Part shown: piece after piece, positions 1 to 64,000 of the stretch
Position numbering within the stretch: position 1 is the first letter of the stretch
How the letters are laid out: each line of letters opens with the position of its first letter
Source: Rhodospirillales bacterium
GTDB taxonomy: Bacteria; Pseudomonadota; Alphaproteobacteria; Rhodospirillales; JANQFP01
DNA: 64,000 bases
NCBI GenBank assembly: GCA_028277795.1
Contig: JANQFP010000252.1
Span: forward strand, 22,490 to 86,489
Direction: 5' to 3'
Made by a program: the position numbers and the translations under genes
The notes under the pieces: generated by a model
What the model saw: only the letters and a program-made list of their open reading frames with translations
Database searches by the model: none
What the model was told of the DNA's origin: nothing

Positions 1-193
1 CCTGCTCCGCCAGGCCTTCGTGCTGACCCCGGCCGACCGTGATTGCCTCGCGTCCGACGGAATCCTGGGCCACCGGGGGCCAAGCGCCACCGAGGACGGC
101 CTGGACCAAGCCGCCACCCCGGCGCCCCACCAAGAGGCCGCCTGACCTCAAGTCCTGTCGGAAACCGCCGCCGGCGCGGCCGGCGGTGTCGCG

Positions 194-454
194 TTAGTCC
201 GTCGCCGGGCCGGGCCGTCTGTCCGTCTGCGGCGGCTTCAGCGAGGGTGCCAGGCGCCGCCCGGCCGCCTTCAGGCGCTCGCGCGCCGCGGCCATGGTGG
301 CCAGCACGTCATTGACGCCGATCCCGTCGCGCTGCAGCACGGAGCCGAAGATGGGATCGGCAATCAGATCGGCGACAGGCGGCTCCCAGCCACCGAACTG
401 CAGCCGTCGCAACATCGTCATCTCCCCGGGTGTCTTACGCACGTCTCGTGACAC
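194..454 (-). CDS. hypothetical small protein (weak call)
   Basis: 86-aa ORF, co-oriented with and just downstream of the radical-SAM gene. No recognisable motif. Start uncertain (internal ATG at 421). Confidence 0.3.
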   Translation of the reverse strand: MSRDVRKTPGEMTMLRRLQFGGWEPPVADLIADPIFGSVLQRDGIGVNDVLATMAAARERLKAAGRRLAPSLKPPQTDRRPGPATD

Positions 455-528
455 AGTCTACGCCACCCCCACGACACTGCCATGACACCTCGGCGAATCC
501 TCTATGACAGGCATCGACCCCTCCCCCG

Positions 529-1542
529 TCATACCCAAGGGACCGCCGACCGGTCGTCCAGGCGTTGGAGGCCCAGGCCCTTCGCTGCGGCGACGGCCTC
601 CCGGACCTCGACCGCGCTCGGCCGCCGGCCCAGCTCGGGGAACTCGCCGGCCCGATAGCACGGGCGGTACTGGGCCATGATGTTGATATAGGTGCGGGGC
701 GACAGGGCCTCGGCCACGAACCGCAACACCTCGCGGGTCCCGGCCAAACCGTCGGGCAGCACCAAATGACGCAGCAGCACCCCCCGCCGGGCGATGCCGT
801 AATCGTCGACCGACAGGTCGCCCACCTGCCGGTGCATCTCCTTCAGCGCCGCCTGGTTGACCACCACGTAGTCGCGCACCTTGGAATACTTGCGGGCCAC
901 CTCGGGGTCCGCGTACTTGGCGTCGGGCATGTAGATGTCGACGATGCCGTCCAGCAGCGCCAACGCCTCCGGACTGTCGTAGCCGCCGGTGTTGTAGACC
1001 AGCGGCAGCCGCAGGCCGGCGGCGGCCGCAGGCACCAGGGCCTCGATGATCTGCGCCACCACGTGGCTGGGGCTGACGAAGTTGATGTTGTGGCAGCCCC
1101 GGTCCTGCAGGGCCAGCATCATGCCCGCCAGTTCGTCGGGCCCGACCTCGATGCCGTGGCCCTGCCAGCTGATGTCCCAGTTCTGGCAATAGAGGCAGCG
1201 CAGGTTGCACCACGAAAAGAAGATGGTGCCGGAGCCGCGGCGGCCGCTGAGGGGCGCCTCCTCACCGTGGTGGGGGGCGAAGGAGCTGACCACCGCCTTC
1301 TCGCCGGTGCGGCAGACGGCGCCCTCCATACCGGTGGTGCGGTCGACGTGGCAGTACCGGGCGCAGAGGTCGCAATCGCTCAGGCGCTCGCGGGCAAGCC
1401 GAGCCCGCTCGGCCAACTCTCCCGAACGGAAGAGGGCCACGTACCCCGGCTCGAACCCGCCTCGCGGTGCGGCGGATGCGATGTCGGCCGATGGTTCAAA
1501 CACGGTCGCCTCCCGTGGCCGGCGCCCCCACCGTTGGGCCAT
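529..1542 (-). CDS. radical SAM protein (PflX-like activating-enzyme family)
   Basis: CxxxCxxC cluster motif WCNLRCLYCQNW. Long ORF with biased high-GC codon usage. Start set at the internal ATG (MAQRW); the ORF extends to 1629. Confidence 0.8.
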   Translation of the reverse strand: MAQRWGRRPREATVFEPSADIASAAPRGGFEPGYVALFRSGELAERARLARERLSDCDLCARYCHVDRTTGMEGAVCRTGEKAVVSSFAPHHGEEAPLSGRRGSGTIFFSWCNLRCLYCQNWDISWQGHGIEVGPDELAGMMLALQDRGCHNINFVSPSHVVAQIIEALVPAAAAGLRLPLVYNTGGYDSPEALALLDGIVDIYMPDAKYADPEVARKYSKVRDYVVVNQAALKEMHRQVGDLSVDDYGIARRGVLLRHLVLPDGLAGTREVLRFVAEALSPRTYINIMAQYRPCYRAGEFPELGRRPSAVEVREAVAAAKGLGLQRLDDRSAVPWV

Positions 1543-1705
1543 TTTACGTCCGGCCCGATACCGATACCGGCGACGAGCGCCGTCGCTTCGCCACCCCATA
1601 ACGGGAAACCGACAGCGGTCCGCCGTCAAGAAAAATTAACGTTGGGGCCGTAAACCGGTCACGTCGGATCGCTACGATTGCGGCCTACGGACCGCGAGGT
1701 AACCA

Positions 1706-1933
1706 ATGATGTACAACATCGGTGACGTGGTGACCGTGCGCGGCGTCGCTGGGCGGGCCTATACCGCCAAGATCGACTGGGTCGGCATCGACGGCCTGGT
1801 ATACCGCGTGACCCCGACCAACAAGGACGAATGGCCTGGCTGGGTGCTGGCCAAGAACATCGAGGGCGTCACCAGCCGCCGGGTGCCGCCGCCGCCGCGT
1901 CGGGCCACCCCCCAGGGGTTCGGACCGCGTTAG
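1706..1933 (+). CDS. hypothetical small protein
   Basis: 75-aa ORF preceded by a GAGGT Shine-Dalgarno-like sequence. No family recognised. Confidence 0.35.
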   Translation: MMYNIGDVVTVRGVAGRAYTAKIDWVGIDGLVYRVTPTNKDEWPGWVLAKNIEGVTSRRVPPPPRRATPQGFGPR

Positions 1934-1949
1934 ACGCCGCGCCGCTGCC

Positions 1950-4298
1950 TTACTTGCTGGTCGCCACGTAGACGCCGTCCCAGGGCGTGGACGGCGGGTC
2001 GATCTTGTATTCGGCGATGCGTTCGGCGCAGACGTCGTAGAAGCCGGACAGGTTGAAGTCGTTGACCAGGCCCCGACACGCCTCCAGGCTCTTCATGGCG
2101 CCGTCCCAGTCCATCGCCCGGTAGGCGGCCAGCATCTCCTCGTGGGCGCTCTTCAGGGCCTTGAAGGCGTTGCCCTGGGCCACCTGCTCGTCGCCGACCA
2201 CGGTGTAGATACGCACCGCCTCGGTCTTGCCCTTCACCTTGATCAGGTCGAGCTCCAAGGCGGCCAGGTCCGTGCACTGCACATAGGTGTTCTCGCCGAC
2301 GACCAGGTCCACCGCGTAGGTCTTGCACTGGCCCTCGAGGCGCGAGGCCAGGTTCACGTTGTCACCCAGCACCGAGTAGTCGAAGCGCTGGTCCGACCCC
2401 ATGTTGCCGACCACCACGTCGCCCGAGTTGACGCCGATGCCGATCTTCAGGGGGATGTGTTTGCGGCCTTCCGCCTCGGCCTCGGCCTCGATGCGCTGGT
2501 TGAGGGGCTCCATCTCGGCGTTCATGACCAACGCCGAGATGCAGGCGTGGCGGGCATGATTCTCGTCATCCAGGGGCGCATTCCAGAAGGCCATGATGCA
2601 GTCGCCCATGTACTTGTCCACGGTGCCGTGGCGGTCGAGGATGACCTTGGTCAGCGGCGTCAGAAGCTTGTTGATGAGCCGGGTCAGGCCTTCGGCGTCG
2701 AACTGCTCGGAGATGGTGGTGAAGCCGCGCACGTCGCAGAACAGCATGGTCATGTTGCGGGTCTCGCCGCCCAGCTTGAGCTGGTCCGGCTCCTCGGCCA
2801 GCTTCTCCACCATGGCCGGCGCCAGGTAGTGGCCGAAGGCCGTGCGCACCTGGCGTTTCGCCGCCTCTTCCTTGGCGTAGTTCATGTAGGTAAGGAAGGT
2901 GTAGAGCAGCAGGATGCACAGGATGGCGTAGACGGCGTCGAACATGATGCGCTGCTCGGCGAACAGGTACCACGAAGTGGCCCCGGCGCCGCCCGCCGAC
3001 AGGAAGAACAGGAGCATGGTCCACTTGGCCCCGATGCGCGGCACCAGCCAGATCATCAAAAGGCCGCCGACCATGAGGAAGGTCAGTTCGGCGGCGTCGA
3101 TGAAGTTGGGCCGCGCCAGGTAGGCGCCGGTGACCGCGGCCTCGATGAGCTGGGCATGGACCTCGACCCCGGGGATGACCCGGTCCACCGGCGTGGCCCG
3201 GATATCCAGCAGCCCGACGGCGGAGGTGCCGAGGATGGTCAGCTTGCCCTTGATCTTGGCCGGGTCCGCGGTGCCGGCCAGGACGTCGCGGGCGGGCACG
3301 TACTTCTCCTTGTCGGACTTGGAGAAATAGGGCCACACACGGCCGTTGCGGTCGGTGGGGATCTTGAGGCCGCGGGCGATGCCGATGGCGTTGACCCCGG
3401 CCGCATTGGTCTCCACCAGGATGTTGGAGCGCCCGGTGGCCACCCGCAGCATCTCCACGCTCAAGGACGGATAGAGGTCTTCGTTGAAGACGAACAGGGA
3501 CGGCACCCGGCGCACGATGCCGTCGGGCTCGGGCACCAGGGAGAAGATGCCGTGGCCGGTGGCCTCCTTCTCGAACACCCGGACGTTGCGCACCAGGGCC
3601 TGGAAGGTGGGCAGGTACCGTTGCGGCTTGGGCCCCTTGAGGGCCACCGTGCGCTTGACCGGCGGCTCGCTCTGGGATTCCAGGGCCTCCCAGTAGCCGG
3701 CCTGGCCCAGCACCACGCGGCTGCCCTTGACCACCTTGGCGAAGAACTCGTCGTTGCTGGGCAGGCTCCTCAGCTTCTCCTTGGTCTCGTCGTCGAGGCC
3801 GTAGACGGACTCCGCGATGTCTTCCGGATTCATCCGGTCGGGTTCGGGAAACACGACGTCGAAGGCCACCAGCACGGCGCCCATCTGCATCAGGTTCTGC
3901 ACCATCTGGCCGACGATGTTGCGCGGCCATGGCCATTGCCCGACCTCGGCCAGGCTTTCCTCGTCCAGGTCGATGATGGTGACCGGCCGGTGGGTGACCT
4001 CGCGCGGCTTGACCTTCTGATAGACGTCGAAGGTCTTCACCCGCAACAGCTCGACCGGATAGGGGTCGGTGACGTAGAGGACCATGAACATGATCAGGAG
4101 CAGCAGGCCGAGAACCCGGTCCAGGCTGAAGGCGCCGCGCCACCAGGCCTTGCGGCTGGGCCGCTTGCCGCCACCCTTGCCGCCCCGGCGGAAACGGCCG
4201 AACAGGCCGGCCGACGGGGACGGCTTTTCCGGCTCGGAGGCCGGGCTCGCCTCGGCGGTCCGCAGGGCGGCCGCCGCGTCCTGACCGTCGCTGCTCAT
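1950..4298 (-). CDS. CHASE2 sensor domain-containing class III adenylate/guanylate cyclase
   Basis: N-terminal TM segment plus a large periplasmic CHASE2-like region, a block of TM helices, then a cyclase catalytic core (FCDVRGFTTISE ... KYMGDCIMAFWNAP ... GDNVNLASRLE). Start at ATG 4298, preceded by GGGAG. Confidence 0.85.
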   Translation of the reverse strand: MSSDGQDAAAALRTAEASPASEPEKPSPSAGLFGRFRRGGKGGGKRPSRKAWWRGAFSLDRVLGLLLLIMFMVLYVTDPYPVELLRVKTFDVYQKVKPREVTHRPVTIIDLDEESLAEVGQWPWPRNIVGQMVQNLMQMGAVLVAFDVVFPEPDRMNPEDIAESVYGLDDETKEKLRSLPSNDEFFAKVVKGSRVVLGQAGYWEALESQSEPPVKRTVALKGPKPQRYLPTFQALVRNVRVFEKEATGHGIFSLVPEPDGIVRRVPSLFVFNEDLYPSLSVEMLRVATGRSNILVETNAAGVNAIGIARGLKIPTDRNGRVWPYFSKSDKEKYVPARDVLAGTADPAKIKGKLTILGTSAVGLLDIRATPVDRVIPGVEVHAQLIEAAVTGAYLARPNFIDAAELTFLMVGGLLMIWLVPRIGAKWTMLLFFLSAGGAGATSWYLFAEQRIMFDAVYAILCILLLYTFLTYMNYAKEEAAKRQVRTAFGHYLAPAMVEKLAEEPDQLKLGGETRNMTMLFCDVRGFTTISEQFDAEGLTRLINKLLTPLTKVILDRHGTVDKYMGDCIMAFWNAPLDDENHARHACISALVMNAEMEPLNQRIEAEAEAEGRKHIPLKIGIGVNSGDVVVGNMGSDQRFDYSVLGDNVNLASRLEGQCKTYAVDLVVGENTYVQCTDLAALELDLIKVKGKTEAVRIYTVVGDEQVAQGNAFKALKSAHEEMLAAYRAMDWDGAMKSLEACRGLVNDFNLSGFYDVCAERIAEYKIDPPSTPWDGVYVATSK

Positions 4299-4486
4299 GG
4301 CACACTCCCGCGTTCGCATTAGCTTGACCGCCAGCGGCCGACCCGGTCAAGCCGTAATTGGCCGGCCCCCGGCACCGGGCGAACTACAATCATTCTCTGG
4401 CCACCCCGCGCGGCGCCGCGTATAGTCGGGCGGAATCCGGCAACCGAACGGCCGACCGATGCCGTTGGATCGGTCGATTTCGTTTG

Positions 4487-6436
4487 ATGAGTGCTCCCTC
4501 CCCCCGCGCCTGGCTCCAAACCTTCCTCAAGCCCCTCGCACCGACGTTCCGCGAAGTGGTCGTCATGTCGCTGTTCGTCAACCTGCTGGCGCTGGCGGTG
4601 CCGGTGTTCGTGCTGCAGGTCTACGACCGGGTCGTGTTTCATGCCGGCATCAGCACCCTGCAGGGGCTGGTGGTGGGCATGATCCTGGTGCTGGTGTTCG
4701 ACTACGTCCTGCGCCAGGCGCGGGCGCGGGTCATGCAGACGGTGGCGTTGCGCGTCGACGTGCTGATCGGGCGGCGCCTGTTCGACAAGGTGGTGGCCTT
4801 GCCGCTGCACGTGCTGGAAGGCAAGCCGGCGGCCCACTGGCAGTCCCTGTTCCGCGACGTGGACGTGGTCCGCAACACCCTGTCCGGGGCGTCGGCCCTG
4901 CTCATCGCCGACCTGCCCTTCGTGGTGCTGTTCCTGGTGCTGGTCTTTCTCATCGCCGCCCCCATCGCCTGGGTGCTGCTGATCATCCTGCCGGTGTTCA
5001 TGTTCGTCGCCTGGCGCTCCGGCAACGTGATGGCGGCGGCCAACCGGGCGGAACGCAATTCGACCAGTTCCCGCGATGCCCTGGTCGCCGAGATGATCAC
5101 CGGCCGCACCACCATCAAGGCCCTGGCCCTGGACCGGGCCATGCGTCCGGTGTGGGAAGCCAAGCACGCCGACAACATCGAACAGGCCATCCTGCGCGGC
5201 GCCCGCACCGACGGCTATTCCAACCTGGGCACCTCGCTGACCATGGTGTCGTCGCTGGCGCTGACCACCGTCGGCGCCGTCGCCATCATCAATCAGCAAC
5301 TGACCATCGGCGCGCTGATCGCCACCAACATGCTGAGCGGCCGCCTGCTCGGCCCCCTCAACCAGCTCGTCGCCCAGTGGCGCACCTACTCCAGTTTCCG
5401 TGAAGCCGTGGCCCGCCTCGGCGAGCTGTTCGACGCTCCCGAGGAACGGCAGGTGAGCGAGATCGAGATGGGTCGGCCGAAGGGCGAGATCGAGGTCGAG
5501 GACGTCTCGTTCACCTATGCCGAGGACCTGCCCCTGGTGGTCGACAACGTGCGCATGACCATCCCGGCCGGCGGCATCCACGCCCTGGTCGGCCGCAACG
5601 GCAGCGGCAAGACGACCCTGCTAAAGCTGATCCAGGGGCTGTACGGGCCGACCAAGGGCCGGGTGCTGCTGGACGGCGCCGACCTCGCCCAGTTCTCCCG
5701 CGGGCAACTGGCCACGTGGATGGGCTACGTGCCCCAGGAGTGCGTGCTGTTCGCCGGCAGCCTGCGCGACAACATCGCCCACCGCATGCCCGAGGCCAGC
5801 GACGACGACATCATCCGCGCCGCCACCGCGGCCGGCGTCCACCGCTTCATCATCGACCTTCCGGACGGCTACGGCAGCGACATCGGCGAGGCCGGCCAGC
5901 GGCTGTCGGGCGGGCAACGCCAGCGCATCGCCATCGCCCGGGCCCTGGTCGGCGACCCGCCGGTGCTGCTGTTGGACGAGCCGTCGTCGAGCCTGGACCG
6001 GCAGGCCGAGAACGAGCTGCGCAAGACCCTGATCGACATCGCCAAGGAGCGCACGGTGGTCATGGTGACCCACAGCCCGGCCCTGCTGTCCATCTGCCAC
6101 GACCTGGTGGCGCTGGACAAAGGCAAGATCGCCCTCGCCGGCCCGGCCAACGAGATCCTGCCGCGCCTGTTCGGCTCCCAGCGGCCGCGCGCCGATTCCA
6201 ACGAGCGCCGCCAGGGTGACCGCCGCGAGGGCGACCGCCGGAGCAACCCCGACGGCGTCCCGCCGCCGGAGGGCGAACGGCGGCAACAGGCCGACCGCCG
6301 CACGCCGACGCCTCCCAAGGCGCCGGCCGGGGCCGCTTCGTCGGCGGCCCCGGCAACGGCCCCGGCGGCCGCCGCGCCCGCCGCCGCGGCGGCAGCGGCC
6401 TCCCCGGCGGCGGCCGGAATGGATGGCAGCAAATGA
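4487..6436 (+). CDS. type I secretion system permease/ATPase (PrtD/HasD-like; no C39 peptidase domain) with low-complexity C-terminal tail
   Basis: N-terminal 6-TM ABC exporter domain. Walker A GRNGSGKTT, signature LSGGQRQR, Walker B VLLLDEPSS. Stop overlaps the downstream HlyD start (ATGA). Confidence 0.85.
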   Translation: MSAPSPRAWLQTFLKPLAPTFREVVVMSLFVNLLALAVPVFVLQVYDRVVFHAGISTLQGLVVGMILVLVFDYVLRQARARVMQTVALRVDVLIGRRLFDKVVALPLHVLEGKPAAHWQSLFRDVDVVRNTLSGASALLIADLPFVVLFLVLVFLIAAPIAWVLLIILPVFMFVAWRSGNVMAAANRAERNSTSSRDALVAEMITGRTTIKALALDRAMRPVWEAKHADNIEQAILRGARTDGYSNLGTSLTMVSSLALTTVGAVAIINQQLTIGALIATNMLSGRLLGPLNQLVAQWRTYSSFREAVARLGELFDAPEERQVSEIEMGRPKGEIEVEDVSFTYAEDLPLVVDNVRMTIPAGGIHALVGRNGSGKTTLLKLIQGLYGPTKGRVLLDGADLAQFSRGQLATWMGYVPQECVLFAGSLRDNIAHRMPEASDDDIIRAATAAGVHRFIIDLPDGYGSDIGEAGQRLSGGQRQRIAIARALVGDPPVLLLDEPSSSLDRQAENELRKTLIDIAKERTVVMVTHSPALLSICHDLVALDKGKIALAGPANEILPRLFGSQRPRADSNERRQGDRREGDRRSNPDGVPPPEGERRQQADRRTPTPPKAPAGAASSAAPATAPAAAAPAAAAAAASPAAAGMDGSK

Positions 6437-7767
6437 CTACCCAAACCGCCGCACCGGCGCCCGAGACGCCACCGACCAATCCCCTCGACGACCTGATGAC
6501 CCGCCATCCGCTGCCCACCTGGCGGCTGCTGGCGTGGCCGGTCATGATCCTGCTCGCCCTCCTGGTGGTGTGGGCCAACTTCGTCGAACTCGACGAGGTT
6601 TCGGTAGCCACCGGCGAGGTGGTGCCGAGCGGGCGGTTGAAGGTCATCCAGCACCTGGAGGGCGGCATCGTCGAGGCCATCCACGTGGCCGAGGGCGACG
6701 TGGTCGCCGCCGGCGACCCCCTGATCCAGCTCGACCTGGCCACTTCGGGAGTCAACCGCGAGGAGCTCCAGGTGCGCCTCGACGGCCGCCTACTGGCACG
6801 GGCGCGGCTGCGGGCCGAGGCCAGCGGCAAGGCGTTGTCCCTGCCGGAGGACGTGGCCGCCCGCCGTCCCCCCCAGGCCGCCGCCGAACGCAAGGCGTTC
6901 GACGCGCGCAAGCGGGAGCTGACCAGCACGCTCGGCGTGCTGCGCGGCCAGGTGCGGCAGAAGGAGCTGGAGACCGAGGAGCTGGGGTCGCGCAAGCGCT
7001 CCGTCGAGAAAAACCTCGAGCTGGCCCGCGAACGGCTGAAGCTTTCGGCCTCGCTGCTGGCCGACGGGCTGGTGCCGCGCATGGAGCACCTGCAACTGGA
7101 AGCCGAGGTGGAGGACCTGGAGGGCGAGCTGCAGGGCCTGGTGTCGAGCATCCCGCGGGCTCAGGCCGCCGTGGCCGAGGCGCGGGAGCGGGTGCGCGAG
7201 GGCGAGATCCGTTTCCGCCGCGAGGCCCAGGAGGAGCTGGGCAAGACCCAGCAGGCCATCGCCCAGATCGAGGAGCTGCTGGCCGAGGCCACCGAGCAGC
7301 GGGTGCGGGCCGAGATCAAGAGTCCCATCGACGGCGTGGTCAAGAACCTGCGCTTCAACACCATCGGCGGCGTGATCTCGCCCGGCGAGGCGATCATGGA
7401 GATCGTGCCCACCGGCGACCGCCTGGTCGTCGAGGCCAAGCTCAACCCCACCGACCGCGGCTACGTCCAGGTGGGCCAGGAGGCCGTGGTCAAGGTGACC
7501 ACCTACGATTTCGTCCGCTACGGCGGCCTCGACGGCGAGGTCATCCTGGTCGCTCCCGATTCGAGCACCGACCCCAACACCGGCGCGCCCTACTTCCGGG
7601 TCGTCGTCGAGACCGACAAGACCTACTTGGGCGACGAGGTAGGGCGGCTGCCCATCACGCCCGGCATGCAGGCCACGGTCGACATCCACACCGGCGAGAA
7701 GTCGGTCACCGACTATCTGATCCGGCCGGTGCTCAAGATGCGCCACGAGGCGTTCCGCGAGCGCTGA
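6433..7767 (+). CDS. HlyD-family type I secretion membrane fusion protein
   Basis: Single N-terminal TM, a long coiled-coil region, and C-terminal beta-barrel motifs typical of HlyD/PrtE. Translationally coupled to the ABC gene. Confidence 0.85.
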   Translation: MTTQTAAPAPETPPTNPLDDLMTRHPLPTWRLLAWPVMILLALLVVWANFVELDEVSVATGEVVPSGRLKVIQHLEGGIVEAIHVAEGDVVAAGDPLIQLDLATSGVNREELQVRLDGRLLARARLRAEASGKALSLPEDVAARRPPQAAAERKAFDARKRELTSTLGVLRGQVRQKELETEELGSRKRSVEKNLELARERLKLSASLLADGLVPRMEHLQLEAEVEDLEGELQGLVSSIPRAQAAVAEARERVREGEIRFRREAQEELGKTQQAIAQIEELLAEATEQRVRAEIKSPIDGVVKNLRFNTIGGVISPGEAIMEIVPTGDRLVVEAKLNPTDRGYVQVGQEAVVKVTTYDFVRYGGLDGEVILVAPDSSTDPNTGAPYFRVVVETDKTYLGDEVGRLPITPGMQATVDIHTGEKSVTDYLIRPVLKMRHEAFRER

Positions 7768-7947
7768 TCCCGGCGTGCCGACGGCATTTCAAGAACTTAT
7801 TATTTTTCAATCCTTGCTGTATAACACTTGGGGTGTGGGTTGATCCCGGCACACCGACCGGGTGACACGCGGCCATGTGGGCCGGAGCGCTGTCGCGGTG
7901 GTGCCGGCCGGGCCCGGGGGAAGCGGCTGCGAGGAGCAGGGTGACGG

Positions 7948-8742
7948 ATGTCCATTGCGACGATTCTCGGCGTGGTGGCCGCCTTCGCGTTGTTCGTCGG
8001 AGCGATCATCTACAGCACCGACAACTACTGGGTCTTCCTCAGCCTGCCCAGCTTCATCATGGTCGTCGGCGGCACCATGGCGGCGACCTTCATCTCGTAC
8101 GAGCCACGGTACGTCCTGCTGTCGCTGAAGCTGATCTGGCGCATCGTGTTCTCGCCCAAGGTCAGCCGCAATGTGCTCAAGTCCGAGGTCGGGCGGGTCA
8201 TCCGCTGGGCCTACACGGTGCAGAAGAGCGGCATCCCGGCCCTGGAGACCGAATCCAAGAAGGCGGTGCGCGGCGACCGCTTCCTGCGCTTCGGCATCGA
8301 CATGGTGGTCAGCGGCTACAACGGCGAGGAAGTCCGCGAGATCATGACCAACACCATCGAGACCACCTTCGTGCGCAACACCGTGCAGGTGGCCATCCTC
8401 AAGGCCATGGGCGCCGCCTCGCCGGCGTTCGGCATGATCGGCACCCTGGTCGGCCTGATCATCATGCTGGGCAAGATGGGCGAGGACCCGACCCAGCTCG
8501 GTCCGGGCCTGGCGGTGGCCCTGCTGACCACGCTGTACGGCGTGCTGTTCGCCCGCCTGGTCTACCTGCCGGCGGCGAGCAAGATTCTGCAGCGCGAGGA
8601 GATCGTGCGATTCCGCAACTACCTCGTGGCCGAGGGGCTGGCGCTGCTGGCGGACCGCAAGAGTCCCCGCTACATCCAGGACAAGATGAACAGCTACCTG
8701 GATCCCTCCATCCACTTCAACATCGACAAGATGAAACGGTAG
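7948..8742 (+). CDS. motA: MotA/PomA-type stator proton-channel protein (MotA/TolQ/ExbB family)
   Basis: 264 aa with four TM segments and the conserved C-terminal channel region (GPGLAVALLTTLYGVLFARL). Confidence 0.8.
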   Translation: MSIATILGVVAAFALFVGAIIYSTDNYWVFLSLPSFIMVVGGTMAATFISYEPRYVLLSLKLIWRIVFSPKVSRNVLKSEVGRVIRWAYTVQKSGIPALETESKKAVRGDRFLRFGIDMVVSGYNGEEVREIMTNTIETTFVRNTVQVAILKAMGAASPAFGMIGTLVGLIIMLGKMGEDPTQLGPGLAVALLTTLYGVLFARLVYLPAASKILQREEIVRFRNYLVAEGLALLADRKSPRYIQDKMNSYLDPSIHFNIDKMKR

Positions 8743-8775
8743 CCGCCCGGACGAGGCGACGAGGACACGGGACCG

Positions 8776-9570
8776 ATGGCCGCGCCCAACTGGAAGAAGA
8801 AACCGCCCGAGGACGAACCCGAGGACTGGCTGGTCACCTACGCCGACGCCATCACCCTGCTGATGGCGTTCTTCGTCATGCTGGTCTCGTTCTCCAAGAT
8901 CGACATCCCGCTCTACGAAAAGGTGGCGGCGGGGATCAGCGAGGAGATCGGCAAGCAGGACCATCAGGCCAGTCCCACCGAGCTCCTCAAGATCGACCTT
9001 CAGGACGTGGTCTACACCCTGGAGGCCGACGAGGTGGTGGAGGTGGACACCGACGAAAAGGGCATCGTGCTCGAACTGGCCAGCTCGGCCTTCTACAAGC
9101 CGGGCTCGGCGGACATCCGCGACGAGGCCTTTCCGGTGCTGGCCAAGATGGCGCAGGCCCTGTCGGCGCCGCGCTACCGCAACTACGTCATCGAGGTGGA
9201 AGGCCACACCGACGACGACCCCATCAGCACCTTCCAGTTCCCCTCCAACTGGGAGCTGTCGTCCGGGCGCGCGACGCGGGTGGTCCGCTTCTTCATCTCC
9301 CAGGGCATCGAGCCGAGCCGCCTCAAGGCCGCCGGCTTTGCCGAGACCCGCCCCAAGGTGCCCAACCGCACGGCCGACGGGGCGCCGATCCCCGATAACC
9401 AGGCCGAGAACCGCCGCGTGGTGGTGCGCGCCTACCCCATGTCCCTCGAGGAACGGGAGGAGCAGATGCGCTTCATGGGGATCGAGGAGTTCGTGTCCGG
9501 CGACGCAGAGCGCGCGCCGCGGACCCCCGACTTCATGCCGCGCGGCCAGGGCGTGCGTACGACCCGCTGA
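8776..9570 (+). CDS. motB: MotB-type stator protein with OmpA-like peptidoglycan-binding domain
   Basis: N-terminal WLVTYADAITLLMAFFVML (contains the conserved channel Asp). C-terminal OmpA/MotB domain (GHTDDDPI ... NRRVVV). Confidence 0.8.
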   Translation: MAAPNWKKKPPEDEPEDWLVTYADAITLLMAFFVMLVSFSKIDIPLYEKVAAGISEEIGKQDHQASPTELLKIDLQDVVYTLEADEVVEVDTDEKGIVLELASSAFYKPGSADIRDEAFPVLAKMAQALSAPRYRNYVIEVEGHTDDDPISTFQFPSNWELSSGRATRVVRFFISQGIEPSRLKAAGFAETRPKVPNRTADGAPIPDNQAENRRVVVRAYPMSLEEREEQMRFMGIEEFVSGDAERAPRTPDFMPRGQGVRTTR

Positions 9571-9575
9571 TACCC

Positions 9576-9636
9576 GCGCGCCTTCGAGCCGACTCGCGAA
9601 GCGCCGTCATCGCACGTCGGAAAGCCCGCGCGGCGG
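9576..9636. repeat. REP-like structured intergenic repeat, copy 1
   Basis: ~60-nt GC-rich element starting a few nt after the motB stop. It recurs at 54518-54578, with ~53/60 identical positions by manual alignment. It contains nested inverted repeats (ccgcgcg/cgcgcgg; cttcgag/ctcgcgaag). Confidence 0.7.
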
Positions 9637-9702
9637 TACAATGCTGAACGTCGAAGCAGGAAATCGTTTTTGGTCAGCCGGTGAACGGCTCGTTCGGCGC
9701 CG

Positions 9703-10581
<879 letters not shown>

Positions 10582-10724
10582 TACTCCCGCTCCGCCGAAA
10601 CGCCGGCGTGACGCATCCTTTCCCGGCCGGACGACACCGCCGTGACGGATGCATCAGCGCAGCTCCCTCTGTGCCCTCAATCGCTTAAGATATGATGAAT
10701 ATGGGTATGGAACTGTGATGAAGG

Positions 10725-11459
10725 TCACACTTCCACAAAATCGATCGGGGTGCCAACGTTTAATTCGAGCTGCTGGTCGGCGCGGCCGCGGTTGACGGCG
10801 ATCTCCACCAGGCCGTTGGCGTTCTCGTACCAGAACGCGTGGCCGGGGGGCACCTCGGAGAACGTTTCGGCCCGGGTCAGGGTCGCGCCGCCGACGCGCA
10901 CGGCCGCCGTCGGCGGCGCCTCCGAGAACCGCATTCCGGTGACCGCGTTGCCGAAGCCGTCGATGTAGATCACCTCATGCAGGTCGTCCGGCCAGTCGAG
11001 CCGGCGCACGTCGTCCACCGGGCGCTCGAAGCCTTCGGGCTGCTCGTCGTGGGCGACCCGGGCGGCCAGGGGCGCGAACAGGTCGCGCCCATGGAAGGTG
11101 CGCGACAGGCGCTCGGGGCGCCAGGTGATCTCCCACCATCGTGCACCGTCACGGGCCCGCCGGATCACCATCTCGAACAGGCCGTTGTCCGGGCCCACGT
11201 ACCACCGGCCGTCGACGCTGAGCACACCGGGCGCCCGCTCGCCCCCGACCCCGGGGTCGACGACGCACAGGAACACGGTGCCGCGCGGGAACTCGTGGGT
11301 GTAGGCGGGCAGCAGATAGGCCGCCGCCCGGGGGTTGTGGGCGGGGGCGTCGGCGAACAGGCTGATCACCTCGACGCGGGGCGCCTCGCGCCGCAGGACC
11401 GCCTGCATCTGGCCGACGTAGGGGCCGGCCAGCCCGAAGTCCGTGAACAGGACAATCAT
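10725..11459 (-). CDS. SAM hydrolase / SAM hydroxide adenosyltransferase (DUF62, chlorinase/fluorinase-like family)
   Basis: N-terminus MIVLFTDFGLAGPYVGQM is typical of the DUF62 family. Start at ATG 11459. Confidence 0.75.
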   Translation of the reverse strand: MIVLFTDFGLAGPYVGQMQAVLRREAPRVEVISLFADAPAHNPRAAAYLLPAYTHEFPRGTVFLCVVDPGVGGERAPGVLSVDGRWYVGPDNGLFEMVIRRARDGARWWEITWRPERLSRTFHGRDLFAPLAARVAHDEQPEGFERPVDDVRRLDWPDDLHEVIYIDGFGNAVTGMRFSEAPPTAAVRVGGATLTRAETFSEVPPGHAFWYENANGLVEIAVNRGRADQQLELNVGTPIDFVEV

Positions 11460-11525
11460 GAACCGAGGCTTAGCGCGGTTGGCCGCCCCCGGCAAGAGGG
11501 CGGCGGTTCACCGCGGCGCGGACGG

Positions 11526-12401
11526 TCAGTCGGCGCCGGCCGCCAGCATCGCCGCCTTGACCTTGTCGAAGGCGCGCACCTCCAACTGGCGCACCCGCTC
11601 GCGGCTGATGCCGTAGATGTCGCCCAGCTCCTCCAGGGTCACGGGGTCGTCCTTGAGACGCCGCTCGACGAAGATGTGGCGCTCCCGATCGGGCAGCGTA
11701 CCCAATGCCCGGTCCAGAAGCTCACGCCTGAGCGCCAGTTCCTGGCCTTCGGCGGCCAGGGCCTCCGGCGTCGGCCCCTCGTCCACCAGGGTGTCCTGGA
11801 ACTCCACCGATTCGTCCTGGGAAAGCGGCGCGTTGAGGGACACGTCCCGCGCCGCCAGCCGACGGTTCATGTCGATGACGTCGGTCTCGCTGACGTCCAG
11901 TTCCCGGGCCAGGTGCGCCGCCTGCTCGGGCAGCAGGTCGCCGGTCTCGGTGATGCCCAGGTTGGCCTTGATGCGGCGCAGGCTGAAGAACAGCTTCTTC
12001 TGGGCGGCGACGGTGCCCATCTTGACCATCGACCACGAGCGCAGCACGTACTCGGTGATGGCCGCGCGGATCCACCACATGGCGTAGGTGGCCAGGCGGA
12101 ATCCCCGCTCGGGCTCGAACTTCTTCACCGCCTTCATCAAGCCGACGTTGCCTTCCGACACCAGGTCGGACAGGGGCAGGCCGTAGCCGCGATACCCCAT
12201 GGCGATCTTGGCCACCAGCCGCAGGTGGCTGGTCACCAACTGATGGGCGGCGTCCACGTCGCCGTGGTCACGCCACCGCGTGGCCAGCATGAACTCCTCC
12301 TCCGGCTCCAGGATCGGATACTTCCAGATCTCCTGGAAATACGCCGTCAGGCCGCTTTCCACAGGAACCGCAGGCAGGTTGATGGCTGTCATGGTCATCA
12401 A
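11526..12401 (-). CDS. rpoH: RNA polymerase sigma-32 (heat-shock sigma factor RpoH)
   Basis: Sigma-70 regions 2-4 and an RpoH-box-like AQKKLFFSLRRIK. Confidence 0.9.
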   Translation of the reverse strand: MMTMTAINLPAVPVESGLTAYFQEIWKYPILEPEEEFMLATRWRDHGDVDAAHQLVTSHLRLVAKIAMGYRGYGLPLSDLVSEGNVGLMKAVKKFEPERGFRLATYAMWWIRAAITEYVLRSWSMVKMGTVAAQKKLFFSLRRIKANLGITETGDLLPEQAAHLARELDVSETDVIDMNRRLAARDVSLNAPLSQDESVEFQDTLVDEGPTPEALAAEGQELALRRELLDRALGTLPDRERHIFVERRLKDDPVTLEELGDIYGISRERVRQLEVRAFDKVKAAMLAAGAD

Positions 12402-12781
12402 TTCTCCTCATCGTCATGCGTCGGCACGCGCGCCCCTCCGACCGGATGCATCCGCCGCCACGCGCCGGCAATCTGACGCGGACAGCCGTACGGAACACCC
12501 CGTCGACGTTCACTCAGAAACAAGGGAAACGACATGCACGCATGGGTCATATCCTCCAACAGAAGCAATATGCCGTCTGGACCCACCTCCGGTCGGGTCC
12601 GTCCCGGGACCGGCGCCGTCCTCGGCCGCCGAACCCGATTCGAATATGGCACAATACCCAACCGACATCAATGGTTTTCTAAGATGGGTATTTTACAACA
12701 AGCAATTACGCCACATAACTGAGGCACATCCTGAATAAAAAACCTCAATGGTCTGTTTGGAAAGGCTAATTGCCCCTGACG

Positions 12782-13720
12782 TCAGTTGCCCGGGAAACTG
12801 CGGGGCTGGTCGATGCTGGCCGGCTGGGTCTCCGGCTCGTCCTCGAAGATGCTGAGGTCGGGGATGGGCGGCAGGTCGAGGGATTCGCCGTTGTTGATCT
12901 CGGACTTGCGCCGTTGGCGGAACATGCTGCGGATGGCCGCGTAGTAGTCTATGGAGGTCTTCTTGACCTTGTCCAGCTCGTCCATCACGCCTTCGTACTC
13001 GACGATGCCTTCGAGCACCAGCCGCGACCACACCACGGCGTCGCGGTCGGTGTTGTCCAGCCACAAGTCGAGGGGGTCCATGTAGCGGTCCACCACCAGC
13101 TTGCCCACCGCGTCGCGGGGATTGGACGGGCCGAACACGGGCAGCACCAGGTAGAACCCCTCGCCCACGCCCCAAACGGCGAGGGTCTGGCCGAAGTCCT
13201 CTTCGTGTCGGGGAATGCCCATCTCCTCGGCCCGGTCGAAGATGCCGCCGATTCCCCAGGTGGTGTTGATGAAAAAGCGCTGGGTGGTTTGCCAGGCCCG
13301 ATCCGTCTCCCCCTGCAGCAGGTCGTTGGCCAGGATCACCGGGGTCTCCAGGTTGTCCAGCACGTTGCTCAGGGCGTTCTGGATGGGCGGCGGGATCAGC
13401 GCCCGGTAGAAGCCTGCGGCCGGCCGCAGTAGCAAGGTCTGGACCGCCTCGTTGAAAAAGAAGAAGGCCCGGTTGAGAGGCTCGAACGGGTCGTTGACGT
13501 CCTCGTCGTAGGCGTCGTCCTCGGGCTCGGTCTCGTCCGCCTGGGCCAGCAGCGGCACCACGACGACAGCCGTCACCTCCTCGTCGGCGAACTGGCCCTC
13601 GTAGGTGGCGAACAGGCCGCCGACGTCCACGTCCTCGGAGTCGCCGGCCACCGCCGGGGCTGCCACCGCGACCGCCACCGCCACCGCCAGCGCGCGGACG
13701 CCACTTCCCCAGACCGTCAC
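12782..13720 (-). CDS. mlaA: MlaA/VacJ-family outer-membrane lipoprotein
   Basis: VacJ signature region NDPFEPLNRAFFFFNEAV ... and WGIGGIFD. The ORF extends to 13906, but a GTG at 13720 gives a signal-peptide-like N-terminus (VTVWGSGVRALAVAVAVAVAAPAVAG). Confidence 0.75.
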   Translation of the reverse strand: MTVWGSGVRALAVAVAVAVAAPAVAGDSEDVDVGGLFATYEGQFADEEVTAVVVVPLLAQADETEPEDDAYDEDVNDPFEPLNRAFFFFNEAVQTLLLRPAAGFYRALIPPPIQNALSNVLDNLETPVILANDLLQGETDRAWQTTQRFFINTTWGIGGIFDRAEEMGIPRHEEDFGQTLAVWGVGEGFYLVLPVFGPSNPRDAVGKLVVDRYMDPLDLWLDNTDRDAVVWSRLVLEGIVEYEGVMDELDKVKKTSIDYYAAIRSMFRQRRKSEINNGESLDLPPIPDLSIFEDEPETQPASIDQPRSFPGN

Positions 13721-13998
13721 ACCGGAAAGACCGGGCACACACCCCTCCACGTGGTCGCCGCCTCGGCGGCACGAAAAAAACGCGAGCCCGGACCATTGCC
13801 GAGGTTCGCGAAGCCCTTCGCCCTTTGATAGGAGAAGTTCCAGTTTCCCGCAACTGTCATTTGGCGTTGTTCCAATGATTTGTGGGCAATCGGTGCCGCG
13901 GCGCAACAGCTTCGGATCATCCCCAAGGTTGTCATTGTCAGGTGGGGCTGCACGCCGTACTTTCTTGGCGGCGGATTCGGGGAGGGGGCTACGGGGAG

Positions 13999-14613
13999 AT
14001 GATTCGGAGGCGCCGATGGTTCGCCGTCGCGGTGATGCTGATCGTGGCGGTCGCGGCCAGGCCCGCGGCGGGCGACGATCGTACGCCGCCGGTGGTGGTC
14101 GCAGAGTTCCAGAACAGCCTGATCGCGATCATGAAGGAGGCCGCGGCATTGGGTTTCTCGGGGCGCTACCAGCGCCTCTTGCCGCCCATCGAGCGGGCCT
14201 TCCACCTGCCTCTGATGGTGCGCATCGCCACCGGCGCCCACTGGGCGCAGGCCGACGCCGATCAGCGCCGACGCCTGATCGACGCCTTCCGGCGCATGAG
14301 CGTCAGCACCGTCGCCACCCTGTTCGACGACTATGGCGGCGAGGCGTTCGAGCCGGTGGGCGAGCGGCCCGGCCCGCAGCGCACCCGCCTGGTCGAATCG
14401 AACATGACGTTCCCCGACAAGTCGCCGATCAACTTCGTCTACGTGGCCAAGAAGATCGACGGCCGCTGGTACCTGATCGATGTCGTCGTCGACAAGGGCA
14501 TCAGCGAACTCAACGTGCGGCGGTCCGAATACAATCTGGTGTTGAAGGAATCGGGCGTCGAGGGGCTGATCGACGCCCTCAACCGCAAGGCCGACGAGCT
14601 CGTCGCCCAGTAG
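13999..14613 (+). CDS. MlaC/Ttg2D-family periplasmic lipid-binding protein (HpnM-like), paralogue 1
   Basis: Signal peptide plus the toluene-tolerance Ttg2D/MlaC pattern (... DGRWYLIDVVVDKGISELNVRRSEY). ATG 13999 is preceded by GGGGAG. Confidence 0.75.
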   Translation: MIRRRRWFAVAVMLIVAVAARPAAGDDRTPPVVVAEFQNSLIAIMKEAAALGFSGRYQRLLPPIERAFHLPLMVRIATGAHWAQADADQRRRLIDAFRRMSVSTVATLFDDYGGEAFEPVGERPGPQRTRLVESNMTFPDKSPINFVYVAKKIDGRWYLIDVVVDKGISELNVRRSEYNLVLKESGVEGLIDALNRKADELVAQ

Positions 14614-14662
14614 CCGCGCCCACTTGCCGGCCGTAAAACCCGAGGAGGTTGGATCGACAGAC

Positions 14663-15280
14663 ATGTCCCGCCGCATCCTCGCCGTCGCCGTCGCCGCCAT
14701 GATCGCCGCCGCGGCCGGCGCCGCCACCCCGATCGCGGCCGCCGAGTCCGCCCGCACCGTGGTCGAGCGGTTCCACGAGTCCCTGATCGCCGTCATGAAA
14801 GCCGCCGACACCCTCGGCGTCATGGGCCGGTACGAGCGGTTGACCGACCCGGTCACCCGGGCGTTCGACCTGGAGCGCATGATCCGGGTCGCCACCGGGC
14901 CCTTCTGGCGCAAGGCCGAGGCGGATCAGAGAGACCGCCTGCTCGCCGCCTTCACGCGCATGAGCGTCGGCACCTATGCCTCCCGCTTCAAGGGCTACTC
15001 GGGCGAAGCCTTCGAGACCGTGGCCGAGCGGCCGGGGCCGCAGAACACGATCCTGGTGGCGACGCGGATCGTGCCGGCCGACGACGCCCCCGTGGACATC
15101 ACCTACGTGATGAAGACCCGCGACGGGAGCTGGCGCATCGTCGACATCCTGCTCGACAACAGCGTCAGCGAGCTGGCCGTGCGCCGCTCCGAATACCGCC
15201 GCGTCCTCGACAAGGAGGGCGCCGACGGGCTCATCGCCATCCTCGACCGCAAATTCACCGAGCTCACCGGGGAGCGCTGA
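14663..15280 (+). CDS. MlaC/Ttg2D-family periplasmic lipid-binding protein (HpnM-like), paralogue 2
   Basis: Clear paralogue of the upstream gene (... DGSWRIVDILLDNSVSELAVRRSEY), with a signal peptide. Confidence 0.75.
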   Translation: MSRRILAVAVAAMIAAAAGAATPIAAAESARTVVERFHESLIAVMKAADTLGVMGRYERLTDPVTRAFDLERMIRVATGPFWRKAEADQRDRLLAAFTRMSVGTYASRFKGYSGEAFETVAERPGPQNTILVATRIVPADDAPVDITYVMKTRDGSWRIVDILLDNSVSELAVRRSEYRRVLDKEGADGLIAILDRKFTELTGER

Positions 15281-15286
15281 CGGCGG

Positions 15287-16303
15287 TCACTCCTTTTCCG
15301 CGGCTGCCGGCCGCCATGAGAACCCGGCACCCATGGCCAGGCCCGACAGGATCCACACCAGCTCGCGGAAACGGCGGACCACGGCCACCGCCACGCCCAG
15401 GGTCGGCGACCCGGTGATGGCGGTGCACACGATCAGGAAGCCCCCTTCCTGGGCGCCCAGGCTGATGGGGATGAAGAAGGTGCCGGCACGCACGAGCTGC
15501 GCCACCGCCTCGATCATCCAGGCCTCGGTGAACGACACCGGATGGCCCAGGAAGGCCATGGCGGCATAGACCTCGAGCACGCCCAGAAACCAGTTGATCA
15601 GGCCCAGGGTCGCCGCCACGGCGAAGCGCCCGCGGCGACGGGTGTAGAACGCCACCAGGCGCTCGTCCACATCGTGGATCAGGTGCAGGACCTCGTCGAG
15701 GCGGCGGGCGATGCGCCAGCGGCTGAGGCGGCTTCCGGTGGCCGAGGAGATCTTGAACCGCTGCACCAGGAAGAACAGCCCGATGCCGACCACCAGGGCC
15801 GTCAGGCCGGCCCCGGCCACCGACTTCAGGGACGCCGGCATGGCCGGCGAGGCGATGAGGAAGGCGAAGCCGCCGCCCAGGAAGACGATGAGAGCCAGCA
15901 GGTTGATGGTCTTGGCGAGGATCAGCGACGCCGTGCCCTCCCGGTAGCCGACGCCGTAATGGCGCTTGAGCAGCACCGCCTTGACCGGCTCGCCGCCCAT
16001 GCCGCCGGCGGGGATGACGGCGTTGAAGGCCTCGCCCACCATGCGCACCTTCCACAGGCGGTACAGCCACCGGCCGTCCACCGGCAGCGAGCCGACGGTC
16101 AGCAGCCACGACAGGGAATCGAACACGAAGGCCAGCAGGTAGAGCCCCAGGACCACCAGGATGCCCCACCCCACCTGGCCGACCCGCGCCGCCACCTGGG
16201 CCAGATCCACGTCGTGCAGGACCAGCGCGAGCAGCCCCAGGCCGAGGAGCAGGTAGAGGCCCTTCAGCCAGCGCACGGCGCGCCGCTTCCGCTCACCGGT
16301 CAC
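15287..16303 (-). CDS. hpnL: HpnL-like integral membrane protein (UPF0104 / lysyl-PG-synthase TM-region family)
   Basis: ~8 TM helices and a flippase-like family pattern. GTG start overlaps the hpnN stop by 11 nt. Confidence 0.7.
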   Translation of the reverse strand: MTGERKRRAVRWLKGLYLLLGLGLLALVLHDVDLAQVAARVGQVGWGILVVLGLYLLAFVFDSLSWLLTVGSLPVDGRWLYRLWKVRMVGEAFNAVIPAGGMGGEPVKAVLLKRHYGVGYREGTASLILAKTINLLALIVFLGGGFAFLIASPAMPASLKSVAGAGLTALVVGIGLFFLVQRFKISSATGSRLSRWRIARRLDEVLHLIHDVDERLVAFYTRRRGRFAVAATLGLINWFLGVLEVYAAMAFLGHPVSFTEAWMIEAVAQLVRAGTFFIPISLGAQEGGFLIVCTAITGSPTLGVAVAVVRRFRELVWILSGLAMGAGFSWRPAAAEKE

Positions 16304-18893
16304 CGGCCGGCACCCGCGGCCACAGCACCATCAACGCCGGCAGCACGGTCAGGGTGCAGGCCAGGGTGAGACCGATGGCCGCTGTCAGCAGCACGCCCAT
16401 GCTCGACGTGCCCGGGTGGCTGGACAGGGCCATGCTGCCGAAGGAGCCGATGGTGGTCAGCGCGCTCAGCACCACGGCCCGCGGCGTGCTGGTCCTCAGC
16501 ACCCGCCCGGTGTCGCCCTCGCCGCGCTCGCGGGCCACCAGGTGGATGCCGCTGGCCACGCCCAGGCCGAACAGCAGGGGCAGGACGATGACGTTGGCGA
16601 AGTTGAACGGCAGGCCCACCAGCACCGAGACGGCCACCGTCAACAGGGCCGCCAGGCCCAAGGGCGCGAACACCAGCAGCACGTCCCGGGGGCGGCGCAT
16701 CAACGCCGCCAGCAGCACCGCGATCAGGGCCAGGGCCAGGGCCGCGGCCTGGACGAACGCCCGCACCACGGCCCGGCCCGCCTCCAGGATGATCACCGGC
16801 GATCCGGTGGCCGCCGGCGCCTGCGTGCGCACCGCCTCGACGAACCGGCGCAGGGCGTCGGGATCGCGCAGGTCGTCGCGGGGAAACACCTGGACGCGGA
16901 CCCGGCCGTCGGTGGCCACGTGCCGCTCGCGCAGGCCCGCCGGCAGGTCATCCACGGTGACCGGCCCGGCCTCCAGGGCCTCCACGAGCGCGTCCAGGCG
17001 CCCCGGCAGGCCCGCCAGCAGCCCCGTCTCCAGGTCCCGCAGCACTTCGTCGGTCGGCGCCGCCGGCAGCGCGTCGGCGAGGCGACGGGCCGCCGCCATG
17101 GCCCCCTGCCCCGCCGCGAGCCGGACGAGCCGGTCGCGGAGGCGGTCAAGGGCGGCCCGGCGCGCCGCCATGTCGGGCGGCTCCTTGGGCGGGGCGGCGA
17201 GGGCCGGCGCCAGGTACAGGGCCATGGTCCCGATGATGTCCAGCTTGCCGTCCTGGTTGGCGGGCACGTAGTCGCCGATGGTGCGCACCCCGTCCACCGG
17301 GCCCAGATCCTCCAGGCGCCGCGCCATGTCCTCGGCCGCGGCCATGTCCCCGGCCAGCACGGTGATGGTGTAGGGACTGGTCTCCGGGTCGGCCATCAGG
17401 TCGAACAGGGTGGAGACCGATTCGGTCTCCGGGTCCTTCAGGTTCAGGGGATCGAAATCGAAGCGCGCCTGCGGCACCGTTACGGCGGCGGCGGCGGCCA
17501 CCGCCAGGGCCCCCCAGGCGATGGGGACGGCCCGCGCCCCGATCACCTGTCGGGCCCCGCGCCAGGCCGGCTCCCGGTGCCGGTGCGCCGACGGCCGCAG
17601 GGGCATCAGGGTGAGCATGGCCGGCAGCACGGTGGTGTTGGTGATCAGGGCGATGACCATGCCGGTGCCGGCGATCAGCCCGAGCTCGGCCAGACCCTTG
17701 TAGTCGGTGGGCAGGAACGCGAAGAAGCCGATGGCCGCGGCCACGGCGCACAGGGTCAGCGCCCCGCCCGAGCCCTTGGCGGCGGCGGCCAGGCCCTTCC
17801 GGTGGTCGGCTCCGCGGTCCACCGCCTCCTTGTAGCGCAGTCCGAAATGGATGCCGAAATCGACGCTGAGGCCGATGAACAGGACGGCGAAGGCGACGGA
17901 GATCAGGTTCAGGCTGTCCAGGGCGGCGACGGCGAACCCCGCCGTCCATACCAGGCCCGCCAACAGGGTCGCCACGATGGCCAGGGCCAGGCGCGGCGAC
18001 CCCAGCCCGAACAGCAGCAGGGTCACGACGACCGTGAGCGACAGGACCGCCGCCAGGCCCAGGCCGTCGCGGACGCTCAGCAGCTCCTCCTCGGCCAGGG
18101 CGGCCGAGCCGGTCAGGCGCACGCGGACGCCGGCGTCCTCGTCGAGACCCAGCTCGGCCACCAGGCCGCGCAGGGCGGCGATGGCTTCGGCCGCAGGCTG
18201 CAGGGAGCCGAAGTCCAGCACCGGCTGGATCAGGATCAGGCGGCGGCCGTCGTCGCCGCCGGTCATCAGTTGGCGCCACGACAGGCGGGCGAACCGGCCG
18301 TCGGCTCGCGCCTCGGCCACCTCGGCCATCGCAGTCAGGACGGGAGCAACATCGATGGGCGGATCCTCATCCGCAACCAGGATCTCGTCGATCGCAAGGG
18401 TCAGCATGTCGGCCAGGCCGCGCAACGTGGGGTCGCGCCGGAGCGCGCCGAGGAACGGTTGGGCCTCGGCCAGGCGGTCGGCCAGCGCCTCCAGGGCGTC
18501 GGTATCCATGTAGAGGAGCCCGTGGCGGCGGAAGAAGGGCTCGCCGGCCGGATCATAGACGTCGCCGAACAGGGCCGGGCGCTCCCTGAGCCGCGCTGCC
18601 AGGAGCCGCGCGGCATCGTCGGCCAGGTCCCCGGTGGCCCCGTCGATGACCACCAGGATGTTGTCCGAGAACTGGGGAAACGCCGCCGACAGGGCGCGGG
18701 AGTTCTGACGGAACGGCAGCTCCGCCGACAACATGTCCTCGGTGTCGGTGTTGATGGTCACGGCGTCGACCACGTAGGCGCCGATGGCGACGGTGGCCGT
18801 TACCGCGGCCAGCACAACAGCGGCGGCGCCACGCCGGACCAGGTCGACCCAGCGGACGACCCAGCGGCGGAACCTGGCGGCGGCTTCGGTCAC
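16293..18893 (-). CDS. hpnN: hopanoid-associated RND/MMPL transporter HpnN
   Basis: 866 aa with duplicated 6-TM plus periplasmic-loop RND architecture. Located in the hpn cluster next to hpnL/hpnM-like genes. Confidence 0.85.
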   Translation of the reverse strand: MTEAAARFRRWVVRWVDLVRRGAAAVVLAAVTATVAIGAYVVDAVTINTDTEDMLSAELPFRQNSRALSAAFPQFSDNILVVIDGATGDLADDAARLLAARLRERPALFGDVYDPAGEPFFRRHGLLYMDTDALEALADRLAEAQPFLGALRRDPTLRGLADMLTLAIDEILVADEDPPIDVAPVLTAMAEVAEARADGRFARLSWRQLMTGGDDGRRLILIQPVLDFGSLQPAAEAIAALRGLVAELGLDEDAGVRVRLTGSAALAEEELLSVRDGLGLAAVLSLTVVVTLLLFGLGSPRLALAIVATLLAGLVWTAGFAVAALDSLNLISVAFAVLFIGLSVDFGIHFGLRYKEAVDRGADHRKGLAAAAKGSGGALTLCAVAAAIGFFAFLPTDYKGLAELGLIAGTGMVIALITNTTVLPAMLTLMPLRPSAHRHREPAWRGARQVIGARAVPIAWGALAVAAAAAVTVPQARFDFDPLNLKDPETESVSTLFDLMADPETSPYTITVLAGDMAAAEDMARRLEDLGPVDGVRTIGDYVPANQDGKLDIIGTMALYLAPALAAPPKEPPDMAARRAALDRLRDRLVRLAAGQGAMAAARRLADALPAAPTDEVLRDLETGLLAGLPGRLDALVEALEAGPVTVDDLPAGLRERHVATDGRVRVQVFPRDDLRDPDALRRFVEAVRTQAPAATGSPVIILEAGRAVVRAFVQAAALALALIAVLLAALMRRPRDVLLVFAPLGLAALLTVAVSVLVGLPFNFANVIVLPLLFGLGVASGIHLVARERGEGDTGRVLRTSTPRAVVLSALTTIGSFGSMALSSHPGTSSMGVLLTAAIGLTLACTLTVLPALMVLWPRVPAGDR

Positions 18894-19111
18894 GGGGTCA
18901 ACAGTCCTCTTGTGCGGCGCTTATATCGCTGGCGATCGGGAACACACAACTTCGGCGCACGACCCTTTTCAAATCGAGACCGCACCAACAACCCGGCCGC
19001 GTTCTGCGTCGTGCCGCCGAGCCAACCAGATCACTCTAACGGTTCCGCTTCCATTGATGCCAAAGCTGACGTAATCTGAAATCAGCATGAGCCGGAATAT
19101 ATAGAATTAAA

Positions 19112-19816
19112 ATGGAATTTAGCGTCACCAGGCTGGATATAGTTTTCGAAACTGTATTCATTAGGCCGGCTTTCTCCGTCGCACAAAAAACGACAAAAGT
19201 ACTGGAATCTATTTATGACGCATTGAGCCCGAGATTTTCCGTTCAACTCTCTGACCTGCAGGTCCAACCTGGTTTATCCTTTGCTGACGTCTTCGTTCGT
19301 GTCAATATTTTTGGAGGCAACGGGCAGTTGGAACTCAGAGTTGATAAGTTCACTGGTCGATTCCAAAACCTAAAAACGAGCGACGACGTCAAATCAGTAA
19401 AAGAAAGCCTGGACTTGAGCGAAAAGGCCATCGCCGAAGTTATTCCAGACATGCGGGAGAAAACCACGGCTATTCGCACAGCTTCCTGGTTGAACTGTGG
19501 ATTGGATGGCGCCGCGGCGGCGAATTTACGAGAGAAATGGGTCGACGCGTCTGCCAACGTCCCCTACCGCCAATTGGGGGCCGCGAGCTTGAATTGCCCG
19601 ATTGAGGCCAGTTTCGACAACGAAGAAGAACGATGGGCGGTATCTTTCCGTATTGAGCCTTCGGCTTCGAACTCGGCCGACCTATATTTCGCATGCAATG
19701 GCTTGTACGCGCCGGGTGGCAAGTTTAGCAACCTTGATGAGAGGGCCGAACACATGGAAATCCAGTATCTAGGACTGCTGAGACACTTCGGGTTCGAGCC
19801 ACCGGAAACGCGATAG
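19112..19816 (+). CDS. hypothetical protein (no recognisable domain), first gene of a low-G+C islet
   Basis: 234-aa ORF with an AT-richer composition than the flanks. It ends 22 nt upstream of the Xre-like antitoxin gene. Confidence 0.6.
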   Translation: MEFSVTRLDIVFETVFIRPAFSVAQKTTKVLESIYDALSPRFSVQLSDLQVQPGLSFADVFVRVNIFGGNGQLELRVDKFTGRFQNLKTSDDVKSVKESLDLSEKAIAEVIPDMREKTTAIRTASWLNCGLDGAAAANLREKWVDASANVPYRQLGAASLNCPIEASFDNEEERWAVSFRIEPSASNSADLYFACNGLYAPGGKFSNLDERAEHMEIQYLGLLRHFGFEPPETR

Positions 19817-19838
19817 CCTGACAACCGAGAAATCAGCT

Positions 19839-20462
19839 ATGCCCACAAATGGACAGGTCCAGCGGGAAGAGGAGTGGCTTGCGGCCAGCACGCACTTCGT
19901 TCCCTTTGAGCAGAGTAGTAGCGCCGTGGAAGGGTCTCCGGCACGCAGCTCAAAGGGTCTACAGCTCGGAATCGGCCCCGATTGGGCAAGGGGTCCGGGA
20001 AATGTAGATCGAGCCACCACAGCGGTTCGTGACTCCTTAAGGGAGACCGAGAGAAGCGAAGCTCGAAATCGATTTGTCGCGTTACCTTTGCCAGAGGAGG
20101 GAAGTTTTTCGGGCCGAGTGACGGCCCCCGTCCGGTTCTTCGCTAGAGTTCTAGAAGTTTGGGGACTGGATCGCAGCGCCGCGGCAAAGCTGCTCGGGTA
20201 CGAAGATGATCGTCTGGCACATGAACTCTTGTCCGGCGCCGCAAGCCTGCGAACCCGGGACGCCAAAGACAGGATACGCCACGTTTTCGTAATTAGGGAG
20301 GCCCTGCACCAGTTGTTCCGGGACGAACGTGTTGAAAGGGAGTGGCTTCGGGAACCGCGCCCCGAACTGAACAACAACACTCCCATCCAGCTCCTTCTGG
20401 AAGGATCGATGGAAAACATGTTGCTTGTTCGGCAACTCGTGGAGTGGATGGTGGGCCGGTAA
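19839..20462 (+). CDS. Xre/MbcA/ParS-family antitoxin (DUF2384 toxin-binding domain)
   Basis: C-terminal WLREPRPELNNNTPIQLLLEGSMENMLLVRQLVEWMVGR fits the DUF2384 pattern. Immediately precedes a RES-domain gene. Confidence 0.75.
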   Translation: MPTNGQVQREEEWLAASTHFVPFEQSSSAVEGSPARSSKGLQLGIGPDWARGPGNVDRATTAVRDSLRETERSEARNRFVALPLPEEGSFSGRVTAPVRFFARVLEVWGLDRSAAAKLLGYEDDRLAHELLSGAASLRTRDAKDRIRHVFVIREALHQLFRDERVEREWLREPRPELNNNTPIQLLLEGSMENMLLVRQLVEWMVGR

Positions 20463-20466
20463 CATC

Positions 20467-21111
20467 GTGCTTGAGCAAGTCGTCCCGCTGGAAGTGTCTG
20501 AAACTGTTTTCAGGTTTGCGAACCGACCTAAGCACGCCAAGTTTCTCGAAGACATGGACTTCGATCCCGATGACCAGGAGGAAATCCTCTCCTTCGTCGA
20601 GTCGATCCACGCCAAGTCCGACCTCCAAGACCTCTTGGACGGCCCGTTCGCGCGCAAGCCCGTGCTGGAGACAGCCCGAGCCCGCCAATCCCGCTTCTCG
20701 GATGGTCGTCTCCGTATCTTCTATAGCTCGCTTGAGCTCGAGACCGCGAAGGCGGAGACGTTCCACTGGTACGCAAAAGCGGCGCTCGCAAGTGGATCAG
20801 CGGCAAGGACCGTCTATTATGAAAGGTTCCATTGCCGATTTCAGGGAACAGCATGGGACCTGCGCCTGCAGGCCTCCGAATGGTCCTTTCTCGCCGATCC
20901 CGACGAGAGTGCCTATCCGCACTGTCAGCACGTCGCTGCGGAGGCCGTCGCCGCCGAACTGGACGGCTTGCTGACACCATCGGCGCGAAATACGAACGGA
21001 ACCAATGCACCGGTTTTCAGCCGGACGGCGCTCTCGGAACCGCAAGTCCTCGGTTACACGGCCTTCTCATCGGACCCCGACAGCGGGCGGATAAGGGCGG
21101 TGGACAGGTGA
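20467..21111 (+). CDS. RES-domain toxin (NAD+-targeting MbcT/ParT-like family)
   Basis: R...Y/E...S pattern (SRFSDGRLRIFYSSLELETAKAE ... LTPSARNTNGTNAPVFS). GTG start 4 nt after the antitoxin stop (the track ORF starts at TTG 20425). Confidence 0.75.
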   Translation: MLEQVVPLEVSETVFRFANRPKHAKFLEDMDFDPDDQEEILSFVESIHAKSDLQDLLDGPFARKPVLETARARQSRFSDGRLRIFYSSLELETAKAETFHWYAKAALASGSAARTVYYERFHCRFQGTAWDLRLQASEWSFLADPDESAYPHCQHVAAEAVAAELDGLLTPSARNTNGTNAPVFSRTALSEPQVLGYTAFSSDPDSGRIRAVDR

Positions 21112-21169
21112 CGCCAGAGTCCACTTCACCTCAACAGTGACGCTCACCGTCGAGAGTAGGCTTCGGACC

Positions 21170-21784
21170 ATGAAGGCGCCGCCCTGGGATCAACGCATCG
21201 CCCGGACCCTGGTTCGGCCCCTCGCCGGCACGCCGGTGACGCCCAACCATGTCACCGTGCTCACCATCGTCCTGGCCCTGACCGGCGCCGGATTGCTGGC
21301 GGTCGGCGATCCCGTTCTCGCCAACTGGGGCGCCGGCCTGTTCGTGCTCGCCCGCTTCATGGACCACCTGGACGGCGAGCTGGCCCGGCAGACCGGACGC
21401 ACCTCGCGGGTCGGCTACTACCTGGATTACGGGGCCGGAGGACTGAGCTACGCCGCCCTGTTCCTCTGCATCGGCATCGGCTTCCGCGACGGCGCGCTGG
21501 GCCCGTGGGCCATCGCCCTGGGGGTGGCCGGCGCCGCCTCCGCCGTCGTCTCGCTGTTCCTGAATCTCGGCATCGACCGAGCCCAGAAGCGGAGGCAGGG
21601 CACCGAAGGCGACGCCGTCGGCTACCCCGGGTTCGCCGGCTTCGAGCTGGAGGACGGGATCTATCTGCTGGCGCCGGTGACCTGGCTCGGCTGGCTGGAG
21701 CCCTTCTTCGTCGCCGCCGCCATCGGGGCCGTGGTCTACACCTTGTGGAGCGTGGGGCGTCTGGCCCTGGTGCGCCGCCGGTAG
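21170..21784 (+). CDS. CDP-alcohol phosphatidyltransferase-family membrane protein (motif variant lacking the last Asp)
   Basis: DHLDGELARQTGRTSRVGYYLDYGAG matches DGxxAR-x8-G-x3-D, but the final conserved D is G. Multi-TM. Paralogue of the convergent gene. Start could be GTG 21137. Confidence 0.75.
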   Translation: MKAPPWDQRIARTLVRPLAGTPVTPNHVTVLTIVLALTGAGLLAVGDPVLANWGAGLFVLARFMDHLDGELARQTGRTSRVGYYLDYGAGGLSYAALFLCIGIGFRDGALGPWAIALGVAGAASAVVSLFLNLGIDRAQKRRQGTEGDAVGYPGFAGFELEDGIYLLAPVTWLGWLEPFFVAAAIGAVVYTLWSVGRLALVRRR

Positions 21785-22362
21785 AGGATCGCCGCGAACA
21801 GCAGCGCGAAGGCCGGCGCGCCGATGGTCGCCGCCCACAGGAGCGGCAGGGACCAGCCCAGCCACACCGCCACCGGCACCGCCAGCACGGCGTCGTCCGG
21901 GTCGAATCCGGCGAAGCTGCCCAGCTCGGCGGCCCGCTCGCCGCCCAGGGCCTCCATGCGGACCGTCATCCACAGCACCGCGGCAATGGCGCCGCCGGCC
22001 AGGACGCCCATGGGGATGGCCCACATCCCCAGTTCGCTGCTTCCGAGGCCGATCCCGAGGCCGACGAAGGCCAAGGCGTTGGACAACGCGTCGGCCCACA
22101 GGTCGTAGACGTGGCCCCGGGCCGACGTGCGGCCGGTGGCGCGGGCCAGTTCGCCGTCCGCCCGGTCGAGCACCATCGACACCACGAACACGGCGCCGCC
22201 CACGTGGATCCACGGGGCCGCGCCGGTGGCCAGAAAGGCCGCCGCCGCCAGCCCGCCGGCCAGCCGCAGGGTGGTGAGCTGGTTGGGGGTCACCGGCGTC
22301 GCCGCCAGGGGGCGGACGATGGCGACGCGGGCCAAGCGGTGAATCCAGGTGTTGTGGCTCAC
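21736..22362 (-). CDS. CDP-alcohol phosphatidyltransferase-family membrane protein (complete motif)
   Basis: DRADGELARATGRTSARGHVYDLWAD gives the full DGxxAR-x8-G-x3-D-x3-D motif. GTG start at 22362 overlaps the ppd stop (GTGA). Only the C-terminal part of track ORF 21736-22854 is considered coding. Confidence 0.8.
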   Translation of the reverse strand: MSHNTWIHRLARVAIVRPLAATPVTPNQLTTLRLAGGLAAAAFLATGAAPWIHVGGAVFVVSMVLDRADGELARATGRTSARGHVYDLWADALSNALAFVGLGIGLGSSELGMWAIPMGVLAGGAIAAVLWMTVRMEALGGERAAELGSFAGFDPDDAVLAVPVAVWLGWSLPLLWAATIGAPAFALLFAAILYRRRTRARRPTLHKV

Positions 22363-23507
22363 GGCGCCGCCCCGTCGGCGAGGAAGGCCCGGAAGCGCCG
22401 CGCCACCTCGGACGGATGCACCGTCGGCCGGCCGAGCCCGGACATGGAGCCGGGCGCGATGCGCATGTGCACCAGGGCCGGCCCGGCGGCGCCGAGGGCG
22501 TCGGACACGGCCGACGAGAAGCCGTCCGCGGAATCGCAGACCGCCGCCCGGGAGTATCCGCAGGCGAGCGCGGCGCCGGCGAAGTCCACCGCCGCCGACA
22601 CGGTCGGCTGACCGCCGGTCGAATCGTAGGTGCCGTTGTCGAGCACCACGTGGAGGAGGTTCTTTGGCGCATAGGCGCCGATGGTGGCCAGGGTCCCCAT
22701 TTTCATCAGTGCCGCCCCGTCGCCGTCGACCACCACCACCGGGCGGTCCACCCCCAGCGCCACGCCCAGCCCCATGCCCGCCGCACAGCCCATGGAGCCC
22801 ACCTGATAGAGATGCTGCGGGCGGTCGGCAAGGGTGAACAGCTCGCGGCCGCATTTGCCGGTGGTGGCGATCACCGCCGCCGCCTCGGGCAGAGCCTCCA
22901 GCAGGCGCTCCAGCACCGCCATGCGGGCCGGCGGGGCCCCACCCTCCTCCAGGTCCCGGCGAACCCCGGTCGGCCGCGGCCCGGGCGCCAGGGCGTCCAG
23001 CGCGGTCTCGGCCACGTCGCCCTTCTCCATGATGAAGGCGAAGGGCAGGCCGGTGTCCTGCATGCGTTCCGTGGCCTCGGACAGGGCACCGGCCACGTCT
23101 TCGGCGGCCTTGGGGAACGGCCGGTGGGGAACCCGGATGGTGTCCAGCAGGGCCGGGGTGATCTGCCCCATGAGCTCGTGCTGGGGCTCGTCCTCGAGGC
23201 CGGGGCCGCCCCGCCAGGTGACCACCAACAGCGTCGGGATTCGGAACGGAAAATTTAAAGAAGTTAGTGGGTTAACGGCGTTTCCTAAACCGGAATTCTG
23301 ACACATGACGACGCTGTCGCGGCCCGTCAGCCAAGCGCCGGCGGCGATGGCCACCGCCTCGCCCTCGCTGGCCGCGGCCACGTAGGTCAGGGACCGGTCG
23401 CCGAGGGTGCCGTTGATGATGGGGGTAAGGAACGAGCACGGCACGCCGGTGAAGAACTGCAGGCCGGCGGCGCGCGCCGGCCCCAGAAAGGCGTCGGCGT
23501 CGATCAC
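22359..23507 (-). CDS. aepY: phosphonopyruvate decarboxylase
   Basis: ThDP enzyme: N-terminal [11 protein letters not shown] ... [13 protein letters not shown] and ThDP motif [34 protein letters not shown] 23507 overlaps the upstream stop (GTGA). It is the C-terminal 382 aa of track ORF 22359-24950. Confidence 0.85.
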
Positions 23508-25225
23508 AGGAACTGGCCCGCGTGCACCAGGTCGGCGGCGTCGTCCACGTCCAGCCACTGGCCGGCCACATACAGCACCCGCACCGTCGTCTCGCCGCCC
23601 GCGGCCAGACGGCTGAACAGGTCGAGCAGGCTGGCCTTGGGCAGGGTCCCGTCGGCGGCCATGGCCTCGATGACGCCGCGCACGGCCGCGCAGCCGCGGT
23701 CGCTGAGGCGGGCCAGGCCCACCCATTCGCCGTGGGCGCGGTCCGGGGGCACGTCGTTGCCCATGCGCACCAGGGTGACCGGGTCGTCGTCCAAATAGCT
23801 GCCGGAGAAGGGCCGCGAGCACACCGCCAGGTCGCGCACCGGGTCGGATCCGCTGACCGCGCGTTGGCGCCACAACGCATCCACGGCCACCACGACGTCG
23901 CCGTCGGCCGCCATCAGCTGGTCCAGGTAGTGGTGGCGGAACAGGATGTCGCCGTAGGCGATGACGCAATCGCCCTGCAGGTGGTCGGCGGCACAGGCCA
24001 GGCTCGCCGCCTCGCCGGTGACCGCGTAGAGGTCGTTGTCCACGGTGCGGATGGACGGCAGGTTGATCATCTCCTTGCGGTAGCCGCGGACGACGGTGAC
24101 CTCGCCCACGCCCCCCTCGCGCAGGGTGGCGATGAGGCGGCGCAGCAGCGGCTCGCCGCGCACGTCGATCATGCACTTGGGGCGGTCGGCGGTAAGCGGC
24201 CCCAGGGCGGCGCCGCGGGACGCCGCCAGCAGCACGGCGCGCCGCTCCGGCGGCCCCGAGGACGGCAGGTAGCGGCGCTCGGCCTCGGCCAGCTCGTCGT
24301 TGCCGGCCAGCTCGAAGACCTCGCCGACGCTGGCCACCTGGCCCTCCACGCCGACCAGGCTCTCCTCGCGCTGGATGCGGCGCGACACCTCGCGCATGGC
24401 AGTGATGGCGGCGCGCAGGTTGTGATTGGCCCAGATGGCCACCGAGAACCCGGCCTGGCGGAACACCGAGGTGGGCGTCGTGTGGTACTTGGTGGGCACG
24501 ATGACCACCGGCGCCCGGTCCCCCCACGCACCCTTGAAGGCCAGCACCTCGTCGGCGGTGGGCATCTTGGAGTGGATCAGCAGGGCGTCGGCGCCGGCGG
24601 CGTGGTAGGCCTCGGCCCGGCGCAGGGCCTCGTCCAGCCCCCAGCCCGAGATCAGCGCCTCGATGCGGGCCACAAGGCAGAAGTCGGGGTCCGTCTGGCT
24701 GTCCTTGCCGGCCTTGATCTTGCCGCAGAACTCGTCGATGTCGGCCAGGGGCTGGCCCTCGCCGATGAACGAGTTGGTCTTGGGGAACAGCTTGTCCTCG
24801 ATGCAGATGCCGCCGATGCCCCGCTGGCACAGTTTGGCCACGGCCCGGCGCACGTTGTTGAAGTTGCCCCAGCCGGTGTCCCCGTCCACCAGGATGGGGA
24901 TGGAGGTGGCGTCGGCCATGAACTCCAGGACCTCCAGCACCTGGGTCCACGACGCCTCGTTGTTGTCGCGCACCCCCAGGGCGGTGGCGATGGACAGCCC
25001 CGATGCCCAGATGCCCTTGAACCCCGCCTCCTCGACGATCTTGGCCGACATGCCGTCGTGGGCCTCCATCAGGAACTCGAGGCGCGGAGACCGCAACAGG
25101 GCGGCGAGGCGGGCGGCCTTGGTGATTTCGGCGGGCTCGGCGGCGCCGAGGGGACGGAGGGGTGTGGTCATGGCGGTGCGGGCAGGACGGGGTTGAACGC
25201 GGACCGGCAGGTCGTTTAGTTTCAC
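23504..25225 (-). CDS. aepX: phosphoenolpyruvate phosphomutase fused to a C-terminal nucleotidyltransferase (cytidylyltransferase-like) domain
   Basis: Ppm-diagnostic EDKxxxxxNS motif ([10 protein letters not shown]) within an isocitrate-lyase/PEP-mutase fold. C-terminal ~270 aa has an NTP-transferase pattern ([25 protein letters not shown]). The start may instead be ATG 25171. Confidence 0.85.
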
Positions 25226-25305
25226 GCGGCTGTCATTATATCAACACGAAAGTGCAACAAAAGCGTCGCCGTGCCGGCGGCCGAACAAGGGTTTTCAGTT
25301 CCGCC

Positions 25306-26064
25306 ATGCTCCGCACTCCCGTGCTCACCGAGCCGCAGATCGAGGCCTTCCGCGACACCGGCTATCTGGTCGTGCGCGGCGCCTTCGACGCCGCCGAAAT
25401 GACCCGAGTCGACGCCTGGGCCCGAGAGATCGCCGCCTGGCCCGAGGTCTCGGGCCGCCACTGGGTGTTCCACGAGAAAAGCCGCAAGGGCGACGACGCC
25501 GACCTCATCTGCCGCATCGAGAAGCTGTCGCCGTTCCACGACGGCTTTGCCGAGCTGAGCCGGGTGCTGGAGGGCCCCGTGGGCCAGCTCATGGGCGAGC
25601 CGGCGGTGCTGTTCAAGGAGAAGATCAACTTCAAGATGCCGGGCGGCGACGGCTTCAAGCCCCACCAGGATTCCCAGGCCGGCTGGGACGCCTACGCCGA
25701 GTTCTTCGTCAGCGCCCTGGTGTGCATCGACGAGGCGACGCCGGAGAACGGCTGCCTGCAGATGGTGTCGGGCCACCACCGGCGCGGGCTGTTCCGCTCA
25801 TGGGAGCCGCTGACCGACGAGGACATGGCGGGCATGGACTTCGTCGACTGCCCGACCAGGCCCGGCGACATCGTGTTCTTCGACTGCTACGCGCCCCACG
25901 GCTCCCAGCCCAACATGAGCGACCAGACCCGGCGCATCTACTTCGCCACCTACAACAAGGCCTCCGAGGGCGACCACATGGCCCGGTACTACGCCGACAA
26001 GCACAAGACCTATCCCCCCGACATCGACCGCGAGCCGGACAAGGAGTACGTGTTCCGGGTGTAG
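25306..26064 (+). CDS. PhyH-family Fe(II)/2-oxoglutarate dioxygenase
   Basis: HxD facial-triad motif (KPHQDS), distal His (APHGSQPN) and Arg (RRIY). Divergent from the ppm operon. Confidence 0.8.
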   Translation: MLRTPVLTEPQIEAFRDTGYLVVRGAFDAAEMTRVDAWAREIAAWPEVSGRHWVFHEKSRKGDDADLICRIEKLSPFHDGFAELSRVLEGPVGQLMGEPAVLFKEKINFKMPGGDGFKPHQDSQAGWDAYAEFFVSALVCIDEATPENGCLQMVSGHHRRGLFRSWEPLTDEDMAGMDFVDCPTRPGDIVFFDCYAPHGSQPNMSDQTRRIYFATYNKASEGDHMARYYADKHKTYPPDIDREPDKEYVFRV

Positions 26065-26089
26065 GCGCCGGCGCCTGGGCGGTTCGGGC

Positions 26090-26479
26090 TTAGAGGGCCG
26101 CCGGGAGATCGGTGGCGGAGAAGTCCGTCCCTTTGAACAGCAGCGGCGCGCCGGTGGCCTTGGCCAGCGCGTAGGCGAAGCAGTTACCGAAGTTCAGGGC
26201 GGCTCGGTGGCGGCCTTTGCCGTAATCGAGATAGGCTTGGCGCGCGATTCGCACGTGCTCCGGGGACACCGGCACCACCGTCAAGCGCGCCCGATCGACG
26301 AACGCGTCGAGCTGGCGTCCGGCGGCGGCACCGAGCTGGCTGTCGATGACGATGGCCGTTTCGAGAAGGTTCGCCGCCGAGATGACCGGACGCTCGGCCG
26401 CCGCGATGGCCGCCGCATAGGCCGGCCCGTCGGGCTCGGCGAACAGGATCGCCAACAGGGCGGAGGTGTCGATCACCAT
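26090..26479 (-). CDS. vapC: type II toxin VapC (PIN-domain ribonuclease)
   Basis: MVIDTSALLAIL ... start typical of PIN toxins, with conserved acidic residues. 129 aa, directly downstream of the antitoxin. Confidence 0.85.
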   Translation of the reverse strand: MVIDTSALLAILFAEPDGPAYAAAIAAAERPVISAANLLETAIVIDSQLGAAAGRQLDAFVDRARLTVVPVSPEHVRIARQAYLDYGKGRHRAALNFGNCFAYALAKATGAPLLFKGTDFSATDLPAAL

Positions 26480-26490
26480 CGATGCCCCCG

Positions 26491-26742
26491 TCAGCGCGGC
26501 AGGCCGCGGTCGTCGTACAGAAGCTCGTCGTGGCTCCGCGTGTCGGCGCGGCCGTGGGCGGCGCAGCGCCGTCCGATCTCCATCAGGTCGCGGGCCAAGG
26601 CGTCGCGCTCGCGGTGCCGGCGCTCCCGTTGCAGCCGCTCGCGGATGGCCTCGGTCACGCACTTGGTAATGCTTTCGCCGGTCAGCCGCGCGAGTTCCAC
26701 GGCCAGGGCATGGGCCTCCGGGGCTTTGATATTCAGGCTCAT
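26491..26742 (-). CDS. vapB: type II antitoxin VapB-family
   Basis: 83-aa ORF MSLNIKAPEAHALAVELARLTGESITKCVTEAIRERL, typical of VapB/FitA-like antitoxins. 11 nt upstream of vapC. Confidence 0.8.
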   Translation of the reverse strand: MSLNIKAPEAHALAVELARLTGESITKCVTEAIRERLQRERRHRERDALARDLMEIGRRCAAHGRADTRSHDELLYDDRGLPR

Positions 26743-26928
26743 GGTAGAAAAGCACCGTGTTTGTCTAGCCTTCTATAAACCTACGGCCGAATGGCGGTCG
26801 TTTCAAGGTCCCCACAGGGCCCGAAAGGCTACGATCGGAGTCCCCCGAGGCACGGCCGAATTGATCTTGCACGGCGCGCCAAAGGTCGGCCAGCATGGGT
26901 CCGCCAACCGCCGGAGACGGAGACCAAG

Positions 26929-27231
26929 ATGGAGAACCTGGACGGCACTCAACCGCCAAAGGAGTTTGGCCCCCAGGCATCCCTGCTGAAGCGGTGGGTC
27001 CTGGGCGGCATCTGCATCGTGCTGGTTCTCGCGTTCCTGTGGTTCGTGGCCACTCAGCTCGGCGACGGCCAAGGCTGCGAGGGTTGCATGTCCTTCCGCG
27101 GCGGCGAGTCCGACGGGCCACCCATCTGGATGTTCGCCCTCGGCACCCTCCTTGTCGTCGCCGTTGCCTTGGCGGCGCCGGTCCTCGCAAGACTGGGCAT
27201 GAAGTCTGGCGCCGAGTCCGACGACACCTGA
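26929..27231 (+). CDS. hypothetical small membrane protein (weak call)
   Basis: ~100 aa with two hydrophobic helices. Internal ATG of track ORF 26791-27231. No family recognised. Confidence 0.3.
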   Translation: MENLDGTQPPKEFGPQASLLKRWVLGGICIVLVLAFLWFVATQLGDGQGCEGCMSFRGGESDGPPIWMFALGTLLVVAVALAAPVLARLGMKSGAESDDT

Positions 27232-27308
27232 GCCGGCGTCTGGACGGCAGCCGAGGCCGTGGTCGAAGCCTCGCGAAGTTCGGATGCCAACGTTGACGGA
27301 TTGACAGA

Positions 27309-27893
27309 ATGAGTCCGCGACCAATCGTATCGTTGATTTGGCAAGGCCCTATCGGTGTCGGCAATCTTCCTGGGCTGGAGGGCCAGAAGGATTTGGTCGG
27401 ACCGCATATCTACGTCATATGCCAACATTACGCGAATCACACGACCGTCTATGTGGGCCAATCCAAGACTTTCTTGAATAGGCTTTGGCAGCATTATCTA
27501 AATTTCTTGGGGCTTCATTATCTTATTCGGGACGAAGACGGCGAACATGTCTATGATCCACGTAATGACGACATGTTTGAAAAGCTCAATAATCTGAAAG
27601 AGTTTTTCAGTTTTATTGTCAATGACGTGAGCAGGACGAGGATATTTTACGCAAAGTGTGCGCCAAAGGCCTTGGATCCAGTTGAAAGTACATTGATTGA
27701 CCACGCCTTTACAAATTTTCCGTACGAATCAAACGACAAGAAATATCGGTGTGACAATACTCGTCGTCAAAACTATGGAGACGATGACACACCAATAACC
27801 ATTGATATGAAATACGAGAGATTGGAGGATAATGGTAAAGTCGTGCTCAAAGAAATATTCGGCGAGCAAGTAAAGTGCAAATTTGACGCTTAG
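27309..27893 (+). CDS. GIY-YIG nuclease-domain protein (orphan)
   Basis: HIYVICQHYANHTTVYVGQSKTFLNRLWQH fits GIY-x10-YxG ... R ... H, and the downstream VESTLID supplies the conserved Glu. Lies in a visibly AT-rich ~650-bp islet. Confidence 0.6.
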   Translation: MSPRPIVSLIWQGPIGVGNLPGLEGQKDLVGPHIYVICQHYANHTTVYVGQSKTFLNRLWQHYLNFLGLHYLIRDEDGEHVYDPRNDDMFEKLNNLKEFFSFIVNDVSRTRIFYAKCAPKALDPVESTLIDHAFTNFPYESNDKKYRCDNTRRQNYGDDDTPITIDMKYERLEDNGKVVLKEIFGEQVKCKFDA

Positions 27894-27953
27894 TATTTTC
27901 CAATCCGTCGGGGTTTGCCCCACGAATTTCGAAAGGTCGACCGCACGAGCTGA

Positions 27954-28769
27954 TCAGCCGTGGCCGACCCGGCCGGTGCCGCGCATCGGGGCTGGGTGAG
28001 CCGCCGCGTCGTGGGTGTCGTGCGCCGGACCGACGATGCGCGGGAGAATCTTCTTCTCGGCGCGCAGCAGGTCGGCCGGGAAATCGATCTCGATCCACGG
28101 GATGCCGGTGATGTCCTCGACGCCGAAGGTGCCCGGCGGCTCGCTGACCAGCACGTCGCGCATGGCCACCTCGTAGGTCACGCCCATCCGCGCCTCGTCC
28201 ACCAGGGCCTGGGCGGCATCGGCCATGCGGGCCGCGATCTCCGGGGTCATGGTGAGGAAGCCGGGCCACTCCCCGATCATGTCGAAGGTCCCCTCCACCT
28301 TCTTGCCGAAGTCCACCGGCAGACCGTCGCGCAGGCACAGCTTGACCGGCTCGTCACCCGGCTCGATGGCTTGGTCGAGCAGGAAGCAGTTGCCATGGGT
28401 CGACGTCACCAGCCGCTCGATGAGCCGCGGGTCGTAGAGCACGTCGGCGTCCATGAACAGCACCGGCGCCCCCTCCCGCAGCACCTCGCGGGCGGTCCAG
28501 AACGACAGGATTGGACCGCCGCGGAAACGCGGATTGTAGAGGCTGCGCACGTAGTCACGGGCGCCGATGGCGCGGACCTCGGCCAGGATCTCGTCGTGGC
28601 GGTAGCCGAGCACCATCACCAGCTCGTCCACCCCCACCGACTGCAGCACCCGGATGTGGCGCTCCAGCAGGGTGGCGCCGGCGAAGCGCAGCAACGACTT
28701 GGGCGGCTGCCGGTAGTCGTCGCCGTACAGGCGCGACCCCACGCCCGCCGCCAGCATCAACGCTTTCAT
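27954..28769 (-). CDS. nucleotidyltransferase (LicC / sugar- or phospho-alcohol cytidylyltransferase-like)
   Basis: N-terminal MKALMLAAGVGSRL nucleotide-binding motif (LAAGxGsR) and NTP_transferase fold pattern. Confidence 0.75.
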   Translation of the reverse strand: MKALMLAAGVGSRLYGDDYRQPPKSLLRFAGATLLERHIRVLQSVGVDELVMVLGYRHDEILAEVRAIGARDYVRSLYNPRFRGGPILSFWTAREVLREGAPVLFMDADVLYDPRLIERLVTSTHGNCFLLDQAIEPGDEPVKLCLRDGLPVDFGKKVEGTFDMIGEWPGFLTMTPEIAARMADAAQALVDEARMGVTYEVAMRDVLVSEPPGTFGVEDITGIPWIEIDFPADLLRAEKKILPRIVGPAHDTHDAAAHPAPMRGTGRVGHG

Positions 28770-28846
28770 GGTGCTGTGTGCTCCGCTTCCCGGGTCGCCG
28801 CGCCGTTCGCGGCCGGAGCCCAGGAATAGGCGGTTTCACGAAAGAT

Positions 28847-29173
28847 TCAAGGCTGATTCAAGGGTCCGTCGTGAAATCGTTGCGGTACTTCGTCACTGGA
28901 CATGCTGACGAAGGCGGCGGCCACGATGAGGACCAGGGCCCAGGTCACGGCGCCGGCCGGGGCGGCGGCGGCGAGCACCGCCACGCCAAGTACCGTGAAC
29001 GCCACCTGCACCATCAGGCCGACGGTGAAGTCGCCGACGACCGAGGCTGCCGCCACGGCCCGGCCCACCGCGGCCACGTCGACGGACGCGAACATGGCGA
29101 CGGCCACGGCCATTCCGATGAAGGCCAGGATTGTCGCCCTCAACCACGATCGGTTCCCGGTAGCCTCACTCAC
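28847..29173 (-). CDS. hypothetical small membrane protein translationally coupled to hpnA
   Basis: GTG at 29173 overlaps the hpnA stop (GTGA). ~108 aa with three very hydrophobic Ala/Val-rich helices. Confidence 0.4.
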   Translation of the reverse strand: MSEATGNRSWLRATILAFIGMAVAVAMFASVDVAAVGRAVAAASVVGDFTVGLMVQVAFTVLGVAVLAAAAPAGAVTWALVLIVAAAFVSMSSDEVPQRFHDGPLNQP

Positions 29174-30162
29174 GAAAGGAACCCGTTGTCGCGGAACCAG
29201 GCGACGGCATCGACCAGTGCCTGGCGGGCCGGGCGCCAGCGGTAACCCAGGGCGCGCGCGGCCTTGGCGCTGGAGAAGAACATCTTCTTCTTGGCCATGC
29301 GCACCCCGTCGGCGGTGGCGAAGGGCTCGTCGCCGCCGCTCAGGCGGGTCCACGCCTCCGCCACGTAGGCGATGGGCATGACCAACCCGTGGGGCAGGCG
29401 CACCCGCGGCGGCGGCCGCCCCACGATGGCCGCGATTTCGGCCAGGATATCGCCCAGGGTCATGTTCTCGCCCCCGAGGACGTAGCGCTCGCCGATGGTG
29501 CCCTTGTCGAAGGCCAGCAGGTGGCCCTCGGCCACGTCGTCCACGTGGACGATGTTGAGGCCGGTGTCCACGTAGGCCGGCATGCGGCCGGCCGCGGCCT
29601 CGACGATCATGCGCCCGGTGGGGGTCGGCTTGACGTCGCGCGGGCCCACCGGGGTGGACGGGTTGACGATGACCACCGGCGCCCCCTCCTCGGCCACCAG
29701 CCGCATCACCGCCTCCTCGGCCCGGAACTTGGACTGCTTGTAGGGGCCGATCATGTCGGCGAAGGCGACCGGGGTGTCCTCGTCGCCGGAGCCGCCGCCC
29801 GCCGGCACGCCCAGGGTGGCGACGCTGCTGGTGTAGACGACGCGCCGTGCCCCCGCCTCGGCGGCGGCCCGCACCACATCAAGCGAGCCGTCCACGTTGG
29901 CGCGGAACATGGCGTCCGGATCGCGGGTCCACAGGCGATAGTCGGCAGCCACATGGAACACGCCGTCGCAGTCGCCGCAGGCGCGCCGCAGCGACGCCGG
30001 GTCGGTGAGGTCGCCCTCGGCCGTCTCCACCACCAACCCATCGAGGTTGCGGCGGTCGCCCGTTGGCCGCACCAGCACCCGCACCACGTGCCCCGCGGCA
30101 AGCAGCCTCCGGGCCACCGCCGAGCCGACGAACCCGGTGGCCCCGGTCACCAACATCCTCAC
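29170..30162 (-). CDS. hpnA: hopanoid-associated NAD-dependent sugar epimerase/dehydratase HpnA
   Basis: Rossmann motif [10 protein letters not shown] and the SDR-extended pattern (YxxxK: YKQSK). hpn cluster context. Confidence 0.8.
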
Positions 30163-30341
30163 GCGCGGTCTCCGATGGTCCGCCCCCCGTCCGGTGCGGG
30201 CCGATCTTGCACGGAACCGGCCGGCGGGTCCAACGATGCGTGGCCTTCACCGGTTCGCGAGCCGGTCGCAACGGCCCTTCCCCTGGCGGCCAAAGGTCCC
30301 TATGTTTGCAGCGCAATCTGTGCAATGCGGTATCGGGTGCC

Positions 30342-31292
30342 ATGGCAACCGAACGATCGTTCCAAGTGCTTCTCGCCCAGCCTCGCGGCTTCTGCGCCGG
30401 CGTCGAACGGGCGATCGATATCGTCGAGCGGGCGCTGGAGCGTTTCGGGCCGCCCGTGTACGTGCGCCACGAGATCGTCCACAACAAGCGCGTGGTGGAT
30501 ACCCTGCGGGACAAGGGCGCGGTGTTCGTCGAGGAGATCGACGAGATCCCGGACGACGCGGTCACCGTGTTCAGCGCCCACGGCGTCGCCGAGGCGGTGG
30601 AGATCCAGGCCAAGCAACGGGACCTGCCGGTGATCGACGCCACCTGCCCCCTGGTGTCCAAGGTCCACCACGAGGGCCAGCATCACTCCCGCAAGGGGCG
30701 TGAGGTCATCCTCATCGGCCACCAGGGACACCCCGAGGTCGAGGGGACCCAGGGCCGCATCGCCGGTGGAGTCCATCTGGTGACCACCGCCGACGACGTG
30801 GCCCGGCTCGCGGTGCGCAACCCCGAGGCAGTGGCCTACGTCACCCAGACCACGCTGAGCGTCGACGACACCCGCGAGGTCATCGACGCCCTGAAGGTGC
30901 GTTTCCCGGCCATCGTCGGCCCCGACGTCAAGGACATCTGCTATGCCACTCAGAACCGCCAGGCGGCGGTCCGGGAGCTGGCCGCGCAGGTCGACCTGCT
31001 GCTGGTGGTGGGGGCTCGCAACAGCTCCAACTCCAACCGCCTGCGCGAGATCGGCACGGAAACGGGGGTGCCCAGCTATTTGATCGACGATGCAGAGGGT
31101 CTCGAAGCGGCGTGGCTCGATGGAATCGAGACCGTCGGCATCACGGCCGGCGCCTCGGCGCCCGAGGAACTGGTCCGGGAGCTGATCGCCCGCCTGCGCG
31201 ATTTCGGCACGGTCGAGGTGACGCCCATGGACGGCGTCAAGGAGCACACCCAGTTCAAGCTTCCGCGCGAGCTGATGCCGGCGGCCGAGTAG
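30342..31292 (+). CDS. ispH: 4-hydroxy-3-methylbut-2-enyl diphosphate reductase
   Basis: [25 protein letters not shown] ... with conserved Cys positions of IspH/LytB. ATG at 30342. Confidence 0.9.
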
Positions 31293-31310
31293 CGAGCGCG
31301 GAGACGGCCG

Positions 31311-32444
31311 GTGAGCGTTCCCTTAATCCAGCAGGTGCGGGTCGGCGCCTACATCCTCGGCAAGCGGTTGCGCGGCGTGGAGCGCTATCCCCTCGTGCTG
31401 ATGCTGGAGCCCTTGTTCCGCTGCAACCTGGCCTGCGCCGGTTGCGGCAAGATCGACTACCCGGACGCCATCCTCGACCGCCGCCTCAGCGTGCAGGAGT
31501 GCCTGGACGCGGTGGACGAGTGCGGAGCCCCGGTGGTCTCCATCCCCGGCGGCGAGCCCCTGCTGCACAAGGAGATCGACCAGATCGTTGACGGCATCGT
31601 TGCGCGGCGCAGGTTCGTCTACCTGTGCACCAACGGCCTGCTCCTGGAGCGGAAGCTGGACCTGTTCCGGCCCAGCCCCTACCTCACCTTCTCCGTCCAC
31701 CTGGACGGCCTGGAAGCGGAGCATGACGAAGCGGTGTGCCAGGAAGGCGTTTTCCTCCGTGCCGTCGCGGCCATCCGCGCCGCCCGCGCCCGCGGCTTCC
31801 GGGTCAACGTCAACTGCACCCTGTTCGACGGCATGGCGCCCGACCGGGTGGCAGCCTTCTTCGATTTCTGCACCACCGAGCTGGACGTGGAAGGAATCAC
31901 GGTCTCCCCCGGCTACGCCTACGAACGCGCCCCCGACCAGGAGCACTTCCTCAACCGCCGCCGCACCAAGGAGTTGTTCCGCGACGTCTTCCGGCGCGGC
32001 GCGGAGAGGTGGACCTTCAACCAGTCGCCCCTGTTCATGGACTTCCTGGCCGGCAACCAGAGCTACCCTTGCACGCCGTGGGGCAACCCGACGCGCAACG
32101 TGTTCGGCTGGCAGCGGCCGTGCTACCTGCTCAACGAGGGCTATGCCGCATCGTTCCGCGAGCTCATGGAGGACACAGACTGGGACGCCTACGGCACCGG
32201 CAACTACGAGAAGTGCGCCGACTGCATGGTCCACTGCGGCTACGAGGCGACGGCGGTCAACGACACCATCTCGCACCCCTTGAAGGCCCTAAAGGTGGCG
32301 CTCAGCGGCTTCGACACCGAGAAGCCCATGGCCCCGGAGATCCCGCTTGACGGCCAGCGCCCGGCCGAGTTCGTCTTCGAGCACTTGGTCGAGACCCTGA
32401 ACCGGCCCGACCCAGGCCCCGGCGAGCGCAGCGACGCAGCCTAA
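31311..32444 (+). CDS. hpnH: adenosylhopane synthase, hopanoid radical-SAM protein HpnH
   Basis: Radical SAM motif CNLACAGC. ~377 aa with a C-terminal Cys-rich region (CADCMVHCG). hpn context. Confidence 0.85.
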   Translation: MSVPLIQQVRVGAYILGKRLRGVERYPLVLMLEPLFRCNLACAGCGKIDYPDAILDRRLSVQECLDAVDECGAPVVSIPGGEPLLHKEIDQIVDGIVARRRFVYLCTNGLLLERKLDLFRPSPYLTFSVHLDGLEAEHDEAVCQEGVFLRAVAAIRAARARGFRVNVNCTLFDGMAPDRVAAFFDFCTTELDVEGITVSPGYAYERAPDQEHFLNRRRTKELFRDVFRRGAERWTFNQSPLFMDFLAGNQSYPCTPWGNPTRNVFGWQRPCYLLNEGYAASFRELMEDTDWDAYGTGNYEKCADCMVHCGYEATAVNDTISHPLKALKVALSGFDTEKPMAPEIPLDGQRPAEFVFEHLVETLNRPDPGPGERSDAA

Positions 32445-32791
32445 ATCTCTCCACCCCGTTCCGGCTTCATGTGGCGGGTCGGGTCCATGCTTTGATGCAG
32501 GATCCGGACGACCACGAGGTCCGATTCGATTTCGCGGTAGAAGATCACGTGCCGGCCGACGGCATGGCACCGCAGTCCCTGGGCGATGTCGTCGCGCGCC
32601 GCCCCCAGACCGGGCATATCACGCACCGTTCGCAATGCCTGCTTGATCAGGTCCAGGTATGTCCGCTTTTGGACCGCGCCCCAGTGGTCGAGTGTGTACG
32701 CACCTATACCGGCGAGGTCGCGCTGCGCCGGACCCGATAGACGGATCCGTCTAGAGGCCGGCAAAGAAGGCGTCCAGGTCCGGGTCCGCAT
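32441..32791 (-). CDS. parE: ParE/RelE-family type II toxin
   Basis: IRLSGPAQRDLAGIGAYTLDHWG ... VIFYREIESDLVVVRILHQSMD is the typical ParE pattern. Start uncertain (ATG 32791 overlaps parD; no canonical start codon nearer the conserved N-terminus). Confidence 0.75.
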   Translation of the reverse strand: MRTRTWTPSLPASRRIRLSGPAQRDLAGIGAYTLDHWGAVQKRTYLDLIKQALRTVRDMPGLGAARDDIAQGLRCHAVGRHVIFYREIESDLVVVRILHQSMDPTRHMKPERGGEI

Positions 32792-32999
32792 CCAGGTCGG
32801 TGAAGTCGCCGCGGGCAACTGCGTCGTCGCCCTGCCGGACGGCGGCCCGCAACCGTTCCATTTTCAACTGCCTCTGCTCCTCCACTCGCTTGAGCAGGCG
32901 CAGGGCCTCCCGGACGACCTCGCTGGCGTTGTTGTAATCGCCCGATGCGGCACGTTCCCGCACGAACTGTTCCAGGCTCGGGGTCAAACTGAAATTCAT
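32751..32999 (-). CDS. parD: ParD-family (CopG/RHH) type II antitoxin
   Basis: MNFSLTPSLEQFVRERAASGDYNNASEVVREALRLL is the typical ParD N-terminus. Confidence 0.8.
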   Translation of the reverse strand: MNFSLTPSLEQFVRERAASGDYNNASEVVREALRLLKRVEEQRQLKMERLRAAVRQGDDAVARGDFTDLDADPDLDAFFAGL

Positions 33000-33069
33000 G
33001 GCATGGTCTCCGTCACCCTTCACGATGACGGTCAGGAACGATCATGTCAATCTTTGCTAGCAAACTTTG

Positions 33070-33759
33070 TTAATTTGTCGATTTGGCAAGTCCGAAACCG
33101 GGACCGGCGAGCGCGGCGACGCGGCGCAAGGCCGCGAGGCCGCGCGCCGAATCCCGGCGCAGACGGATCAGACCGGGCAGCTCGGCGGGGCGGCGCAGCA
33201 GGGCGGCGACAACCGCGCCGGTGCGGCGACGGCCGTCGCGCGACATGCCGCGCAGGGCTGCTTTGGGGACCGTCGTTCCCGCCGGGTCGGAAATCGCCCG
33301 CACCACCAGGAAGGGCACGGATGACGCCAGGGCGACCGCGGCGATGGCGTGGCTTTCCATGTCCACCGCCGCGGCACCCGTTTCCGACCGCATCCGCTGC
33401 TTGGCGGCAGGGGTCATGACCACCCGCTCGCTGCCCACCAGCGTGCCGCCGACCACCGGAACGCGGCCCTCGACCAGACGCGACAGGGACTCGCTCCAGG
33501 CCGCGTCGGTGGGATAGGTGGTGCCGTCGGGGGCGGCCACGGACTGGGCCAGAACCACGGTGCCGGGGGCCAGCGTTGGGTCGAGGCCGCCGGCGATACC
33601 GAAGCTGACCAGGGCTCCGCAGCCGTCCGCGATCAGGGTCCACGCTGCCGTCCGCGCCCGGTCGGTGCCAATGCCGGTGCGCCGGACGGCCAGGCCCGGC
33701 CCCTGGCGCAGACACCGGGCCTCCACGTCCATGGCAGTGACGATGCCGACCAGGGGCAC
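33070..33759 (-). CDS. hpnG: hopanoid-associated phosphorylase/nucleosidase HpnG
   Basis: PNP/UDP phosphorylase-family pattern (AVDMESHAIA). Directly downstream of shc. Confidence 0.8.
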   Translation of the reverse strand: MPLVGIVTAMDVEARCLRQGPGLAVRRTGIGTDRARTAAWTLIADGCGALVSFGIAGGLDPTLAPGTVVLAQSVAAPDGTTYPTDAAWSESLSRLVEGRVPVVGGTLVGSERVVMTPAAKQRMRSETGAAAVDMESHAIAAVALASSVPFLVVRAISDPAGTTVPKAALRGMSRDGRRRTGAVVAALLRRPAELPGLIRLRRDSARGLAALRRVAALAGPGFGLAKSTN

Positions 33760-33771
33760 GCGGCGCGTCCC

Positions 33772-35736
33772 TCAGATGCCGTAAGCGGGGAACCGGTCGT
33801 TGGCGCGCCGCAAGGTCCGGTAGCGGGCCAGGGCCCACAGCGGGAAATAGGCGCTGTAGCCGTGGTAGCGCAGATAGAAGACGCGCGGGAAACCGACGGC
33901 GTTGAAGTACTCCTCGGCCCACTTGCCGCCGTGGCGCGGGGCTGCCAACAGATAGTCGATGCCGCGGGCGACCACCGCGTCGTCCACCTCGCCCGCCGCC
34001 ATCAGGGCGAGCACGGCCCAGGCCGTCTGGGACGGCGTGCTGGTCTTGACCTCGTCCTTGCGGTCGGTCCAGTAGGTGGCGCAATCCTCGCCCCAGCCCC
34101 CGTCGGTGCGCTGGCGGGCCTTCAGCCAGTCGACGGCCTTGCGCACGTAGGGCGCCTGCATGTCCTCGCCGACGGCGTTGAGCGCGCACAGGACCGACCA
34201 CGTGCCATAGACGTAGTTGGTGCCCCAGCGGCCGAACCACGAGCCGTCGTCCTCCTGCTCGCGCTTCAGGTATTCGATGCCGCGGGCCACCGCCGGATGG
34301 TCGCGCCCGTAGCCGAGCTGGGCCAGCATGCCCACGCAGCGGGCGCTGACGTCGGCGCTGGGCGGGTCGAGGAGCGCCCCGTGGTCGGCGAACGGGATGT
34401 GCTCCAGGAAGTAGTGCTCGTTGTCGGCGTCGAAGGCGCCCCAGCCGCCGTCGGCGCTCTGCATGCCGATGACCCATTCGGCGCCGCGGGCGATGGCCTC
34501 GCTGTAGCGCTCCGGATCGTGGCGGTGCAGGGCCATGACGACCACGGCCGTGTCGTCCACGTCCGGGTAGTGGTCGTTCCAGTACTGGAAGGCCCAGCCG
34601 CCGGGACGCACGTGGCCGCGGTTGGCGGTCCAGTCGCCGACGTCCTTGAGGATCTGGCGCCCCTCCAGCCACTGGGCGGCCGCCGCCACCGACCCGTCGC
34701 CGTCCCCGTGGCCCGCCTCCAGCATGGCGTGGCAGGCGAGCCCGGTGTCCCACACCGGCGACAGGCACGGCTGGCAATAGGCCGCGTCGCCGTCGTCGAT
34801 GATCAGGCGGTCGATGGCCCGTCGGGCGACCGCCATGTCCGGATGGTCGCGCGCCACGCCTAAGGCGTCGAAGGCCATCACCGTGTTGGCCATGGCGGGG
34901 AAGATGCCCCCCAGGCCGTCCTCGCCGTTGAGCCGCTCGCGGACGAAGGCCATGGCCTTGTCGATGGCGCGGCGCTCGAGGGCCTCGGGAAACAGCGGCT
35001 CCACGAGGCGCGCCAGTCGGTCCAACCGGAGCAGCACCTCGCCCAGCCAATGCCCGGTGGGATTGGTCAGATACCGCTTCTCCTCCTCCGGCGGCGTGGT
35101 GAACAGCTCGCGGATGGTCACGCCGCGCGGGTTGCGGGCCCGTGGCTTGAGCGCGGCGAGGACGAACAAAGGCACCATGACGGTGCGCGACCAGTAGGAC
35201 ACCTTGTCCACGTGGAACGGCGCCCATTCGGGCAGCAGCACCGCCTCGACCCGGGTCACCGGCGTCGCCCGCCAGGGGACTTCGCCGAACAGGGCCAGGG
35301 CGAAGCGGGTGAACACGTTGGACTTGGCCGCCCCGCCGTGGGCCAGCACGGCCTCGCGAGCGCGCACCATGTGGGGGGCGTCGGGGTCGTCGCCGGTGAG
35401 CTTGAGCGCGAAGTAGGCCTTGACCGTGGCGCTCATGTTGAAATCGCCGTCGTGATAAAGCGCCCAGCCGCCATGAGCCTCCTGCTTGGCCCTCAGATAG
35501 ACGGCCAGCCTGGCTTCCAGCGCGTCGTCGATGTCGCCGAGGTAGTGGTTGAGCAGGATGTACTCGGCCGGAATGGTGGTGTCCGCCTCCAGGGGATAGG
35601 CCCAGTGCCCGTCGTCCGCCTGGTCGTCGCCCAGCCAGCGCGCCGCCTCGCCGATGGTGGCGTCGAGGCGATCGCCCTCGGAGCTCAGTCCGACGTCGGC
35701 CTTCACCACGGTCTCGATCTTGCCCATGTCATCCAA
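33772..35736 (-). CDS. shc: squalene-hopene cyclase
   Basis: Catalytic DxDDTA motif (DVDDTAVV) and multiple QW repeats (e.g. QRTDGGWGE, QSADGGWGAF). Confidence 0.95.
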   Translation of the reverse strand: MDDMGKIETVVKADVGLSSEGDRLDATIGEAARWLGDDQADDGHWAYPLEADTTIPAEYILLNHYLGDIDDALEARLAVYLRAKQEAHGGWALYHDGDFNMSATVKAYFALKLTGDDPDAPHMVRAREAVLAHGGAAKSNVFTRFALALFGEVPWRATPVTRVEAVLLPEWAPFHVDKVSYWSRTVMVPLFVLAALKPRARNPRGVTIRELFTTPPEEEKRYLTNPTGHWLGEVLLRLDRLARLVEPLFPEALERRAIDKAMAFVRERLNGEDGLGGIFPAMANTVMAFDALGVARDHPDMAVARRAIDRLIIDDGDAAYCQPCLSPVWDTGLACHAMLEAGHGDGDGSVAAAAQWLEGRQILKDVGDWTANRGHVRPGGWAFQYWNDHYPDVDDTAVVVMALHRHDPERYSEAIARGAEWVIGMQSADGGWGAFDADNEHYFLEHIPFADHGALLDPPSADVSARCVGMLAQLGYGRDHPAVARGIEYLKREQEDDGSWFGRWGTNYVYGTWSVLCALNAVGEDMQAPYVRKAVDWLKARQRTDGGWGEDCATYWTDRKDEVKTSTPSQTAWAVLALMAAGEVDDAVVARGIDYLLAAPRHGGKWAEEYFNAVGFPRVFYLRYHGYSAYFPLWALARYRTLRRANDRFPAYGI

Positions 35737-35781
35737 ATGTCATGGAAGTTCCGGGGCTTGTTGCCCCAATCCGCCAGAATG

Positions 35782-36591
35782 TCAAGTGCCCCCTGCGGGC
35801 GACCGGCTGGCCTGGGCGGCTGGTATACCTGTGACGCGGGTCAACGGGATTCCAATCCCTACAACTGGACAGGGACTGCCGACGCCGCGGTCAAGACGCT
35901 GGTTCAACTTCGCCCAATGAGTTGTCGCCGCACCGAACTTGTCCGCGAAAAAGCAAGCGGCCCACGCCTTCGGGAATAGACATTTGTTGCGTTCCATATA
36001 TCGCTCAACGGCTTTCCTTTGCCGGGCAGTCGGTGCGACGCCGAAACGCGCCAACCTGTCGAAGGAGTTTAGGCCCTCCTCAGCCGCAAACTGGGATAGA
36101 CATCCTTCCAGACCTTCCTGAAACGATGCGCCTCGCGTTACGATGACGCCGATACTGATGGCACCATCAGCGTGAAGCCGGTTGAAGTTCTCCAAGTCCC
36201 TATCGAAGAACGGATCCTTGTTGTTCCATTCGATTTCCAGAGCGATTTTTCCCGCTTCTAACGTCTTTACGTGATCAACTTCGTGCGACTGCGAAAACGT
36301 CGTTTGTTCGTTGATCTTCTTTTCAACGTTGAACGTGGCTTTGCGCCAGCCGCAGTCTTGGAGAGAGTGACGAAGTCGTTGCGTAATCTGTGCTTCGCCC
36401 CCACCACCGCCAATCAACTCGGCGACAGGCACCGATACGACGCCGATCGTCCGCTCCAGTTCGGCGACCGCATCGGGGAAATCCTGATCCAGGATCGCAT
36501 TTGCGTGATAGGTAAAGCGGACGTCGAAACCAGCCTTGCGAAGACCTTCGAATACGGGAGGTTTTTTCCTTCGCTTGCCCGCTGGGCTCAA
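35782..36591 (-). CDS. type II restriction endonuclease, BglII/BamHI-like fold
   Basis: IALEIEWNNKDPFFDRDLENF and SIGVIVTRG resemble the catalytic-core pattern of BglII/BstYI-type enzymes. Start overlaps the methyltransferase stop (ATGA). Lower G+C than the flanks. Confidence 0.6.
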   Translation of the reverse strand: MSPAGKRRKKPPVFEGLRKAGFDVRFTYHANAILDQDFPDAVAELERTIGVVSVPVAELIGGGGGEAQITQRLRHSLQDCGWRKATFNVEKKINEQTTFSQSHEVDHVKTLEAGKIALEIEWNNKDPFFDRDLENFNRLHADGAISIGVIVTRGASFQEGLEGCLSQFAAEEGLNSFDRLARFGVAPTARQRKAVERYMERNKCLFPKAWAACFFADKFGAATTHWAKLNQRLDRGVGSPCPVVGIGIPLTRVTGIPAAQASRSPAGGT

Positions 36592-37250
36592 ATCTCCAAT
36601 TCCTCATGCCCGTAATTTGACCAGTCCCAATCGTAGCCACGGTGCCTGCGCCGAGTCGCTTCATAGGTATCGACTTCATTGCCCCATTGGAACCAGCTGT
36701 CGCGCCGCTCTCTGGCGAACAGCTCAAGGAATGGGCCGGGACTGCAGTCCTCAATAATGCGATAGAGAGTCGAAGGTTTCCGCGAGTGCTCCCGTTTGCG
36801 TTCAACCATAATGTTGGTTTGGCGCCGACCGGGACCCAGGGTGCGTAAATTGCCTTTGACGCCGAAAAGGACCATCTCGGTCACGTTGCGGAAATAGAAG
36901 CCGACACCACGACCGTCGGGGCCGCCGTCCTTTCGTACCTTGTACCACACGAGATTCGTCTTGTAGGTGAAGCCCCATGCGTCCAGCAGTGCCAATCCGT
37001 CGGCGAGCAAGGCATTTGGGCACCACAGATATATGTGGCTCGCCGGCTGCGCCAGATCGCCAACCGGCAGGCAACGCAGTTCGTCGGTGGACAGGGTCGC
37101 GTAGCGCGCGAGCCGGCGGTGTTCGGGCGCCACCTTGCCGGTCCGGTTCATGAATCGCCAGGGCGGATCGATGAGTACCGTTCCAAACCCGTCTGGATGC
37201 TTCCTAGAAAACGCGTCCAGCGATGCCTTGGTTGCTTCGATCTCAGTCAT
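36588..37250 (-). CDS. MT-A70-family DNA methyltransferase (DPPW motif)
   Basis: VLIDPPWRF catalytic motif, IYLWCPN and WGFTYKTNLVWYK blocks typical of MT-A70. Confidence 0.8.
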   Translation of the reverse strand: MTEIEATKASLDAFSRKHPDGFGTVLIDPPWRFMNRTGKVAPEHRRLARYATLSTDELRCLPVGDLAQPASHIYLWCPNALLADGLALLDAWGFTYKTNLVWYKVRKDGGPDGRGVGFYFRNVTEMVLFGVKGNLRTLGPGRRQTNIMVERKREHSRKPSTLYRIIEDCSPGPFLELFARERRDSWFQWGNEVDTYEATRRRHRGYDWDWSNYGHEELEI

Positions 37251-37310
37251 TTCGATACCGCCCTGCCCTGCCTCGACGAGAAGACACTAAACCAGATGTT
37301 CTCGTCTTGT

Positions 37311-38555
37311 TCAACCCCTGCCTGCGTCGGCGGCCGTGTGGCCGGAGCGGACGCTGCCTTCGATGGTTGCGGGCAGGCCGGTGTCCGTCCAATCGCCGGC
37401 CAGCAGCAGGTTGGACCACGCCGTGCGCGGGCCCGGCCGGCGTGCCGACTGGGCCGGGGTCTGGGCGAAGGTGGCGCGCCTCTCCTTGACGATGCGGTGG
37501 GCCGGCAGCGGTGCATTCCCCAGGTCCAGGGCGCGCACGATGTCGTGCCAGATGGCCTCGGCAATGGCGGAGGCGGGCGCCTCGGCCAGGGCGTCGGCGG
37601 CGCTCACCGTGGCCGATACCACGTCGCCCCGGACGAACAGCCACTGGGCGGTGCCGCCCACCACGCCGAGGAAGGACAGGGACTCGCGGCGCGCCGGCAG
37701 GCGGAAATGACCGTTGACGATGGCCCGGCTGCCGTCGGGCACGGTGAGGCCGGGGACCAGGTCGGCGGCCGCCGCCGGCGGCACCGCCAGCACCACCCGG
37801 TCGTCGGCACCGACGGACAGCGGGTCGCCGCCCAGGTCCAGGGCCGTCACCCGATCGCCGTCGAAGGTCAATGCCCGCAGGCGGCGGTTCAAATGGACGG
37901 GGCACTGTCGCTCCGCCAGCAGTGCCAGCGCCGGGTCGACGAAGCTTTCGCTCAATCCTTCGCGGGCGATCAGTGGCCGGCAGGCGGCGGCGCCGCGCCC
38001 GAAGGTCTCCCGCAGCACCGGCCACAGCAGGGCGGCGGCAGCCTCGTCGGCGGCCGTGTTCAGCGCCGCCACGGCCAGCGGCTCCCAGAACCGGCGGTAG
38101 GCGGCTCCGCCGTCGTCGAGGCAGCCGGCGACCGTGGCATCCCCTGCCCGCGCCAGGCGCAGGCCGCGCAGGTAGTCGGCGGCCCGCGTGCCCGCCACAC
38201 GCCGGTGCGGTGACAATATCCACCAGGGCAGACGGCCGTGGTTTGGGCGGACCGTCCACCGGGTCCCGTCCACCAGGTCGAGGAACGGAAACGCCGCCTC
38301 GCCCGGACCCGCCAGGCTGTCGGCGGCGCCGATGTCGGCCAGGTAGGCCTGCGCCGATCGGTTGCCGCTGAGCAGCAAGTGGTTGCCGTTGTCGATGCGG
38401 CGGTCGAGGGCGGCGTCGTGGAAAGACCGGCAACGGCCACCGGCATGACCCGCCGCCTCGAAGACGGTGACCGGCCGGCCGGCCAGCGCCAGGCGCACGG
38501 CGCAGGCCAGGCCGGCGACGCCGGCGCCGATCACGAAGAACCGGCCTGCGGTCAT
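37311..38555 (-). CDS. hpnE: hydroxysqualene dehydroxylase HpnE (FAD-dependent amine-oxidase family)
   Basis: FAD motif FVIGAGVAGLACA at the proposed start (ATG 38555, ATGA overlap with hpnD). The track ORF runs further upstream. Confidence 0.85.
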   Translation of the reverse strand: MTAGRFFVIGAGVAGLACAVRLALAGRPVTVFEAAGHAGGRCRSFHDAALDRRIDNGNHLLLSGNRSAQAYLADIGAADSLAGPGEAAFPFLDLVDGTRWTVRPNHGRLPWWILSPHRRVAGTRAADYLRGLRLARAGDATVAGCLDDGGAAYRRFWEPLAVAALNTAADEAAAALLWPVLRETFGRGAAACRPLIAREGLSESFVDPALALLAERQCPVHLNRRLRALTFDGDRVTALDLGGDPLSVGADDRVVLAVPPAAAADLVPGLTVPDGSRAIVNGHFRLPARRESLSFLGVVGGTAQWLFVRGDVVSATVSAADALAEAPASAIAEAIWHDIVRALDLGNAPLPAHRIVKERRATFAQTPAQSARRPGPRTAWSNLLLAGDWTDTGLPATIEGSVRSGHTAADAGRG

Positions 38556-39436
38556 CGCATGCCGTAGCGCAGCGCCACCCACAGCTTCTCGACCCGGGAC
38601 AGGCGCACCGGCTGGGCGATGCGCTGCCAGCCGCGGGCCACCAGGCGCCGCAGGATGCGGCGGTAGACCTCCATCATCATCACCGCCGGCCGCACCTGCA
38701 CCCGGTCGCAGGTGGCGAGCAACGCCGCCGCGTCTTCGAAGCGTCGTTGGGCCCGGTGCGCGATGGCGGCACACACGGGCCCCACCGCCGGGTGGTCGAG
38801 GATGGCCTCGGCGCCGCCGGCCAGGTGGGTGTCGGTGGCCCCGTGGCCGCGCAGCAGGTCCCCGGGCAGGTACAGGCGGTCGCGGATCGCATCCTCGTGC
38901 AGGTCGGACAGGATGTTGGTGAGCTGAAGGGCCTGACCCAGGTCCGCGGCCAAGCGGTCGCTGACCCCGTCCTCGAGCCCGAAAACCCGGTTGGACAGGC
39001 GACCGACGGCGCAGGCGACGCGGTCGCAGTAGCGGTCCAGTTCGGTCACGTCGGCCATGCGCACCCGCTCGGCGGCGTCCGTCTCCATGCCGTCGATGAG
39101 ATCCCGGAAGTCCGATTTCGGGAGCCCGAACCGAGCAATGGGCTCGGTCAGCGCCTGGGACGTCGGCCAGCGGGCGCCGCCGCCGTAGAGCCGATCGATC
39201 TCGGCGCGCCAGCGGGCGAGCTGGTCCAGCTTATCGGCGGTCGGTGCCGGCCCGTCGGCGATGTCGTCCACTTCGCGGCAGAAGGCGTAGATGGCGAACA
39301 TGGCACGGCGCTTCTCGGCGGGAAGAAGCCGCATGGCCCAGTAGAACGAGGATCCCGAGCGGCGGACCACGGACTCCACGTAGTCCGCGCTGCTGTCCGC
39401 ATGGTCCCCCAACCGCGTGTCGTTCATGGCCGCCAT
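38552..39436 (-). CDS. hpnD: presqualene diphosphate synthase HpnD
   Basis: SQS/PSY family: RRSGSSFYWAMRLLP, YAFCREVDDIAD (first Asp-rich motif). Confidence 0.85.
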   Translation of the reverse strand: MAAMNDTRLGDHADSSADYVESVVRRSGSSFYWAMRLLPAEKRRAMFAIYAFCREVDDIADGPAPTADKLDQLARWRAEIDRLYGGGARWPTSQALTEPIARFGLPKSDFRDLIDGMETDAAERVRMADVTELDRYCDRVACAVGRLSNRVFGLEDGVSDRLAADLGQALQLTNILSDLHEDAIRDRLYLPGDLLRGHGATDTHLAGGAEAILDHPAVGPVCAAIAHRAQRRFEDAAALLATCDRVQVRPAVMMMEVYRRILRRLVARGWQRIAQPVRLSRVEKLWVALRYGMR

Positions 39437-39460
39437 GGATACACGACGGGGCGTCAGCCG

Positions 39461-40609
39461 TCACCCGTCGTAAACGCGCCCCTTCCACGCCCCACCCCGC
39501 CCCTGGAGGTGCCTGCGTGCGGAATCGATGGTCATCAGCGTGTACAGCAGCGCTGCAACCGGAAGCAGCAGGGTGGCGGCCGGGGGCTGCCGGTAAAGAG
39601 TATGGGTCGGGCGGTAGGCCACCGCCATCAGAAGCCAGGCGGCCGCCCCCGCCACGACCGCCGCCACGTCCCCCGCCATCCCCCCGACCAGCACCGCCGC
39701 CGCCGGCGCAAGGTACAGAACCGCCATGCCGACCACCGTGCCGATCAGGGCGAGGGGCGAATGGCCGAGCTGGGTGTAGGCGGTGCGGGCGACCATGGTC
39801 CAGATTTCGTCCAGGCGGTCGTAGGTCCTCAGGCTCACCGACTCCGTGCTCAGCCCCAGCCAGATGAGACCCTCGTTCTCGACTCGGGCGGCGAGGGCGC
39901 AGTCGTCGATGAGGCGGTCGCGAATGGCGGCCACGCCGCCGACGGCGTCGAGCGCGGTCCGCCGCACCAGCATGCAGCCGCCGGCGGCAGCGGCCTGGGG
40001 ACGGGCCGGATCGTTGACCCAGGGAAAAGGGTAGAGCTTCTGGAAGAAGAACACGAACGCCGGAATGAGCAGGCGCTCCCAGGCGCCGGCGCAGTGGAGC
40101 CGCACCATCAGCGAGGCCAGGGCCAGCCCCTCATACTCGGCCTTGTCCACCAGGCGCCGCACCGCCGTCGGGGCATGCGCGATGTCGGCGTCCGTGAGCA
40201 GCACGTACCGGGCCTCCGGATCCACCGACGACGACGCCTTCAGTCCCTGATGGACGGCCCACAGCTTCCCGGTCCAGCCGGACGGCAACGGCGCGCCGGG
40301 AACCACCGTGAGGCGCGGCGCATTTCCGGCGGCGGCGGCCGTCCCGTCGGTGCTGCCGTCATCGACGACGATTACCGACAGGTCTCCCGGGTAGTCCTGG
40401 GTGAGCAGGGAATTCACCGCGCGGCCGATGGTCGGGGCTTCGTCGCGGGCCGGGATCACCGCGACCACCGACGGCCAGGACTCGAGGTCGGGACTGCCCT
40501 GGCCGAGGCGCTGGTCGGCGCGCCAGAAGCCGCCGCGCCCGAACAGCAGAACCAGCCAGGCGATCAGGGACAGGGTGGCGACGACGGCGGCAACGAGCGA
40601 CGCCGCCAC
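39461..40609 (-). CDS. hpnB: hopene-associated family-2 glycosyltransferase HpnB
   Basis: N-terminal TM plus GT-A domain (VAVIPARDEA ... VVDDGSTDGT ... LLTDADI) and C-terminal TM helices. Lies between hpnC and hpnD. Confidence 0.75.
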   Translation of the reverse strand: MAASLVAAVVATLSLIAWLVLLFGRGGFWRADQRLGQGSPDLESWPSVVAVIPARDEAPTIGRAVNSLLTQDYPGDLSVIVVDDGSTDGTAAAAGNAPRLTVVPGAPLPSGWTGKLWAVHQGLKASSSVDPEARYVLLTDADIAHAPTAVRRLVDKAEYEGLALASLMVRLHCAGAWERLLIPAFVFFFQKLYPFPWVNDPARPQAAAAGGCMLVRRTALDAVGGVAAIRDRLIDDCALAARVENEGLIWLGLSTESVSLRTYDRLDEIWTMVARTAYTQLGHSPLALIGTVVGMAVLYLAPAAAVLVGGMAGDVAAVVAGAAAWLLMAVAYRPTHTLYRQPPAATLLLPVAALLYTLMTIDSARRHLQGRGGAWKGRVYDG

Positions 40610-40610
40610 G

Positions 40611-41462
40611 TCAGACGGCCGCGGTGAGCGCGCCCCGGACGCAGCAGCGCGCGTAGTCCATCCGGGTCAGCTCGACCCGCCGGGCCAGTGGATCGCGCCG
40701 CCGCAACAGCACGGTCAGACGCTCGGCGATGCGCAGGATGGCGCCCGATTCCATGGCCAGACGCCGGCTGCGCAGGCCCCCCGGCAGGGCCCGCGCCTCG
40801 GCCAACAGCCGTTCGGTGGCGCCCAGGGTGCGGTCGAAAACCCGGCGCAACGGTGGCGGTGTCCGGGTCCGGTCCAGATCCTCGACCGTGGCCCCATAGG
40901 CCGCCATCCAATCCTGGGGCAGGTAGACCCGGTCCAGGCTGCGGTAGTCGTCCTGGCAGTCCTGAAGGTGGTTGATCACCTGCAGGGCCATGCACAGGGC
41001 GTCGGACGCCGCGTAGCCGTTCCTGGCCCCCCCGTGCAGGTCGAGCAGGTAGCGGCCGACCGGCGCCGCCGACAGCCGGCAATAGCCCATGAGGTCGTCC
41101 CAGTCGCGATACCGCGACTTGGTGGCGTCCTGCTTGAAGGCGGCCAGCAGGTCCACGCAGTGCTGGGGAGTGACGTCGGTCTCGGCCAGGCTGTCGCGCA
41201 TGTGATGGGCCTTGGCCAACGCGGCATCGGACGGGCCGCGGCCGAGCAGCGCGTCCTCGAAGCGGTCCAGGCGGGTCACCTTGTCGTCGGGGGCCAGGCC
41301 CGGGTTGTCGGCGATGTCGTCGATGGCGCGGGCGAAGGCATAGAACACCGCGACGTGGGGCCGCAGGGGGGCGGGCAGCAGCCACGAGCCGACAGGGAAG
41401 TTCTCGTAAGCCTGGTCCTTGCCCGAAGGCGTCTCGACCGTTGGCGAGGCGGCGACCGTCAT
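40611..41462 (-). CDS. hpnC: hydroxysqualene synthase HpnC
   Basis: SQS/PSY family: YENFPVGSWLLPAPLRPHV, FYAFARAIDDIADN. Confidence 0.85.
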   Translation of the reverse strand: MTVAASPTVETPSGKDQAYENFPVGSWLLPAPLRPHVAVFYAFARAIDDIADNPGLAPDDKVTRLDRFEDALLGRGPSDAALAKAHHMRDSLAETDVTPQHCVDLLAAFKQDATKSRYRDWDDLMGYCRLSAAPVGRYLLDLHGGARNGYAASDALCMALQVINHLQDCQDDYRSLDRVYLPQDWMAAYGATVEDLDRTRTPPPLRRVFDRTLGATERLLAEARALPGGLRSRRLAMESGAILRIAERLTVLLRRRDPLARRVELTRMDYARCCVRGALTAAV

Positions 41463-41482
41463 GACCGCTGCGGTGGGGCTCC

Positions 41483-42127
41483 CTAAACGTCCTTGTTCTT
41501 GAGGAGCTTGCGCAACTCCACCAGCAGGGCCTCGACCTGGCCCCCGTTCTTGCGGATGACGGACGCGAATTCCTTGCGCTGCGTCAGCCCCATGCTGATG
41601 CCCTCGACCATGATGTCCACGATCTTGAGGCCGTTCCCGCGCGGCCGCACCCGCCAGTCCACGCTGACGGGCTGGGAGCCGTGGGGCTGGATGAGCTCCG
41701 AGCGGACGATGATGTCCCGCTTGCCGCCGGCCACCGTCTTGAGCACCGACAGGGTCTCCCCCTTGTACTCGGAGAACCGGTTGGCATAGGTGACGACGAT
41801 CAGGTCCTCGAACAACTGCAGGTACTCGTCCTGCTCGGCCGGTGTGGCCTTCTTCCAGTAGCGCCCCAGGACCCAGCGCCCGATGGTCTTGACGTCGAAG
41901 TGCTCGGCCAGCAGCGAGCGGAAGCGCTCCTCGCGCTGTTCACGGGCGATGTCGGTGACGGCGAGGGCGGCGATGGCCCGCTCGGCAAGGGACTCGATGA
42001 ACATGCGCGCCTTGTCGGCGCCGTCATCGGCCCGACCGGATGCGTCGACCCCGGCGACACCCAGAACAACCGCCAGCCCGACAACCCGCAAAACCCGTCG
42101 CGCGAACATCTGTGCTGTTTTCTCCAT
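41483..42127 (-). CDS. MlaC/Ttg2D-family periplasmic lipid-binding protein (HpnM-like), paralogue 3
   Basis: Signal peptide plus Ttg2D pattern (GLKIVDIMVEGISMGLTQRKEF). First gene of the minus-strand hpnC-B-D-E block. Confidence 0.75.
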   Translation of the reverse strand: MEKTAQMFARRVLRVVGLAVVLGVAGVDASGRADDGADKARMFIESLAERAIAALAVTDIAREQREERFRSLLAEHFDVKTIGRWVLGRYWKKATPAEQDEYLQLFEDLIVVTYANRFSEYKGETLSVLKTVAGGKRDIIVRSELIQPHGSQPVSVDWRVRPRGNGLKIVDIMVEGISMGLTQRKEFASVIRKNGGQVEALLVELRKLLKNKDV

Positions 42128-42261
42128 CCATCACAGGCCGGCCAGCCTTGGCCGAGCCGAACAGACAGACTGCCAATGGCGGCGAAGAAATCAAGAAAAA
42201 GACTCGTTCGACGCGCGCTTCCGCGACGCCCCTTGACCTGTGCGGGTCGTCCCGCAGACCG

Positions 42262-43026
42262 TCAGCCGTCGATGTTCTCGAGGCGGCGGCGGGACCGCTC
42301 CTGCCGCAGGATCTCGTCCGCCGATCCGCGCAGGACCGAGACGACGAACCCGAGGTGGGTGCGGGCCGAGCGCCGCGCCGCATCGCCATCGCCGGCCATG
42401 ACGGCATCGTAGAGGTCCCGGTGCTGCCGGCGGATGGCGTCCATGCCGCCGGCCTCGGCATAGATGCGGTCGAGATTGTCGGCGATGGTCGCACGCAGCA
42501 GATTGAACAGGCCGCGCATGACCTGGACCAGGGCGACGTTGTGAGACGCGTCGGCGATGGCCATGTGGAACGCCAGGTCGGCATCGGCGTTGGTCATCCG
42601 CTCCGCGGTCTGATAGGTGCTCTCCAGGGCGCTGAAACGCATGGCGATGATCTCGCGGTCCACGTCGTTGGCGCGGATGGCGGCGAACTGGGCCGCCATC
42701 TCCTCCAGGACCGAGCGCACCTCGAGGAAATCGCCGACCGCGTCGGGCCGCTGCTTGAGAAGGTGAATCAGGGGTTCGGTGACGGTGTCGGCGGCGACAT
42801 CGCACACGTAGGTCCCGCCGCCGCGGCGCGCCTGCAGGAGCCCGCGCGCCTGGAGTACGCCAAGAGCCTCCCGCAACGACGCCCGAGAGACGTCGAGCTG
42901 CTGGGCGAGATCCCTTTCCGCGGGCAGCCGGTCGCCCGGCTTCAGGACGCCATCGAGGATCATGTCCTCGATCTGGCCGACGATGGTTGCCGAGACCTTC
43001 GGGACCTTGACGCTTTTGAACTGCAC
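42262..43026 (-). CDS. GntR-family transcriptional regulator, FadR/PdhR/LldR-like (FCD domain)
   Basis: N-terminal winged HTH (LKPGDRLPAERDLAQQLDVSRASLREALGVL) and a C-terminal FCD all-helical domain. Confidence 0.85.
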   Translation of the reverse strand: MQFKSVKVPKVSATIVGQIEDMILDGVLKPGDRLPAERDLAQQLDVSRASLREALGVLQARGLLQARRGGGTYVCDVAADTVTEPLIHLLKQRPDAVGDFLEVRSVLEEMAAQFAAIRANDVDREIIAMRFSALESTYQTAERMTNADADLAFHMAIADASHNVALVQVMRGLFNLLRATIADNLDRIYAEAGGMDAIRRQHRDLYDAVMAGDGDAARRSARTHLGFVVSVLRGSADEILRQERSRRRLENIDG

Positions 43027-43208
43027 CGCTGCCTCCCGACGTCCCTGCTACACCTGACGCTATCACGGCTACCGCGACCCGTCCACCGCAACAGGTCATT
43101 TGGCCATATCAATTGTCCAATTCAAGGTTGCGGAGGAGGAGGCCACCCGCAGATGAGGCAATTACCCCTTGTATTTCGCCATTGACAAAGCCATGTGGAT
43201 CTCCTATC

Positions 43209-43225
43209 AATTGGTCTGACCAATT
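43209..43225. promoter_or_regulatory. perfect 17-bp palindrome AATTGGTCTGACCAATT, PdhR/FadR-type GntR operator candidate
   Basis: The 8-bp arms are exactly reverse-complementary around a central base. It matches the tGGT-n3-ACCa core of FadR-subfamily operators. A degenerate second copy (TGGCCTGACCAAT) lies at 43261-43273. Both lie upstream of the divergent GntR gene. Confidence 0.6.
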
Positions 43226-43889
43226 CTCCAAAGAAGCAAATAAGAGCCATATCGTGCGAGTGGCCTGACCAATATCCCCGTGGCTCGGGGGTGTGTGGGC
43301 GGCCCCGTGCGGCCGCGAAAAGGGAGGCGTCGCGGTACCATGGCCCAGAATACGGCCACAATTCCATGCCTTTGGAACGCCGTTCGACACGGGATTGCCG
43401 ACCGCAAGGACCCGACGGGCCGCCCGTCCGGTACCGCCCCCGAAACCCCAGCGCACACATATACAAACAATAATCGTTAAAACGATACATTATGTCGTAT
43501 CACCATGCACAATACCCCCCTAAATTGGACGTTGGCTTGTCCCCGCCGTCGCCGCTTGCCGCCGCAAGGTCGTGGAATCTCCATTGTTTTGCGGTCCGGT
43601 TCAAACCTTGCTATAGATTCGCCACGAGCTGCCGCCAAACGGGTCAACCGATCACTGCGGCAACAGGGGGTGAGACGTCCAATGTGGGCCGACTTCCGTC
43701 CGTGCCGAAACCCGTGACGTGTCTCGATCAGGGTCCGCGCCCGCTGGTCGCGTGGTGCCATGCCAGTGGGCCGGGTGAACGGTCGGATCCGGCAGCGCTC
43801 TCCGCCTGCCATCCTCGCACCACCCAACGGGGAGGGGCCGCCTTGGTCCTACCTTTCAACAGAAATCAATGGACTATCGGAGGATAATC

Positions 43890-44972
43890 ATGACCAACAT
43901 GAAGTTCGGGTCCGGCCTCGCCGGCAGGGCTTTGGCGGCTGTCGCAGCCGTTGCGTTCGCCTGTTCGATCGCCGCCGCACCGGCCGACGCCGCCGAGAAG
44001 GTGCGCTGGAAGGTGCCCATCGCCTTCTCGTCGACCCTCCCGGCCCTGGGCGACACCGCGCCCTGGGTGGCCGAGCGGCTGAAGCTGGCCAGCGGCGGCG
44101 ACGTGCAGCTCAAGATCTTCGAGCCCGGCAAGCTGGTGCCGCCGTTCCAGATCATGGAGGCGGTGAAGAACAACAAGCTGCCGGCCGGCTACACCTGGAT
44201 CGGCTACGACATCGGCAAGATCCCGGCGCTGGCCCTGCTGGGCGCCGTCCCCTTCGGCATGGAGCCGTGGGAGTTCATGGCCTGGTGGTACTACGGCAAT
44301 GGCCAGCAGTTGGCCGAGGAGCTGTACGGCGAACACAGCGTCCACCCCATCCTGTGCGGCATCATTCCGCCGGAGACCGCGGGTTGGTTCTCCTTCGAGA
44401 TCAAGTCGCTGGATGACGTCAAGGGCCTCAAGATCCGCTTCGCCGGTCTGGGCGGCAAGGTGCTGGAGAAGCTGGGCGCCTCGGTGACCGTGCTTCCCGG
44501 TGGCGAGATCTACCAGGCGCTTGAGAAGGGCGCCATCGACGCGGCCGAGTTCTCCCTGCCCGAGGTCGACCAGTTGTTGGGCTTCGACAAGATCGTCAAG
44601 AACAACTACTTCCCCGGCTGGCACCAGACCTTCACCTCGCTCCACCTGATCGTCAACAAGACGGTCTGGGACGGCCTGCAAGACTCCACCAAGGGCATGA
44701 TCGACATGGGCTGCATCGCCGGCACCGCCAACAGCCTGGCCAAGGCCGAAGCCAATCAGGGTCCGGTCATCGCCGGTTTCCCGGCCAAGGGCGTGACGCC
44801 GAGGAAGCTGCCCGAGGACGTCCTGCGCACGCTGCAGAAGACCTCGAAGGAGGTCCTCGAGGAAGAGGCTGCCAAGGACGCCTGGTTCAAGAAGATCTAC
44901 GAGTCCCAGAAGGCGTTCAGCGAGCAGTACGCCCTGTGGAAGAAGTTCGGCTTCCTGCCGCGCGACTTCTAG
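43890..44972 (+). CDS. dctP: TRAP transporter substrate-binding protein (DctP family)
   Basis: Signal peptide and DctP-type pattern. ATG 43890 is preceded by GGAGGA (the track ORF starts at 43869). Confidence 0.85.
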   Translation: MTNMKFGSGLAGRALAAVAAVAFACSIAAAPADAAEKVRWKVPIAFSSTLPALGDTAPWVAERLKLASGGDVQLKIFEPGKLVPPFQIMEAVKNNKLPAGYTWIGYDIGKIPALALLGAVPFGMEPWEFMAWWYYGNGQQLAEELYGEHSVHPILCGIIPPETAGWFSFEIKSLDDVKGLKIRFAGLGGKVLEKLGASVTVLPGGEIYQALEKGAIDAAEFSLPEVDQLLGFDKIVKNNYFPGWHQTFTSLHLIVNKTVWDGLQDSTKGMIDMGCIAGTANSLAKAEANQGPVIAGFPAKGVTPRKLPEDVLRTLQKTSKEVLEEEAAKDAWFKKIYESQKAFSEQYALWKKFGFLPRDF

Positions 44973-45004
44973 GGCGCGACGGGTTCGATCGTGGTCGTCC
45001 CCGT

Positions 45005-45068
45005 CCCGTCATTGCCGGACTCGACCCGGCAATCCATGGACCCCCGGGCCGAGCCCGGGGGTGACGGG
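45005..45068. repeat. nested inverted-repeat (multi-hairpin) element in the dctP-dctQ spacer
   Basis: Outer stem cccgtca/tgacggg encloses two hairpins: attgccgg-n7-ccggcaat and cccccggg-n5-cccggggg. Confidence 0.6.
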
Positions 45069-45154
45069 CGGGGGAACGCGAGCCCCACCGATACCGGCAC
45101 GCCCCGGAGTCACCGGTGGGGCGATTCGGCGTGGTGGACGCGAGGGGAGCCTGA

Positions 45155-45760
45155 ATGAGCGATCAGCCTACGCCTTCGGACCGGGACCGCGAAGCGGTCC
45201 TGGAATCCCTGGAACACCATACCGAGTTGCCGCAGACTCGGCTTTCCGGCGCCCTCGAGGGTTTCGTCAGGGGCGTCGGAAACGCCGTGTCGTGGCTGTG
45301 GGTGGTCCTGGTCGTGGTCATCGTGGTCAATGTGACCATGCGCTACGTCTTCGGCGAGGGCCGCATCGAGTTCGAGGAGCTGCAGTGGCACCTCTACGCC
45401 GTCGGCTTCCTGATCGGCCTGTCTTACTGCATCCAGAACGACTCCCACATCCGCATCGACATCCTGCACGAGCGGTTCCGGCTGCGCACCCAGGCGTGGA
45501 TCGAGCTGTTCGGCATCGTCTTCTTCCTGATCCCGTTCGCCGTCATCGTCCTCATCTACTCGCCGGCGTTCATCTCGTACTCGTGGTCTGTGAGCGAGGT
45601 GTCGGACGCCCCCGGGGGCCTGCCCTACCGGTGGGCCGTCAAGTCGTTCATGTTCATCGGCTTCGCCCTGGTCCTCATCGCCGGCGTGGCCCGGCTGCTG
45701 CGGGTGTGGTCGCTGCTGTTCGGCGGCGCGCCGCCCGGCCGGTCCGGCGCGGGGGGCTGA
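45155..45760 (+). CDS. dctQ: TRAP transporter small permease (DctQ family)
   Basis: ~200 aa with four TM helices, between dctP and dctM. SD GAGGGGAG. Confidence 0.8.
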   Translation: MSDQPTPSDRDREAVLESLEHHTELPQTRLSGALEGFVRGVGNAVSWLWVVLVVVIVVNVTMRYVFGEGRIEFEELQWHLYAVGFLIGLSYCIQNDSHIRIDILHERFRLRTQAWIELFGIVFFLIPFAVIVLIYSPAFISYSWSVSEVSDAPGGLPYRWAVKSFMFIGFALVLIAGVARLLRVWSLLFGGAPPGRSGAGG

Positions 45761-45766
45761 CCGGTC

Positions 45767-47122
<1,356 letters not shown>

Positions 47123-47132
47123 GGGCTTGACC

Positions 47133-48371
47133 ATGACCGCACGCCGCGCCGTCGCCCTGCTCATCGCCCTGGTGACGCTGGCGGTCGGCGGCGCCACGGA
47201 GGGGGCGCGGGCGGCGGCTCAGACCTACAACCTGGGCGTCCTCCTCGGCCTCACCGGCACCGGGGCGCCCTACTCGGCCGATGCGCTCAAAGGCATCGAG
47301 ATCGCCGTCGACGAGATCAATGTCGCGGGCGGCCTCCTCGGCAAGCACCCCATCATTCTCGCCGTGGGCAACACCCGGACCCGGGTCGAGGTGGCGAAGG
47401 TGATGGCCGAACGGCTGATCCGCGACGACCGGGTGCGCGCCGTCATCGGCACCTACTCCAGCGCCACGGCGCTCGCCGTCAAGCCCATCTGCCGCGAGTA
47501 CCGGGTCCTGCACATCGCCCCCATCAGCAACTCCGAGGACATCACCAAGCTGGACCCCAGCCCCTACACCTACTCGGTGGTCCCCAACACCTACATGATG
47601 GCCAAGGCGGTGGCCCTGGGGAGCGCCAACCTGGCGGCGAAGGCTGGATGGTCCCGGTACGTCACCATCGCCTCGGACTACGCCTGGGGGCGGTCCAGCC
47701 AGCAGATCCAGACGGCGCTGCTCAAGAAGCTCAGTCCGGGCCTGGAGCTGGTGGCCGAGTACTGGCCGCCCCTCGGGCATGTGGGCTTCAACACCTACGC
47801 GGTGGCCATCCTCAACGAGGCACCCGACTTCGTCCTCGAGTCCGTGGCCGGCGCCGACCAGGCCCTGTGGGCGCGGGCGGTGCACGACTACCGGGTGCGC
47901 AACCAGGTGGCCATCCCCGGGGCCCTGATCAGCCTCACCGAGTTGATGCGCGACGGCAAGTGGATCCGCCGCGGCATCCATGGCCGCACGCGGGCGCCCT
48001 TCTTCGCCCACATGGACAACCCGCGCATGGTGCGCTTCGTCGAGGCCTTCCGCGCCCGCCACGACCGCTACCCGAGCGACTGGGCGGTCCTGGGCTACGA
48101 CGCCGTTCACGCCCTGCGCCAGGGCATCGAGAAGGCCGGATCCATCGAATCGCCGGTGGTGAAGGACGCCATGAAGGGTATGACCGTCGACGTCACCCGC
48201 GGCCGCCACTATTTCCGCGAGATCGACAACCAGCTCAGCGTGTCCGCCTATTTCGGCCGGGTCGCCGACGATCCGCTGTATCCGTTCCCCATCTACGGCC
48301 CCTACGAGGAGCTCAAGGGCCCCGACATCTGGCGCCCCGAACGCGAGATCAGGGCCGCCCGCGGCGAGTGA
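47133..48371 (+). CDS. ABC-type periplasmic substrate-binding protein (LivK / branched-chain amino-acid-binding-like family)
   Basis: Signal peptide followed by YNLGVLLGLTGTGAPYSADALKGIEIAVDEINVAGGLLG, typical of type-I LivK-like binding proteins. Starts ~10 nt after the dctM stop. Confidence 0.8.
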   Translation: MTARRAVALLIALVTLAVGGATEGARAAAQTYNLGVLLGLTGTGAPYSADALKGIEIAVDEINVAGGLLGKHPIILAVGNTRTRVEVAKVMAERLIRDDRVRAVIGTYSSATALAVKPICREYRVLHIAPISNSEDITKLDPSPYTYSVVPNTYMMAKAVALGSANLAAKAGWSRYVTIASDYAWGRSSQQIQTALLKKLSPGLELVAEYWPPLGHVGFNTYAVAILNEAPDFVLESVAGADQALWARAVHDYRVRNQVAIPGALISLTELMRDGKWIRRGIHGRTRAPFFAHMDNPRMVRFVEAFRARHDRYPSDWAVLGYDAVHALRQGIEKAGSIESPVVKDAMKGMTVDVTRGRHYFREIDNQLSVSAYFGRVADDPLYPFPIYGPYEELKGPDIWRPEREIRAARGE

Positions 48372-48493
48372 GGCCCGCGCCGGACGGCCGCGCTTTTCGT
48401 TGTGCGGCCCGCGCCGCCTGTGCTTGAGTCCTCTCGAGGCGCCGGCCGGCGGCGGTCCCGCGCGATCCCACGGTCGGCGGAAGGGCGGCGGCC

Positions 48494-48766
48494 ATGACCT
48501 ACTTGGTGCAATGCGAACTGGCCCGGGACGGGCGGGATGGACACAGCATCCGCACGGTCCAATGGGTGAGCGAGGAGCACGCCAAGCCCGGCCAGGTGGT
48601 GAACCTGGAAATGCCCCATGTCACCGACGACCAAGTGGCCATCGAGACCCGGGCCTACGAGGTGGTCCGCGTCTACGCGCTGCGCATGGACGAGGACCAC
48701 CTGATGGGTCCGCGGGAATCCAACCGCCCGTTGGCCGACGCGGCGGCGGCCGCCGCCGGCTCGTGA
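48494..48766 (+). CDS. hypothetical small protein
   Basis: 90-aa ORF with plausible codon usage. No family recognised. Confidence 0.4.
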   Translation: MTYLVQCELARDGRDGHSIRTVQWVSEEHAKPGQVVNLEMPHVTDDQVAIETRAYEVVRVYALRMDEDHLMGPRESNRPLADAAAAAAGS

Positions 48767-48787
48767 CGGCAGCCCCGGTCGCCGCCC

Positions 48788-49147
48788 CTATTCCGTATCG
48801 GCCGGCAACGGCTTGGGCAGGCCGGCGATCTTGGCGAGCTGCTTGTCGGGACCGTAGGGAAACAGCTTGTAGAGGTAGCGGTCCACCTCGTGGCGGGCCT
48901 CGCCGTGCTTCTTGATCAGGTGGTGGCTCAGGACCGCGACCAGATCGTGGGTGCTGGGGTGCCGGCCCCTGTCGTGATAGAACTCGCGCGCCGCCTCCAC
49001 CAGGCCCCAGTGGGTCTCGGTCATGTCGAGCTTCTCGGCCTGGGCGATGGAGGTGGCCACCGCCTCGCTCCAGTCGCCGATATCCTTGAGGTACCCCTCC
49101 TCGTCCGTCTCGACGGTCCTGCCGCCAACTTCGATTGCCATCTGCAT
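48788..49147 (-). CDS. TusE/DsrC/DsvC-family protein lacking the C-terminal cysteines
   Basis: DEEGYLKDIGDWSE ... THWGLVEAAREFY ... LYKLFPYGPDKQLAKIAGLPKP matches the family. It ends LPADTE instead of the usual x-G-C-V tail. Confidence 0.75.
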   Translation of the reverse strand: MQMAIEVGGRTVETDEEGYLKDIGDWSEAVATSIAQAEKLDMTETHWGLVEAAREFYHDRGRHPSTHDLVAVLSHHLIKKHGEARHEVDRYLYKLFPYGPDKQLAKIAGLPKPLPADTE

Positions 49148-49241
49148 TCCCCCCGGTTTGCTGGCACTGGGCCGGCCCCCGCCGGCCGCCAAAGGCCCGG
49201 AGTATAGGCCGCCGGCCGGCGCTGATCCAGGCGGAGCGGTA

Positions 49242-49634
49242 TCAGTATGCGGCGTACGACTTTTCTTCGATCAGGTGCGAGCCGAGAAGCTCGTTGATGG
49301 CCCGTTTGACGGCGGCCCGGTGGTCGTTGCTGTGGTAGACGCTGCGCGCCAGGTCGACGAACCGGGGCCCGAAATCGCCCGCCCGCTCGCAGTCGCGGAT
49401 GGCGTCCTCGATCTCCCACAGGCGCCCGTTGATCACCTTGAGGTCCGCGGTCAGCGCCGTCAGCTCGGGCGTGGTCGGCAGCGTCTCGTCGCGGGCGGCG
49501 ACCAGGACGTCCAGCTCGGTGCGCACGTTGGCCCGCTTGGCCGCATCGTCCATGCGCTCGAGCTTGATCTCCAGGATGGTGATCTTGTCGATCAGCTCGC
49601 CGGGCGAGATGTCGACGGTGACGGAGACGGGCAT
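49242..49634 (-). CDS. conserved hypothetical protein (possibly DUF6165-like)
   Basis: 130-aa ORF with good codon bias. Family assignment is from memory only. Confidence 0.5.
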   Translation of the reverse strand: MPVSVTVDISPGELIDKITILEIKLERMDDAAKRANVRTELDVLVAARDETLPTTPELTALTADLKVINGRLWEIEDAIRDCERAGDFGPRFVDLARSVYHSNDHRAAVKRAINELLGSHLIEEKSYAAY

Positions 49635-49698
49635 GGGTCACACCGGGACCGGATGGGCAAGACGGGGCAACGCTAGCACGACCCCGGGGCCACGGTCA

Positions 49699-50505
49699 TC
49701 AAGCGGCGTGACCGGCGGCCAGCGCGTCGTCCAGGAAATCGGCGATGCAGTCGGCCACCTCGCGCCAGCGGGTCTCCAGCATCATGGCATGGGCCATGCC
49801 GTCGAACATGACGGCCTCGGTGCCGAAGGAGTCGGCCGTCATCCTGACCGCATGGACAGGGACGAACACGTCGTTGCCGACGCCCATCACCAGCACCGGC
49901 AGGTCCGGGCGCCCGCGCCAGCGCGGCATGCCGAAGCCCAACAGGTCCCAGGCGATGCGGCCCGATTCGCCCCGGGTTCGGGCCAGGTAGCGGTGGGCCA
50001 GCTCGTCCGGCAGGTCGTCGGAGAACAGGGCCCGGCGCATGACCCGGAAATCGGCGCTGTCGGGACCGTGGCTCTGCATCTTGGCCAATTCGCGGAATAC
50101 CGCCGGATGGCGCATGGCCATGGCCATGGTGGAGCCGACCATGCCGTGGGGCGGCGCCGACGCCATGAGCACCGCGGCCGGGACCCGGTGGTTGTGGATG
50201 TGGGCCTGCACCACGCCGCCGCCCATGGAATGTCCGATCAGCGCCGGTGGCGCCGGCAGGTCGGCGACCACCGACGCCAGGTCGGCCGCATAGTCGTCGA
50301 GGCTCGCCGCGGCCAGCCGCTCGGCCCCCTCGCTCGCGCCGTGCCCGCGCAGGCTGAGGGCGTAGGCGGCGTATCCGCGCTCGGCGAAATAGGGCAGGAA
50401 GTGCACGTCCCAGATCCACGCCGCGGCGAAGGCGCCGTGGACGAACAGCAGCGGCACCGGCCGCGCCGCGCCGCGCGGACGGCGGCTGATGACTTCGAGC
50501 TTCAT
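49699..50505 (-). CDS. alpha/beta-fold hydrolase
   Basis: Nucleophile elbow GHSMGG, with HG oxyanion region (LLFVHGAF). Confidence 0.8.
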   Translation of the reverse strand: MKLEVISRRPRGAARPVPLLFVHGAFAAAWIWDVHFLPYFAERGYAAYALSLRGHGASEGAERLAAASLDDYAADLASVVADLPAPPALIGHSMGGGVVQAHIHNHRVPAAVLMASAPPHGMVGSTMAMAMRHPAVFRELAKMQSHGPDSADFRVMRRALFSDDLPDELAHRYLARTRGESGRIAWDLLGFGMPRWRGRPDLPVLVMGVGNDVFVPVHAVRMTADSFGTEAVMFDGMAHAMMLETRWREVADCIADFLDDALAAGHAA

Positions 50506-50557
50506 GACGGACTCCCGGTCGAGGCGTTCTGCCCATCATGGGCATTGCCTGTTATTT

Positions 50558-50706
50558 GGCAACTCCACCCGTCCGGTCAACCGGCGCGGTTGGCTTGCCG
50601 GGGGTCGGCACCGGATGCTCGCGTCCGCGCTCCGCCATGGGGAACCTGGAGACGTCATGATTGCCGTCACCGACTCCATCGTCTTGCGTCTTGGACGACG
50701 CGGAGA
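50558..50706. repeat. direct repeat A (left boundary of quorum-sensing islet); contains a duplicated arfB promoter and 5' end
   Basis: Aligns by eye with 53988-54130 at high identity, including ATGATTGCCGTCACCGACTCCATCGTC. Antisense track ORFs from the two loci share DGVGDGNHDV.RFPM.ERGREHPVPTPGK. Confidence 0.8.
50657..50706 (+). pseudogene. arfB 5' fragment (truncated or decayed duplicate)
   Basis: Encodes MIAVTDSIVL, identical to the intact ArfB N-terminus. A 6-nt insertion follows and similarity then decays rapidly. No GGQ motif follows. Confidence 0.65.
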
Positions 50707-51111
50707 TACGGGAAGATCGAGTCTGTGCCCTGATGGCGCGGCCCGCCAGACACACGGCGACTGCCCGCTTGAAGCGGTCCCCCGCGCTACGACTTGGCAC
50801 GAGATCTCCCGTCCGCCACGAGCTCCGCCGCCTTCAGGCCGCCTTACAGGCCTCTACCCTTCTGCTCCCGCAATGGATGGTTTGGCGAGACGGGCGGTGA
50901 GAAGCTGCAAGGCCGACAGCTTGCACCGTGCCACCTTCTCATCCATAGTTGTAAATAGCCCTGCTCGTGGTCGGGCGCTGCGCGCTCAACATCGTTGCCG
51001 CGCCCGGGAGTCGCGCGCGCCGCCGTCGATGCCAACTGTCAGGTGATCGCCGTCTCAGGACAATCATGATGATCTTTCCGCACGGGCCCTAGTAGGGGGG
51101 GAGACCGAGCC

Positions 51112-51837
51112 ATGAATGTTCAGGAATTCGCTGAGAAGGTTAGGAACACGCCCCATTTGAGGGATTTTTCAGCCTGCATTGCCTCGACTCTTGATCATCT
51201 CGGATTTCAGCGACATGCCTATGTTGCGTTCATGGCAAGATCCGAGCCACACATTCTCGACAATTACCCGTCTGCGTACCGCGAGCATTTCATCGAGAAT
51301 GACTATGTTTACATAGACCCCGTTCTCATGGGTACGAAACGGTCGCTCTTACCGTTTAAGTGGAGCAAGGAAAGCCGCGTATTCTGCGAAAAGCTCCCCC
51401 TCTCACCGAAACAAAGACGAATTCTGGAAGAGGGGAGCGAGTTCGGGATCAATCGGGGCATAGCGATACCGATTCACCTGGTTCAGGGCTCATTCGGTGT
51501 CCTCGTGGCCAACTCCGATGTGCCGGCACCTGAGCTCGACAAGCTTTGGCAGGACAAGGCCCTGGAGCTTCAGCTTTACGCATTGCACATCCATGAGGCC
51601 TACCAAGAGATCGCATCCTTGCCCACCGACGATTTTGAGGCTCCGCTTTCGCCGAGAGAACGGGAGTGTCTCCAACTCCTAGCGGCCGGCAAGGACCTTT
51701 GGTCAGTGTCGGAGATATTGTCGCTTTCGCTGGACACCGTGCGCAACTATTTGCGCAGTGCCCGACGGAAGCTGCGCGTGACGAACACCATGCACGCCGT
51801 AGTCAAGGCCATGCATAACGGCCTCATCGGATACTGA
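51112..51837 (+). CDS. luxR: LuxR-family quorum-sensing transcriptional regulator (autoinducer-binding plus HTH)
   Basis: N-terminal autoinducer-binding pattern (YVYIDPV ... PFKW) and C-terminal LuxR HTH (LSPRERECLQLLAAGKDLWSVSEILSLSLDTVRNYLRSARRKL). Confidence 0.85.
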   Translation: MNVQEFAEKVRNTPHLRDFSACIASTLDHLGFQRHAYVAFMARSEPHILDNYPSAYREHFIENDYVYIDPVLMGTKRSLLPFKWSKESRVFCEKLPLSPKQRRILEEGSEFGINRGIAIPIHLVQGSFGVLVANSDVPAPELDKLWQDKALELQLYALHIHEAYQEIASLPTDDFEAPLSPRERECLQLLAAGKDLWSVSEILSLSLDTVRNYLRSARRKLRVTNTMHAVVKAMHNGLIGY

Positions 51838-51871
51838 GGCCGGAGCCCGCAAAATAAGGCCCACGCCCGCA

Positions 51872-51889
51872 TAGACCAAAATTGGTCTA
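51872..51889. promoter_or_regulatory. lux-box-like inverted repeat TAGACCAA-AA-TTGGTCTA upstream of luxI
   Basis: The 8-bp arms are perfectly complementary. It is centred ~65 nt upstream of the luxI ATG, in the luxR-luxI spacer. Confidence 0.5.
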
Positions 51890-51944
51890 GTGCAGAAAAT
51901 TAACATCCGGTGTCTCCTCGACCGCGTTGTCGAGGGGATATCTG

Positions 51945-52589
51945 ATGATCGAAATCTACTCACACGCGCAATTTCTGGATAGGCCCGACAGGGCCCATCA
52001 GCTGTTTTCGCAGCGCTACGAGATCTTCGTCCAGCGGCTGGGGTGGGCCCTTCCCACGCGCGGCTATTACGAATTTGACCAGTTCGACGACGACAGCGCG
52101 GTCTACATCCTGAGGCTGGACGACCAGGGTCAGTTATGCGGCTCCTGCCGCGTTTTGCCGACCACCGGCAGCTACATGTTGTCGGGCGTCTTCCGCTCGC
52201 TGTTGGGCACCGAGGAGGCGCCTCACTCGTCCGGTATTCTTGAGCTGAGCAGGTTCTGCATCGATACCAAGGCAGGGCCAGGCGCGGCGCCGGGCAGGAA
52301 CTGTCGCGTTACGACCGAGCTGTTTGCGGCCGTGGTCGATTATTCGCTGCGCCAAAGTGCGACGGATGTCCTTGCGGTCGTCAACTTGCCGATTCTCCGC
52401 ATCATACGCCGGCTCATCGGCGGCGAACCGGAATGGCGCGGCCCCCTCCGAGATCTGAACGGGACTCGATGCGTCGCCATCCGGTTCCCGGTCACCGATT
52501 GGATGCTTGCGCGGCTCCACGACCAGCTGCGCACACCGCTGGTTCATGCCGATGCAACTGAATCCCGATCGGTAATGAGGGCGGCATGA
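51945..52589 (+). CDS. luxI: acyl-homoserine-lactone synthase (LuxI family)
   Basis: Conserved LuxI residues visible: RYEIFVQRLGW, EFDQFDD, CRVLPTTG, ELSRF. ATG 51945 (the track ORF starts at 51927). Confidence 0.85.
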   Translation: MIEIYSHAQFLDRPDRAHQLFSQRYEIFVQRLGWALPTRGYYEFDQFDDDSAVYILRLDDQGQLCGSCRVLPTTGSYMLSGVFRSLLGTEEAPHSSGILELSRFCIDTKAGPGAAPGRNCRVTTELFAAVVDYSLRQSATDVLAVVNLPILRIIRRLIGGEPEWRGPLRDLNGTRCVAIRFPVTDWMLARLHDQLRTPLVHADATESRSVMRAA

Positions 52590-52864
52590 CCAGGAATACC
52601 AAAGGTCAAGCTGATCCGCCGAACAGCGAGAACGATGACCCCATCGACTGTCATGAAGACTGTGTCCGGACGCTTGGCGGATTCGCTTCGGCGCTCTGCT
52701 ACCTGGCCACCGAGGCCAAACAGGCGGGATGGCATAGGACGCATGAACATCTGGAAGAGAGCTACGCCACGTTTATCGATGAAATTCAATGCAGTGAAAC
52801 AGGGATTCCGACCCTGCCGCAGCTGCGGCTGCTGCTGAAGGCAAAGAGGGATGAGTTGAGTTGA
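52586..52864 (+). CDS. hypothetical small protein translationally coupled to luxI
   Basis: ATGA overlap with the luxI stop. 92 aa, acidic and Cys-containing. No family recognised. Confidence 0.45.
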   Translation: MTRNTKGQADPPNSENDDPIDCHEDCVRTLGGFASALCYLATEAKQAGWHRTHEHLEESYATFIDEIQCSETGIPTLPQLRLLLKAKRDELS

Positions 52865-53029
52865 CGGAATAAGCGTGAAGGCAGCGAGCAACCTGCGGGC
52901 TGCCGACCGGGCCGGGAAATGAACCTCCGGCCCTTCTCCTAAGGGACTTCGCCGGCTCCATGAGAGCCGAAACCGGGAGTGGAGCGACTTCCGGTAACGG
53001 GATCGCTCGCATTGAGGAGGATACGGAAG

Positions 53030-53941
53030 ATGGCCGAAGTGACCTACTTGGAACCGACCGCAAGCGTCGAGGAGCTGGTAAGCACCCTTAACCGTGACGG
53101 TTGCGCCGTCGTCAAGAATCTGGCGTCCCGTACAACCATCGATGCCGTGAAACGCGACATCGAGCCGTATCTTGCCAGGACCCCGAATGCGCACGGGCCG
53201 TTTGTGGGGTATTCCACAAAACGCACCAGCGGGGCCTTCAAAAAGGCCCCCAGTTCGATTGGCCTGGCCATGGACCCGCTCGTTCTTGGCGGAATGGATG
53301 CGATCCTCGGACCCAATTGCAGCCGCTTCCAAATCAACCTGACGCAGTTCATCTCCCTACAGCCCGGACAGAGAGCCCAGATCTTTCATCGTGACGACAA
53401 CATGTTCGGGCCCCATCACAAGCCCTTCCAGTACCTGATCAACGTCGTCTGGGCGATCGACGACTTCACCGAAGAGAACGGTGCCACCGTCGTCGCGCCG
53501 GGCAGCCACACCTGGTCCGAGGAACGCATGCCGGAGCCTCACGAGACGTGCATAGCGGAGATGGAACGGGGATCGGCGCTTCTGTTTCTGGGCTCGTTCA
53601 AGCACGGAGCAGGCGCCAACAACTCGAAACGGCCGCGCCTGGGCCTTGTCATCAGCTACTGCCTCGGCTGGCTGCGCCAATACGAAAATCAGTATCTCAC
53701 CATGCCCCCTTCGATCGCCAAGGGGCTGCCGGACGATTTTCTGCGGCTACTCGGATATAGCATTCACGAGCCGAATCTAGGTGTCTATGAAGGGCAGGAT
53801 CCGCTTGTCGTGTTCAGCGACGAATGCTCGGACACCATGCAGGCGCGGGACTATTTCTCACCGGAACTCACGGCCCGCGTCGAGGAGTACTACGCTTCGC
53901 TCGAAAACGGTGACCAGTCCGACATCACCCGAGCGGCGTAA
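53030..53941 (+). CDS. PhyH-family Fe(II)/2-oxoglutarate dioxygenase (quorum-sensing islet)
   Basis: HxD motif (IFHRDD), distal His (FKHGAGAN) and Arg. ATG 53030 (MAEVTYLEP). Confidence 0.8.
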   Translation: MAEVTYLEPTASVEELVSTLNRDGCAVVKNLASRTTIDAVKRDIEPYLARTPNAHGPFVGYSTKRTSGAFKKAPSSIGLAMDPLVLGGMDAILGPNCSRFQINLTQFISLQPGQRAQIFHRDDNMFGPHHKPFQYLINVVWAIDDFTEENGATVVAPGSHTWSEERMPEPHETCIAEMERGSALLFLGSFKHGAGANNSKRPRLGLVISYCLGWLRQYENQYLTMPPSIAKGLPDDFLRLLGYSIHEPNLGVYEGQDPLVVFSDECSDTMQARDYFSPELTARVEEYYASLENGDQSDITRAA

Positions 53942-53987
53942 GAACCGATCCACAGAGCCTTGGGTCGGACGAAATCGTCTGATCCTC

Positions 53988-54130
53988 GGCAATTCCGCCC
54001 GCCCGGTGAACCGGTGCGGTTGACTTGCCCGGGGTCGGCACAGGATGCTCGCGCCCGCGTTCCATCATCGGGAACCTGGCGACGTCATGATTGCCGTCAC
54101 CGACTCCATCGTCCTGGACGACGCGGAAAT
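53988..54130. repeat. direct repeat B (right boundary of quorum-sensing islet); native arfB promoter and 5' end
   Basis: See repeat A. The two copies are ~3.43 kb apart. Confidence 0.8.
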
Positions 54131-54512
54131 CCGCGAGACCTTCGTGCGCGCCCCCGGCCCCGGCGGGCAGAACGTCAACAAGGTGGCGACGGCGGTGCAG
54201 CTCCGTTTCGACGTGGCCGGCTCGCCGTCCCTGCCGGAAGCGGTGCGGGCCCGCCTGATCCGCCTCGCCGGGCGGCGGCTGACGGCCGACGGCGAGTTGG
54301 TCATTCGCGCCCACCGCTTCCGCACTCGGGAGCAGAACCGGCGCGACGCCCGGGCGCGACTGGTTGCCCTCATCCGTCAGGCGGCCGAGCGGCGCCGGCC
54401 GCGGCGTCCCACCCGACCCGGCCCCGCCGCCGTCCGCCGGCGCATGGAATCCAAACGCCGGCGCGGCGACGTCAAGCGCACCCGTGGACCGGTGCGACCC
54501 GACGACGACTGA
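54087..54512 (+). CDS. arfB: alternative ribosome-rescue factor ArfB (peptidyl-tRNA hydrolase, YaeJ family)
   Basis: GGQ motif (APGPGGQNVNKV) and basic C-terminal tail. Confidence 0.9.
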   Translation: MIAVTDSIVLDDAEIRETFVRAPGPGGQNVNKVATAVQLRFDVAGSPSLPEAVRARLIRLAGRRLTADGELVIRAHRFRTREQNRRDARARLVALIRQAAERRRPRRPTRPGPAAVRRRMESKRRRGDVKRTRGPVRPDDD

Positions 54513-54517
54513 CACCG

Positions 54518-54578
54518 GCGCGCCTTTGAACCGACTCGCGAAGCGCCGTCGTTACGCGCCGGAAAGCCCGCGCGGCGT
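54518..54578. repeat. REP-like structured intergenic repeat, copy 2
   Basis: Same element as 9576-9636. Begins 6 nt after the arfB stop. Confidence 0.7.
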
Positions 54579-54647
54579 TTGAGCGCCGCCGCCTTCGCAT
54601 GAAATGACCCGAAGGGGCATTTCATAGGCGCGGCGGTATGAAATGGA

Positions 54648-55526
54648 TCAGCCGGCGGCCGTGACGGCGTGGGCCACGGACTCCAGCAGACGGCCCGGGG
54701 TGATGGGTTTGTCCACGAAGCCGGCCACCCCGGCGTCGAGGGCACGGTCGCGGTCGGCGTCGGAGCCGAAGCGGGTCATCATGACGACCGGCACCCGCGA
54801 GGTGGGCACCGACGGGGACGCCCGCAGGCGCTCGACGAACTCGACGCCCTTCATGCTCTCCAGGTCGCGGTCGCACAGGATGACGTCGGGCAGGAAGGCG
54901 CGCAGGCGCTCGAACGCCTCCTCGCCGGTGCCCACGTCCTGCACGTCGGCGACCCGGACCGAATGCATGATGGTGCGGGCGACGCCACGGAAGTTGGGGT
55001 TCTCGTCGACGATCAGCACGCGCAGGCGGCGCCAGTCCACGTCGGCCAGGATGCCCGTCCCGTCCGTCATCGACGTCTCCGCCTCGCCGATGGAGGGCAC
55101 CGTCTCGGCCGCCCGTTGGGCGTCCAGGTTGTCGATTGCGTAGGCGCGGTAGTCCATGTCCTCGACCAGGATATGGTCGATCAACCATTCCCGCAGGAAG
55201 GCCATGAACTCGGCGCCGATGACCGACCTGGAGTCCTCCAGGTAGCGCCGGTGCAGGCGCGACACCTGCCCGGCCAGGTCCTCGTGGAGCAGGCGGTGGG
55301 CGGCCACCTGCGGATAGCCGCAGGCCTCCATGAGACGCTCTTCGCGGGTGAAGTGGTAGCGGGTGTAAGCGACCAGGGTATTCAGGGCGCTGCCCACCAC
55401 GTCCTGCTCGTCGCCGGCGCGGACGCTGTCGGCCACCCGGTTGATGAGATCGACCAGCACCTTGTGGTCGTCGTCGACGACGGTGACGCCGACGCTCATG
55501 GTCTCCGACCACTCGACAAACGCCAT
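54648..55526 (-). CDS. hemerythrin-like metal-binding domain fused to a response-regulator receiver domain
   Basis: N-terminal bacteriohemerythrin pattern (FVEWSETMSVGVTVVDDDHKVLVDLIN ... HFTREERLM ... HRLLHEDL). C-terminal REC (RVLIVDENP ... DVILCDRDLESMKG). Confidence 0.8.
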   Translation of the reverse strand: MAFVEWSETMSVGVTVVDDDHKVLVDLINRVADSVRAGDEQDVVGSALNTLVAYTRYHFTREERLMEACGYPQVAAHRLLHEDLAGQVSRLHRRYLEDSRSVIGAEFMAFLREWLIDHILVEDMDYRAYAIDNLDAQRAAETVPSIGEAETSMTDGTGILADVDWRRLRVLIVDENPNFRGVARTIMHSVRVADVQDVGTGEEAFERLRAFLPDVILCDRDLESMKGVEFVERLRASPSVPTSRVPVVMMTRFGSDADRDRALDAGVAGFVDKPITPGRLLESVAHAVTAAG

Positions 55527-55624
55527 GCATCCCTCCCCCGAGATGCCGCGCCAATCCGGCCCGCTGTCGTTATCCGCGCATTATGCCGCCAATCATCACC
55601 CGACCGACATCACATCCTCGTGTA

Positions 55625-57493
55625 CTACTCGGCGGCGGCGCCTCGGCGTTCGAGTTGCGAGACGTCGCGCACGGCGCCGTCGGCGGCGCTGGTGGTCAGC
55701 GCCGCATAGGCCCTGAGCGCCGCCGAGACGGGACGGTCGCGGTTGGCCGGCGCCCATGCCTGTGCCCCCTTGGCCTCCATGGCCCGACGGCGGGCCTCCA
55801 GTTGGCCGTCGTCGAGGTCCAGGTCGATGGTGCGCCGCGGGATGTCGATGCGGATGGGATCGCCCGGCTCGACCAGGGCGATGGCGCCGCCTTCCCCCGC
55901 TTCCGGCGACACGTGGCCGATGCACAGGCCGGATGTGCCGCCGGAGAACCGGCCATCGGTCACCAGGGCGCATTCCTTGCCCAGGCCCATGGATTTCAGG
56001 TAGCTGGTGGGATACAGCATCTCCTGCATGCCGGGACCGCCCTTGGGCCCTTCGTAGCGGACCACGACCACGTCGCCGGCGGCCACGTCGCCGCCCAGGA
56101 TCTTGGCCACCGCCTCATCCTGGCTTTCGCACACCACCGCCGGTCCGGAGAAGGCGAGGAGGTCCTCGTCGACTCCGGCCGTCTTCACCACGCAGCCGTC
56201 GACGGCGATGTTGCCGTACAGCACGGCCAGGCCGCCGTCGGCACTGTAGGCGTGCTCCACGTCCCGGATGCAGCCGGTCTCCCGGTCCAGGTCGAGGGCG
56301 TTGTAGCGCTTGGACTGGCTGAACGCCTCCTGGGTGGGCACGCCGCCGGGGGCCGCCATGTAGAACTGGGTGACCCGCCCGTCGGGGTTGCGTCGCACGT
56401 CCCAGGCATCGATGGCGTCACCGATGGTCGGGGCGTGGACCGTCGGCACCTGGCGATGGATCAGCCCGGCCCGTTCCAGCTCGCCCAGGATGGCCATGAT
56501 GCCGCCGGCCCGGTGCACGTCCTCCATGTGGTAGTCGGGGCTGGACGGCGACACCTTGCACAGATTGGGCACCTTGCGCGACAGGCGGTCGATGTCCGCC
56601 ATGGTGAAGCCCAGGCCGGCCTCGCGGGCCATGGCCAGCAGGTGCAGCACCGTGTTGGTGGATCCGCCCATGGCGATGTCCACGGTCATGGCGTTCTCGA
56701 AGCCTTCATGGCAGCCGATGGACCGCGGCAGCACCGACGCGTCGTCGCCCTCGTAATAGCGCCTGGTGAGGTCGACGATGCGGCGGCCGGCCTCCTCGAA
56801 CAGGGTGCGGCGGTCGGCGTGGGTGGCCAGCAGGCTGCCGTTGCCGGGCAGCGACAGGCCCATGGCCTCGGACAGGCAGTTCATGGAGTTGGCGGTGAAC
56901 ATGCCCGAGCACGACCCGCAGGTGGGGCAGGCCGAGCGTTCGTACTCCATGGCCTCGTCGTCGCTCACCGCGGGGTTGGCGGCCTGGACCATGGCGTCGA
57001 TGAGGTCGGCCTTGCGCTCCTCGCCGCCGACCACCACCTTGCCCGCCTCCATGGGGCCGCCGGAGACGAAGACGGCCGGGATGTTGAGGCGCATGGCGGC
57101 CATCAGCATGCCGGGGGTGATCTTGTCGCAGTTGGAGATGCAGACCAGGGCGTCGGCGCAGTGGGCGTTGGCCATGTACTCGACCGAATCCGCGATGATC
57201 TCGCGGGACGGCAGGCTGTACAGCATGCCGCCGTGGCCCATGGCGATGCCGTCGTCCACGGCGATGGTGTTGAACTCCTTGGCCACACCGCCGGCCTTCT
57301 CGATCTGGCGCGCCACCAACTGGCCCAGGTCCTTCAGGTGCACGTGGCCGGGCACGAACTGGGTGAACGAGTTGGCGACCGCAATGATGGGCTTGCCGAA
57401 ATCCTCGTCCTTCATGCCGGTGGCCCGCCACAGGCCGCGGGCGCCGGCCATGTTGCGGCCGTGGGTGGACGTCCTCGATCGGTATTCGGGCAT
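55625..57493 (-). CDS. ilvD: dihydroxy-acid dehydratase
   Basis: [26 protein letters not shown] ... CDKITPGM ... typical IlvD. ATG 57493. Confidence 0.95.
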
Positions 57494-57668
57494 GGGCGCG
57501 ATCCTCCCCGGTGCCAAGTGGTCCCCGACCGGAAACATAAGGACGCCGGCGGCCGGTTCCTAGGGGTCTCCGGCAATCCTGGGGAGTCGGAGTCGATGGA
57601 AGCTCGGCTTGAATTTCGAACTGACTAGTCATATAACTAGTCTGTATGGAAAACAAAGGAGATACGGC

Positions 57669-57926
57669 ATGCGGACGTGGCCGGTGCAGGAGGCAAAGGC
57701 GCGGTTCAGCGCGTTTCTCGAGGCGAGCCTGCGGGAAGGTCCGCAGGTGGTCACCAAGCGCGGCGTCGAAGCGGCCGTCCTGGTGCCCGTCGAGGAGTGG
57801 CGGCACCTGCAACGGTCCGCACGTCCGACACTGAAAGAGCTTTTGCTTGCCGACACACCGCGCGCCGAGATGCAGGTGCCGGCGCGCGGACGTTTGCGCC
57901 GTCGGGCGCGGGCGAATTCCGGGTGA
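57669..57926 (+). CDS. Phd/YefM-type antitoxin (VapB partner)
   Basis: MRTWPVQEAKARFSAFLEASLREGPQVVTKRGVEAAVLVPVEEW is the classic Phd/YefM fold pattern. AAGGAG SD upstream. Confidence 0.8.
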   Translation: MRTWPVQEAKARFSAFLEASLREGPQVVTKRGVEAAVLVPVEEWRHLQRSARPTLKELLLADTPRAEMQVPARGRLRRRARANSG

Positions 57927-57930
57927 CCGG

Positions 57931-58338
57931 GTGTATCTCCTCGACACCAACGTAGTGTCCGAACTGCGGCGGCCCAGACCCCATGGCGGGGTGGTCGCTT
58001 GGTTGGAGAGCGTCCCCGACGACCGTTTTCATCTTTCGGCGGTCACGCTGGGCGAACTGCAATCCGGCGTCGAGGTCACGCGCGAGCAGGATCCGGACAA
58101 AGCCTCCGCCATCGAGGCGTGGATCGAGCAGGTCGAGCGGACCTGGAACGTGTTACCCATGGACGGCCGTGCCTTCCGCGTGTGGGCAACGCTCATGCAC
58201 CGCCGGTCCGATGAGGTCGCCGAGGACGCCATGATCGCCGCCACAGCGGTGGTTCACGATCTGACCGTGGTCACCCGCAACGTCCGCGACTTCGTGCCGC
58301 TGGGCGTCAAGACGCTGAACCCCTTCGCACCCCGATGA
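57931..58338 (+). CDS. vapC: type II toxin VapC (PIN domain)
   Basis: VYLLDTNVVSELRR ... MIAATAVVHDLTVVTRNVRDF. GTG 57931 lies 5 nt after the antitoxin stop. Confidence 0.85.
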   Translation: MYLLDTNVVSELRRPRPHGGVVAWLESVPDDRFHLSAVTLGELQSGVEVTREQDPDKASAIEAWIEQVERTWNVLPMDGRAFRVWATLMHRRSDEVAEDAMIAATAVVHDLTVVTRNVRDFVPLGVKTLNPFAPR

Positions 58339-58495
58339 ATGCCGCGGCGAAGACGACCTCGTACCATCTGCCGCTGAGATTCCGCTCGGGCGATCACCAC
58401 GGCACGAACGCGTTCTTGCCCGAGCCGCAGACAGGGCATTGCCAGTCGTCGGGAAGCGCGGTTGGCGGCCGATGCGAGTGAAGCCTTGGTGACGC

Positions 58496-59092
58496 TCAGG
58501 CCCTCTTCTTGCCGCCCCAGGACCTGGTGGCGACCTTGAGGGCCTTTTCCAGGCCCTCGGCCTCCTTCTCCAGTTCCTTCTCCATCTTGCGGATGCGCCG
58601 GTTGAGGTCCTCGACCCGGCTTAGGGTCTCGGCGCGGCGGCGCGCCTGGCGGCCCTTGAGGTACTTGCGCACCCGCCACTCGGCGGCTACCGCCAGCAAC
58701 ACGATTCCGGCCACCCCGCAGACGATGGCGGTGAGCAGATAGTGCGCCTTGTCGAAGGCGAACGCCGTGCCCCAGAAGCCGATGGTGACCAGCGCGGCGC
58801 CGGTGGTGAACAGCAGCCGCTTGGACACCATGTCGTCGCGCATCATGTTGTTCTCGGCGTCGGCGACGGCGTTGGCGATCTCGGTCTGGGCCATCTGCTC
58901 CCACTGCTTGTAGGGCATGCCCTCGATGGTGCGGCCGTCGCGGATGAACTGGGCCAGGCGCCGCACCACGTAGTCGGCGCGCTCTTCCGGGCTGGGATTG
59001 CCCGCCATCTCCGCCGGATCGGGGCCCGGTGTGTCCTGCAACAGGTCGGGAATGGTCACGACGGGACGCTCCCGCGCTGGCGGCCGGCACAA
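58496..59092 (-). CDS. hypothetical membrane protein with C-terminal coiled-coil/basic tail
   Basis: Two central TM helices and a KMEKELEKEAEGLEKALK tail. No family recognised. Start uncertain. Confidence 0.5.
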   Translation of the reverse strand: MCRPPARERPVVTIPDLLQDTPGPDPAEMAGNPSPEERADYVVRRLAQFIRDGRTIEGMPYKQWEQMAQTEIANAVADAENNMMRDDMVSKRLLFTTGAALVTIGFWGTAFAFDKAHYLLTAIVCGVAGIVLLAVAAEWRVRKYLKGRQARRRAETLSRVEDLNRRIRKMEKELEKEAEGLEKALKVATRSWGGKKRA

Positions 59093-59195
59093 CGCGCCGC
59101 CGCCCGCCTACACTTCGGCCGCGGCCGCGGCGTTGTCAAGGCGCCTCCACCCCCGCACGCAGGCGCCGTCCGCACGGGAAAAAGCGAGGAGCGGA

Positions 59196-59393
59196 TCAGG
59201 AAGACCGGGTCAGGTAGACCAACAGCGCGATCATGGCGATGGCCAGGCCCTGGGAGATCACCCGCAGGCGCATCATCATGTTGCTCTTTTCGTGCATCTT
59301 TTCGTCCTCGCTGGCCATGGCGACGATGCCGGTGACCAGGAACACGACGACCGCGAGTAAAGTGAGAAGAAGAAGAAACTCGAGGATGCCCAT
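59196..59393 (-). CDS. twin-transmembrane-helix small protein (HIG1-domain-like)
   Basis: 65 aa with two TM helices separated by a short polar loop, as in bacterial HIG1-type proteins. Confidence 0.55.
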   Translation of the reverse strand: MGILEFLLLLTLLAVVVFLVTGIVAMASEDEKMHEKSNMMMRLRVISQGLAIAMIALLVYLTRSS

Positions 59394-59464
59394 GATCCCA
59401 CCTCGATCCCGTCAATTCTTGCGACGATTGGTTAACCCAGGATCGCATCAGGGGGCGGCGTTTG

Positions 59465-60271
59465 TCACGCAGGAATTGACGCCGCAGCGGCGCAGGAGTG
59501 GACCGCCACCAGGTCGTGGAACGCCGCCGGCTGCTCGGTCATGATGAAGTGGCCGCAATCGGGGATGGCGATGCAGTCGACGCCGCCCAGCCGGCGCAGG
59601 ACCGCGTCGTTGGCGCTGCGGACGCCATAGACATAGACCTTGGGCACCGCCAGGCCGAGGAAGACGTCGAGCAACCGCCCGCTGTCCGACCACGCCACCA
59701 GGGAGACGCAGCTCTCGTGGAAGGCCCGCGGGTCGCAGCGGGCCGCCCAGGCCGACCACCGGCGCAGGTCGGGGTCGTCGGACTCGGCGGTGACGGCCAG
59801 CAGTTTCGGGAACTTGGCGTCGACGAACGCGGCGACCGGAAAGCCCGCGCTCCTGCGGCTCATCATGCCGCAGTCCTCGGCCACCAGGTTGCCTTCCACG
59901 TTGACGAATGACGCCAGCGGCAGGCCGCCCCCCTGGGCCAGCAGCAGGCCCACCGCCCCGCCCATGCTGTGGGCAACCACATGCAGGCGCCGGCAGGGAA
60001 ATGCCGCGACGGCGTCCCGCAGAACGTCGGCATAGCCCTCCATGGTGCAGGCGAAACCCTCGGGCCGGGGGCTGGCGCCGTTGCCGGGCAGATCCACAGC
60101 CAGCAGCGAGCAGGCGGACAGCTCTGGGGCCTCCCATGCGCCGGCGAACGATTCCTTGGTGCAGCCCAGGCCATGCACGAACAGCACCAGGTCGGGTCCG
60201 GCCCGGCGCTCCAGGGCCGCCAGCGTCAGGCCGCCGACCCGCATGACCGTGCTTTCAATCGGCGCCGACAT
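59465..60271 (-). CDS. alpha/beta-fold hydrolase
   Basis: Nucleophile elbow AHSMGG, HG region (LFVHGLG). Confidence 0.8.
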   Translation of the reverse strand: MSAPIESTVMRVGGLTLAALERRAGPDLVLFVHGLGCTKESFAGAWEAPELSACSLLAVDLPGNGASPRPEGFACTMEGYADVLRDAVAAFPCRRLHVVAHSMGGAVGLLLAQGGGLPLASFVNVEGNLVAEDCGMMSRRSAGFPVAAFVDAKFPKLLAVTAESDDPDLRRWSAWAARCDPRAFHESCVSLVAWSDSGRLLDVFLGLAVPKVYVYGVRSANDAVLRRLGGVDCIAIPDCGHFIMTEQPAAFHDLVAVHSCAAAASIPA

Positions 60272-60320
60272 GGTCCTCTCGAAGACTTGTTAATTTCGAC
60301 ATTTCGCTTATGATCCAAAT

Positions 60321-61247
60321 ATGGAAGTGATGCCCCCTGCCCCGGCCCCCGAGACCGTCCCCGACCCGGAAACCGACGCCGCGTTGCGCGCCCTGTCGGC
60401 CCTGGCCCAGGAGACCCGGCTGCAGGTGTTCCGGCTCCTGGTGGGACTCGGCCCCTCGGGCGCGGCGGCGGGCGACATCGCCCAAATCGTCGGCGTGTCG
60501 CCGTCCACCCTGTCCACCCACCTGGGCATCCTGGAGCGGTCCGGACTGGTCCGATCGTGGCGCGTGCAGCGGCACATCTACTATGCCGCCCACATCGACG
60601 GAACCCGCCGTCTGCTGACGTTTCTCACTGACGACTGCTGCCAGGGCCGGCCCGAGATCTGCGCCGGCCTGGCCGGCCCCCTCAAGTCCTCCGGATCCTT
60701 GCGCAAGCCACTGCGGAGCAATCCCATGTCCACTGAGTCGCCCGATCGCGTCTACAACGTCCTGTTCCTGTGCACCGGCAACTCCTGCCGCAGCGTCATG
60801 GCCGAGTCCATCCTCAACCGGGTCGGCGCCGGCCGCTTCCGCGGCTACAGCGCCGGCAGCCATCCCGCCGGCGCGGTCAACCCCCGCGCCCTCGAGCTGC
60901 TCAAGCACCTCAACTACAACACCGACGGCCTGCGCTCCAAGGACTGGGAGGAGTTCTCGCAACCCGACTCTCCGCCCATGGACTTCGTCTTCACCCTGTG
61001 CGATCGGGCTGCCGGCGAGGTCTGCCCGGTGTGGCCTGGCCAGCCCATGACCGCCCACTGGGGCTTCCCCGACCCCGCCGAGGCGCAGGGCACGGAGGCC
61101 GAGATCGCCTACGAGTTCGCCGACGTCTACCGGCAGATCGAGACCCTGCTGTCGATCTTCGTCAACCTGCCCATCGCGTCCCTCGACCGGCTCAAGCTCC
61201 AGGAGCGCCTGCACGAGATGGCCCCGACGGCCAAGGCGGACGCCTAG
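60321..61247 (+). CDS. ArsR-family HTH regulator fused to LMW-PTPase-type arsenate reductase (ArsR-ArsC)
   Basis: N-terminal ArsR/SmtB wHTH (LSALAQETRLQVFRLL ... IAQIVGVSPSTLSTHLGILERSGLV). C-terminal LMW-PTP motif LCTGNSCRS. A single uninterrupted 308-aa ORF. Confidence 0.75.
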   Translation: MEVMPPAPAPETVPDPETDAALRALSALAQETRLQVFRLLVGLGPSGAAAGDIAQIVGVSPSTLSTHLGILERSGLVRSWRVQRHIYYAAHIDGTRRLLTFLTDDCCQGRPEICAGLAGPLKSSGSLRKPLRSNPMSTESPDRVYNVLFLCTGNSCRSVMAESILNRVGAGRFRGYSAGSHPAGAVNPRALELLKHLNYNTDGLRSKDWEEFSQPDSPPMDFVFTLCDRAAGEVCPVWPGQPMTAHWGFPDPAEAQGTEAEIAYEFADVYRQIETLLSIFVNLPIASLDRLKLQERLHEMAPTAKADA

Positions 61248-61293
61248 TGGACCGGATGGTCCTGACGGCATCCCACCGACCGAAGACCGTTTG

Positions 61294-62007
61294 ATGTCGG
61301 AAACCGATCTGCGGCGCCGCCTCGTTGCCGAGGCCCTGGGCACGGCCCTGCTGCTGGCGACGGTGGTGGGCTCGGGCATCATGGGCGAGCGCCTGGCCGG
61401 CGGCAACGTGGCGATCGCGCTGCTCGGCAACACGCTGGCCACCGGCGCCATCCTCATGGTGCTGATCCTGATCCTGGGTCCGCTGTCGGGGGCCCACTTC
61501 AACCCGGCGGTGACCCTGTCGTTCGCCCTGCAGCGGCGCCTCCCGGCCGGCGAGGGATGGCTGTACGTGGGGGCCCAGGTGGTGGGCGGCGTGATCGGCA
61601 CCGTGGTCGCCCACATCATGTTCGCCGAGCCCGTGGTCGCCACCTCGGCCACGGTGCGCACCGGGCCCGGCCAGTGGCTGGCCGAGGTGGTCGCCACCTT
61701 CGGCCTGGTGGCCACCATCCTGGGCTGCCTGCGCTGGCGGCCGGACGCCGTGGCCTACGCCGTGGGCCTGTTCATCTCCGCCGGCTACTGGTTCACCTCG
61801 TCCACGTCCTTCGCCAACCCGGCGGTCACCGTGGCCCGCACCCTGACCGACACCTTCTCCGGCATCCGTCCGGCCGATGCCCCGGCCTTCATCGCCGCCC
61901 AGGTGGTGGGCGCCGTTGCCGCCACCGCCCTGTTCGCCTGGCTGCTGGCGCCCCGCCCCGCGGTAGCGGACACGTCCCCGGTCCCGGAGCCCGACCAGAC
62001 GAGCTAG
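61294..62007 (+). CDS. aqpS: aquaglyceroporin (MIP family), AqpS-like arsenite channel
   Basis: Two NPA boxes (HFNPAVT, FANPAVT). Adjacent to arsR-arsC. Confidence 0.85.
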   Translation: MSETDLRRRLVAEALGTALLLATVVGSGIMGERLAGGNVAIALLGNTLATGAILMVLILILGPLSGAHFNPAVTLSFALQRRLPAGEGWLYVGAQVVGGVIGTVVAHIMFAEPVVATSATVRTGPGQWLAEVVATFGLVATILGCLRWRPDAVAYAVGLFISAGYWFTSSTSFANPAVTVARTLTDTFSGIRPADAPAFIAAQVVGAVAATALFAWLLAPRPAVADTSPVPEPDQTS

Positions 62008-62387
62008 AGTTCGGCGATCACCTCCTTGAGCAGCCCCTGGACCTGGCTCGCCACCTGTTCCAGCCCGGGCGAGTCCACCGCCTGCATGGAGGCCAGGGGG
62101 TCGATGGCCGACACCTCGACGCCGGCATCGGTCTGCTGGACGATGACGTTGCACGGCAGCATGGTGCCGATCTTGTCCTCGATCTGCAGGGCCTGGTGGG
62201 CGAAGCGGGGGTTGCAGGCCCCGAGGATGGTGTAGGGCCGCCACTCGGCGTCCAGCTTCTCCTTCAAGGTGGCCTTGACGTCGATGGTGGTGAGGACCCC
62301 GAACCCTTTCTCCTTGAGGGCCGCGGTGACCTTGTCGATGGTCTCGTCGAAGGACGTCGGGACGGTCTTGGTGAAATGGTAGCTCAT
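62004..62387 (-). CDS. DUF302 domain-containing protein
   Basis: 127 aa. FGVLTTIDVKATLKEKL ... YTILGACNP ... MLPCNVIV is the typical DUF302 pattern. It is the C-terminal part of track ORF 62004-62828. Confidence 0.75.
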   Translation of the reverse strand: MSYHFTKTVPTSFDETIDKVTAALKEKGFGVLTTIDVKATLKEKLDAEWRPYTILGACNPRFAHQALQIEDKIGTMLPCNVIVQQTDAGVEVSAIDPLASMQAVDSPGLEQVASQVQGLLKEVIAEL

Positions 62388-62452
62388 GGTCGGATCCTTC
62401 CTTTCCCGTTGACCGGAGAGATTGGGCCGCGGCGTCCCCCCGCCAAGAGGGC

Positions 62453-63583
62453 TCAGCGGAAACGGCGCAGGTACCAGCGCTCGAACATCCGCTTGGACCA
62501 GTGCCACAGGCGCATGGAGGGGAGCATGAGATTGAAGCGCTCGGTGCGCGCCACCACCATGCCCTGATCCAGCGTGTCGACGATGCAGATGAGCTCCGCC
62601 CGGTAGGTTTCGCTGCCCGTCCGTCCCTTGAAGTCCTCCAGCAGGTTGGCGGCCGCCACCTTGGCCTGCAGATCGGCCATGTGGGCCTGCTTGGGCATCC
62701 ATTCGGGGCCCGGCAGGCTGCCCGAGTCGCCGGCCACGTAGACGCGGTCCAAGCCCGGCACCCGGCAGTGCTCGTCCCCCTGGACCAGGCCGCCGGGGGA
62801 GCGCGGCAGCTCGGAGTCGTCGAACCATGCGTTGCCGGTCATGCCGGGCATGAACACGATCAGGTCGGTGGCGATCTCGCCCCCCTCGGTGATCACCTTG
62901 TCGGCCTCGAAGCCCTTGATCTTGTGGCCCAGATGGGTGTCGATGCCACGCCGGGCCATTTCCTTCAGCAGGCGGGGCACCGCCTTGCCGCCCATGCGCT
63001 GCCCCGGCTTGTCGGACGGATTGAAGAACACCAGCCGGAAGCGGTCACGCCGCTTCTCCCGGCGCAACTGGCGGTCCATGCCGAACAGGAACTCGAACAC
63101 CGGGCCGCCGCGCATGGCCGACGGCTCATTGGGGTTGCTGCCGAAACCGAAGGCGATGGTGCCGCCGTCCATGGCCGCCACCCGGTCGCGGATGGCCACA
63201 GCCGAGGCCACCCCCTGGCACGGCACGATGGCGTGCTCGATGCCCGGCAGCTTGCGGATGAAGCGCCCGCCGGAGGCGATGATCAGGCCGTCGTTGGACA
63301 CCTCGCCTTCGGTGGTCATCAGGGTGCGTCCGCCGTCCTTGAGCCCGGTCGCCTCGGCGGCCACGTGCTTGACCCGGTGGCGGCGGAAGAAGGCGTCCAG
63401 CGGCACCACTAGGTCGTCCGGCCGGCGCAGACCCGCCGGCACCCAGATGAGGCTGGGCAGGTAGACGAACTCGGCCCGGGGGGCGACCACCGTGATGGTA
63501 ACCAGCCGGTTGCGGTGGCGCAGCTCCTCCACGGCGCTGAGCCCGGCGAATCCGGCGCCGACGACGGTGATGGTCTTGGGCAT
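62453..63583 (-). CDS. NAD(P)/FAD-dependent oxidoreductase, sulfide:quinone oxidoreductase-like
   Basis: FAD motif VVGAGFAGL and a second dinucleotide motif. SQR/NDH-2-like length. ATG 63583. Confidence 0.7.
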   Translation of the reverse strand: MPKTITVVGAGFAGLSAVEELRHRNRLVTITVVAPRAEFVYLPSLIWVPAGLRRPDDLVVPLDAFFRRHRVKHVAAEATGLKDGGRTLMTTEGEVSNDGLIIASGGRFIRKLPGIEHAIVPCQGVASAVAIRDRVAAMDGGTIAFGFGSNPNEPSAMRGGPVFEFLFGMDRQLRREKRRDRFRLVFFNPSDKPGQRMGGKAVPRLLKEMARRGIDTHLGHKIKGFEADKVITEGGEIATDLIVFMPGMTGNAWFDDSELPRSPGGLVQGDEHCRVPGLDRVYVAGDSGSLPGPEWMPKQAHMADLQAKVAAANLLEDFKGRTGSETYRAELICIVDTLDQGMVVARTERFNLMLPSMRLWHWSKRMFERWYLRRFR

Positions 63584-63749
63584 GGACTCCCATCCCGGCC
63601 AGAATGGCCGCGCATACTTAGTCTCGATCCCGGCGCCGTTCAAGCGGCCAGCGGCGCTCCGTCCCCGCCCGGACAGGCAAAATAAATACACCGGCCCAGA
63701 TTCCCGTATACTGCCGCCGGGGAAGCGAAGGACCGTGGAGGAGGGACAC

Positions 63750-64000
63750 CATGATGTGGGCCCGCGCTGCCGGGGCGGCCGCCCTGATCCTGGCCGTTTC
63801 GGTGGGGGCGGCGGCCGACGAGGCCGGTGCCGACGTGCAACGGGAGATCGCCCGCTGCGCCGCCATCGAGGACCTGGCCGGCAGCACGGCGTGCTACGAC
63901 AGCATCGCCGATCGGCTCGGCATCTATCGTCCGTCCCATGCCTCGCGCCAGCAGACCGTCAACTGGGACGTGGGCGAGGAGACCGCCTGGTCCCTCTACG
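63750..64000 (+). CDS. secreted hypothetical protein, 5' partial (runs off the window)
   Basis: ATG preceded by GGAGGAGGG. Signal-peptide-like MMWARAAGAAALILAVSVGAAA. The open frame reaches the window end. Not in the ORF track because no stop is reached. Confidence 0.5.

Follow-up and report, generated by a model that had tools for sequence, protein, structure and literature searches.

The question raised by this locus is what Mla-like lipid-carrier genes are doing beside the gene of the hopanoid pump HpnN, and what could take the place of the ABC engine of the Mla system. The set of genes found matches the HpnN-HpnM-HpnS type of proposed hopanoid export module. As judged from sequence comparison and structure models, the locus is probably a hopanoid trafficking module of this type in an uncultured Rhodospirillales-type alphaproteobacterium, situated inside a complete hopanoid supercluster. 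Since such an arrangement is known from earlier work, in which it was proposed to export hopanoids, the locus is a further example of it and not a discovery, and taking an Mla-like carrier set beside HpnN for a hopanoid route is reasonable, but not new.

Gene content of the locus

The window (the whole 64-kb stretch of DNA that was analysed) contained all six genes named in an earlier, sequence-only reading, with small corrections. The closest species-representative matches were Rhodospirillales MAGs, with a protein identity of at most 66%. The order along the window was hpnS(-) hpnM1(+) hpnM2(+) hpnL(-) hpnN(-), with the following features:

12782..13738, minus strand: hpnS, MlaA/VacJ-domain protein (Pfam PF04333, E 1.4e-66)
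13739..13998: divergent hpnS/hpnM1 intergenic region, 260 bp, presumed promoter region
13999..14613, plus strand: hpnM1, periplasmic MlaC-fold protein, upstream copy (PF05494, E 5.8e-29)
14663..15280, plus strand: hpnM2, periplasmic MlaC-fold protein, downstream copy (PF05494, E 2.5e-35)
15287..16276, minus strand: hpnL-like membrane protein with an MprF-type LPG_synthase_TM/flippase-like domain (PF03706, E 3.8e-28)
16293..18893, minus strand: hpnN, RND/MMPL-type hopanoid transporter (TIGR03480, 992.9 bits, cut-off 751.85; Pfam MMPL)
41483..42127, minus strand: mlaC3, divergent MlaC-like periplasmic protein (PF05494, E 2.2e-44)

The MlaA-domain gene hpnS lies beside hpnM and hpnN and is divergent from hpnM1 across the 260-bp gap, which is presumed to be a promoter region from gene orientation alone; a consensus promoter scan of this intergenic region gave no hit above chance, and a scan for promoters and terminators around the module gave nothing above the shuffled expectation. 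All four soluble or outer-membrane proteins had signal-peptide-like N-termini, read by eye as a charged and a hydrophobic segment plus an AxA-type site.

The HpnL-like protein followed by HpnN, as previously noticed, was recovered with the profiles listed above. HpnN did not reach the cut-off of the stricter model NF052374 (745 bits, cut-off 1100), and its match to the BstA model NF045600 was weak (201 bits, cut-off 1400). The hpnL-like gene, the last of the hpnN-hpnL operon, scored 156 bits with the HpnL model TIGR03476, under the cut-off of 195.65; the corresponding gene call in locus L001 has 329 aa.

The absence of MlaF/E/D/B from the window was borne out, as the approximately 65 ORFs scanned in its 64 kb included no gene of the MCE, MlaE, STAS/MlaB or MlaF type. 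The only ABC gene in the window (4358-6436) encodes an ABC_membrane+ABC_tran fusion and lies beside an HlyD gene.

The MlaA-like protein HpnS

The gene at 12782-13720 had been described as coding for a VacJ/MlaA-type lipoprotein. Its assignment to MlaA held, and the lipoprotein part did not. With the stop at 12782, the start lies at 13738 (318 aa) or 13720, and a public protein (P0241) is 100% identical to HpnS over 318 aa. A predicted signal peptide at the N-terminus of the protein is followed by approximately 50 residues of acidic linker and by the MlaA core (residues 81-300). HpnS matched MlaA of the PDB with an E value of 8e-26 (phmmer), and the MlaA fold was confirmed by the AF2 model of the core together with Foldseek (TMt 0.70-0.77 and 32-35% identity to 5nuo/8i8r). 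At the same time, HpnS scored only 111.7 bits with the MlaA equivalog NF011672, the cut-off of which is 375.

There is no cysteine in the 318-aa HpnS, so it is not a lipoprotein, and 108 of its 120 closest homologues carry no Cys beyond residue 15. SPase-I-type MlaA homologues are known elsewhere. A possible lipobox provided by an upstream LAFFSC in a longer, 374-aa ORF was rejected, because LAFFSC is not preceded by a charged and hydrophobic signal and lies upstream of the start in the public gene call.

The tandem HpnM pair and the third MlaC-like gene

Both of the tandem MlaC-like paralogues noticed earlier proved to be members of the HpnM family (TIGR03481/IPR017842): hpnM1 scored 174.7 bits and hpnM2 210.1 bits, above the cut-off of 160.1. 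The two proteins share 49% identity. HpnM1 begins with a signal-peptide-like N-terminus, MIRRRRWFAVAVMLIVAVAARPAAG, and HpnM secreted with a Sec signal has been described in Tistlia consotensis. A public protein (P0001) is 100% identical to HpnM2. The structure prediction suggested for the MlaC paralogues gave an AF2 model of HpnM2 with a pLDDT of 90.9, the best Foldseek match of which was E. coli MlaC 7vr6 (TM 0.77/0.85), so the predicted MlaC fold is confirmed by the model and Foldseek.

The hpnM duplication is old. In a rough, distance-based NJ tree, which carries no support values and was used only for position-1 versus position-2 grouping, HpnM1 grouped with the position-1 copies from more than 40 loci. 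Only two conserved positions discriminate between the HpnM1 and HpnM2 clades (Q38/H38 and E115/Q115), a difference too small to speak for or against cargo divergence.

The gene mlaC3, as already noted, heads a block in which it stands directly upstream of hpnC (40611-41462), followed by hpnB, hpnD and an HpnE-like gene; the full order is mlaC3-hpnC-hpnB-hpnD-hpnE-(R-M insert)-shc-hpnG. Its product is only 21% identical to HpnM1 and remained under the cut-offs of both the HpnM (108.6 bits) and MlaC (69.6 bits) models. A role of mlaC3 as a housekeeping MlaC was largely rejected, judging from the 64-kb window and five other contigs, since its orthologues directly precede hpnC in five of the five contigs sampled and the neighbours further upstream differ each time.

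Hopanoid and phosphonate genes and conservation of the layout

The pump block is accompanied by two further groups of genes:

21095..28835: phosphonate head-group block (inherited together with the pump block among relatives), consisting of the next six genes
21095-21784, plus strand: CDP-alcohol transferase 1
21736-22350, minus strand: CDP-alcohol transferase 2
22359-23498, minus strand: TPP decarboxylase
23504-25240, minus strand: PEP mutase fused to a nucleotidyltransferase
25126-26064, plus strand: PhnY-like dioxygenase
27954-28835, minus strand: nucleotidyltransferase
29170..41462: hopanoid biosynthesis genes hpnA, ispH, hpnH, hpnG, shc, hpnE-like, hpnD, hpnB and hpnC

HpnA, HpnH, HpnG, SHC, HpnD, HpnB and HpnC were matched above the curated NCBIfam cut-offs, the HpnE-like gene is of the amine-oxidase type, and shc (33772-35739) places the module in a hopanoid neighbourhood.

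Dozens of Rhodospirillales MAGs share the layout hpnS / hpnM1 hpnM2 / hpnL hpnN. In a synteny sample of 80 related loci, hpnS was found in 55 and at least two tandem hpnM genes in 46, all inside 10 kb and with order and orientation kept; the same 10-kb block contained hpnN in 60-61 of the 80 loci (the count shifts slightly with the tblastn cut-off), and the hpnL-like gene was syntenic in 37/80. As the sample represents one clade, these counts are not independent events. According to this synteny, the clustering of hpnS, hpnM and hpnN is not due to chance.

Phosphonate/CDP-alcohol-transferase markers were present in 40 of the 43 HpnN-containing loci with enough flanking sequence and in none of the 14 HpnN-less loci. 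These 14 loci also had no hpnS or hpnL, and in 12 of them a single hpnM still adjoined hopanoid biosynthesis genes. In many relatives, a CDP-alcohol transferase gene is located inside the operon, between hpnL and hpnN. In three loci (L008, L019 and L034), the transport block is present but Ppd, PepM and PhnY-like genes are not. Because the phosphonate and CDP-alcohol genes are co-inherited with the pump block, a phosphonate-bearing cargo is conceivable.

Relation to known systems

The HpnN, HpnM and HpnS genes were linked earlier by TIGRFAM (TIGR03480/TIGR03481, GenProp0761) and by a 2020 Burkholderia paper, and the MlaA-like partner was named HpnS, and an HpnN-HpnM-HpnS hopanoid relay proposed, by Lawrence, Pan, Ollikainen and Belin (bioRxiv 10.1101/2025.07.29.667474). 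The module described there has the same HpnN pump, MlaC-like HpnM and MlaA-like HpnS, with hpnL alongside and shc near, and the same signal peptides and proposed mechanism; the taxon also fits, as Rhodospirillales are among the orders listed in the preprint. The present locus differs in that hpnM is a tandem pair of ancient origin and not a single gene, the hpnC operon begins with a third MlaC-like gene that scores under the threshold, HpnS has no lipobox cysteine, and phosphonate and CDP-alcohol-transferase genes are interleaved with the module. What is added here is the recurrent layout, the old hpnM duplication, the hpnC-linked MlaC-like clade, the Cys-less HpnS and the phosphonate co-inheritance.

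The E. coli Mla system (MlaFEDB-MlaC-MlaA/OmpC) shares with this locus the carrier fold (TM of approximately 0.8 to 7vr6), the fold of the outer-membrane partner (TMt of approximately 0.75 to 5nuo/8i8r) and the logic of a periplasmic shuttle linking two membranes. In contrast to E. coli, no ABC/MCE engine is encoded nearby and the linked inner-membrane component is an RND pump, the MlaA-like protein is a non-lipoprotein, the scores lie far under the MlaC and MlaA equivalogs, and the presumed cargo is a triterpenoid with a presumed anterograde direction.

The BstA-BstB-BstC system for sterols of Methylococcus capsulatus likewise combines an RND pump related to HpnN with carriers in the periplasm and at the outer membrane, and its cargo is a polycyclic triterpenoid lipid. 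However, the partner folds are unrelated (BstB is PhnD-like), the BstA cut-off of 1400 bits was not approached, and no BstB- or BstC-like neighbour was found at the locus. The HpnN-HpnT route of Hyphomicrobiales (Bradyrhizobium and Rhodopseudomonas) has the same HpnN pump and hopanoid cargo, but the carrier proposed there is DUF2147/lipocalin-like, and no such HpnT-type gene was found in the window.

Proposed hopanoid route and alternative readings

An Mla-like relay for hopanoids, in which HpnN would replace the MlaFEDB engine, is the best-supported reading of the sequence data. This relay, already put forward in the sequence-only reading, agrees with the HpnM family membership, the conserved order and orientation, the hopanoid supercluster and the same model in the literature. 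Hopanoids would be made at the inner membrane and may be flipped to its outer leaflet by HpnL. Extraction from this leaflet, a step shown in other species, would be the task of HpnN, a proton-driven RND pump, which would hand the hopanoids to the soluble periplasmic carriers HpnM1 and HpnM2. These carriers would then bring the lipid to the outer membrane by docking on HpnS at the inner face of that membrane. In this proposal HpnN supplies the energy, so no ABC/MCE engine would be needed. The third MlaC-like protein, which would be co-transcribed with the squalene/hopene genes, probably takes part in this traffic or transports an early product. As canonical Mla is mainly retrograde, the anterograde direction of the hopanoid relay is assumed.

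For hopanoid binding by HpnM and its docking on the partner proteins, the evidence in the literature is an AF3 model of an HpnM/HpnS/diploptene complex (Lawrence et al.). In Burkholderia ubonensis, the meropenem MIC fell when a transposon had inserted into the VacJ-type gene of the hpnN operon, and this gene was described as required for pump function (unpublished data). At the same time, hopanoids are moved with HpnN but without HpnM or HpnS in Rhodopseudomonas and Bradyrhizobium (Lawrence et al.), so HpnM and HpnS are not universally required. Further points speak against a hopanoid relay: glycerophospholipid is the ligand in every MlaC homologue solved so far, HpnS has no lipobox that would account for its reaching the outer membrane, and the phosphonate co-inheritance leaves room for another cargo or a modified one.

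A phosphonate lipid from the neighbouring genes, suggested earlier as an alternative cargo, finds support in the 40/43 versus 0/14 distribution of the markers that track hpnN. The module of the Rhodospirillales clade would then export a phosphonate-bearing lipid (a phosphonolipid or a 2-aminoethylphosphonate-type hopanoid) rather than plain hopanoids: PEP mutase, decarboxylase and cytidylyltransferase would make an activated phosphonate, a CDP-alcohol-transferase-type enzyme would join it to a lipid alcohol, HpnL would flip the product, and HpnN, HpnM and HpnS would carry it outward, with HpnM1 and HpnM2 possibly dividing decorated and undecorated cargo between them. The transferase between hpnL and hpnN in many relatives and the PEP mutase-nucleotidyltransferase fusion of the window are consistent with this, and a linkage of shc to PEP mutase in Roseomonas, observed independently, was interpreted as an 'undiscovered terpene-phosphonate'. 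Against it stand the lack of an identified AEP transaminase gene within the window, the three loci with a transport block but without Ppd, PepM and PhnY-like genes, and the origin of the loci from one clade, so that one past insertion could account for the association. To our knowledge, HpnN-HpnM-HpnS modules occur in Burkholderia and other taxa without phosphonate genes, and we know of no phosphonate-decorated hopanoid described so far. The phosphonate genes are not mentioned in the preprint of Lawrence et al. On balance, export of a phosphonate-bearing lipid appears unlikely. It is more doubtful still that hpnS-hpnM1-hpnM2-hpnL-hpnN and the phosphonate genes form one unit making and exporting a phosphonate-decorated hopanoid, with HpnM1, HpnM2 and MlaC3 each carrying a different species (decorated, undecorated and early triterpene).

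We consider it very improbable that the MlaA- and MlaC-like genes are ordinary parts of Mla phospholipid homeostasis serving an MlaFEDB encoded elsewhere, with the hpnN synteny being meaningless. The Pfam families are indeed those of MlaA and MlaC, all solved MlaC homologues bind glycerophospholipid, and the window covers 64 kb, so an MlaFEDB operon may sit elsewhere in the genome. However, hpnM1, hpnM2 and mlaC3 reached only 21.7, 38.2 and 69.6 bits with the MlaC equivalog NF011697 (cut-off 195), HpnS is similarly far from the MlaA equivalog, two of the proteins pass HpnM, and the linkage to hpnN or hopanoid genes is kept in dozens of species while the outer neighbours change. Moreover, Tripathi et al. 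2025 (Arch Microbiol 207:107), as relayed in the Lawrence preprint, place a separate mlaC beside mla genes in such organisms. The chance is equally slim that the module runs in a retrograde or quality-control mode, in which mislocalised lipid would be taken out of the outer membrane by HpnS and brought back to the inner membrane by HpnM, HpnN being the acceptor or independent. E. coli MlaA-MlaC is generally taken as retrograde, and the fold and docking partner are conserved here; on the other hand, RND/MMPL pumps are known to act in export, outer-membrane localisation of hopanoids in Rhodopseudomonas palustris reportedly requires HpnN (Doughty et al. 2011), and the sequence carries no indication of direction.

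The locus brings no new principle, but shows that the proposed HpnN-HpnM-HpnS route is deeply conserved as a unit among marine and groundwater members of the Rhodospirillales. The model could also be tested on variants that occur here naturally, namely, two old HpnM paralogues, a third MlaC-like clade tied to squalene/hopene synthesis and an MlaA-like partner that is not lipidated. Only one lead, the phosphonate head-group genes that are repeatedly inherited together with the module, could point to new lipid chemistry; a phosphonate-decorated hopanoid, if true, would be a lipid class not yet described.

Gene content of the pump block

Because the window is GC-rich (~68%), raw ORF listings were crowded with spurious frames; genes were chosen by third-position GC and then tested against Pfam and NCBIfam. 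The gene models of HpnM2 (205 aa), MlaC3 (208 aa) and HpnS (318 aa, start at 13738) were set by exact matches to public proteins (P0001, P0121 and P0241, respectively). Domain matches were obtained for every component named in the sequence-only reading, i.e., the MlaA-type gene, two tandem MlaC-like genes, an HpnL-like gene and hpnN, as well as for the third MlaC-like gene that it had placed at the head of the hpnC-B-D-E block.

Genes of the pump block and the third MlaC-like gene
12782-13738, (-): hpnS, MlaA-domain protein; PF04333, E 1.4e-66
13999-14613, (+): hpnM1, MlaC-domain protein; Pfam MlaC, E 5.8e-29
14663-15280, (+): hpnM2, MlaC-domain protein; Pfam MlaC, E 2.5e-35
15287-16276, (-): hpnL-like; LPG_synthase_TM domain, with a match to TIGR03476 (HpnL) below the cut-off
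16293-18893, (-): hpnN; TIGR03480, 993 bits (cut-off 752)
41483-42127, (-): mlaC3, third MlaC-domain protein; Pfam MlaC, E 2.2e-44

The absence of MlaF/E/D/B from the window also held, since no MCE, MlaE, MlaB or MlaF gene was present among the ~65 ORFs scanned across the 64 kb. The products of hpnM1 and hpnM2 are 49% identical, and that of mlaC3 shares only 21% identity with HpnM1. The mlaC3 gene immediately precedes hpnC, hpnB, hpnD and an HpnE-like gene.

HpnM1 and HpnM2 scored 21.7 and 38.2 bits on the MlaC equivalog (cut-off 195), and HpnS scored 111.7 bits on that of MlaA (cut-off 375). Despite these low scores, the modelled folds are those of MlaC and MlaA: the AF2 model of HpnM2 (pLDDT 90.9) aligned with E. 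coli MlaC 7vr6 at TM 0.77/0.85, and the HpnS core (residues 81-300) matched MlaA 5nuo/8i8r at TMt 0.70-0.77 with 32-35% identity. Residues 1-80 of HpnS comprise a signal peptide and then an acidic, D/E-rich linker of ~50 residues that is disordered (pLDDT below 50) and leads to the MlaA core. HpnS contains no cysteine and is thus not a lipoprotein, so that this part of the earlier gene description was wrong; in 108 of its 120 closest homologues there is no Cys beyond residue 15. The public label "VacJ family lipoprotein" carried by close relatives is therefore misleading for this clade. MlaA homologues of the SPase-I type are known in other settings.

Position within the hopanoid supercluster

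The hopanoid supercluster in the window is complete, and the module occupies one of its ends. From rpoH, the order is hpnS, hpnM1 hpnM2, hpnL hpnN, an insert with RES/Xre toxin-antitoxin genes, two CDP-alcohol transferases, a TPP decarboxylase, a PEP mutase-nucleotidyltransferase fusion, a PhnY-like dioxygenase and another nucleotidyltransferase, followed by hpnA, ispH, hpnH, parDE, hpnG, shc, a BglII-type restriction-modification pair, and then hpnE-like, hpnD, hpnB, hpnC and mlaC3.

Several toxin-antitoxin modules break up or adjoin this arrangement. The Xre antitoxin and RES toxin genes (19782-21111) are part of a 2-kb low-GC stretch separating hpnN from the phosphonate genes; a VapB-like gene of the Rv0623 family lies at 26491-26772, ParD and ParE (32441-33041) lie between hpnH and hpnG, and a PIN-domain gene is found at 57835-58338. 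The BglII-type endonuclease (35782-36603(-)) and MT-A70 methyltransferase (36588-37286(-)) constitute a lower-GC pair within the hopanoid operon, between shc and hpnE-like; in four orthologous operons (L082, L083, L085 and L087), hpnE adjoins shc without restriction-modification genes in between. At 51073-52589, a quorum-sensing pair of LuxR (autoinducer-binding regulator) and LuxI (autoinducer synthase) lies in another lower-GC stretch and is followed by a PhyH-family dioxygenase (52964-53941).

Conservation of the module and the HpnM duplication

An HpnM-alignment scan with one genome per GTDB species yielded 80 loci, nearly all from MAGs labelled as Rhodospirillales-type or unclassified alphaproteobacterial, with at most 66% identity, and genes were counted in them by tblastn with the proteins of the window. 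The order and orientation hpnS(-) hpnM1(+) hpnM2(+) hpnL(-) hpnN(-) is common to most of these loci; hpnS was present in 55/80, hpnN in about 61 and at least two tandem hpnM copies in 46, with three copies in one locus (L050, 5505-7617). Fourteen loci carried no hpnS, hpnL or hpnN, and in 12 of them the lone hpnM lay directly against ispH, hpnH, hpnG and shc. The rpoH gene (11526-12407(-) in the window) was immediately beside hpnS, or beside the lone hpnM, in 52/80 loci, preceded by conserved motA-like, motB/OmpA-like, MBL-fold hydrolase and SAM hydrolase genes (7945-11507 in the window).

In a distance tree, upstream copies clustered with hpnM1 of the window, and downstream and most single copies with hpnM2. 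Identity was 49-51% inside each clade, 43% between the clades and 35-57% between partners of the same locus, which indicates an old duplication with retention of both copies. Only two positions were conserved within each clade yet different between them, so no case can be argued for distinct ligand specificities of HpnM1 and HpnM2.

Each of the five other contigs sampled had its mlaC3 orthologue immediately before hpnC, and the genes further upstream were unrelated in every case. This linkage places mlaC3 in a separate MlaC-like clade associated with hopanoid and squalene genes and makes a housekeeping MlaC function unlikely. On one metagenomic contig (L086, 7001-10508), the orthologue heads an hpnC, hpnD, hpnE operon without shc, which hints that the clade may be linked with the making of squalene and not with cyclised hopanoids.

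Transport model and candidate cargo

The family, fold, gene order and conservation of the components were established in this analysis, and the role of HpnN has been demonstrated in other systems. The best-supported model, which we consider probable, is that HpnN would pull hopanoids out of the outer leaflet of the inner membrane, the HpnM carriers would shuttle them through the periplasm, and HpnS would be their receiver at the outer membrane; these hand-over steps and the direction of transport are what we infer. HpnL, whose PF03706 domain we take to be an MprF-type flippase-like membrane domain, may offer cargo to HpnN.

A relay with HpnN in place of the Mla ABC engine, as proposed in the sequence-only reading, stands as the leading hypothesis, and it has previously been put forward in print. 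Lawrence, Pan, Ollikainen and Belin (bioRxiv 10.1101/2025.07.29.667474) described an enrichment of hpnL, hpnM and an MlaA-domain family, which they termed hpnS, in the neighbourhood of shc and hpnN. They proposed a relay from HpnN through HpnM to HpnS, "analogous to Mla proteins", with an AF3 model containing diploptene; their preprint makes no mention of phosphonates. According to the same authors, a VacJ-like lipoprotein was already included in TIGRFAM GenProp0761, and for additional mlaC copies beside hopanoid genes they refer to Tripathi et al. (2025). For Burkholderia ubonensis, a 2020 mBio paper reported a transposon hit in a VacJ-family gene belonging to the hpnN operon; the gene product is described there as likely at the outer membrane and, per unpublished data, required for pump function. 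In Tistlia consotensis (Rhodospirillales), HpnM, carrying a Sec signal, was found in the exoproteome, at an eight-fold higher level under low salinity. None of the papers found shows that HpnM or HpnS binds or transports lipid. The present locus differs from the published picture in its two old tandem hpnM paralogues and third, hpnC-linked clade, in an HpnS that is not a lipoprotein, and in the co-inheritance of the pump block with phosphonate genes.

This last feature bears on the alternative raised earlier, that the cargo is a phosphonate-bearing lipid. A block of phosphonate head-group genes (21095-28835) lies between hpnN and hpnA; no AEP transaminase was identified within the window. Of the 43 loci that extend 4 kb or more past hpnN, 40 carried CDP-alcohol-transferase or phosphonate markers and 36 carried Ppd, PepM or PhnY-like genes, against 0/14 hpnN-less loci with phosphonate or CDP-alcohol-transferase markers; many relatives have a further, third CDP-alcohol transferase between hpnL and hpnN (e.g., 11667-12407 of the related locus L002). 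This co-inheritance keeps the phosphonate cargo under consideration, as does an Acetobacteraceae genome survey in which shc was linked with PEP mutase in Roseomonas and an unknown terpene-phosphonate was suggested. However, the sample comes from one clade. Since, in addition, we know of no phosphonate-bearing lipid of such a kind, we regard this cargo as unlikely. The proposal of a hopanoid relay by HpnN, HpnM and HpnS is already in print, and of the features of this locus only its phosphonate linkage might prove to be new biology.

Follow-up and report, generated by a model that had tools for sequence, protein, structure and literature searches.

A candidate tripartite RES–Xre toxin-antitoxin cassette of the NatR–NatT type in a low-G+C islet of a Rhodospirillales genome

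The low-G+C islet and its three genes

The window (the whole 64,000-nt stretch of Rhodospirillales DNA that was analyzed) holds at 18950..21120 a low-G+C islet of about 2.1 kb, which contains an entire three-gene cassette. The G+C content of the islet is 45–62% (0.455–0.62) versus 70–77% (0.70–0.77) in its flanks: in 400-nt windows, it dropped from 0.72 at 18400–18799 to 0.455 at 19000–19399, stayed at 0.51–0.62 up to about 21100, and was back at 0.72 by 21200, and in 1-kb bins the islet is the G+C minimum of the window (0.522). These profiles bear out the AT-rich stretch of about 2 kb described in the first-pass annotation, which had also correctly read three co-oriented open reading frames with gaps of 22 and 4 nt, the start of the last gene being taken from its homologs. 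Upstream and divergent from the cassette is a gene for an MMPL-family transporter (16293–18893, minus strand), and downstream is one for a CDP-alcohol phosphatidyltransferase (21137–21784, plus strand), both assigned by Pfam. We found no tRNA gene marking an insertion site at the islet, and flanking direct or inverted repeats that might mark one yielded nothing convincing.

The AT-rich intergenic region ahead of the cassette (18894..19111, plus strand) presumably contains the operon promoter. Reading off the sequence places TATATAGAAT at 19098–19107, 4 nt before the ATG of the first gene, gene A, which has no Shine-Dalgarno sequence ahead of it. A consensus scan of 18894..19111 gave no plus-strand sigma-70 site, and promoter and terminator consensus-like sites were not enriched relative to shuffled sequence (1 versus 0.7 and 4 versus 3.2, respectively). 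Among homologous loci, a -10-like box, TAGAAT, occurs near the start of A in two (L006 and L040), and a TTGACT...TAAGTT pair upstream of A is conserved among those of Nitrospirales; no palindromic operator upstream of A was conserved across the loci compared.

The last gene, C (20467..21111, plus strand), encodes a 214-aa RES toxin of a NatT-like subfamily. Its mechanically called reading frame begins at TTG 20425, and GTG 20467 was chosen since homologs begin with MLE. The RES domain claimed at first reading was confirmed by a match to PF08808 (E 1e-16), and the family profile of C matched Pseudomonas aeruginosa NatT (8QNL/8QNQ) over residues 30–224 (E 2.5e-7), a span that takes in the segment preceding the RES core. 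Single-sequence phmmer with C gave no match in the PDB; only with the RES profile and a search by structure could C and the antitoxin be linked to PDB entries. All family-invariant residues are present in C, namely R76 (in SRFSDG), D79, Y86, T93, E97, S172, G178, P182, and F184, with R76, Y86, E97, and S172 invariant across 23 relatives. The RES pattern proposed earlier stands for its arginine, tyrosine, and glutamate but not for its serine, as the one after PVF is not conserved across the family and the invariant residue is S172 in TPSA. C is predicted from its sequence to consume NAD+ and possibly NADP+. Since ParT ADP-ribosylates Prs instead of degrading NAD+, the exact chemistry of C is not readable from homology alone.

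Gene B (plus strand, from ATG 19839 to TAA 20462) encodes a 207-aa antitoxin. Its core (aa 91–207, 20109..20462, plus strand) is NatR/MbcA-like, with an Xre-like HTH and a C-terminal toxin-binding domain; the Xre/MbcA/ParS C-terminal domain recognized by eye was recovered by PF09722 (Xre_MbcA_ParS_C, aa 155–201, E 3e-7) and by the NCBIfam Xre_ParS antitoxin model NF049845 (aa 97–187, below its curated cut-off). In Foldseek, the core aligned with the whole 113-aa chain of NatR (8QNL_B; TM 0.82, rmsd 2.3 Å), with MbcA, VPA0769, and P. putida Xre as the next matches, while single-sequence phmmer against the PDB gave only a nonsignificant chance match to bacterioferritin (E 0.52). The N-terminal extension of about 90 aa remarked upon earlier is real, with the conserved core beginning at aa 91. 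This tail (aa 1–90, 19839..20108, plus strand) is hydrophilic (GRAVY -0.66), predicted to be disordered, fast-evolving, and devoid of an HTH_3 domain, and AlphaFold2 pLDDT was 43–56 over it and 94–98 over the core. A highly variable tail of 70–170 aa is found in all 18 A-linked loci, and no tail motif is common to every clade of A-linked B proteins. Because its reading frame remains open across these length differences and it is conserved at the level of clades, we conclude that the tail is translated.

Gene A (19112..19816, plus strand, ATG 19112 to TAG 19816) supplies the third part of the cassette and codes for a 234-aa acidic protein (pI 4.95). As the first-pass annotation had noted, it carries no recognizable motif: the protein matched nothing in Pfam, NCBIfam, PADLOC, or PHROGs, 90 members of its family had no match in Pfam or NCBIfam, RHH and HTH families included, and in PADLOC these members gave three chance-level matches only (E about 0.006). 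The family profile returned only chance matches among PDB sequences (E>1). A word-indexed homology search with the single A sequence found A itself only, and one with a 90-sequence profile found 3 proteins only, so exhaustive phmmer was needed to expose the family, which comprises 285 clusters (at 50% identity) at E<=1e-3. Its members are nearly all 225–250 aa long (about 235 aa is typical), match over their full length, and are acidic, with medians of 5.25 for pI and -7 for net charge. The homologs are all from MAGs or metagenomes.

The AlphaFold2 model of A (pLDDT 95, pTM 0.91) consists of two tandem S1-H1-S2-S3-S4-S5-H2 repeats, the order of the TBP repeat, and this confident model points to a fold of a TBP-like/helix-grip, pseudo-dimeric class. 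Foldseek recurrently returned TBPs from the PDB and BFVD with probabilities of 0.99–1.0, and Bet v 1/PYL proteins, which are helix-grip/TBP-like relatives, were also among the matches; the best viral match had a TM of 0.54–0.61. The comparison with TBPs fits in secondary-structure order, but TM was only about 0.3, rmsd was 10–13 Å, and hhalign detected no sequence similarity between the two halves of A (probability 1.7%), on which ground an internal duplication at the sequence level was rejected. Conserved charged residues (R7, D9, E13, R63, E74, R76, and K/R79) alternate with hydrophobics on the strands in the first half of the protein, a pattern suggestive of a conserved, exposed face of the sheet and of a resemblance to a binding protein; N170, E173, W175, S184, and H214 are further conserved, beside polar sheet residues. 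The putatively exposed sheet faces, as judged from residue alternation and not from coordinates, have charges of +2 and 0, and with the family's negative net charge this leaves A without a basic or hydrophobic concave sheet of the kind that binds nucleic acids, though a TBP-like fold could formally accommodate DNA binding. No catalytic motif or ligand-binding family was recognized in A. A SecB-like chaperone was considered and rejected, as A and 89 relatives have no SecB match in Pfam and the fold differs, and A showed no similarity to any other known chaperone.

Linkage of gene A to RES–Xre pairs

RES–Xre modules (MbcTA, ParST, and NatRT) are regarded as strictly two-gene, whereas in the window a conserved third gene precedes B-C. 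The first-pass annotation had proposed that this gene may be a third component and had pointed to the neighborhoods of its homologs, which we found to be linked to RES–Xre pairs. Four A homologs picked blind to their neighbors (P0041, P0141, P0111, and P0143, at 40%, 23%, 23%, and 22% identity, respectively) have B and a RES gene directly downstream, as does every A homolog with enough flanking sequence. Because A-family alignments contain no stretch conserved enough for a locus search, the antitoxin B core was used instead: A lies directly upstream of B-C in 15 of the 26 genome loci found via B and in five of seven informative metagenome loci. The A-carrying genome loci span at least seven phylum- or class-level lineages, with Nitrospirota, Binatia, Nitrospinota, Gemmatimonadota, and Alpha-, Beta-, and Gammaproteobacteria among the bearers. 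A RES gene was detected beside B in 22/26 genome loci, truncated or split in three of these 22, and in all of them it follows B tightly and co-oriented; the stop of A overlaps the start of B by 4 nt (ATGA/GTGA) in 10 loci. No A homolog was found away from B-C in the loci examined. A is not a chance neighbor; it is a member of an unnamed family that travels with RES–Xre pairs across many phyla. This conserved linkage, the A-B overlap, and the lack of any terminator-like site within the 22-nt A-B gap of the window support its standing as a third component. We found no three-gene or tripartite RES system in the literature, and the three-part version is apparently undescribed.

On one contig, residues 1–190 of A are joined in frame to the tail and core of B in a single protein (P0188), with an intact RES gene downstream. 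A frameshift artifact was rejected, since the missing C terminus of A is absent from the other frames; the protein is an in-frame deletion fusion, possibly a copy in decay, in which ~45 residues are missing from the end of A. As it comes from a single 2.3-kb metagenomic contig, we give it little weight.

Rates of evolution differed among the parts of the cassette. Leaving aside in each case one near-identical pair, whose ratios are unstable at a dS of 0.01–0.06, dN/dS was 0.20–0.35 for A (pair left aside: dS 0.06, ratio 0.61), the same range as for toxin C, 0.08–0.18 for the B core (dS 0.012, ratio 0.31), and 0.43–0.70 for the B tail (dS 0.035, a noisy ratio of 2.8). The selection acting on A is of the ordinary purifying kind and not diversifying. 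In 17 of 18 other loci, G+C content is lower in the cassette than in the flanking DNA, a contrast indicating that it has probably been transferred horizontally as a unit. Among Nitrospirales, it is syntenic and apparently vertically kept, adjoining a gene for the glycine-cleavage T-protein. The neighbors of the cassette in 18 loci have housekeeping functions, and neither defense nor mobile-element genes are enriched among them; no cassette copies were found on phage, plasmid, or IMG/VR viral contigs, and A, B, and C matched none of the PADLOC-DB 2.0 defense models. The earlier remark that the locus is possibly defense-related found no backing in these results.

The remaining 11 of the 26 B-C genome loci lack A, and most of these still have the tail, which means that the tail is not strictly dependent on A. 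Genes found upstream in place of A belong to a family that we call A' or encode a UvrD-like helicase, a TPR protein, or transposases. The upstream 225-aa gene of one locus (L005) was considered as a distant A homolog and rejected (BLASTP E about 1, HMM E 6.8), and it defines the separate A' family. RES toxins of non-A loci share the same N-terminal region as A-linked ones. Related two-gene antitoxins have an HTH_3 domain in place of the disordered extension: HTH_3 is found in none of the 18 A-linked B proteins, A is absent from the three HTH_3-bearing loci with known context, and in a B-core tree HTH_3 marks one derived clade nested among A-linked lineages. A and HTH_3 are mutually exclusive. 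That HTH_3 replaces both A and the tail in this clade would suit a transcriptional role of A equally well, an observation that tells against a mechanism through the tail.

Possible roles of gene A

We tentatively read the cassette, with somewhat less than even confidence, as an intact, horizontally acquired, tripartite variant of the NatR–NatT type of RES–Xre module, in which A is accessory and works via the antitoxin tail. By homology, C would consume NAD+ (possibly NADP+) and arrest growth, and the C-terminal 117 residues of B, a full NatR-like unit, would bind and block C and probably also bind the operator. A appears to be co-transcribed with B and, in many homologous loci, translationally coupled to it. 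All A-linked antitoxins have the tail, whereas canonical two-gene antitoxins lack it. We propose that A acts through this tail, our best guess being an accessory protein whose target is the N-terminal extension of B. A may bind the disordered tail and thereby set the stability or neutralizing ability of the antitoxin, and we infer that the toxin would be released when A is lost or titrated. The logic would be analogous to that of the TAC chaperone, though not the fold.

Alternatively, A may be the transcriptional regulator or co-regulator of the operon, a TBP-like DNA binder assisted by or tethered to the tail and equivalent to the fused HTH_3. This would suit its TBP repeat order and recurrent TBP matches, its position as the first gene, its absence from the HTH_3-bearing loci with known context, HTH_3 being a derived replacement, and the occurrence of bacterial TBP domains in nucleic-acid-binding proteins such as RNase HIII and DNA glycosylases (PMC3597702), but we consider it unlikely given an acidic family with sheet faces that are hardly basic, the poor superposition on TBPs, the lack of an HTH or RHH in A, the Xre-like HTH that the NatR-superimposable B core has of its own, and the lack of a conserved palindromic operator. 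We are more skeptical that A is the sensor or trigger of an abortive-infection defense, in which a phage protein or infection signal would leave the antitoxin released or unprotected and lead to NAD+ depletion. The lack of PADLOC matches beyond chance level, the housekeeping neighbors, the absence of copies from phages, plasmids, and viral contigs, the purifying selection on A, and the vertical history suggested for Nitrospirales all speak against such a role, even if NAD+ consumption by a RES enzyme would be a plausible effector and toxin-antitoxin systems have been implicated in phage defense (PMC9503650, PMC11535050). The fast evolution of the tail, the apparent mobility of the cassette, and the modular upstream partner (A, A', HTH_3, helicase, or TPR protein), which resembles sensor swapping, would nonetheless fit a defense system.

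An action of A on the toxin or its chemistry seems less probable still. A would then be a second inhibitor or an immunity protein, directed at the N-terminal part of C that resembles NatT, or else bind or process small molecules of the NAD/ADP-ribose type via a helix-grip pocket, in keeping with the Bet v 1/PYL matches, the conserved polar and other residues, and the similar dN/dS of A and C. Toxins of the subfamily have in common with NatT, for which E29D is a gain-of-function substitution (PMC11535050), a conserved 70-aa N-terminal region, yet toxins of non-A loci have this region too, A has no recognized catalytic motif or ligand-binding family, and neither the long tail of every A-linked antitoxin nor the coupling of A to B rather than to C would be explained. 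Finally, it is very unlikely that A is an unrelated passenger hitch-hiking with a two-gene pair: though canonical RES–Xre systems require two genes only and not all related B-C loci have A, distant phyla keep the order and adjacency of A-B-C even where A is as little as 22% identical, and the frequent A-B overlap, purifying selection on A, and lack of A homologs apart from B-C argue against it.

The accessory reading can be taken further, to a version that we regard as doubtful, in which A and the disordered tail form an input module gating a NatT-like NADase, a signal frees the toxin, and the B-C chassis swaps its input heads. A would hold or shield the tail until a phage protein, proteolytic cue, or metabolite broke the hold, and the alternative heads would be the A' family, the HTH_3 domain, and possibly the helicase or TPR protein. 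If true, these cassettes would be modular, signal-gated switches for NAD depletion, and they would represent the first RES system to have a sensor protein of its own, one from a new fold family.

NatRT drives antibiotic persistence in P. aeruginosa, and a widespread sub-lineage in which a third protein is obligate and the antitoxin tail disordered would offer a natural handle on the activation step of RES toxins. Because the A family is missing from Pfam, NCBIfam, and PADLOC, its members are annotated as hypothetical, and the operon passes for an ordinary pair. The family, with its ~285 clusters and a confidently modeled but unmatched fold, thus gains its first functional context, and the cassette would enlarge the short list of tripartite toxin-antitoxin systems.

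Comparison with known systems

The closest known system is the RES–Xre type II pair NatR–NatT of P. aeruginosa (PA1029–PA1030; 8QNL/8QNQ), in which NatR represses NatT, a toxin that depletes NAD/NADP (PMC11535050). The cassette resembles it in the profile match of the toxin, the superposition of the B core on the whole of NatR, the placement of the antitoxin gene directly ahead of that for the toxin, and the NAD/NADP depletion expected of C. NatRT differs in having only two genes and an antitoxin of 113–128 aa with no N-terminal tail, to which the cassette adds A and a disordered extension of 90 aa, and sequence identity between the two systems is low. Other solved pairs are MbcT–MbcA of M. 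tuberculosis (6FKG), P. putida Xre–RES (6GW6, 9R35), VPA0770–VPA0769 (8GUG), and ParT–ParS (6D0H); these share the antitoxin fold of B (Foldseek probability 1.0, TM 0.5–0.7 on the target) and the Pfam RES and Xre_MbcA_ParS_C domains, are all two-gene, and are all more distant from the cassette than NatRT.

Gene A itself shares its repeat order and recurrent Foldseek matches with the TBP-domain/helix-grip superfamily (PMC3597702), but the superposition is weak, A is acidic rather than basic, and it has no sequence relationship to TBP or to the TBP domains of RNase HIII or glycosylases. The order of extra gene, antitoxin, and toxin is also that of omega-epsilon-zeta, paaR2-paaA2-parE2, and hipBST (PMC6581861), whose first genes encode RHH or HTH DNA-binding proteins of the omega, PaaR2, and HipB types, whereas A is acidic and has neither motif. 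In TAC (HigB1-HigA1-SecB-like, Rv1955-57; PMC3581621, PMC9098466), the third gene comes last and the toxin is a ribonuclease, whereas here the extra gene leads the operon, a RES enzyme serves as the toxin, and A is not SecB-like. The TAC antitoxin carries a short, aggregation-prone chaperone-addiction segment at its C terminus; B instead ends with its conserved core, and its extension is N-terminal, long, and hydrophilic. Both are nevertheless tripartite type II arrangements that pair an unstructured antitoxin segment with a dedicated third protein, and in the logic that we propose, this third protein would likewise control the competence of the antitoxin.

Three co-oriented genes in a low-G+C islet

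In 400-nt windows, G+C content fell from ~0.72 to 0.455 at 19000-19399, remained at 0.51-0.62 until ~21100, and was again 0.72 by 21200; in 1-kb bins, the minimum of the 64-kb window (0.522) was bin 19001-20000. As a first-pass annotation had proposed, this islet holds three co-oriented ORFs: gene A (19112-19816, 234 aa), gene B (19839-20462, 207 aa), and gene C (20467-21111, 214 aa). A mechanical ORF call for C begins at TTG 20425, and we set the start at GTG 20467 by alignment to 22 homologues starting 'MLE'; with this start, the annotated gaps of 22 nt between A and B and 4 nt between B and C are borne out. Its domain calls also agreed with ours (an Xre/MbcA/ParS C-terminal domain in B and a RES domain in C), except that the RES serine it had placed after 'PVF' must be reassigned, the invariant serine being S172 in 'TPSA'.

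Promoter-like and terminator-like matches occurred at chance level only, and none parts A from B. A -10-like 'TAGAAT' box lies very near the A start codon, without a Shine-Dalgarno sequence, at 19098-19111 in the window and at ~4985-5000 in the homologous locus L006, and another lies near the A start at ~1290-1300 in locus L040. Such a box without a Shine-Dalgarno sequence hints that the transcript may be leaderless or nearly so. In the Nitrospirales copies, a TTGACT...TAAGTT pair is found instead, conserved ~60 nt upstream of A.

An MMPL-family transporter gene lies upstream of the islet, and directly downstream (21137-24950) Pfam matches indicated two CDP-alcohol phosphatidyltransferase genes and a TPP-dependent decarboxylase-like gene. 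These flanks may represent a lipid head-group (possibly phosphonolipid) cluster, with the cassette inserted in its divergent promoter region. We detected further low-G+C stretches in the window. The lowest-G+C patch (27201-28100, minimum 0.40) contains a plus-strand ORF of 194 aa without a Pfam match (27309-27893), which may be another acquired orphan gene. A second islet (35782-37250, ~0.51-0.56), on the minus strand, has a gene for a BglII-like restriction endonuclease (35782-36591; PF09195, E 2e-23) that overlaps one for an MT-A70-family DNA methyltransferase (36588-37250; PF05063, E 1e-32); these matches suggest a type II restriction-modification cassette. In a third stretch (50901-54000), the plus-strand ORF 51112-51837 encodes a LuxR-type regulator that includes an autoinducer-binding domain, and 52979-53941, on the same strand, encodes a PhyH-family dioxygenase.

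An unnamed protein family linked to NatR- and NatT-like partners

Gene A had no match in Pfam, NCBIfam, PADLOC, or PHROGs, and a word-indexed homology search recovered A alone. Exhaustive phmmer against 1.84 billion cluster representatives yielded 285 homologues at E<=1e-3 (171 at E<=1e-10), nearly all of 225-250 aa and aligning end to end, and the sole source name recovered for the family was 'hypothetical protein'. Ninety members lacked any credible Pfam, NCBIfam, or PADLOC match, and the family profile found nothing among PDB sequences. On this sequence evidence, A is a member of a real, unnamed protein family. An AlphaFold2 model from a 90-sequence alignment (pLDDT 95, pTM 0.91) predicted two tandem S1-H1-S2-S3-S4-S5-H2 units, though no sequence similarity was detectable between the two halves. 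Foldseek placed TATA-binding proteins highest (probability 0.99, with a TM of only ~0.3), followed by Bet v 1/PYL helix-grip and other proteins at lower scores; in a viral library the best match was an unnamed protein (TM 0.54-0.61), and giant-virus TBP-like proteins came next. We thus name the predicted fold TBP-like/helix-grip, without a close characterised relative. Family members are acidic, with a median pI of 5.25 and a median net charge of -7. In the strands of the N-terminal half, hydrophobic positions alternate with conserved charged ones, a pattern that points to a conserved sheet face, its exposure deduced from residue alternation rather than coordinates.

The partners of A are NatR/NatT-like. 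A profile of 23 subfamily RES proteins matched residues 30-224 of P. aeruginosa NatT (8QNL/8QNQ; E 2.5e-7). The core of B (aa 91-207) was modelled as helical (AlphaFold2, pLDDT 94-98) and fits the entire NatR chain (TM 0.82, rmsd 2.3 A), with MbcA, VPA0769, and P. putida Xre as the next structural matches. NatT lowers NAD and NADP, NatR is its repressor and antitoxin, and the system has two genes (PMC11535050). By homology, C would consume NAD(P)+, and the B core would neutralise C and repress the operon. The cassette looks intact because C in the window retains every family-invariant RES residue.

Genes A, B, and C form a conserved, coupled, co-transferred operon. In a small sample, four A homologues (40%, 23%, 23%, and 22% identity) picked without knowledge of context were all followed by an antitoxin and then a RES gene; a fifth contig ended too soon for its context to be read. 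Scanning one genome per species with the B core gave 27 loci, 26 with a recognisable antitoxin, and purpose-built HMMs for A, B core, and C found A immediately before B-C in 15 of these 26; among informative metagenome-contig loci, A was present in 5/7. Hosts were Nitrospirales, Binatia, Nitrospinaceae, Longimicrobiales, Pseudomonadales, other Gammaproteobacteria, a betaproteobacterium, and Hyphomicrobium, and every A-B-C homologue comes from an uncultured organism. In ten loci, the stop codon of A and the start codon of B overlap as ATGA or GTGA. Cassette G+C was below that of the flanks in 17/18 loci, which means that the cassette is transferred as a three-gene unit, and the Nitrospirales cassette is syntenic, adjoining a glycine-cleavage T-protein gene. 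On one metagenomic contig (L050, 397-1530), a single 377-aa ORF joins A residues 1-190 in frame to the antitoxin tail and core, and an intact RES gene follows with a 4-nt overlap; no other frame encodes the lost C-terminal end of A.

The antitoxin tail and possible substitutes for gene A

Residues 1-90 of B form an N-terminal tail modelled at low confidence (AlphaFold2, pLDDT 43-56). An N-terminal tail, hydrophilic and 70-170 aa long, was present in all 18 A-linked antitoxins, with little conservation between clades, and none of the 18 carried HTH_3, the domain that many relatives have at this position. Conversely, A was absent from all three HTH_3-type loci with known context. The tail, predicted to be disordered, is specific to antitoxins without HTH_3. 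Within two clades, Nei-Gojobori dN/dS was 0.43-0.70 for the tail, 0.08-0.18 for the B core, and 0.20-0.35 for both A and the RES toxin, ranges that omit one near-identical pair whose low dS (0.01-0.06) gave unstable ratios. Tails differ in length without any break in the reading frame, so the tail is translated but fast-evolving. Neighbour joining on the B core, without rate-variation correction or support values, grouped the HTH_3-type antitoxins in a single clade nested among A-linked lineages, with the B of the window as its sister. This topology suggests that the subfamily started out with three genes and that A plus tail later gave way to the HTH_3 fusion.

Other genes occupy the upstream position where A is absent. 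A second unnamed family, A' (L005, 4327-5004; L017, 2943-3599; L021, 3014-3574), lies directly upstream of tailed NatR-like antitoxins, encodes ~200-225 aa with a conserved 'FRRDAAxFLSL' motif, and in L005 and L017 shares 4 nt with the start of the antitoxin gene. It had no credible Pfam match and no similarity to A, and may be an alternative third component. In two Azotimanducaceae genomes, a UvrD-like superfamily-1 helicase gene lies just upstream on the antitoxin's strand (L027, 1599-3932; L029, 1259-3439); in L027 it overlaps the antitoxin gene start, and a RES gene was sought there and not detected. Transposase genes take this position in L014 and L031, and a gene for a membrane TPR protein does so in L028. 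Some copies of the module are in decay: the RES gene is truncated to 57 aa in L014 and split in L033 and L046, and the L021 antitoxin has shrunk to its core, with a 128-aa ORF (3574-3960) between A' and B and no RES gene.

Possible roles of A and comparison with known systems

The best-supported reading, plausible but short of firm, is that A is an accessory protein and uses the tail of the antitoxin to act on it. A would set the stability or competence of B via the tail, following the same logic as the chaperone of toxin-antitoxin-chaperone (TAC) systems, though A is not SecB-like. The fold of A, its gene position, and the mutual exclusion of A and HTH_3 would also suit a DNA-binding co-regulator, but A is acidic and its TM to TATA-binding proteins is low; we consider this role unlikely. 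Rather less likely still is a defence sensor: the modular upstream partners and fast-evolving tail are in keeping with one, yet we found no defence-island context and no PADLOC matches, and phage or plasmid copies were looked for without success. That A acts on the toxin, or on some small molecule, has a slightly slimmer chance again, and that A is a mere passenger gene seems very improbable.

The module resembles RES-Xre systems in all respects tested except their two-gene architecture; the founding comparative analysis described RES-COG5642 solely as a gene pair (PMC2701414), and full-text literature searches found no three-gene or tripartite RES system. It differs from TAC systems in lacking the defining SecB-like chaperone and the C-terminal addiction segment, the extension of B sitting at the opposite, N-terminal end. 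Regulator-first tripartite systems are defined by an RHH or HTH first gene, which A is not. We rate the cassette as a NatRT-like RES system of tripartite form, in which the accessory protein belongs to a new family; the cassette is conserved, lends itself to testing, and is relevant to the release of RES toxins.

Follow-up and report, generated by a model that had tools for sequence, protein, structure and literature searches.

Does a phosphonate head-group module that lies inside a hopanoid (hpn) gene cluster serve the hopanoids themselves or another membrane lipid? We analysed a 64,000-nucleotide stretch of a Rhodospirillales genome (hereafter the window) in which such a module is bounded by hpnM, hpnL and hpnN on one side and by hpnA, ispH, hpnH, hpnG, shc and hpnEDBC on the other. 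The region appears to be a native sub-module of the hopanoid system, joined to it by an ancient linkage, and would place a two-carbon phosphonate head group on a membrane lipid, with a hopanoid as its tentative acceptor.

Gene content of the module and its flanks

A preliminary description of the locus had named six open reading frames as a phosphonate module, and profile searches recover all six where they had been placed and agree with every family call. Positions 23,504–25,225 (minus strand) encode PEP mutase (Ppm) fused to a LicC/PntC-type cytidylyltransferase (TIGR02320 380 bits, cut-off 319.6; PF13714 203 bits), the database version of which starts at M19 and comprises 555 amino acids. 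The protein contains the PEP mutase motif EDKxxxxxNS, as claimed, and its nucleotidyltransferase-like C-terminal half is a PF12804 domain (50 bits) with LicC (1JYK) as best solved relative. Phosphonopyruvate decarboxylase (Ppd; 22,359–23,507, minus strand; TIGR03297 421 bits, cut-off 312.5) likewise carries the expected ThDP motif GDG-x24-LDNG, and the GTGA start/stop overlaps described for this operon are real, at 23,504–23,507 and 22,359–22,362. Divergent from ppm lies a PhyH-family Fe(II)/2-oxoglutarate dioxygenase (25,303–26,064, plus strand; PF05721 112 bits), in the orientation and family first assigned to it. Its best NCBIfam match is the methylphosphonate hydroxylase PhnY* (NF052437, 171 bits, under the cut-off of 500), its gene accompanies ppm at over 30 loci, and the enzyme is probably a phosphonate C1 hydroxylase.

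A second, stand-alone PntC-like nucleotidyltransferase (27,954–28,769, minus strand; PF12804 57 bits) lies 400 bp from hpnA, has Treponema denticola PntC (6PD1) as best solved relative over its full length, and accompanies ppm even at loci with no hpn gene nearby. Its position beside hpnA, about 2 kb from the rest of the module, had been noted correctly. The gap of about 1.9 kb to the PhyH gene consists of an inserted VapBC pair and an orphan of 44% GC; relatives have the two genes side by side or with only a GST gene between them. No 2-aminoethylphosphonate (AEP) transaminase (AEPT) gene is present anywhere in the 64-kb window, so the proposed Ppm/Ppd/LicC-type route to AEP stands for its enzyme families but is incomplete at the locus, leaving the head group uncertain.

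Two CDP-alcohol phosphotransferase paralogues, 39% identical, complete the module. Paralogue A (21,137–21,784, plus strand; PF01066 41.5 bits) and paralogue B (21,736–22,362, minus strand; PF01066 50 bits) are convergent with 3′ ends overlapping by 49 nt, and B is the last gene of the ppm operon, joined to ppd by a GTGA overlap. The family motif had been ascribed to both. Both do pass PF01066, and B has the full D-x2-DG-x2-AR-x8-G-x3-D-x3-D motif, but A reads DHLDGELAR-x8-G-YYL-D-YGA-G and is missing the fourth motif Asp, a loss conserved throughout the paralogue A clade. Departure from a residue conserved in characterised family members counts against a phosphono-hopanoid product. The best solved relatives of B are AF2299 (4O6M) and IPCT/DIPPS (4MND), and the donors of these nearest relatives are soluble CDP-alcohols, a point in favour of the pathway proposed below.

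Profile matches also bear out the flanking genes first listed. One flank holds a MlaA/VacJ-like lipoprotein gene (12,782–14,128, minus strand; PF04333 224 bits), whose true start probably lies further downstream because these coordinates describe the maximal ORF; it is named HpnS in a 2025–26 preprint and occupies the same position in the colinear loci L006, L012, L094 and L095. Beside it are two copies of the MlaC-like HpnM (13,882–14,613, TIGR03481 175 bits, also PF05494; and 14,624–15,280, TIGR03481 210 bits; both plus strand, cut-off 160), an HpnL-like flippase-type membrane protein (LPG_synthase_TM; 15,287–16,303, minus strand; PF03706 99 bits; TIGR03476 156 bits, under the cut-off of 195.65) and the RND (HAE3/MMPL) hopanoid transporter HpnN (16,293–18,893, minus strand; TIGR03480 993 bits, cut-off 752), the end of whose gene overlaps the hpnL-like gene by 11 nt. 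The other flank encodes HpnA, of the SDR/epimerase family (29,170–30,162, minus strand; TIGR03466 500 bits, cut-off 368); IspH (30,063–31,292, plus strand; NF002188 495 bits), with its conserved domain beginning near residue 97 of the maximal ORF; the adenosylhopane synthase HpnH (31,311–32,444, plus strand; TIGR03470 554 bits); an HpnG-like nucleosidase/phosphorylase (33,070–33,759, minus strand; PF01048 93 bits), placed between shc and hpnH as in L082, L094 and L095; and squalene-hopene cyclase (Shc; 33,772–35,736, minus strand; TIGR01507 772 bits). Then follow hpnE, hpnD, hpnB and hpnC (37,311–41,462, minus strand; TIGR03467 401, TIGR03465 325, TIGR03469 548 and TIGR03464 288 bits, each exceeding its cut-off) and a third MlaC-like gene adjoining hpnC (41,483–42,127, minus strand; PF05494 152 bits). 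Five selfish modules (toxin–antitoxin and restriction–modification) interrupt the cluster. The phosphonate module has a GC3 of 0.90–0.96, equal to that of the hpn genes, and is native, not a recent acquisition.

Linkage to hpn genes beyond the window

Tested for uniqueness to this genome, the adjacency proves to be conserved instead. Loci colinear with the window occur in several species (L006, L012, L023, L036, L039, L094 and L095, of which L094 is the complete Thalassospiraceae LMO-JJ14 genome), and rearranged loci that retain the link are found in other Alphaproteobacteria (L010, L013, L016 and L047), in Roseomonas marmotae p1318-3 and in Mycetohabitans (Betaproteobacteria). Tightly packed co-directional runs in L010 (hpnN>pntC>cpt>hpnA, hpnL>cpt and hpnM>ppm>ppd) suggest that module and hpn genes share operons. 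In the set of loci flanked on each side by 8 kb or more, hpn genes are present at 11 of 13 ppm clusters with a CDP-alcohol transferase versus 2 of 22 without one (Fisher p = 1.2 × 10−5); the hpn link is specific to transferase-bearing ppm clusters. As a control, shc loci without ppm have no transferase, nucleotidyltransferase or HpnL. The closest-linked genes are the transport-type HpnL and HpnN rather than shc, with only HpnN/HpnL nearby in 7 of the 13 transferase-bearing loci. Burkholderia cenocepacia keeps its homologous module over 65 kb away from every hpn biosynthesis gene; shc sits on the same replicon, about 1.3 Mb off. In Gammaproteobacteria, Ppm presence correlates with shc (r = 0.43, p = 3 × 10−58; Table S7, 10.1101/2025.07.29.667474).

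HpnL-like orthologues lie inside ppm/CDP-alcohol transferase clusters in more than 20 loci, and the LPG_synthase_TM gene of the Burkholderiaceae and Acetobacteraceae phosphonate core is HpnL (260–371 bits, cut-off 195.65); HpnL is a core gene of transferase-type phosphonate clusters. The RND gene beside modules with no shc nearby is bona fide HpnN (TIGR03480 962–1,069 bits; NF052374 up to 1,143 bits, cut-off 1,100). Paralogues of HpnL also occur within hpnI-hpnK-hpnJ clusters, annotated as bacteriohopanetetrol glucosamine/cyclitol ether genes, so proteins of the HpnL family pair with head-group transferases specific to hopanoids. In published surveys, hpnL is confined to genomes with hpnH, and hpnN occurs in every predicted hopanoid producer (PMC12583986).

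Proposed pathway and lipid acceptor

Given families that score above curated cut-offs, Ppm would convert PEP to phosphonopyruvate and Ppd would convert this to phosphonoacetaldehyde. With no AEPT gene at the locus, the next step is conjectural: the aldehyde may be converted to AEP by a transaminase whose gene lies elsewhere, or may yield a hydroxyethyl-type phosphonate, and the PhnY*-like dioxygenase may then hydroxylate C1. Homology to LicC/PntC predicts that the Ppm-fused and stand-alone cytidylyltransferases form CMP conjugates of the phosphonate or phosphonates, from which the two CDP-alcohol phosphotransferases would pass the phosphonyl group on to the hydroxyl of a lipid. Gene context points to the polyol side chain of a bacteriohopanetetrol-type extended hopanoid as the putative acceptor; the resulting phosphono-hopanoid could cross the inner membrane by way of HpnL and reach the outer membrane through HpnN, HpnM and MlaA. 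With bacteriohopanetetrol (BHT) as acceptor, the calculated [M+H]+ is 654.4857 for BHT-AEP and 670.4806 for BHT-hydroxyAEP.

Placement of the module inside the hpn cluster, together with operons apparently shared in some genomes with hopanoid transport genes, suggests that a phosphonate-bearing hopanoid may be the product, a reading that we hold tentatively, at slightly less than an even chance. The evidence on the acceptor is guilt by association, and the computed data do not separate bacteriohopanepolyol from diacylglycerol. There is no report to date of a hopanoid bearing a phosphonate, and recent surveys of intact bacteriohopanepolyols in Alphaproteobacteria mention none; if the reading is true, phosphono-hopanoids are a lipid class not yet observed. 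The preliminary description knew of none either, but the idea is not new, a 'terpene-phosphonate' or 'phosphonoterpene' having been speculated on before (PMC8776678, PMC8942020).

The same head-group chemistry could instead act on diacylglycerol or another non-hopanoid lipid, giving a glycerophosphonolipid analogous to phosphatidylethanolamine; the hpn link would then reflect co-export through shared flipping and export proteins (HpnL, HpnN, HpnM and MlaA) and a joint outer-membrane role, with no covalent conjugate. We regard this as a serious contender, if a rather doubtful one. Eukaryotic enzymes of the CDP-alcohol transferase family use CMP-AEP to transfer AEP to diacylglycerol, so the chemistry gives a hopanoid acceptor no preference, and a glycerophosphonolipid could be carried just as well by HpnL, HpnN, MlaC and MlaA. 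The tight links to transport-type genes and the distant B. cenocepacia module fit a diacylglycerol acceptor, as does the prediction of 'phosphonolipids' for this cluster family (PMC8942020). However, no such Burkholderia glycerophosphonolipid has been characterised despite an abundant cluster and detected ppm expression (PMC8942020), the HpnL and HpnN families are tied to hopanoid producers, HpnL paralogues partner the hopanoid-specific HpnI/J/K module, and in L010 the non-transport gene hpnA is apparently in one operon with pntC and cpt.

We consider it very unlikely that the product is no bilayer head group at all, but either a soluble phosphonate diester, assembled in the manner of DIPPS, or a phosphonate attached to a glycan, to LPS or to a polyprenol carrier. 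For the transferases and the stand-alone nucleotidyltransferase, the best matches in NCBIfam and the PDB, the IPCT/DIPPS pair and AF2299, do join soluble CDP-alcohols with soluble alcohols; an hpn link is missing from many ppm–nucleotidyltransferase clusters that have no CDP-alcohol transferase, cell-surface products are predicted in the phosphonate literature for roughly half of ppm clusters, and a polyprenyl synthase adjoins pntC in R. marmotae. Yet the module is constantly accompanied by a flippase-like protein, an RND exporter of lipids and lipid carriers of the Mla type, and the genes identified in colinear loci include no glycosyltransferase or LicD-type transferase, hpnB excepted. Least probable of all is an independent phosphonolipid island that landed once beside hpn and has been inherited since without functional coupling, for although several linked loci are colinear and may share a single ancestor, B. 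cenocepacia keeps the module apart from hpn biosynthesis genes and the hpn region of the window tolerates insertions, the linkage has survived at least four gene orders, two proteobacterial classes and divergence to 50–60% identity in both module and hpn genes, the two sets are interleaved apparently at operon level, and the association is transferase-specific and the GC3 that of the host.

Comparison with known systems

The module is a variant of a described phosphonolipid cluster family whose product is uncharacterised, the 'Group 1' clusters (Yu et al. 2013), equivalent to the 'Burkholderiales_CDP-OH' gene cluster families (Li & Horsman 2022, PMC8942020). Both share the Ppm–PF12804 cytidylyltransferase fusion, Ppd, an Fe/2OG oxygenase, a second PntC, a CDP-alcohol transferase and the LPG_synthase_TM gene here identified as HpnL. 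The window differs in having no AEPT gene, two transferase paralogues of which one is without the fourth motif Asp, a PhyH-family rather than the HalD-like oxygenase of Burkholderiaceae, and a location inside the hpn cluster, the B. cenocepacia module lying far from hpn biosynthesis genes.

The nucleotidyl activation and subsequent CDP-alcohol transfer proposed here follow the same two-step logic as AF2299 and as IPCT/DIPPS, which the stand-alone nucleotidyltransferase matches best in NCBIfam. The substrate of these systems is inositol phosphate and their product a soluble osmolyte, and scores of the window proteins against their families are all far under the cut-offs (for example, 66 bits versus 580). 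In eukaryotic Kennedy-type synthesis of AEP lipids, CMP-AEP is likewise the activated head group, with diacylglycerol or ceramide as acceptors in that pathway and in Bacteriovorax stolpii. The 1-hydroxy-AEP sphingophosphonolipid of B. stolpii resembles the predicted product in its C1-hydroxylated AEP head group but comes from a different gene cluster family (PMC8942020).

Within hopanoid biology, the HpnI/HpnK/HpnJ system for bacteriohopanetetrol glucosamine and cyclitol ether similarly combines a hopanoid head-group module with an HpnL-family (TIGR03476) protein, a membrane transferase with a flippase-like partner; it uses a glycosyltransferase and nucleotide-sugar donor in place of a CDP-alcohol transferase and CMP-phosphonate, and its HpnL copies group in a clade of their own. 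Published work has already pointed to ppm–shc linkage in Roseomonas and Nitrosococcus, purely as speculation, and an 'undiscovered terpene-phosphonate' was proposed for the shc-ppm 'hybrid' clusters of Roseomonas (Guzman et al. 2021, PMC8776678). Like the window, R. marmotae p1318-3 carries ppm–nucleotidyltransferase, ppd, HpnL, CDP-alcohol transferase and pntC between hpnN/mlaA and ispH-hpnH-hpnG-shc-hpnEDCBA; unlike it, the Roseomonas cluster includes AEPT, has just one transferase and no PhyH, and follows another gene order. To these precedents our analysis adds a transferase-specific hpn link, its persistence across rearrangements in Alpha- and Betaproteobacteria, shared operons in some genomes and HpnL as a core gene.

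The phosphonate module and its hopanoid setting

In a window with a GC content of 68%, where real genes have a GC3 of about 0.9, the three chained minus-strand ORFs noted in a preliminary description (25225>23504, 23507>22359 and 22362>21736) are confirmed, with GTG starts overlapping TGA stops at 23504-23507 and 22359-22362; the three are translationally coupled. The first (23504-25225) encodes a PEP mutase fused to a PF12804 nucleotidyltransferase and the second (22359-23507) a phosphonopyruvate decarboxylase, both as previously proposed: the EDKxxxxxNS motif is found in the Ppm translation and the thiamine-diphosphate motif GDG-x24-LDNG in Ppd, and each protein exceeds its curated cut-off (TIGR02320 equivalog, 380 bits versus 319.55; TIGR03297, 421 bits versus 312.5). 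The third ORF encodes CDP-alcohol transferase CptB (21736-22362, minus strand; PF01066, 50.2 bits versus a cut-off of 22), and a 39% identical paralogue, CptA, lies on the plus strand at 21137-21784 (41.5 bits, same cut-off). The nearest solved relatives of these transferases use soluble CDP-alcohols as donors. The earlier assignment of the CDP-alcohol motif to both copies holds in part: D-x2-DG-x2-AR-x8-G-x3-D-x3-D is complete in CptB, but the fourth Asp is missing from CptA. Throughout the CptA clade G, A, V or S stands at this position, and DHxDGELAR and a Tyr/His-rich stretch are retained; the clade also includes copies from comparison loci of other genomes (L005, L009, L010, L012, L013, L016, L021, L029 and L033). 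These Asp-less enzymes are probably active, because all transferase copies in L010 and L013 are of this form.

Two further genes complete the module. A plus-strand PhyH dioxygenase (25303-26064; PF05721, 112 bits) has the methylphosphonate hydroxylase PhnY* as its best NCBIfam match, scoring 171 bits against NF052437, below the 500-bit equivalog cut-off, with a lead of more than 130 bits over the next NCBIfam match. A second, stand-alone nucleotidyltransferase (27954-28769, minus strand; PF12804, 57 bits) matches Treponema denticola PntC best among solved structures (PDB 6PD1, 1.2e-7, full length), and the Ppm-fused domain (PF12804, 50 bits) matches LicC best (PDB 1JYK, 1.6e-11); the two domains are 24% identical. 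Given this PntC relationship, and since the stand-alone gene travels with ppm in loci free of hpn genes, we rejected the idea that it is an IPCT-like member of the hpn cluster beside hpnA.

Both hopanoid flanks were correctly described. One flank consists of MlaA, two HpnM, an HpnL-like gene and HpnN, and the other of HpnA, IspH, HpnH, an HpnG-like nucleosidase, Shc and HpnE/D/B/C; shc, hpnH and hpnA-E each score above curated cut-offs and are all clustered. HpnN passes TIGR03480 (993 bits versus 751.85) and falls below the NF052374 equivalog cut-off (745 versus 1100), and the HpnL-like protein passes PF03706 (99 bits) and falls below the TIGR03476 subfamily cut-off (156 versus 195.65). A third MlaC-like gene was found on the HpnC side (41483-42127), and the supercluster is flanked on both sides, by three MlaC-like (HpnM-type) genes (13882-15280 and 41483-42127) and one MlaA. 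Just past MlaA lies rpoH, as it does in a Thalassospiraceae genome.

Five selfish modules interrupt the hpn cluster over a span of about 18 kb. An Xre/ParS-type antitoxin and RES-domain toxin pair with an orphan ORF (19112-21111; GC 0.51-0.60) occupies the divergent hpnN/cptA intergenic region, which is about 150 bp long in colinear relatives. Between PhyH and the second nucleotidyltransferase, the interval 26090-27893 holds a VapBC pair (PIN-domain VapC and Rv0623-like VapB; 26090-26742), a small membrane ORF and an orphan of 44% GC (27309-27893) that matches no family; this interval carries a GST-family gene in L094 and L095, and the two genes are adjacent in L005 and L006. ParD/ParE genes separate hpnH from hpnG (32441-33041), and between shc and hpnE (35782-37250) a BglII-like restriction endonuclease is accompanied by an MT-A70 methyltransferase (GC3 0.61-0.69). 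GC3 of all five insertions is below that of neighbouring genes, in several cases markedly (0.50-0.88, for the most part far under the host-gene range of 0.90-0.96). Relatives free of insertions have a compact arrangement, which is ancestral. We rejected recent horizontal acquisition of the phosphonate module, which matches host genes in GC3 whereas the true insertions do not. Elsewhere in the window, a lower-GC island (51112-53941) carries paired LuxR/LuxI quorum-sensing genes and, after them, another PhyH-family dioxygenase, which has no relation to the phosphonate module.

Conservation of the hopanoid linkage

We gathered 80 loci from species-representative genomes using the Ppm-nucleotidyltransferase fusion and mapped the window proteins onto them; this genome scan returned no match above 73% identity. 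Placement of the ppm-transferase module inside hpn clusters is conserved in several gene orders, and the loci fall into four arrangements. Type 1 loci (L006, L012, L023, L036 and L039) are colinear with the window, in the order hpnE-shc..hpnH-ispH-hpnA-NTase-PhyH-ppm-ppd-cptB-cptA-hpnN-hpnL-hpnM-hpnM-mlaA. When loci were sampled with the transferase in place of Ppm, type 1 turned up again in two sequences, the complete Thalassospiraceae bacterium LMO-JJ14 genome and a contig of 4.2 Mb, where synteny continues to rpoH and groES/EL. In type 2 loci (L010, L013 and L016) the two gene sets are interleaved, and the co-directional, tightly packed runs suggest operons of the form hpnN>pntC>cpt>hpnA, hpnL>cpt and hpnM>ppm>ppd. 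A Roseomonas type, represented by L047 and R. marmotae p1318-3, has the order mlaA-hpnN..pntC-ppm-ppd-hpnL-AEPT-cpt-ispH-hpnH-hpnG-shc-hpnEDCBA, where AEPT is aminoethylphosphonate (AEP) transaminase. Type 3, found in Caulobacterales, Acetobacteraceae and unclassified alphaproteobacterial MAGs, reads PhyH-pntC-ppm-ppd-AEPT-hpnL-cpt-hpnN-cpt and has no hpn biosynthesis gene within 10 kb; its RND gene is a bona fide HpnN (TIGR03480, 962-1069 bits; NF052374, 1143 bits in Phenylobacterium against a cut-off of 1100).

The gene set matches that of the Burkholderiales_CDP-OH families, phosphonate clusters with a published seven-gene core that account for 36% of RefSeq ppm neighbourhoods and include Burkholderia pseudomallei among their carriers; their predicted product is a 1-hydroxy-AEP lipid and none has been characterised (PMC8942020). 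According to PMC8942020, these families are the Group 1 phosphonolipids that Yu et al. described in 2013. In the betaproteobacterium Mycetohabitans rhizoxinica, the Group 1 core is followed by dxs, hpnN, hpnM, ispH, hpnH, hpnA, hpnB and shc. The B. cenocepacia core, which includes HpnL, has no hpn biosynthesis gene within 65 kb on either side. An shc-ppm adjacency is reported in the literature for the gammaproteobacterium Nitrosococcus.

Proximity to hpn genes tracks the transferase. Considering loci with at least 8 kb on each flank, 4 of 13 ppm clusters with a CDP-alcohol transferase have hpn biosynthesis genes nearby, 7 have HpnN/HpnL only and 2 have neither; the corresponding counts for the 22 clusters without a transferase are 2, 0 and 20 (Fisher's exact p = 1.2e-5). 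Four ppm-free shc loci (in Azospirillum, C. metallidurans, B. cenocepacia and a plasmid of M. extorquens) contain no transferase, nucleotidyltransferase or HpnL within 20 kb, and on this ground we rejected the transferase and nucleotidyltransferase as generic members of hpn clusters. On the basis of this split, the ppm-free controls and the varied gene orders, the hpn link is specific to the lipid-type phosphonate module, has outlasted several rearrangements and extends over at least two proteobacterial classes. The feature is genuine and conserved, and its functions fit together.

Two further loci are notable. A MAG labelled Rhodobacterales (L096, 1229-9251) has ppd directly after PhyH with no ppm between them, and a third CDP-alcohol transferase between hpnN and hpnL. 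In Candidatus Udaeobacter (Verrucomicrobiota; L080, 1781-8835), cpt, an HpnA-like SDR (38% identity), pntC, an HpnL-like gene and ppm-NTase occur together, possibly the same module in another phylum.

HpnL and the predicted phosphonolipid pathway

The two 'phospholipid' genes of the Burkholderiales_CDP-OH core encode a CDP-alcohol transferase and an LPG_synthase_TM protein. The latter scores 260-371 bits with the HpnL model TIGR03476, above its cut-off of 195.65, in Mycetohabitans, B. cenocepacia, Roseomonas marmotae and the alphaproteobacterial MAG locus L069. HpnL-family proteins also occur in hpnI-hpnK-hpnJ clusters of Caballeronia zhejiangensis and Burkholderia sp. PAMC 26561 (226-324 bits; L092, 4566-10020, and L093, 8953-9966), with two copies in C. 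zhejiangensis p3. HpnI, HpnJ and HpnK in these clusters are annotated for bacteriohopanetetrol (BHT) glucosamine and cyclitol ether, and Schmerk et al. in 2015 reportedly found that they modify BHT specifically. HpnL is therefore found beside two kinds of head-group module, of which one is known as hopanoid-specific, suggesting that it partners hopanoid head-group modules in general. A neighbour-joining tree resolves four HpnL clades: hpnI-linked, Burkholderiaceae ppm-linked, Acetobacteraceae and Caulobacterales ppm-linked, and window-type. HpnL is not specific to phosphonate clusters, as paralogues occur in hpnI/J/K clusters or alone and the family is far wider than Ppm in published data. HpnL has no sequence-level relative among solved structures.

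Outside data likewise favour a hopanoid connection. In published surveys, hpnL is missing from genomes that lack hpnH, and hpnN is present in every predicted producer (PMC12583986). In Gammaproteobacteria, Ppm and Ppd correlate with shc (r 0.38-0.43; supplement of the preprint 10.1101/2025.07.29.667474), and the families that the same preprint lists as recurring next to shc include CDP-alcohol transferase, MobA-like nucleotidyltransferase, TPP-enzyme and class V aminotransferase. In its Table S8, CDP-alcohol phosphatidyltransferase is the unnamed family '6', counted 1409 times near 3662 shc loci, a figure that pools all taxa, may depend on ppm and is given no weight here. The preprint text never mentions phosphonates and calls HpnL function unclear, and hopanoid papers from 2025-26 describe the functions of HpnL, HpnA and HpnB as unknown.

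In the predicted pathway, the steps catalysed by Ppm and Ppd follow from family assignment above curated cut-offs. The two LicC/PntC-type enzymes would convert the phosphonate to a CMP conjugate, the PhnY*-like PhyH would hydroxylate C1, and the CDP-alcohol transferases would pass the phosphonyl group to a lipid hydroxyl; HpnL may then flip the product, with HpnN, HpnM and MlaA exporting it. The unrelated HalD-like 2OG enzyme that takes the place of PhyH in Burkholderiaceae suggests that the oxygenation step matters. A tblastn search with the L013 AEPT found no match within the 64 kb window or the colinear loci L006, L012 and L039, and matched 36 other related loci; no class V aminotransferase was seen in L094 and L095. 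By itself, the AEPT-less locus thus ends at phosphonoacetaldehyde, short of AEP. Its head group may be AEP, if a transaminase gene outside the locus supplies that step, or else a phosphonate of the hydroxyethyl type.

Gene context gives a hopanoid acceptor a nearly even chance. A wider and slightly less probable proposal is that transferase-bearing ppm clusters, those of the Burkholderiales_CDP-OH families among them, produce bacteriohopanepolyols esterified with a phosphonate, such as BHT-(1-hydroxy)-AEP, with HpnL as the dedicated flippase for head-group-modified hopanoids and HpnN/HpnM/MlaA as the export route; this phosphono-hopanoid proposal is drawn from where the genes lie. Computed [M+H]+ values for candidate products are 654.4857 for BHT-AEP, 670.4806 for BHT-hydroxyAEP, 655.4697 for BHT-HEP and 671.4646 for BHT-dihydroxyethylphosphonate. 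A glycerolipid acceptor is a smaller but still substantial possibility. A scheme with CDP-diacylglycerol as donor and a hydroxy-phosphonate as acceptor is less likely, because the module keeps two PntC-type activating enzymes.

Relation to described phosphonate clusters

The idea of a phosphono-hopanoid, raised in the preliminary description, is not new: shc-ppm adjacency in Roseomonas and a 'terpene-phosphonate' are already published (PMC8776678), and adjacency in Nitrosococcus is likewise in print. The literature searched described no phosphonate-bearing hopanoid, and contained no experimental link between phosphonolipid and hopanoid or between hopanoid and aminoethylphosphonate, nor one for PntC/CMP-AEP after 2021; the single Burkholderia paper naming both terms had no bearing on the question. 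Nor did we find in it the identity of the phosphonate-core membrane gene as HpnL, the specificity of the hpn link for transferase-bearing clusters, the apparent operon-level interleaving with hpnN, hpnM and hpnA, the HpnL parallel with the hpnI/J/K cluster, or the AEPT-less, two-transferase architecture.

Hopanoids rank among the major membrane lipids of bacteria and serve as geological biomarkers, and phosphonates form a large reduced-phosphorus pool. The locus and its relatives connect the two fields, in that a core 'phospholipid gene' is HpnL and the module apparently shares operons with hpnN, hpnM and hpnA. Two orphan problems are thereby joined, the product of the most abundant bacterial phosphonate cluster family and the function of HpnL, and both become directly testable. 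If the phosphono-hopanoid reading is true, the Group 1 product and HpnL function would be solved at once; the product would represent a lipid class not reported before and perhaps a new biomarker, one that might escape standard hopanoid work-ups.

The window module is a variant of a described, chemically orphan cluster family. Six of six compared components are shared with the Burkholderiales_CDP-OH core: the Ppm-PntC fusion, Ppd, an Fe/2OG oxygenase, a second PntC, a CDP-alcohol transferase and an LPG-synthase-type membrane protein. The window differs in that the Burkholderiales_CDP-OH core includes AEPT whereas its own cluster does not, and in that its PhyH and the Burkholderiaceae oxygenase belong to different 2OG families.
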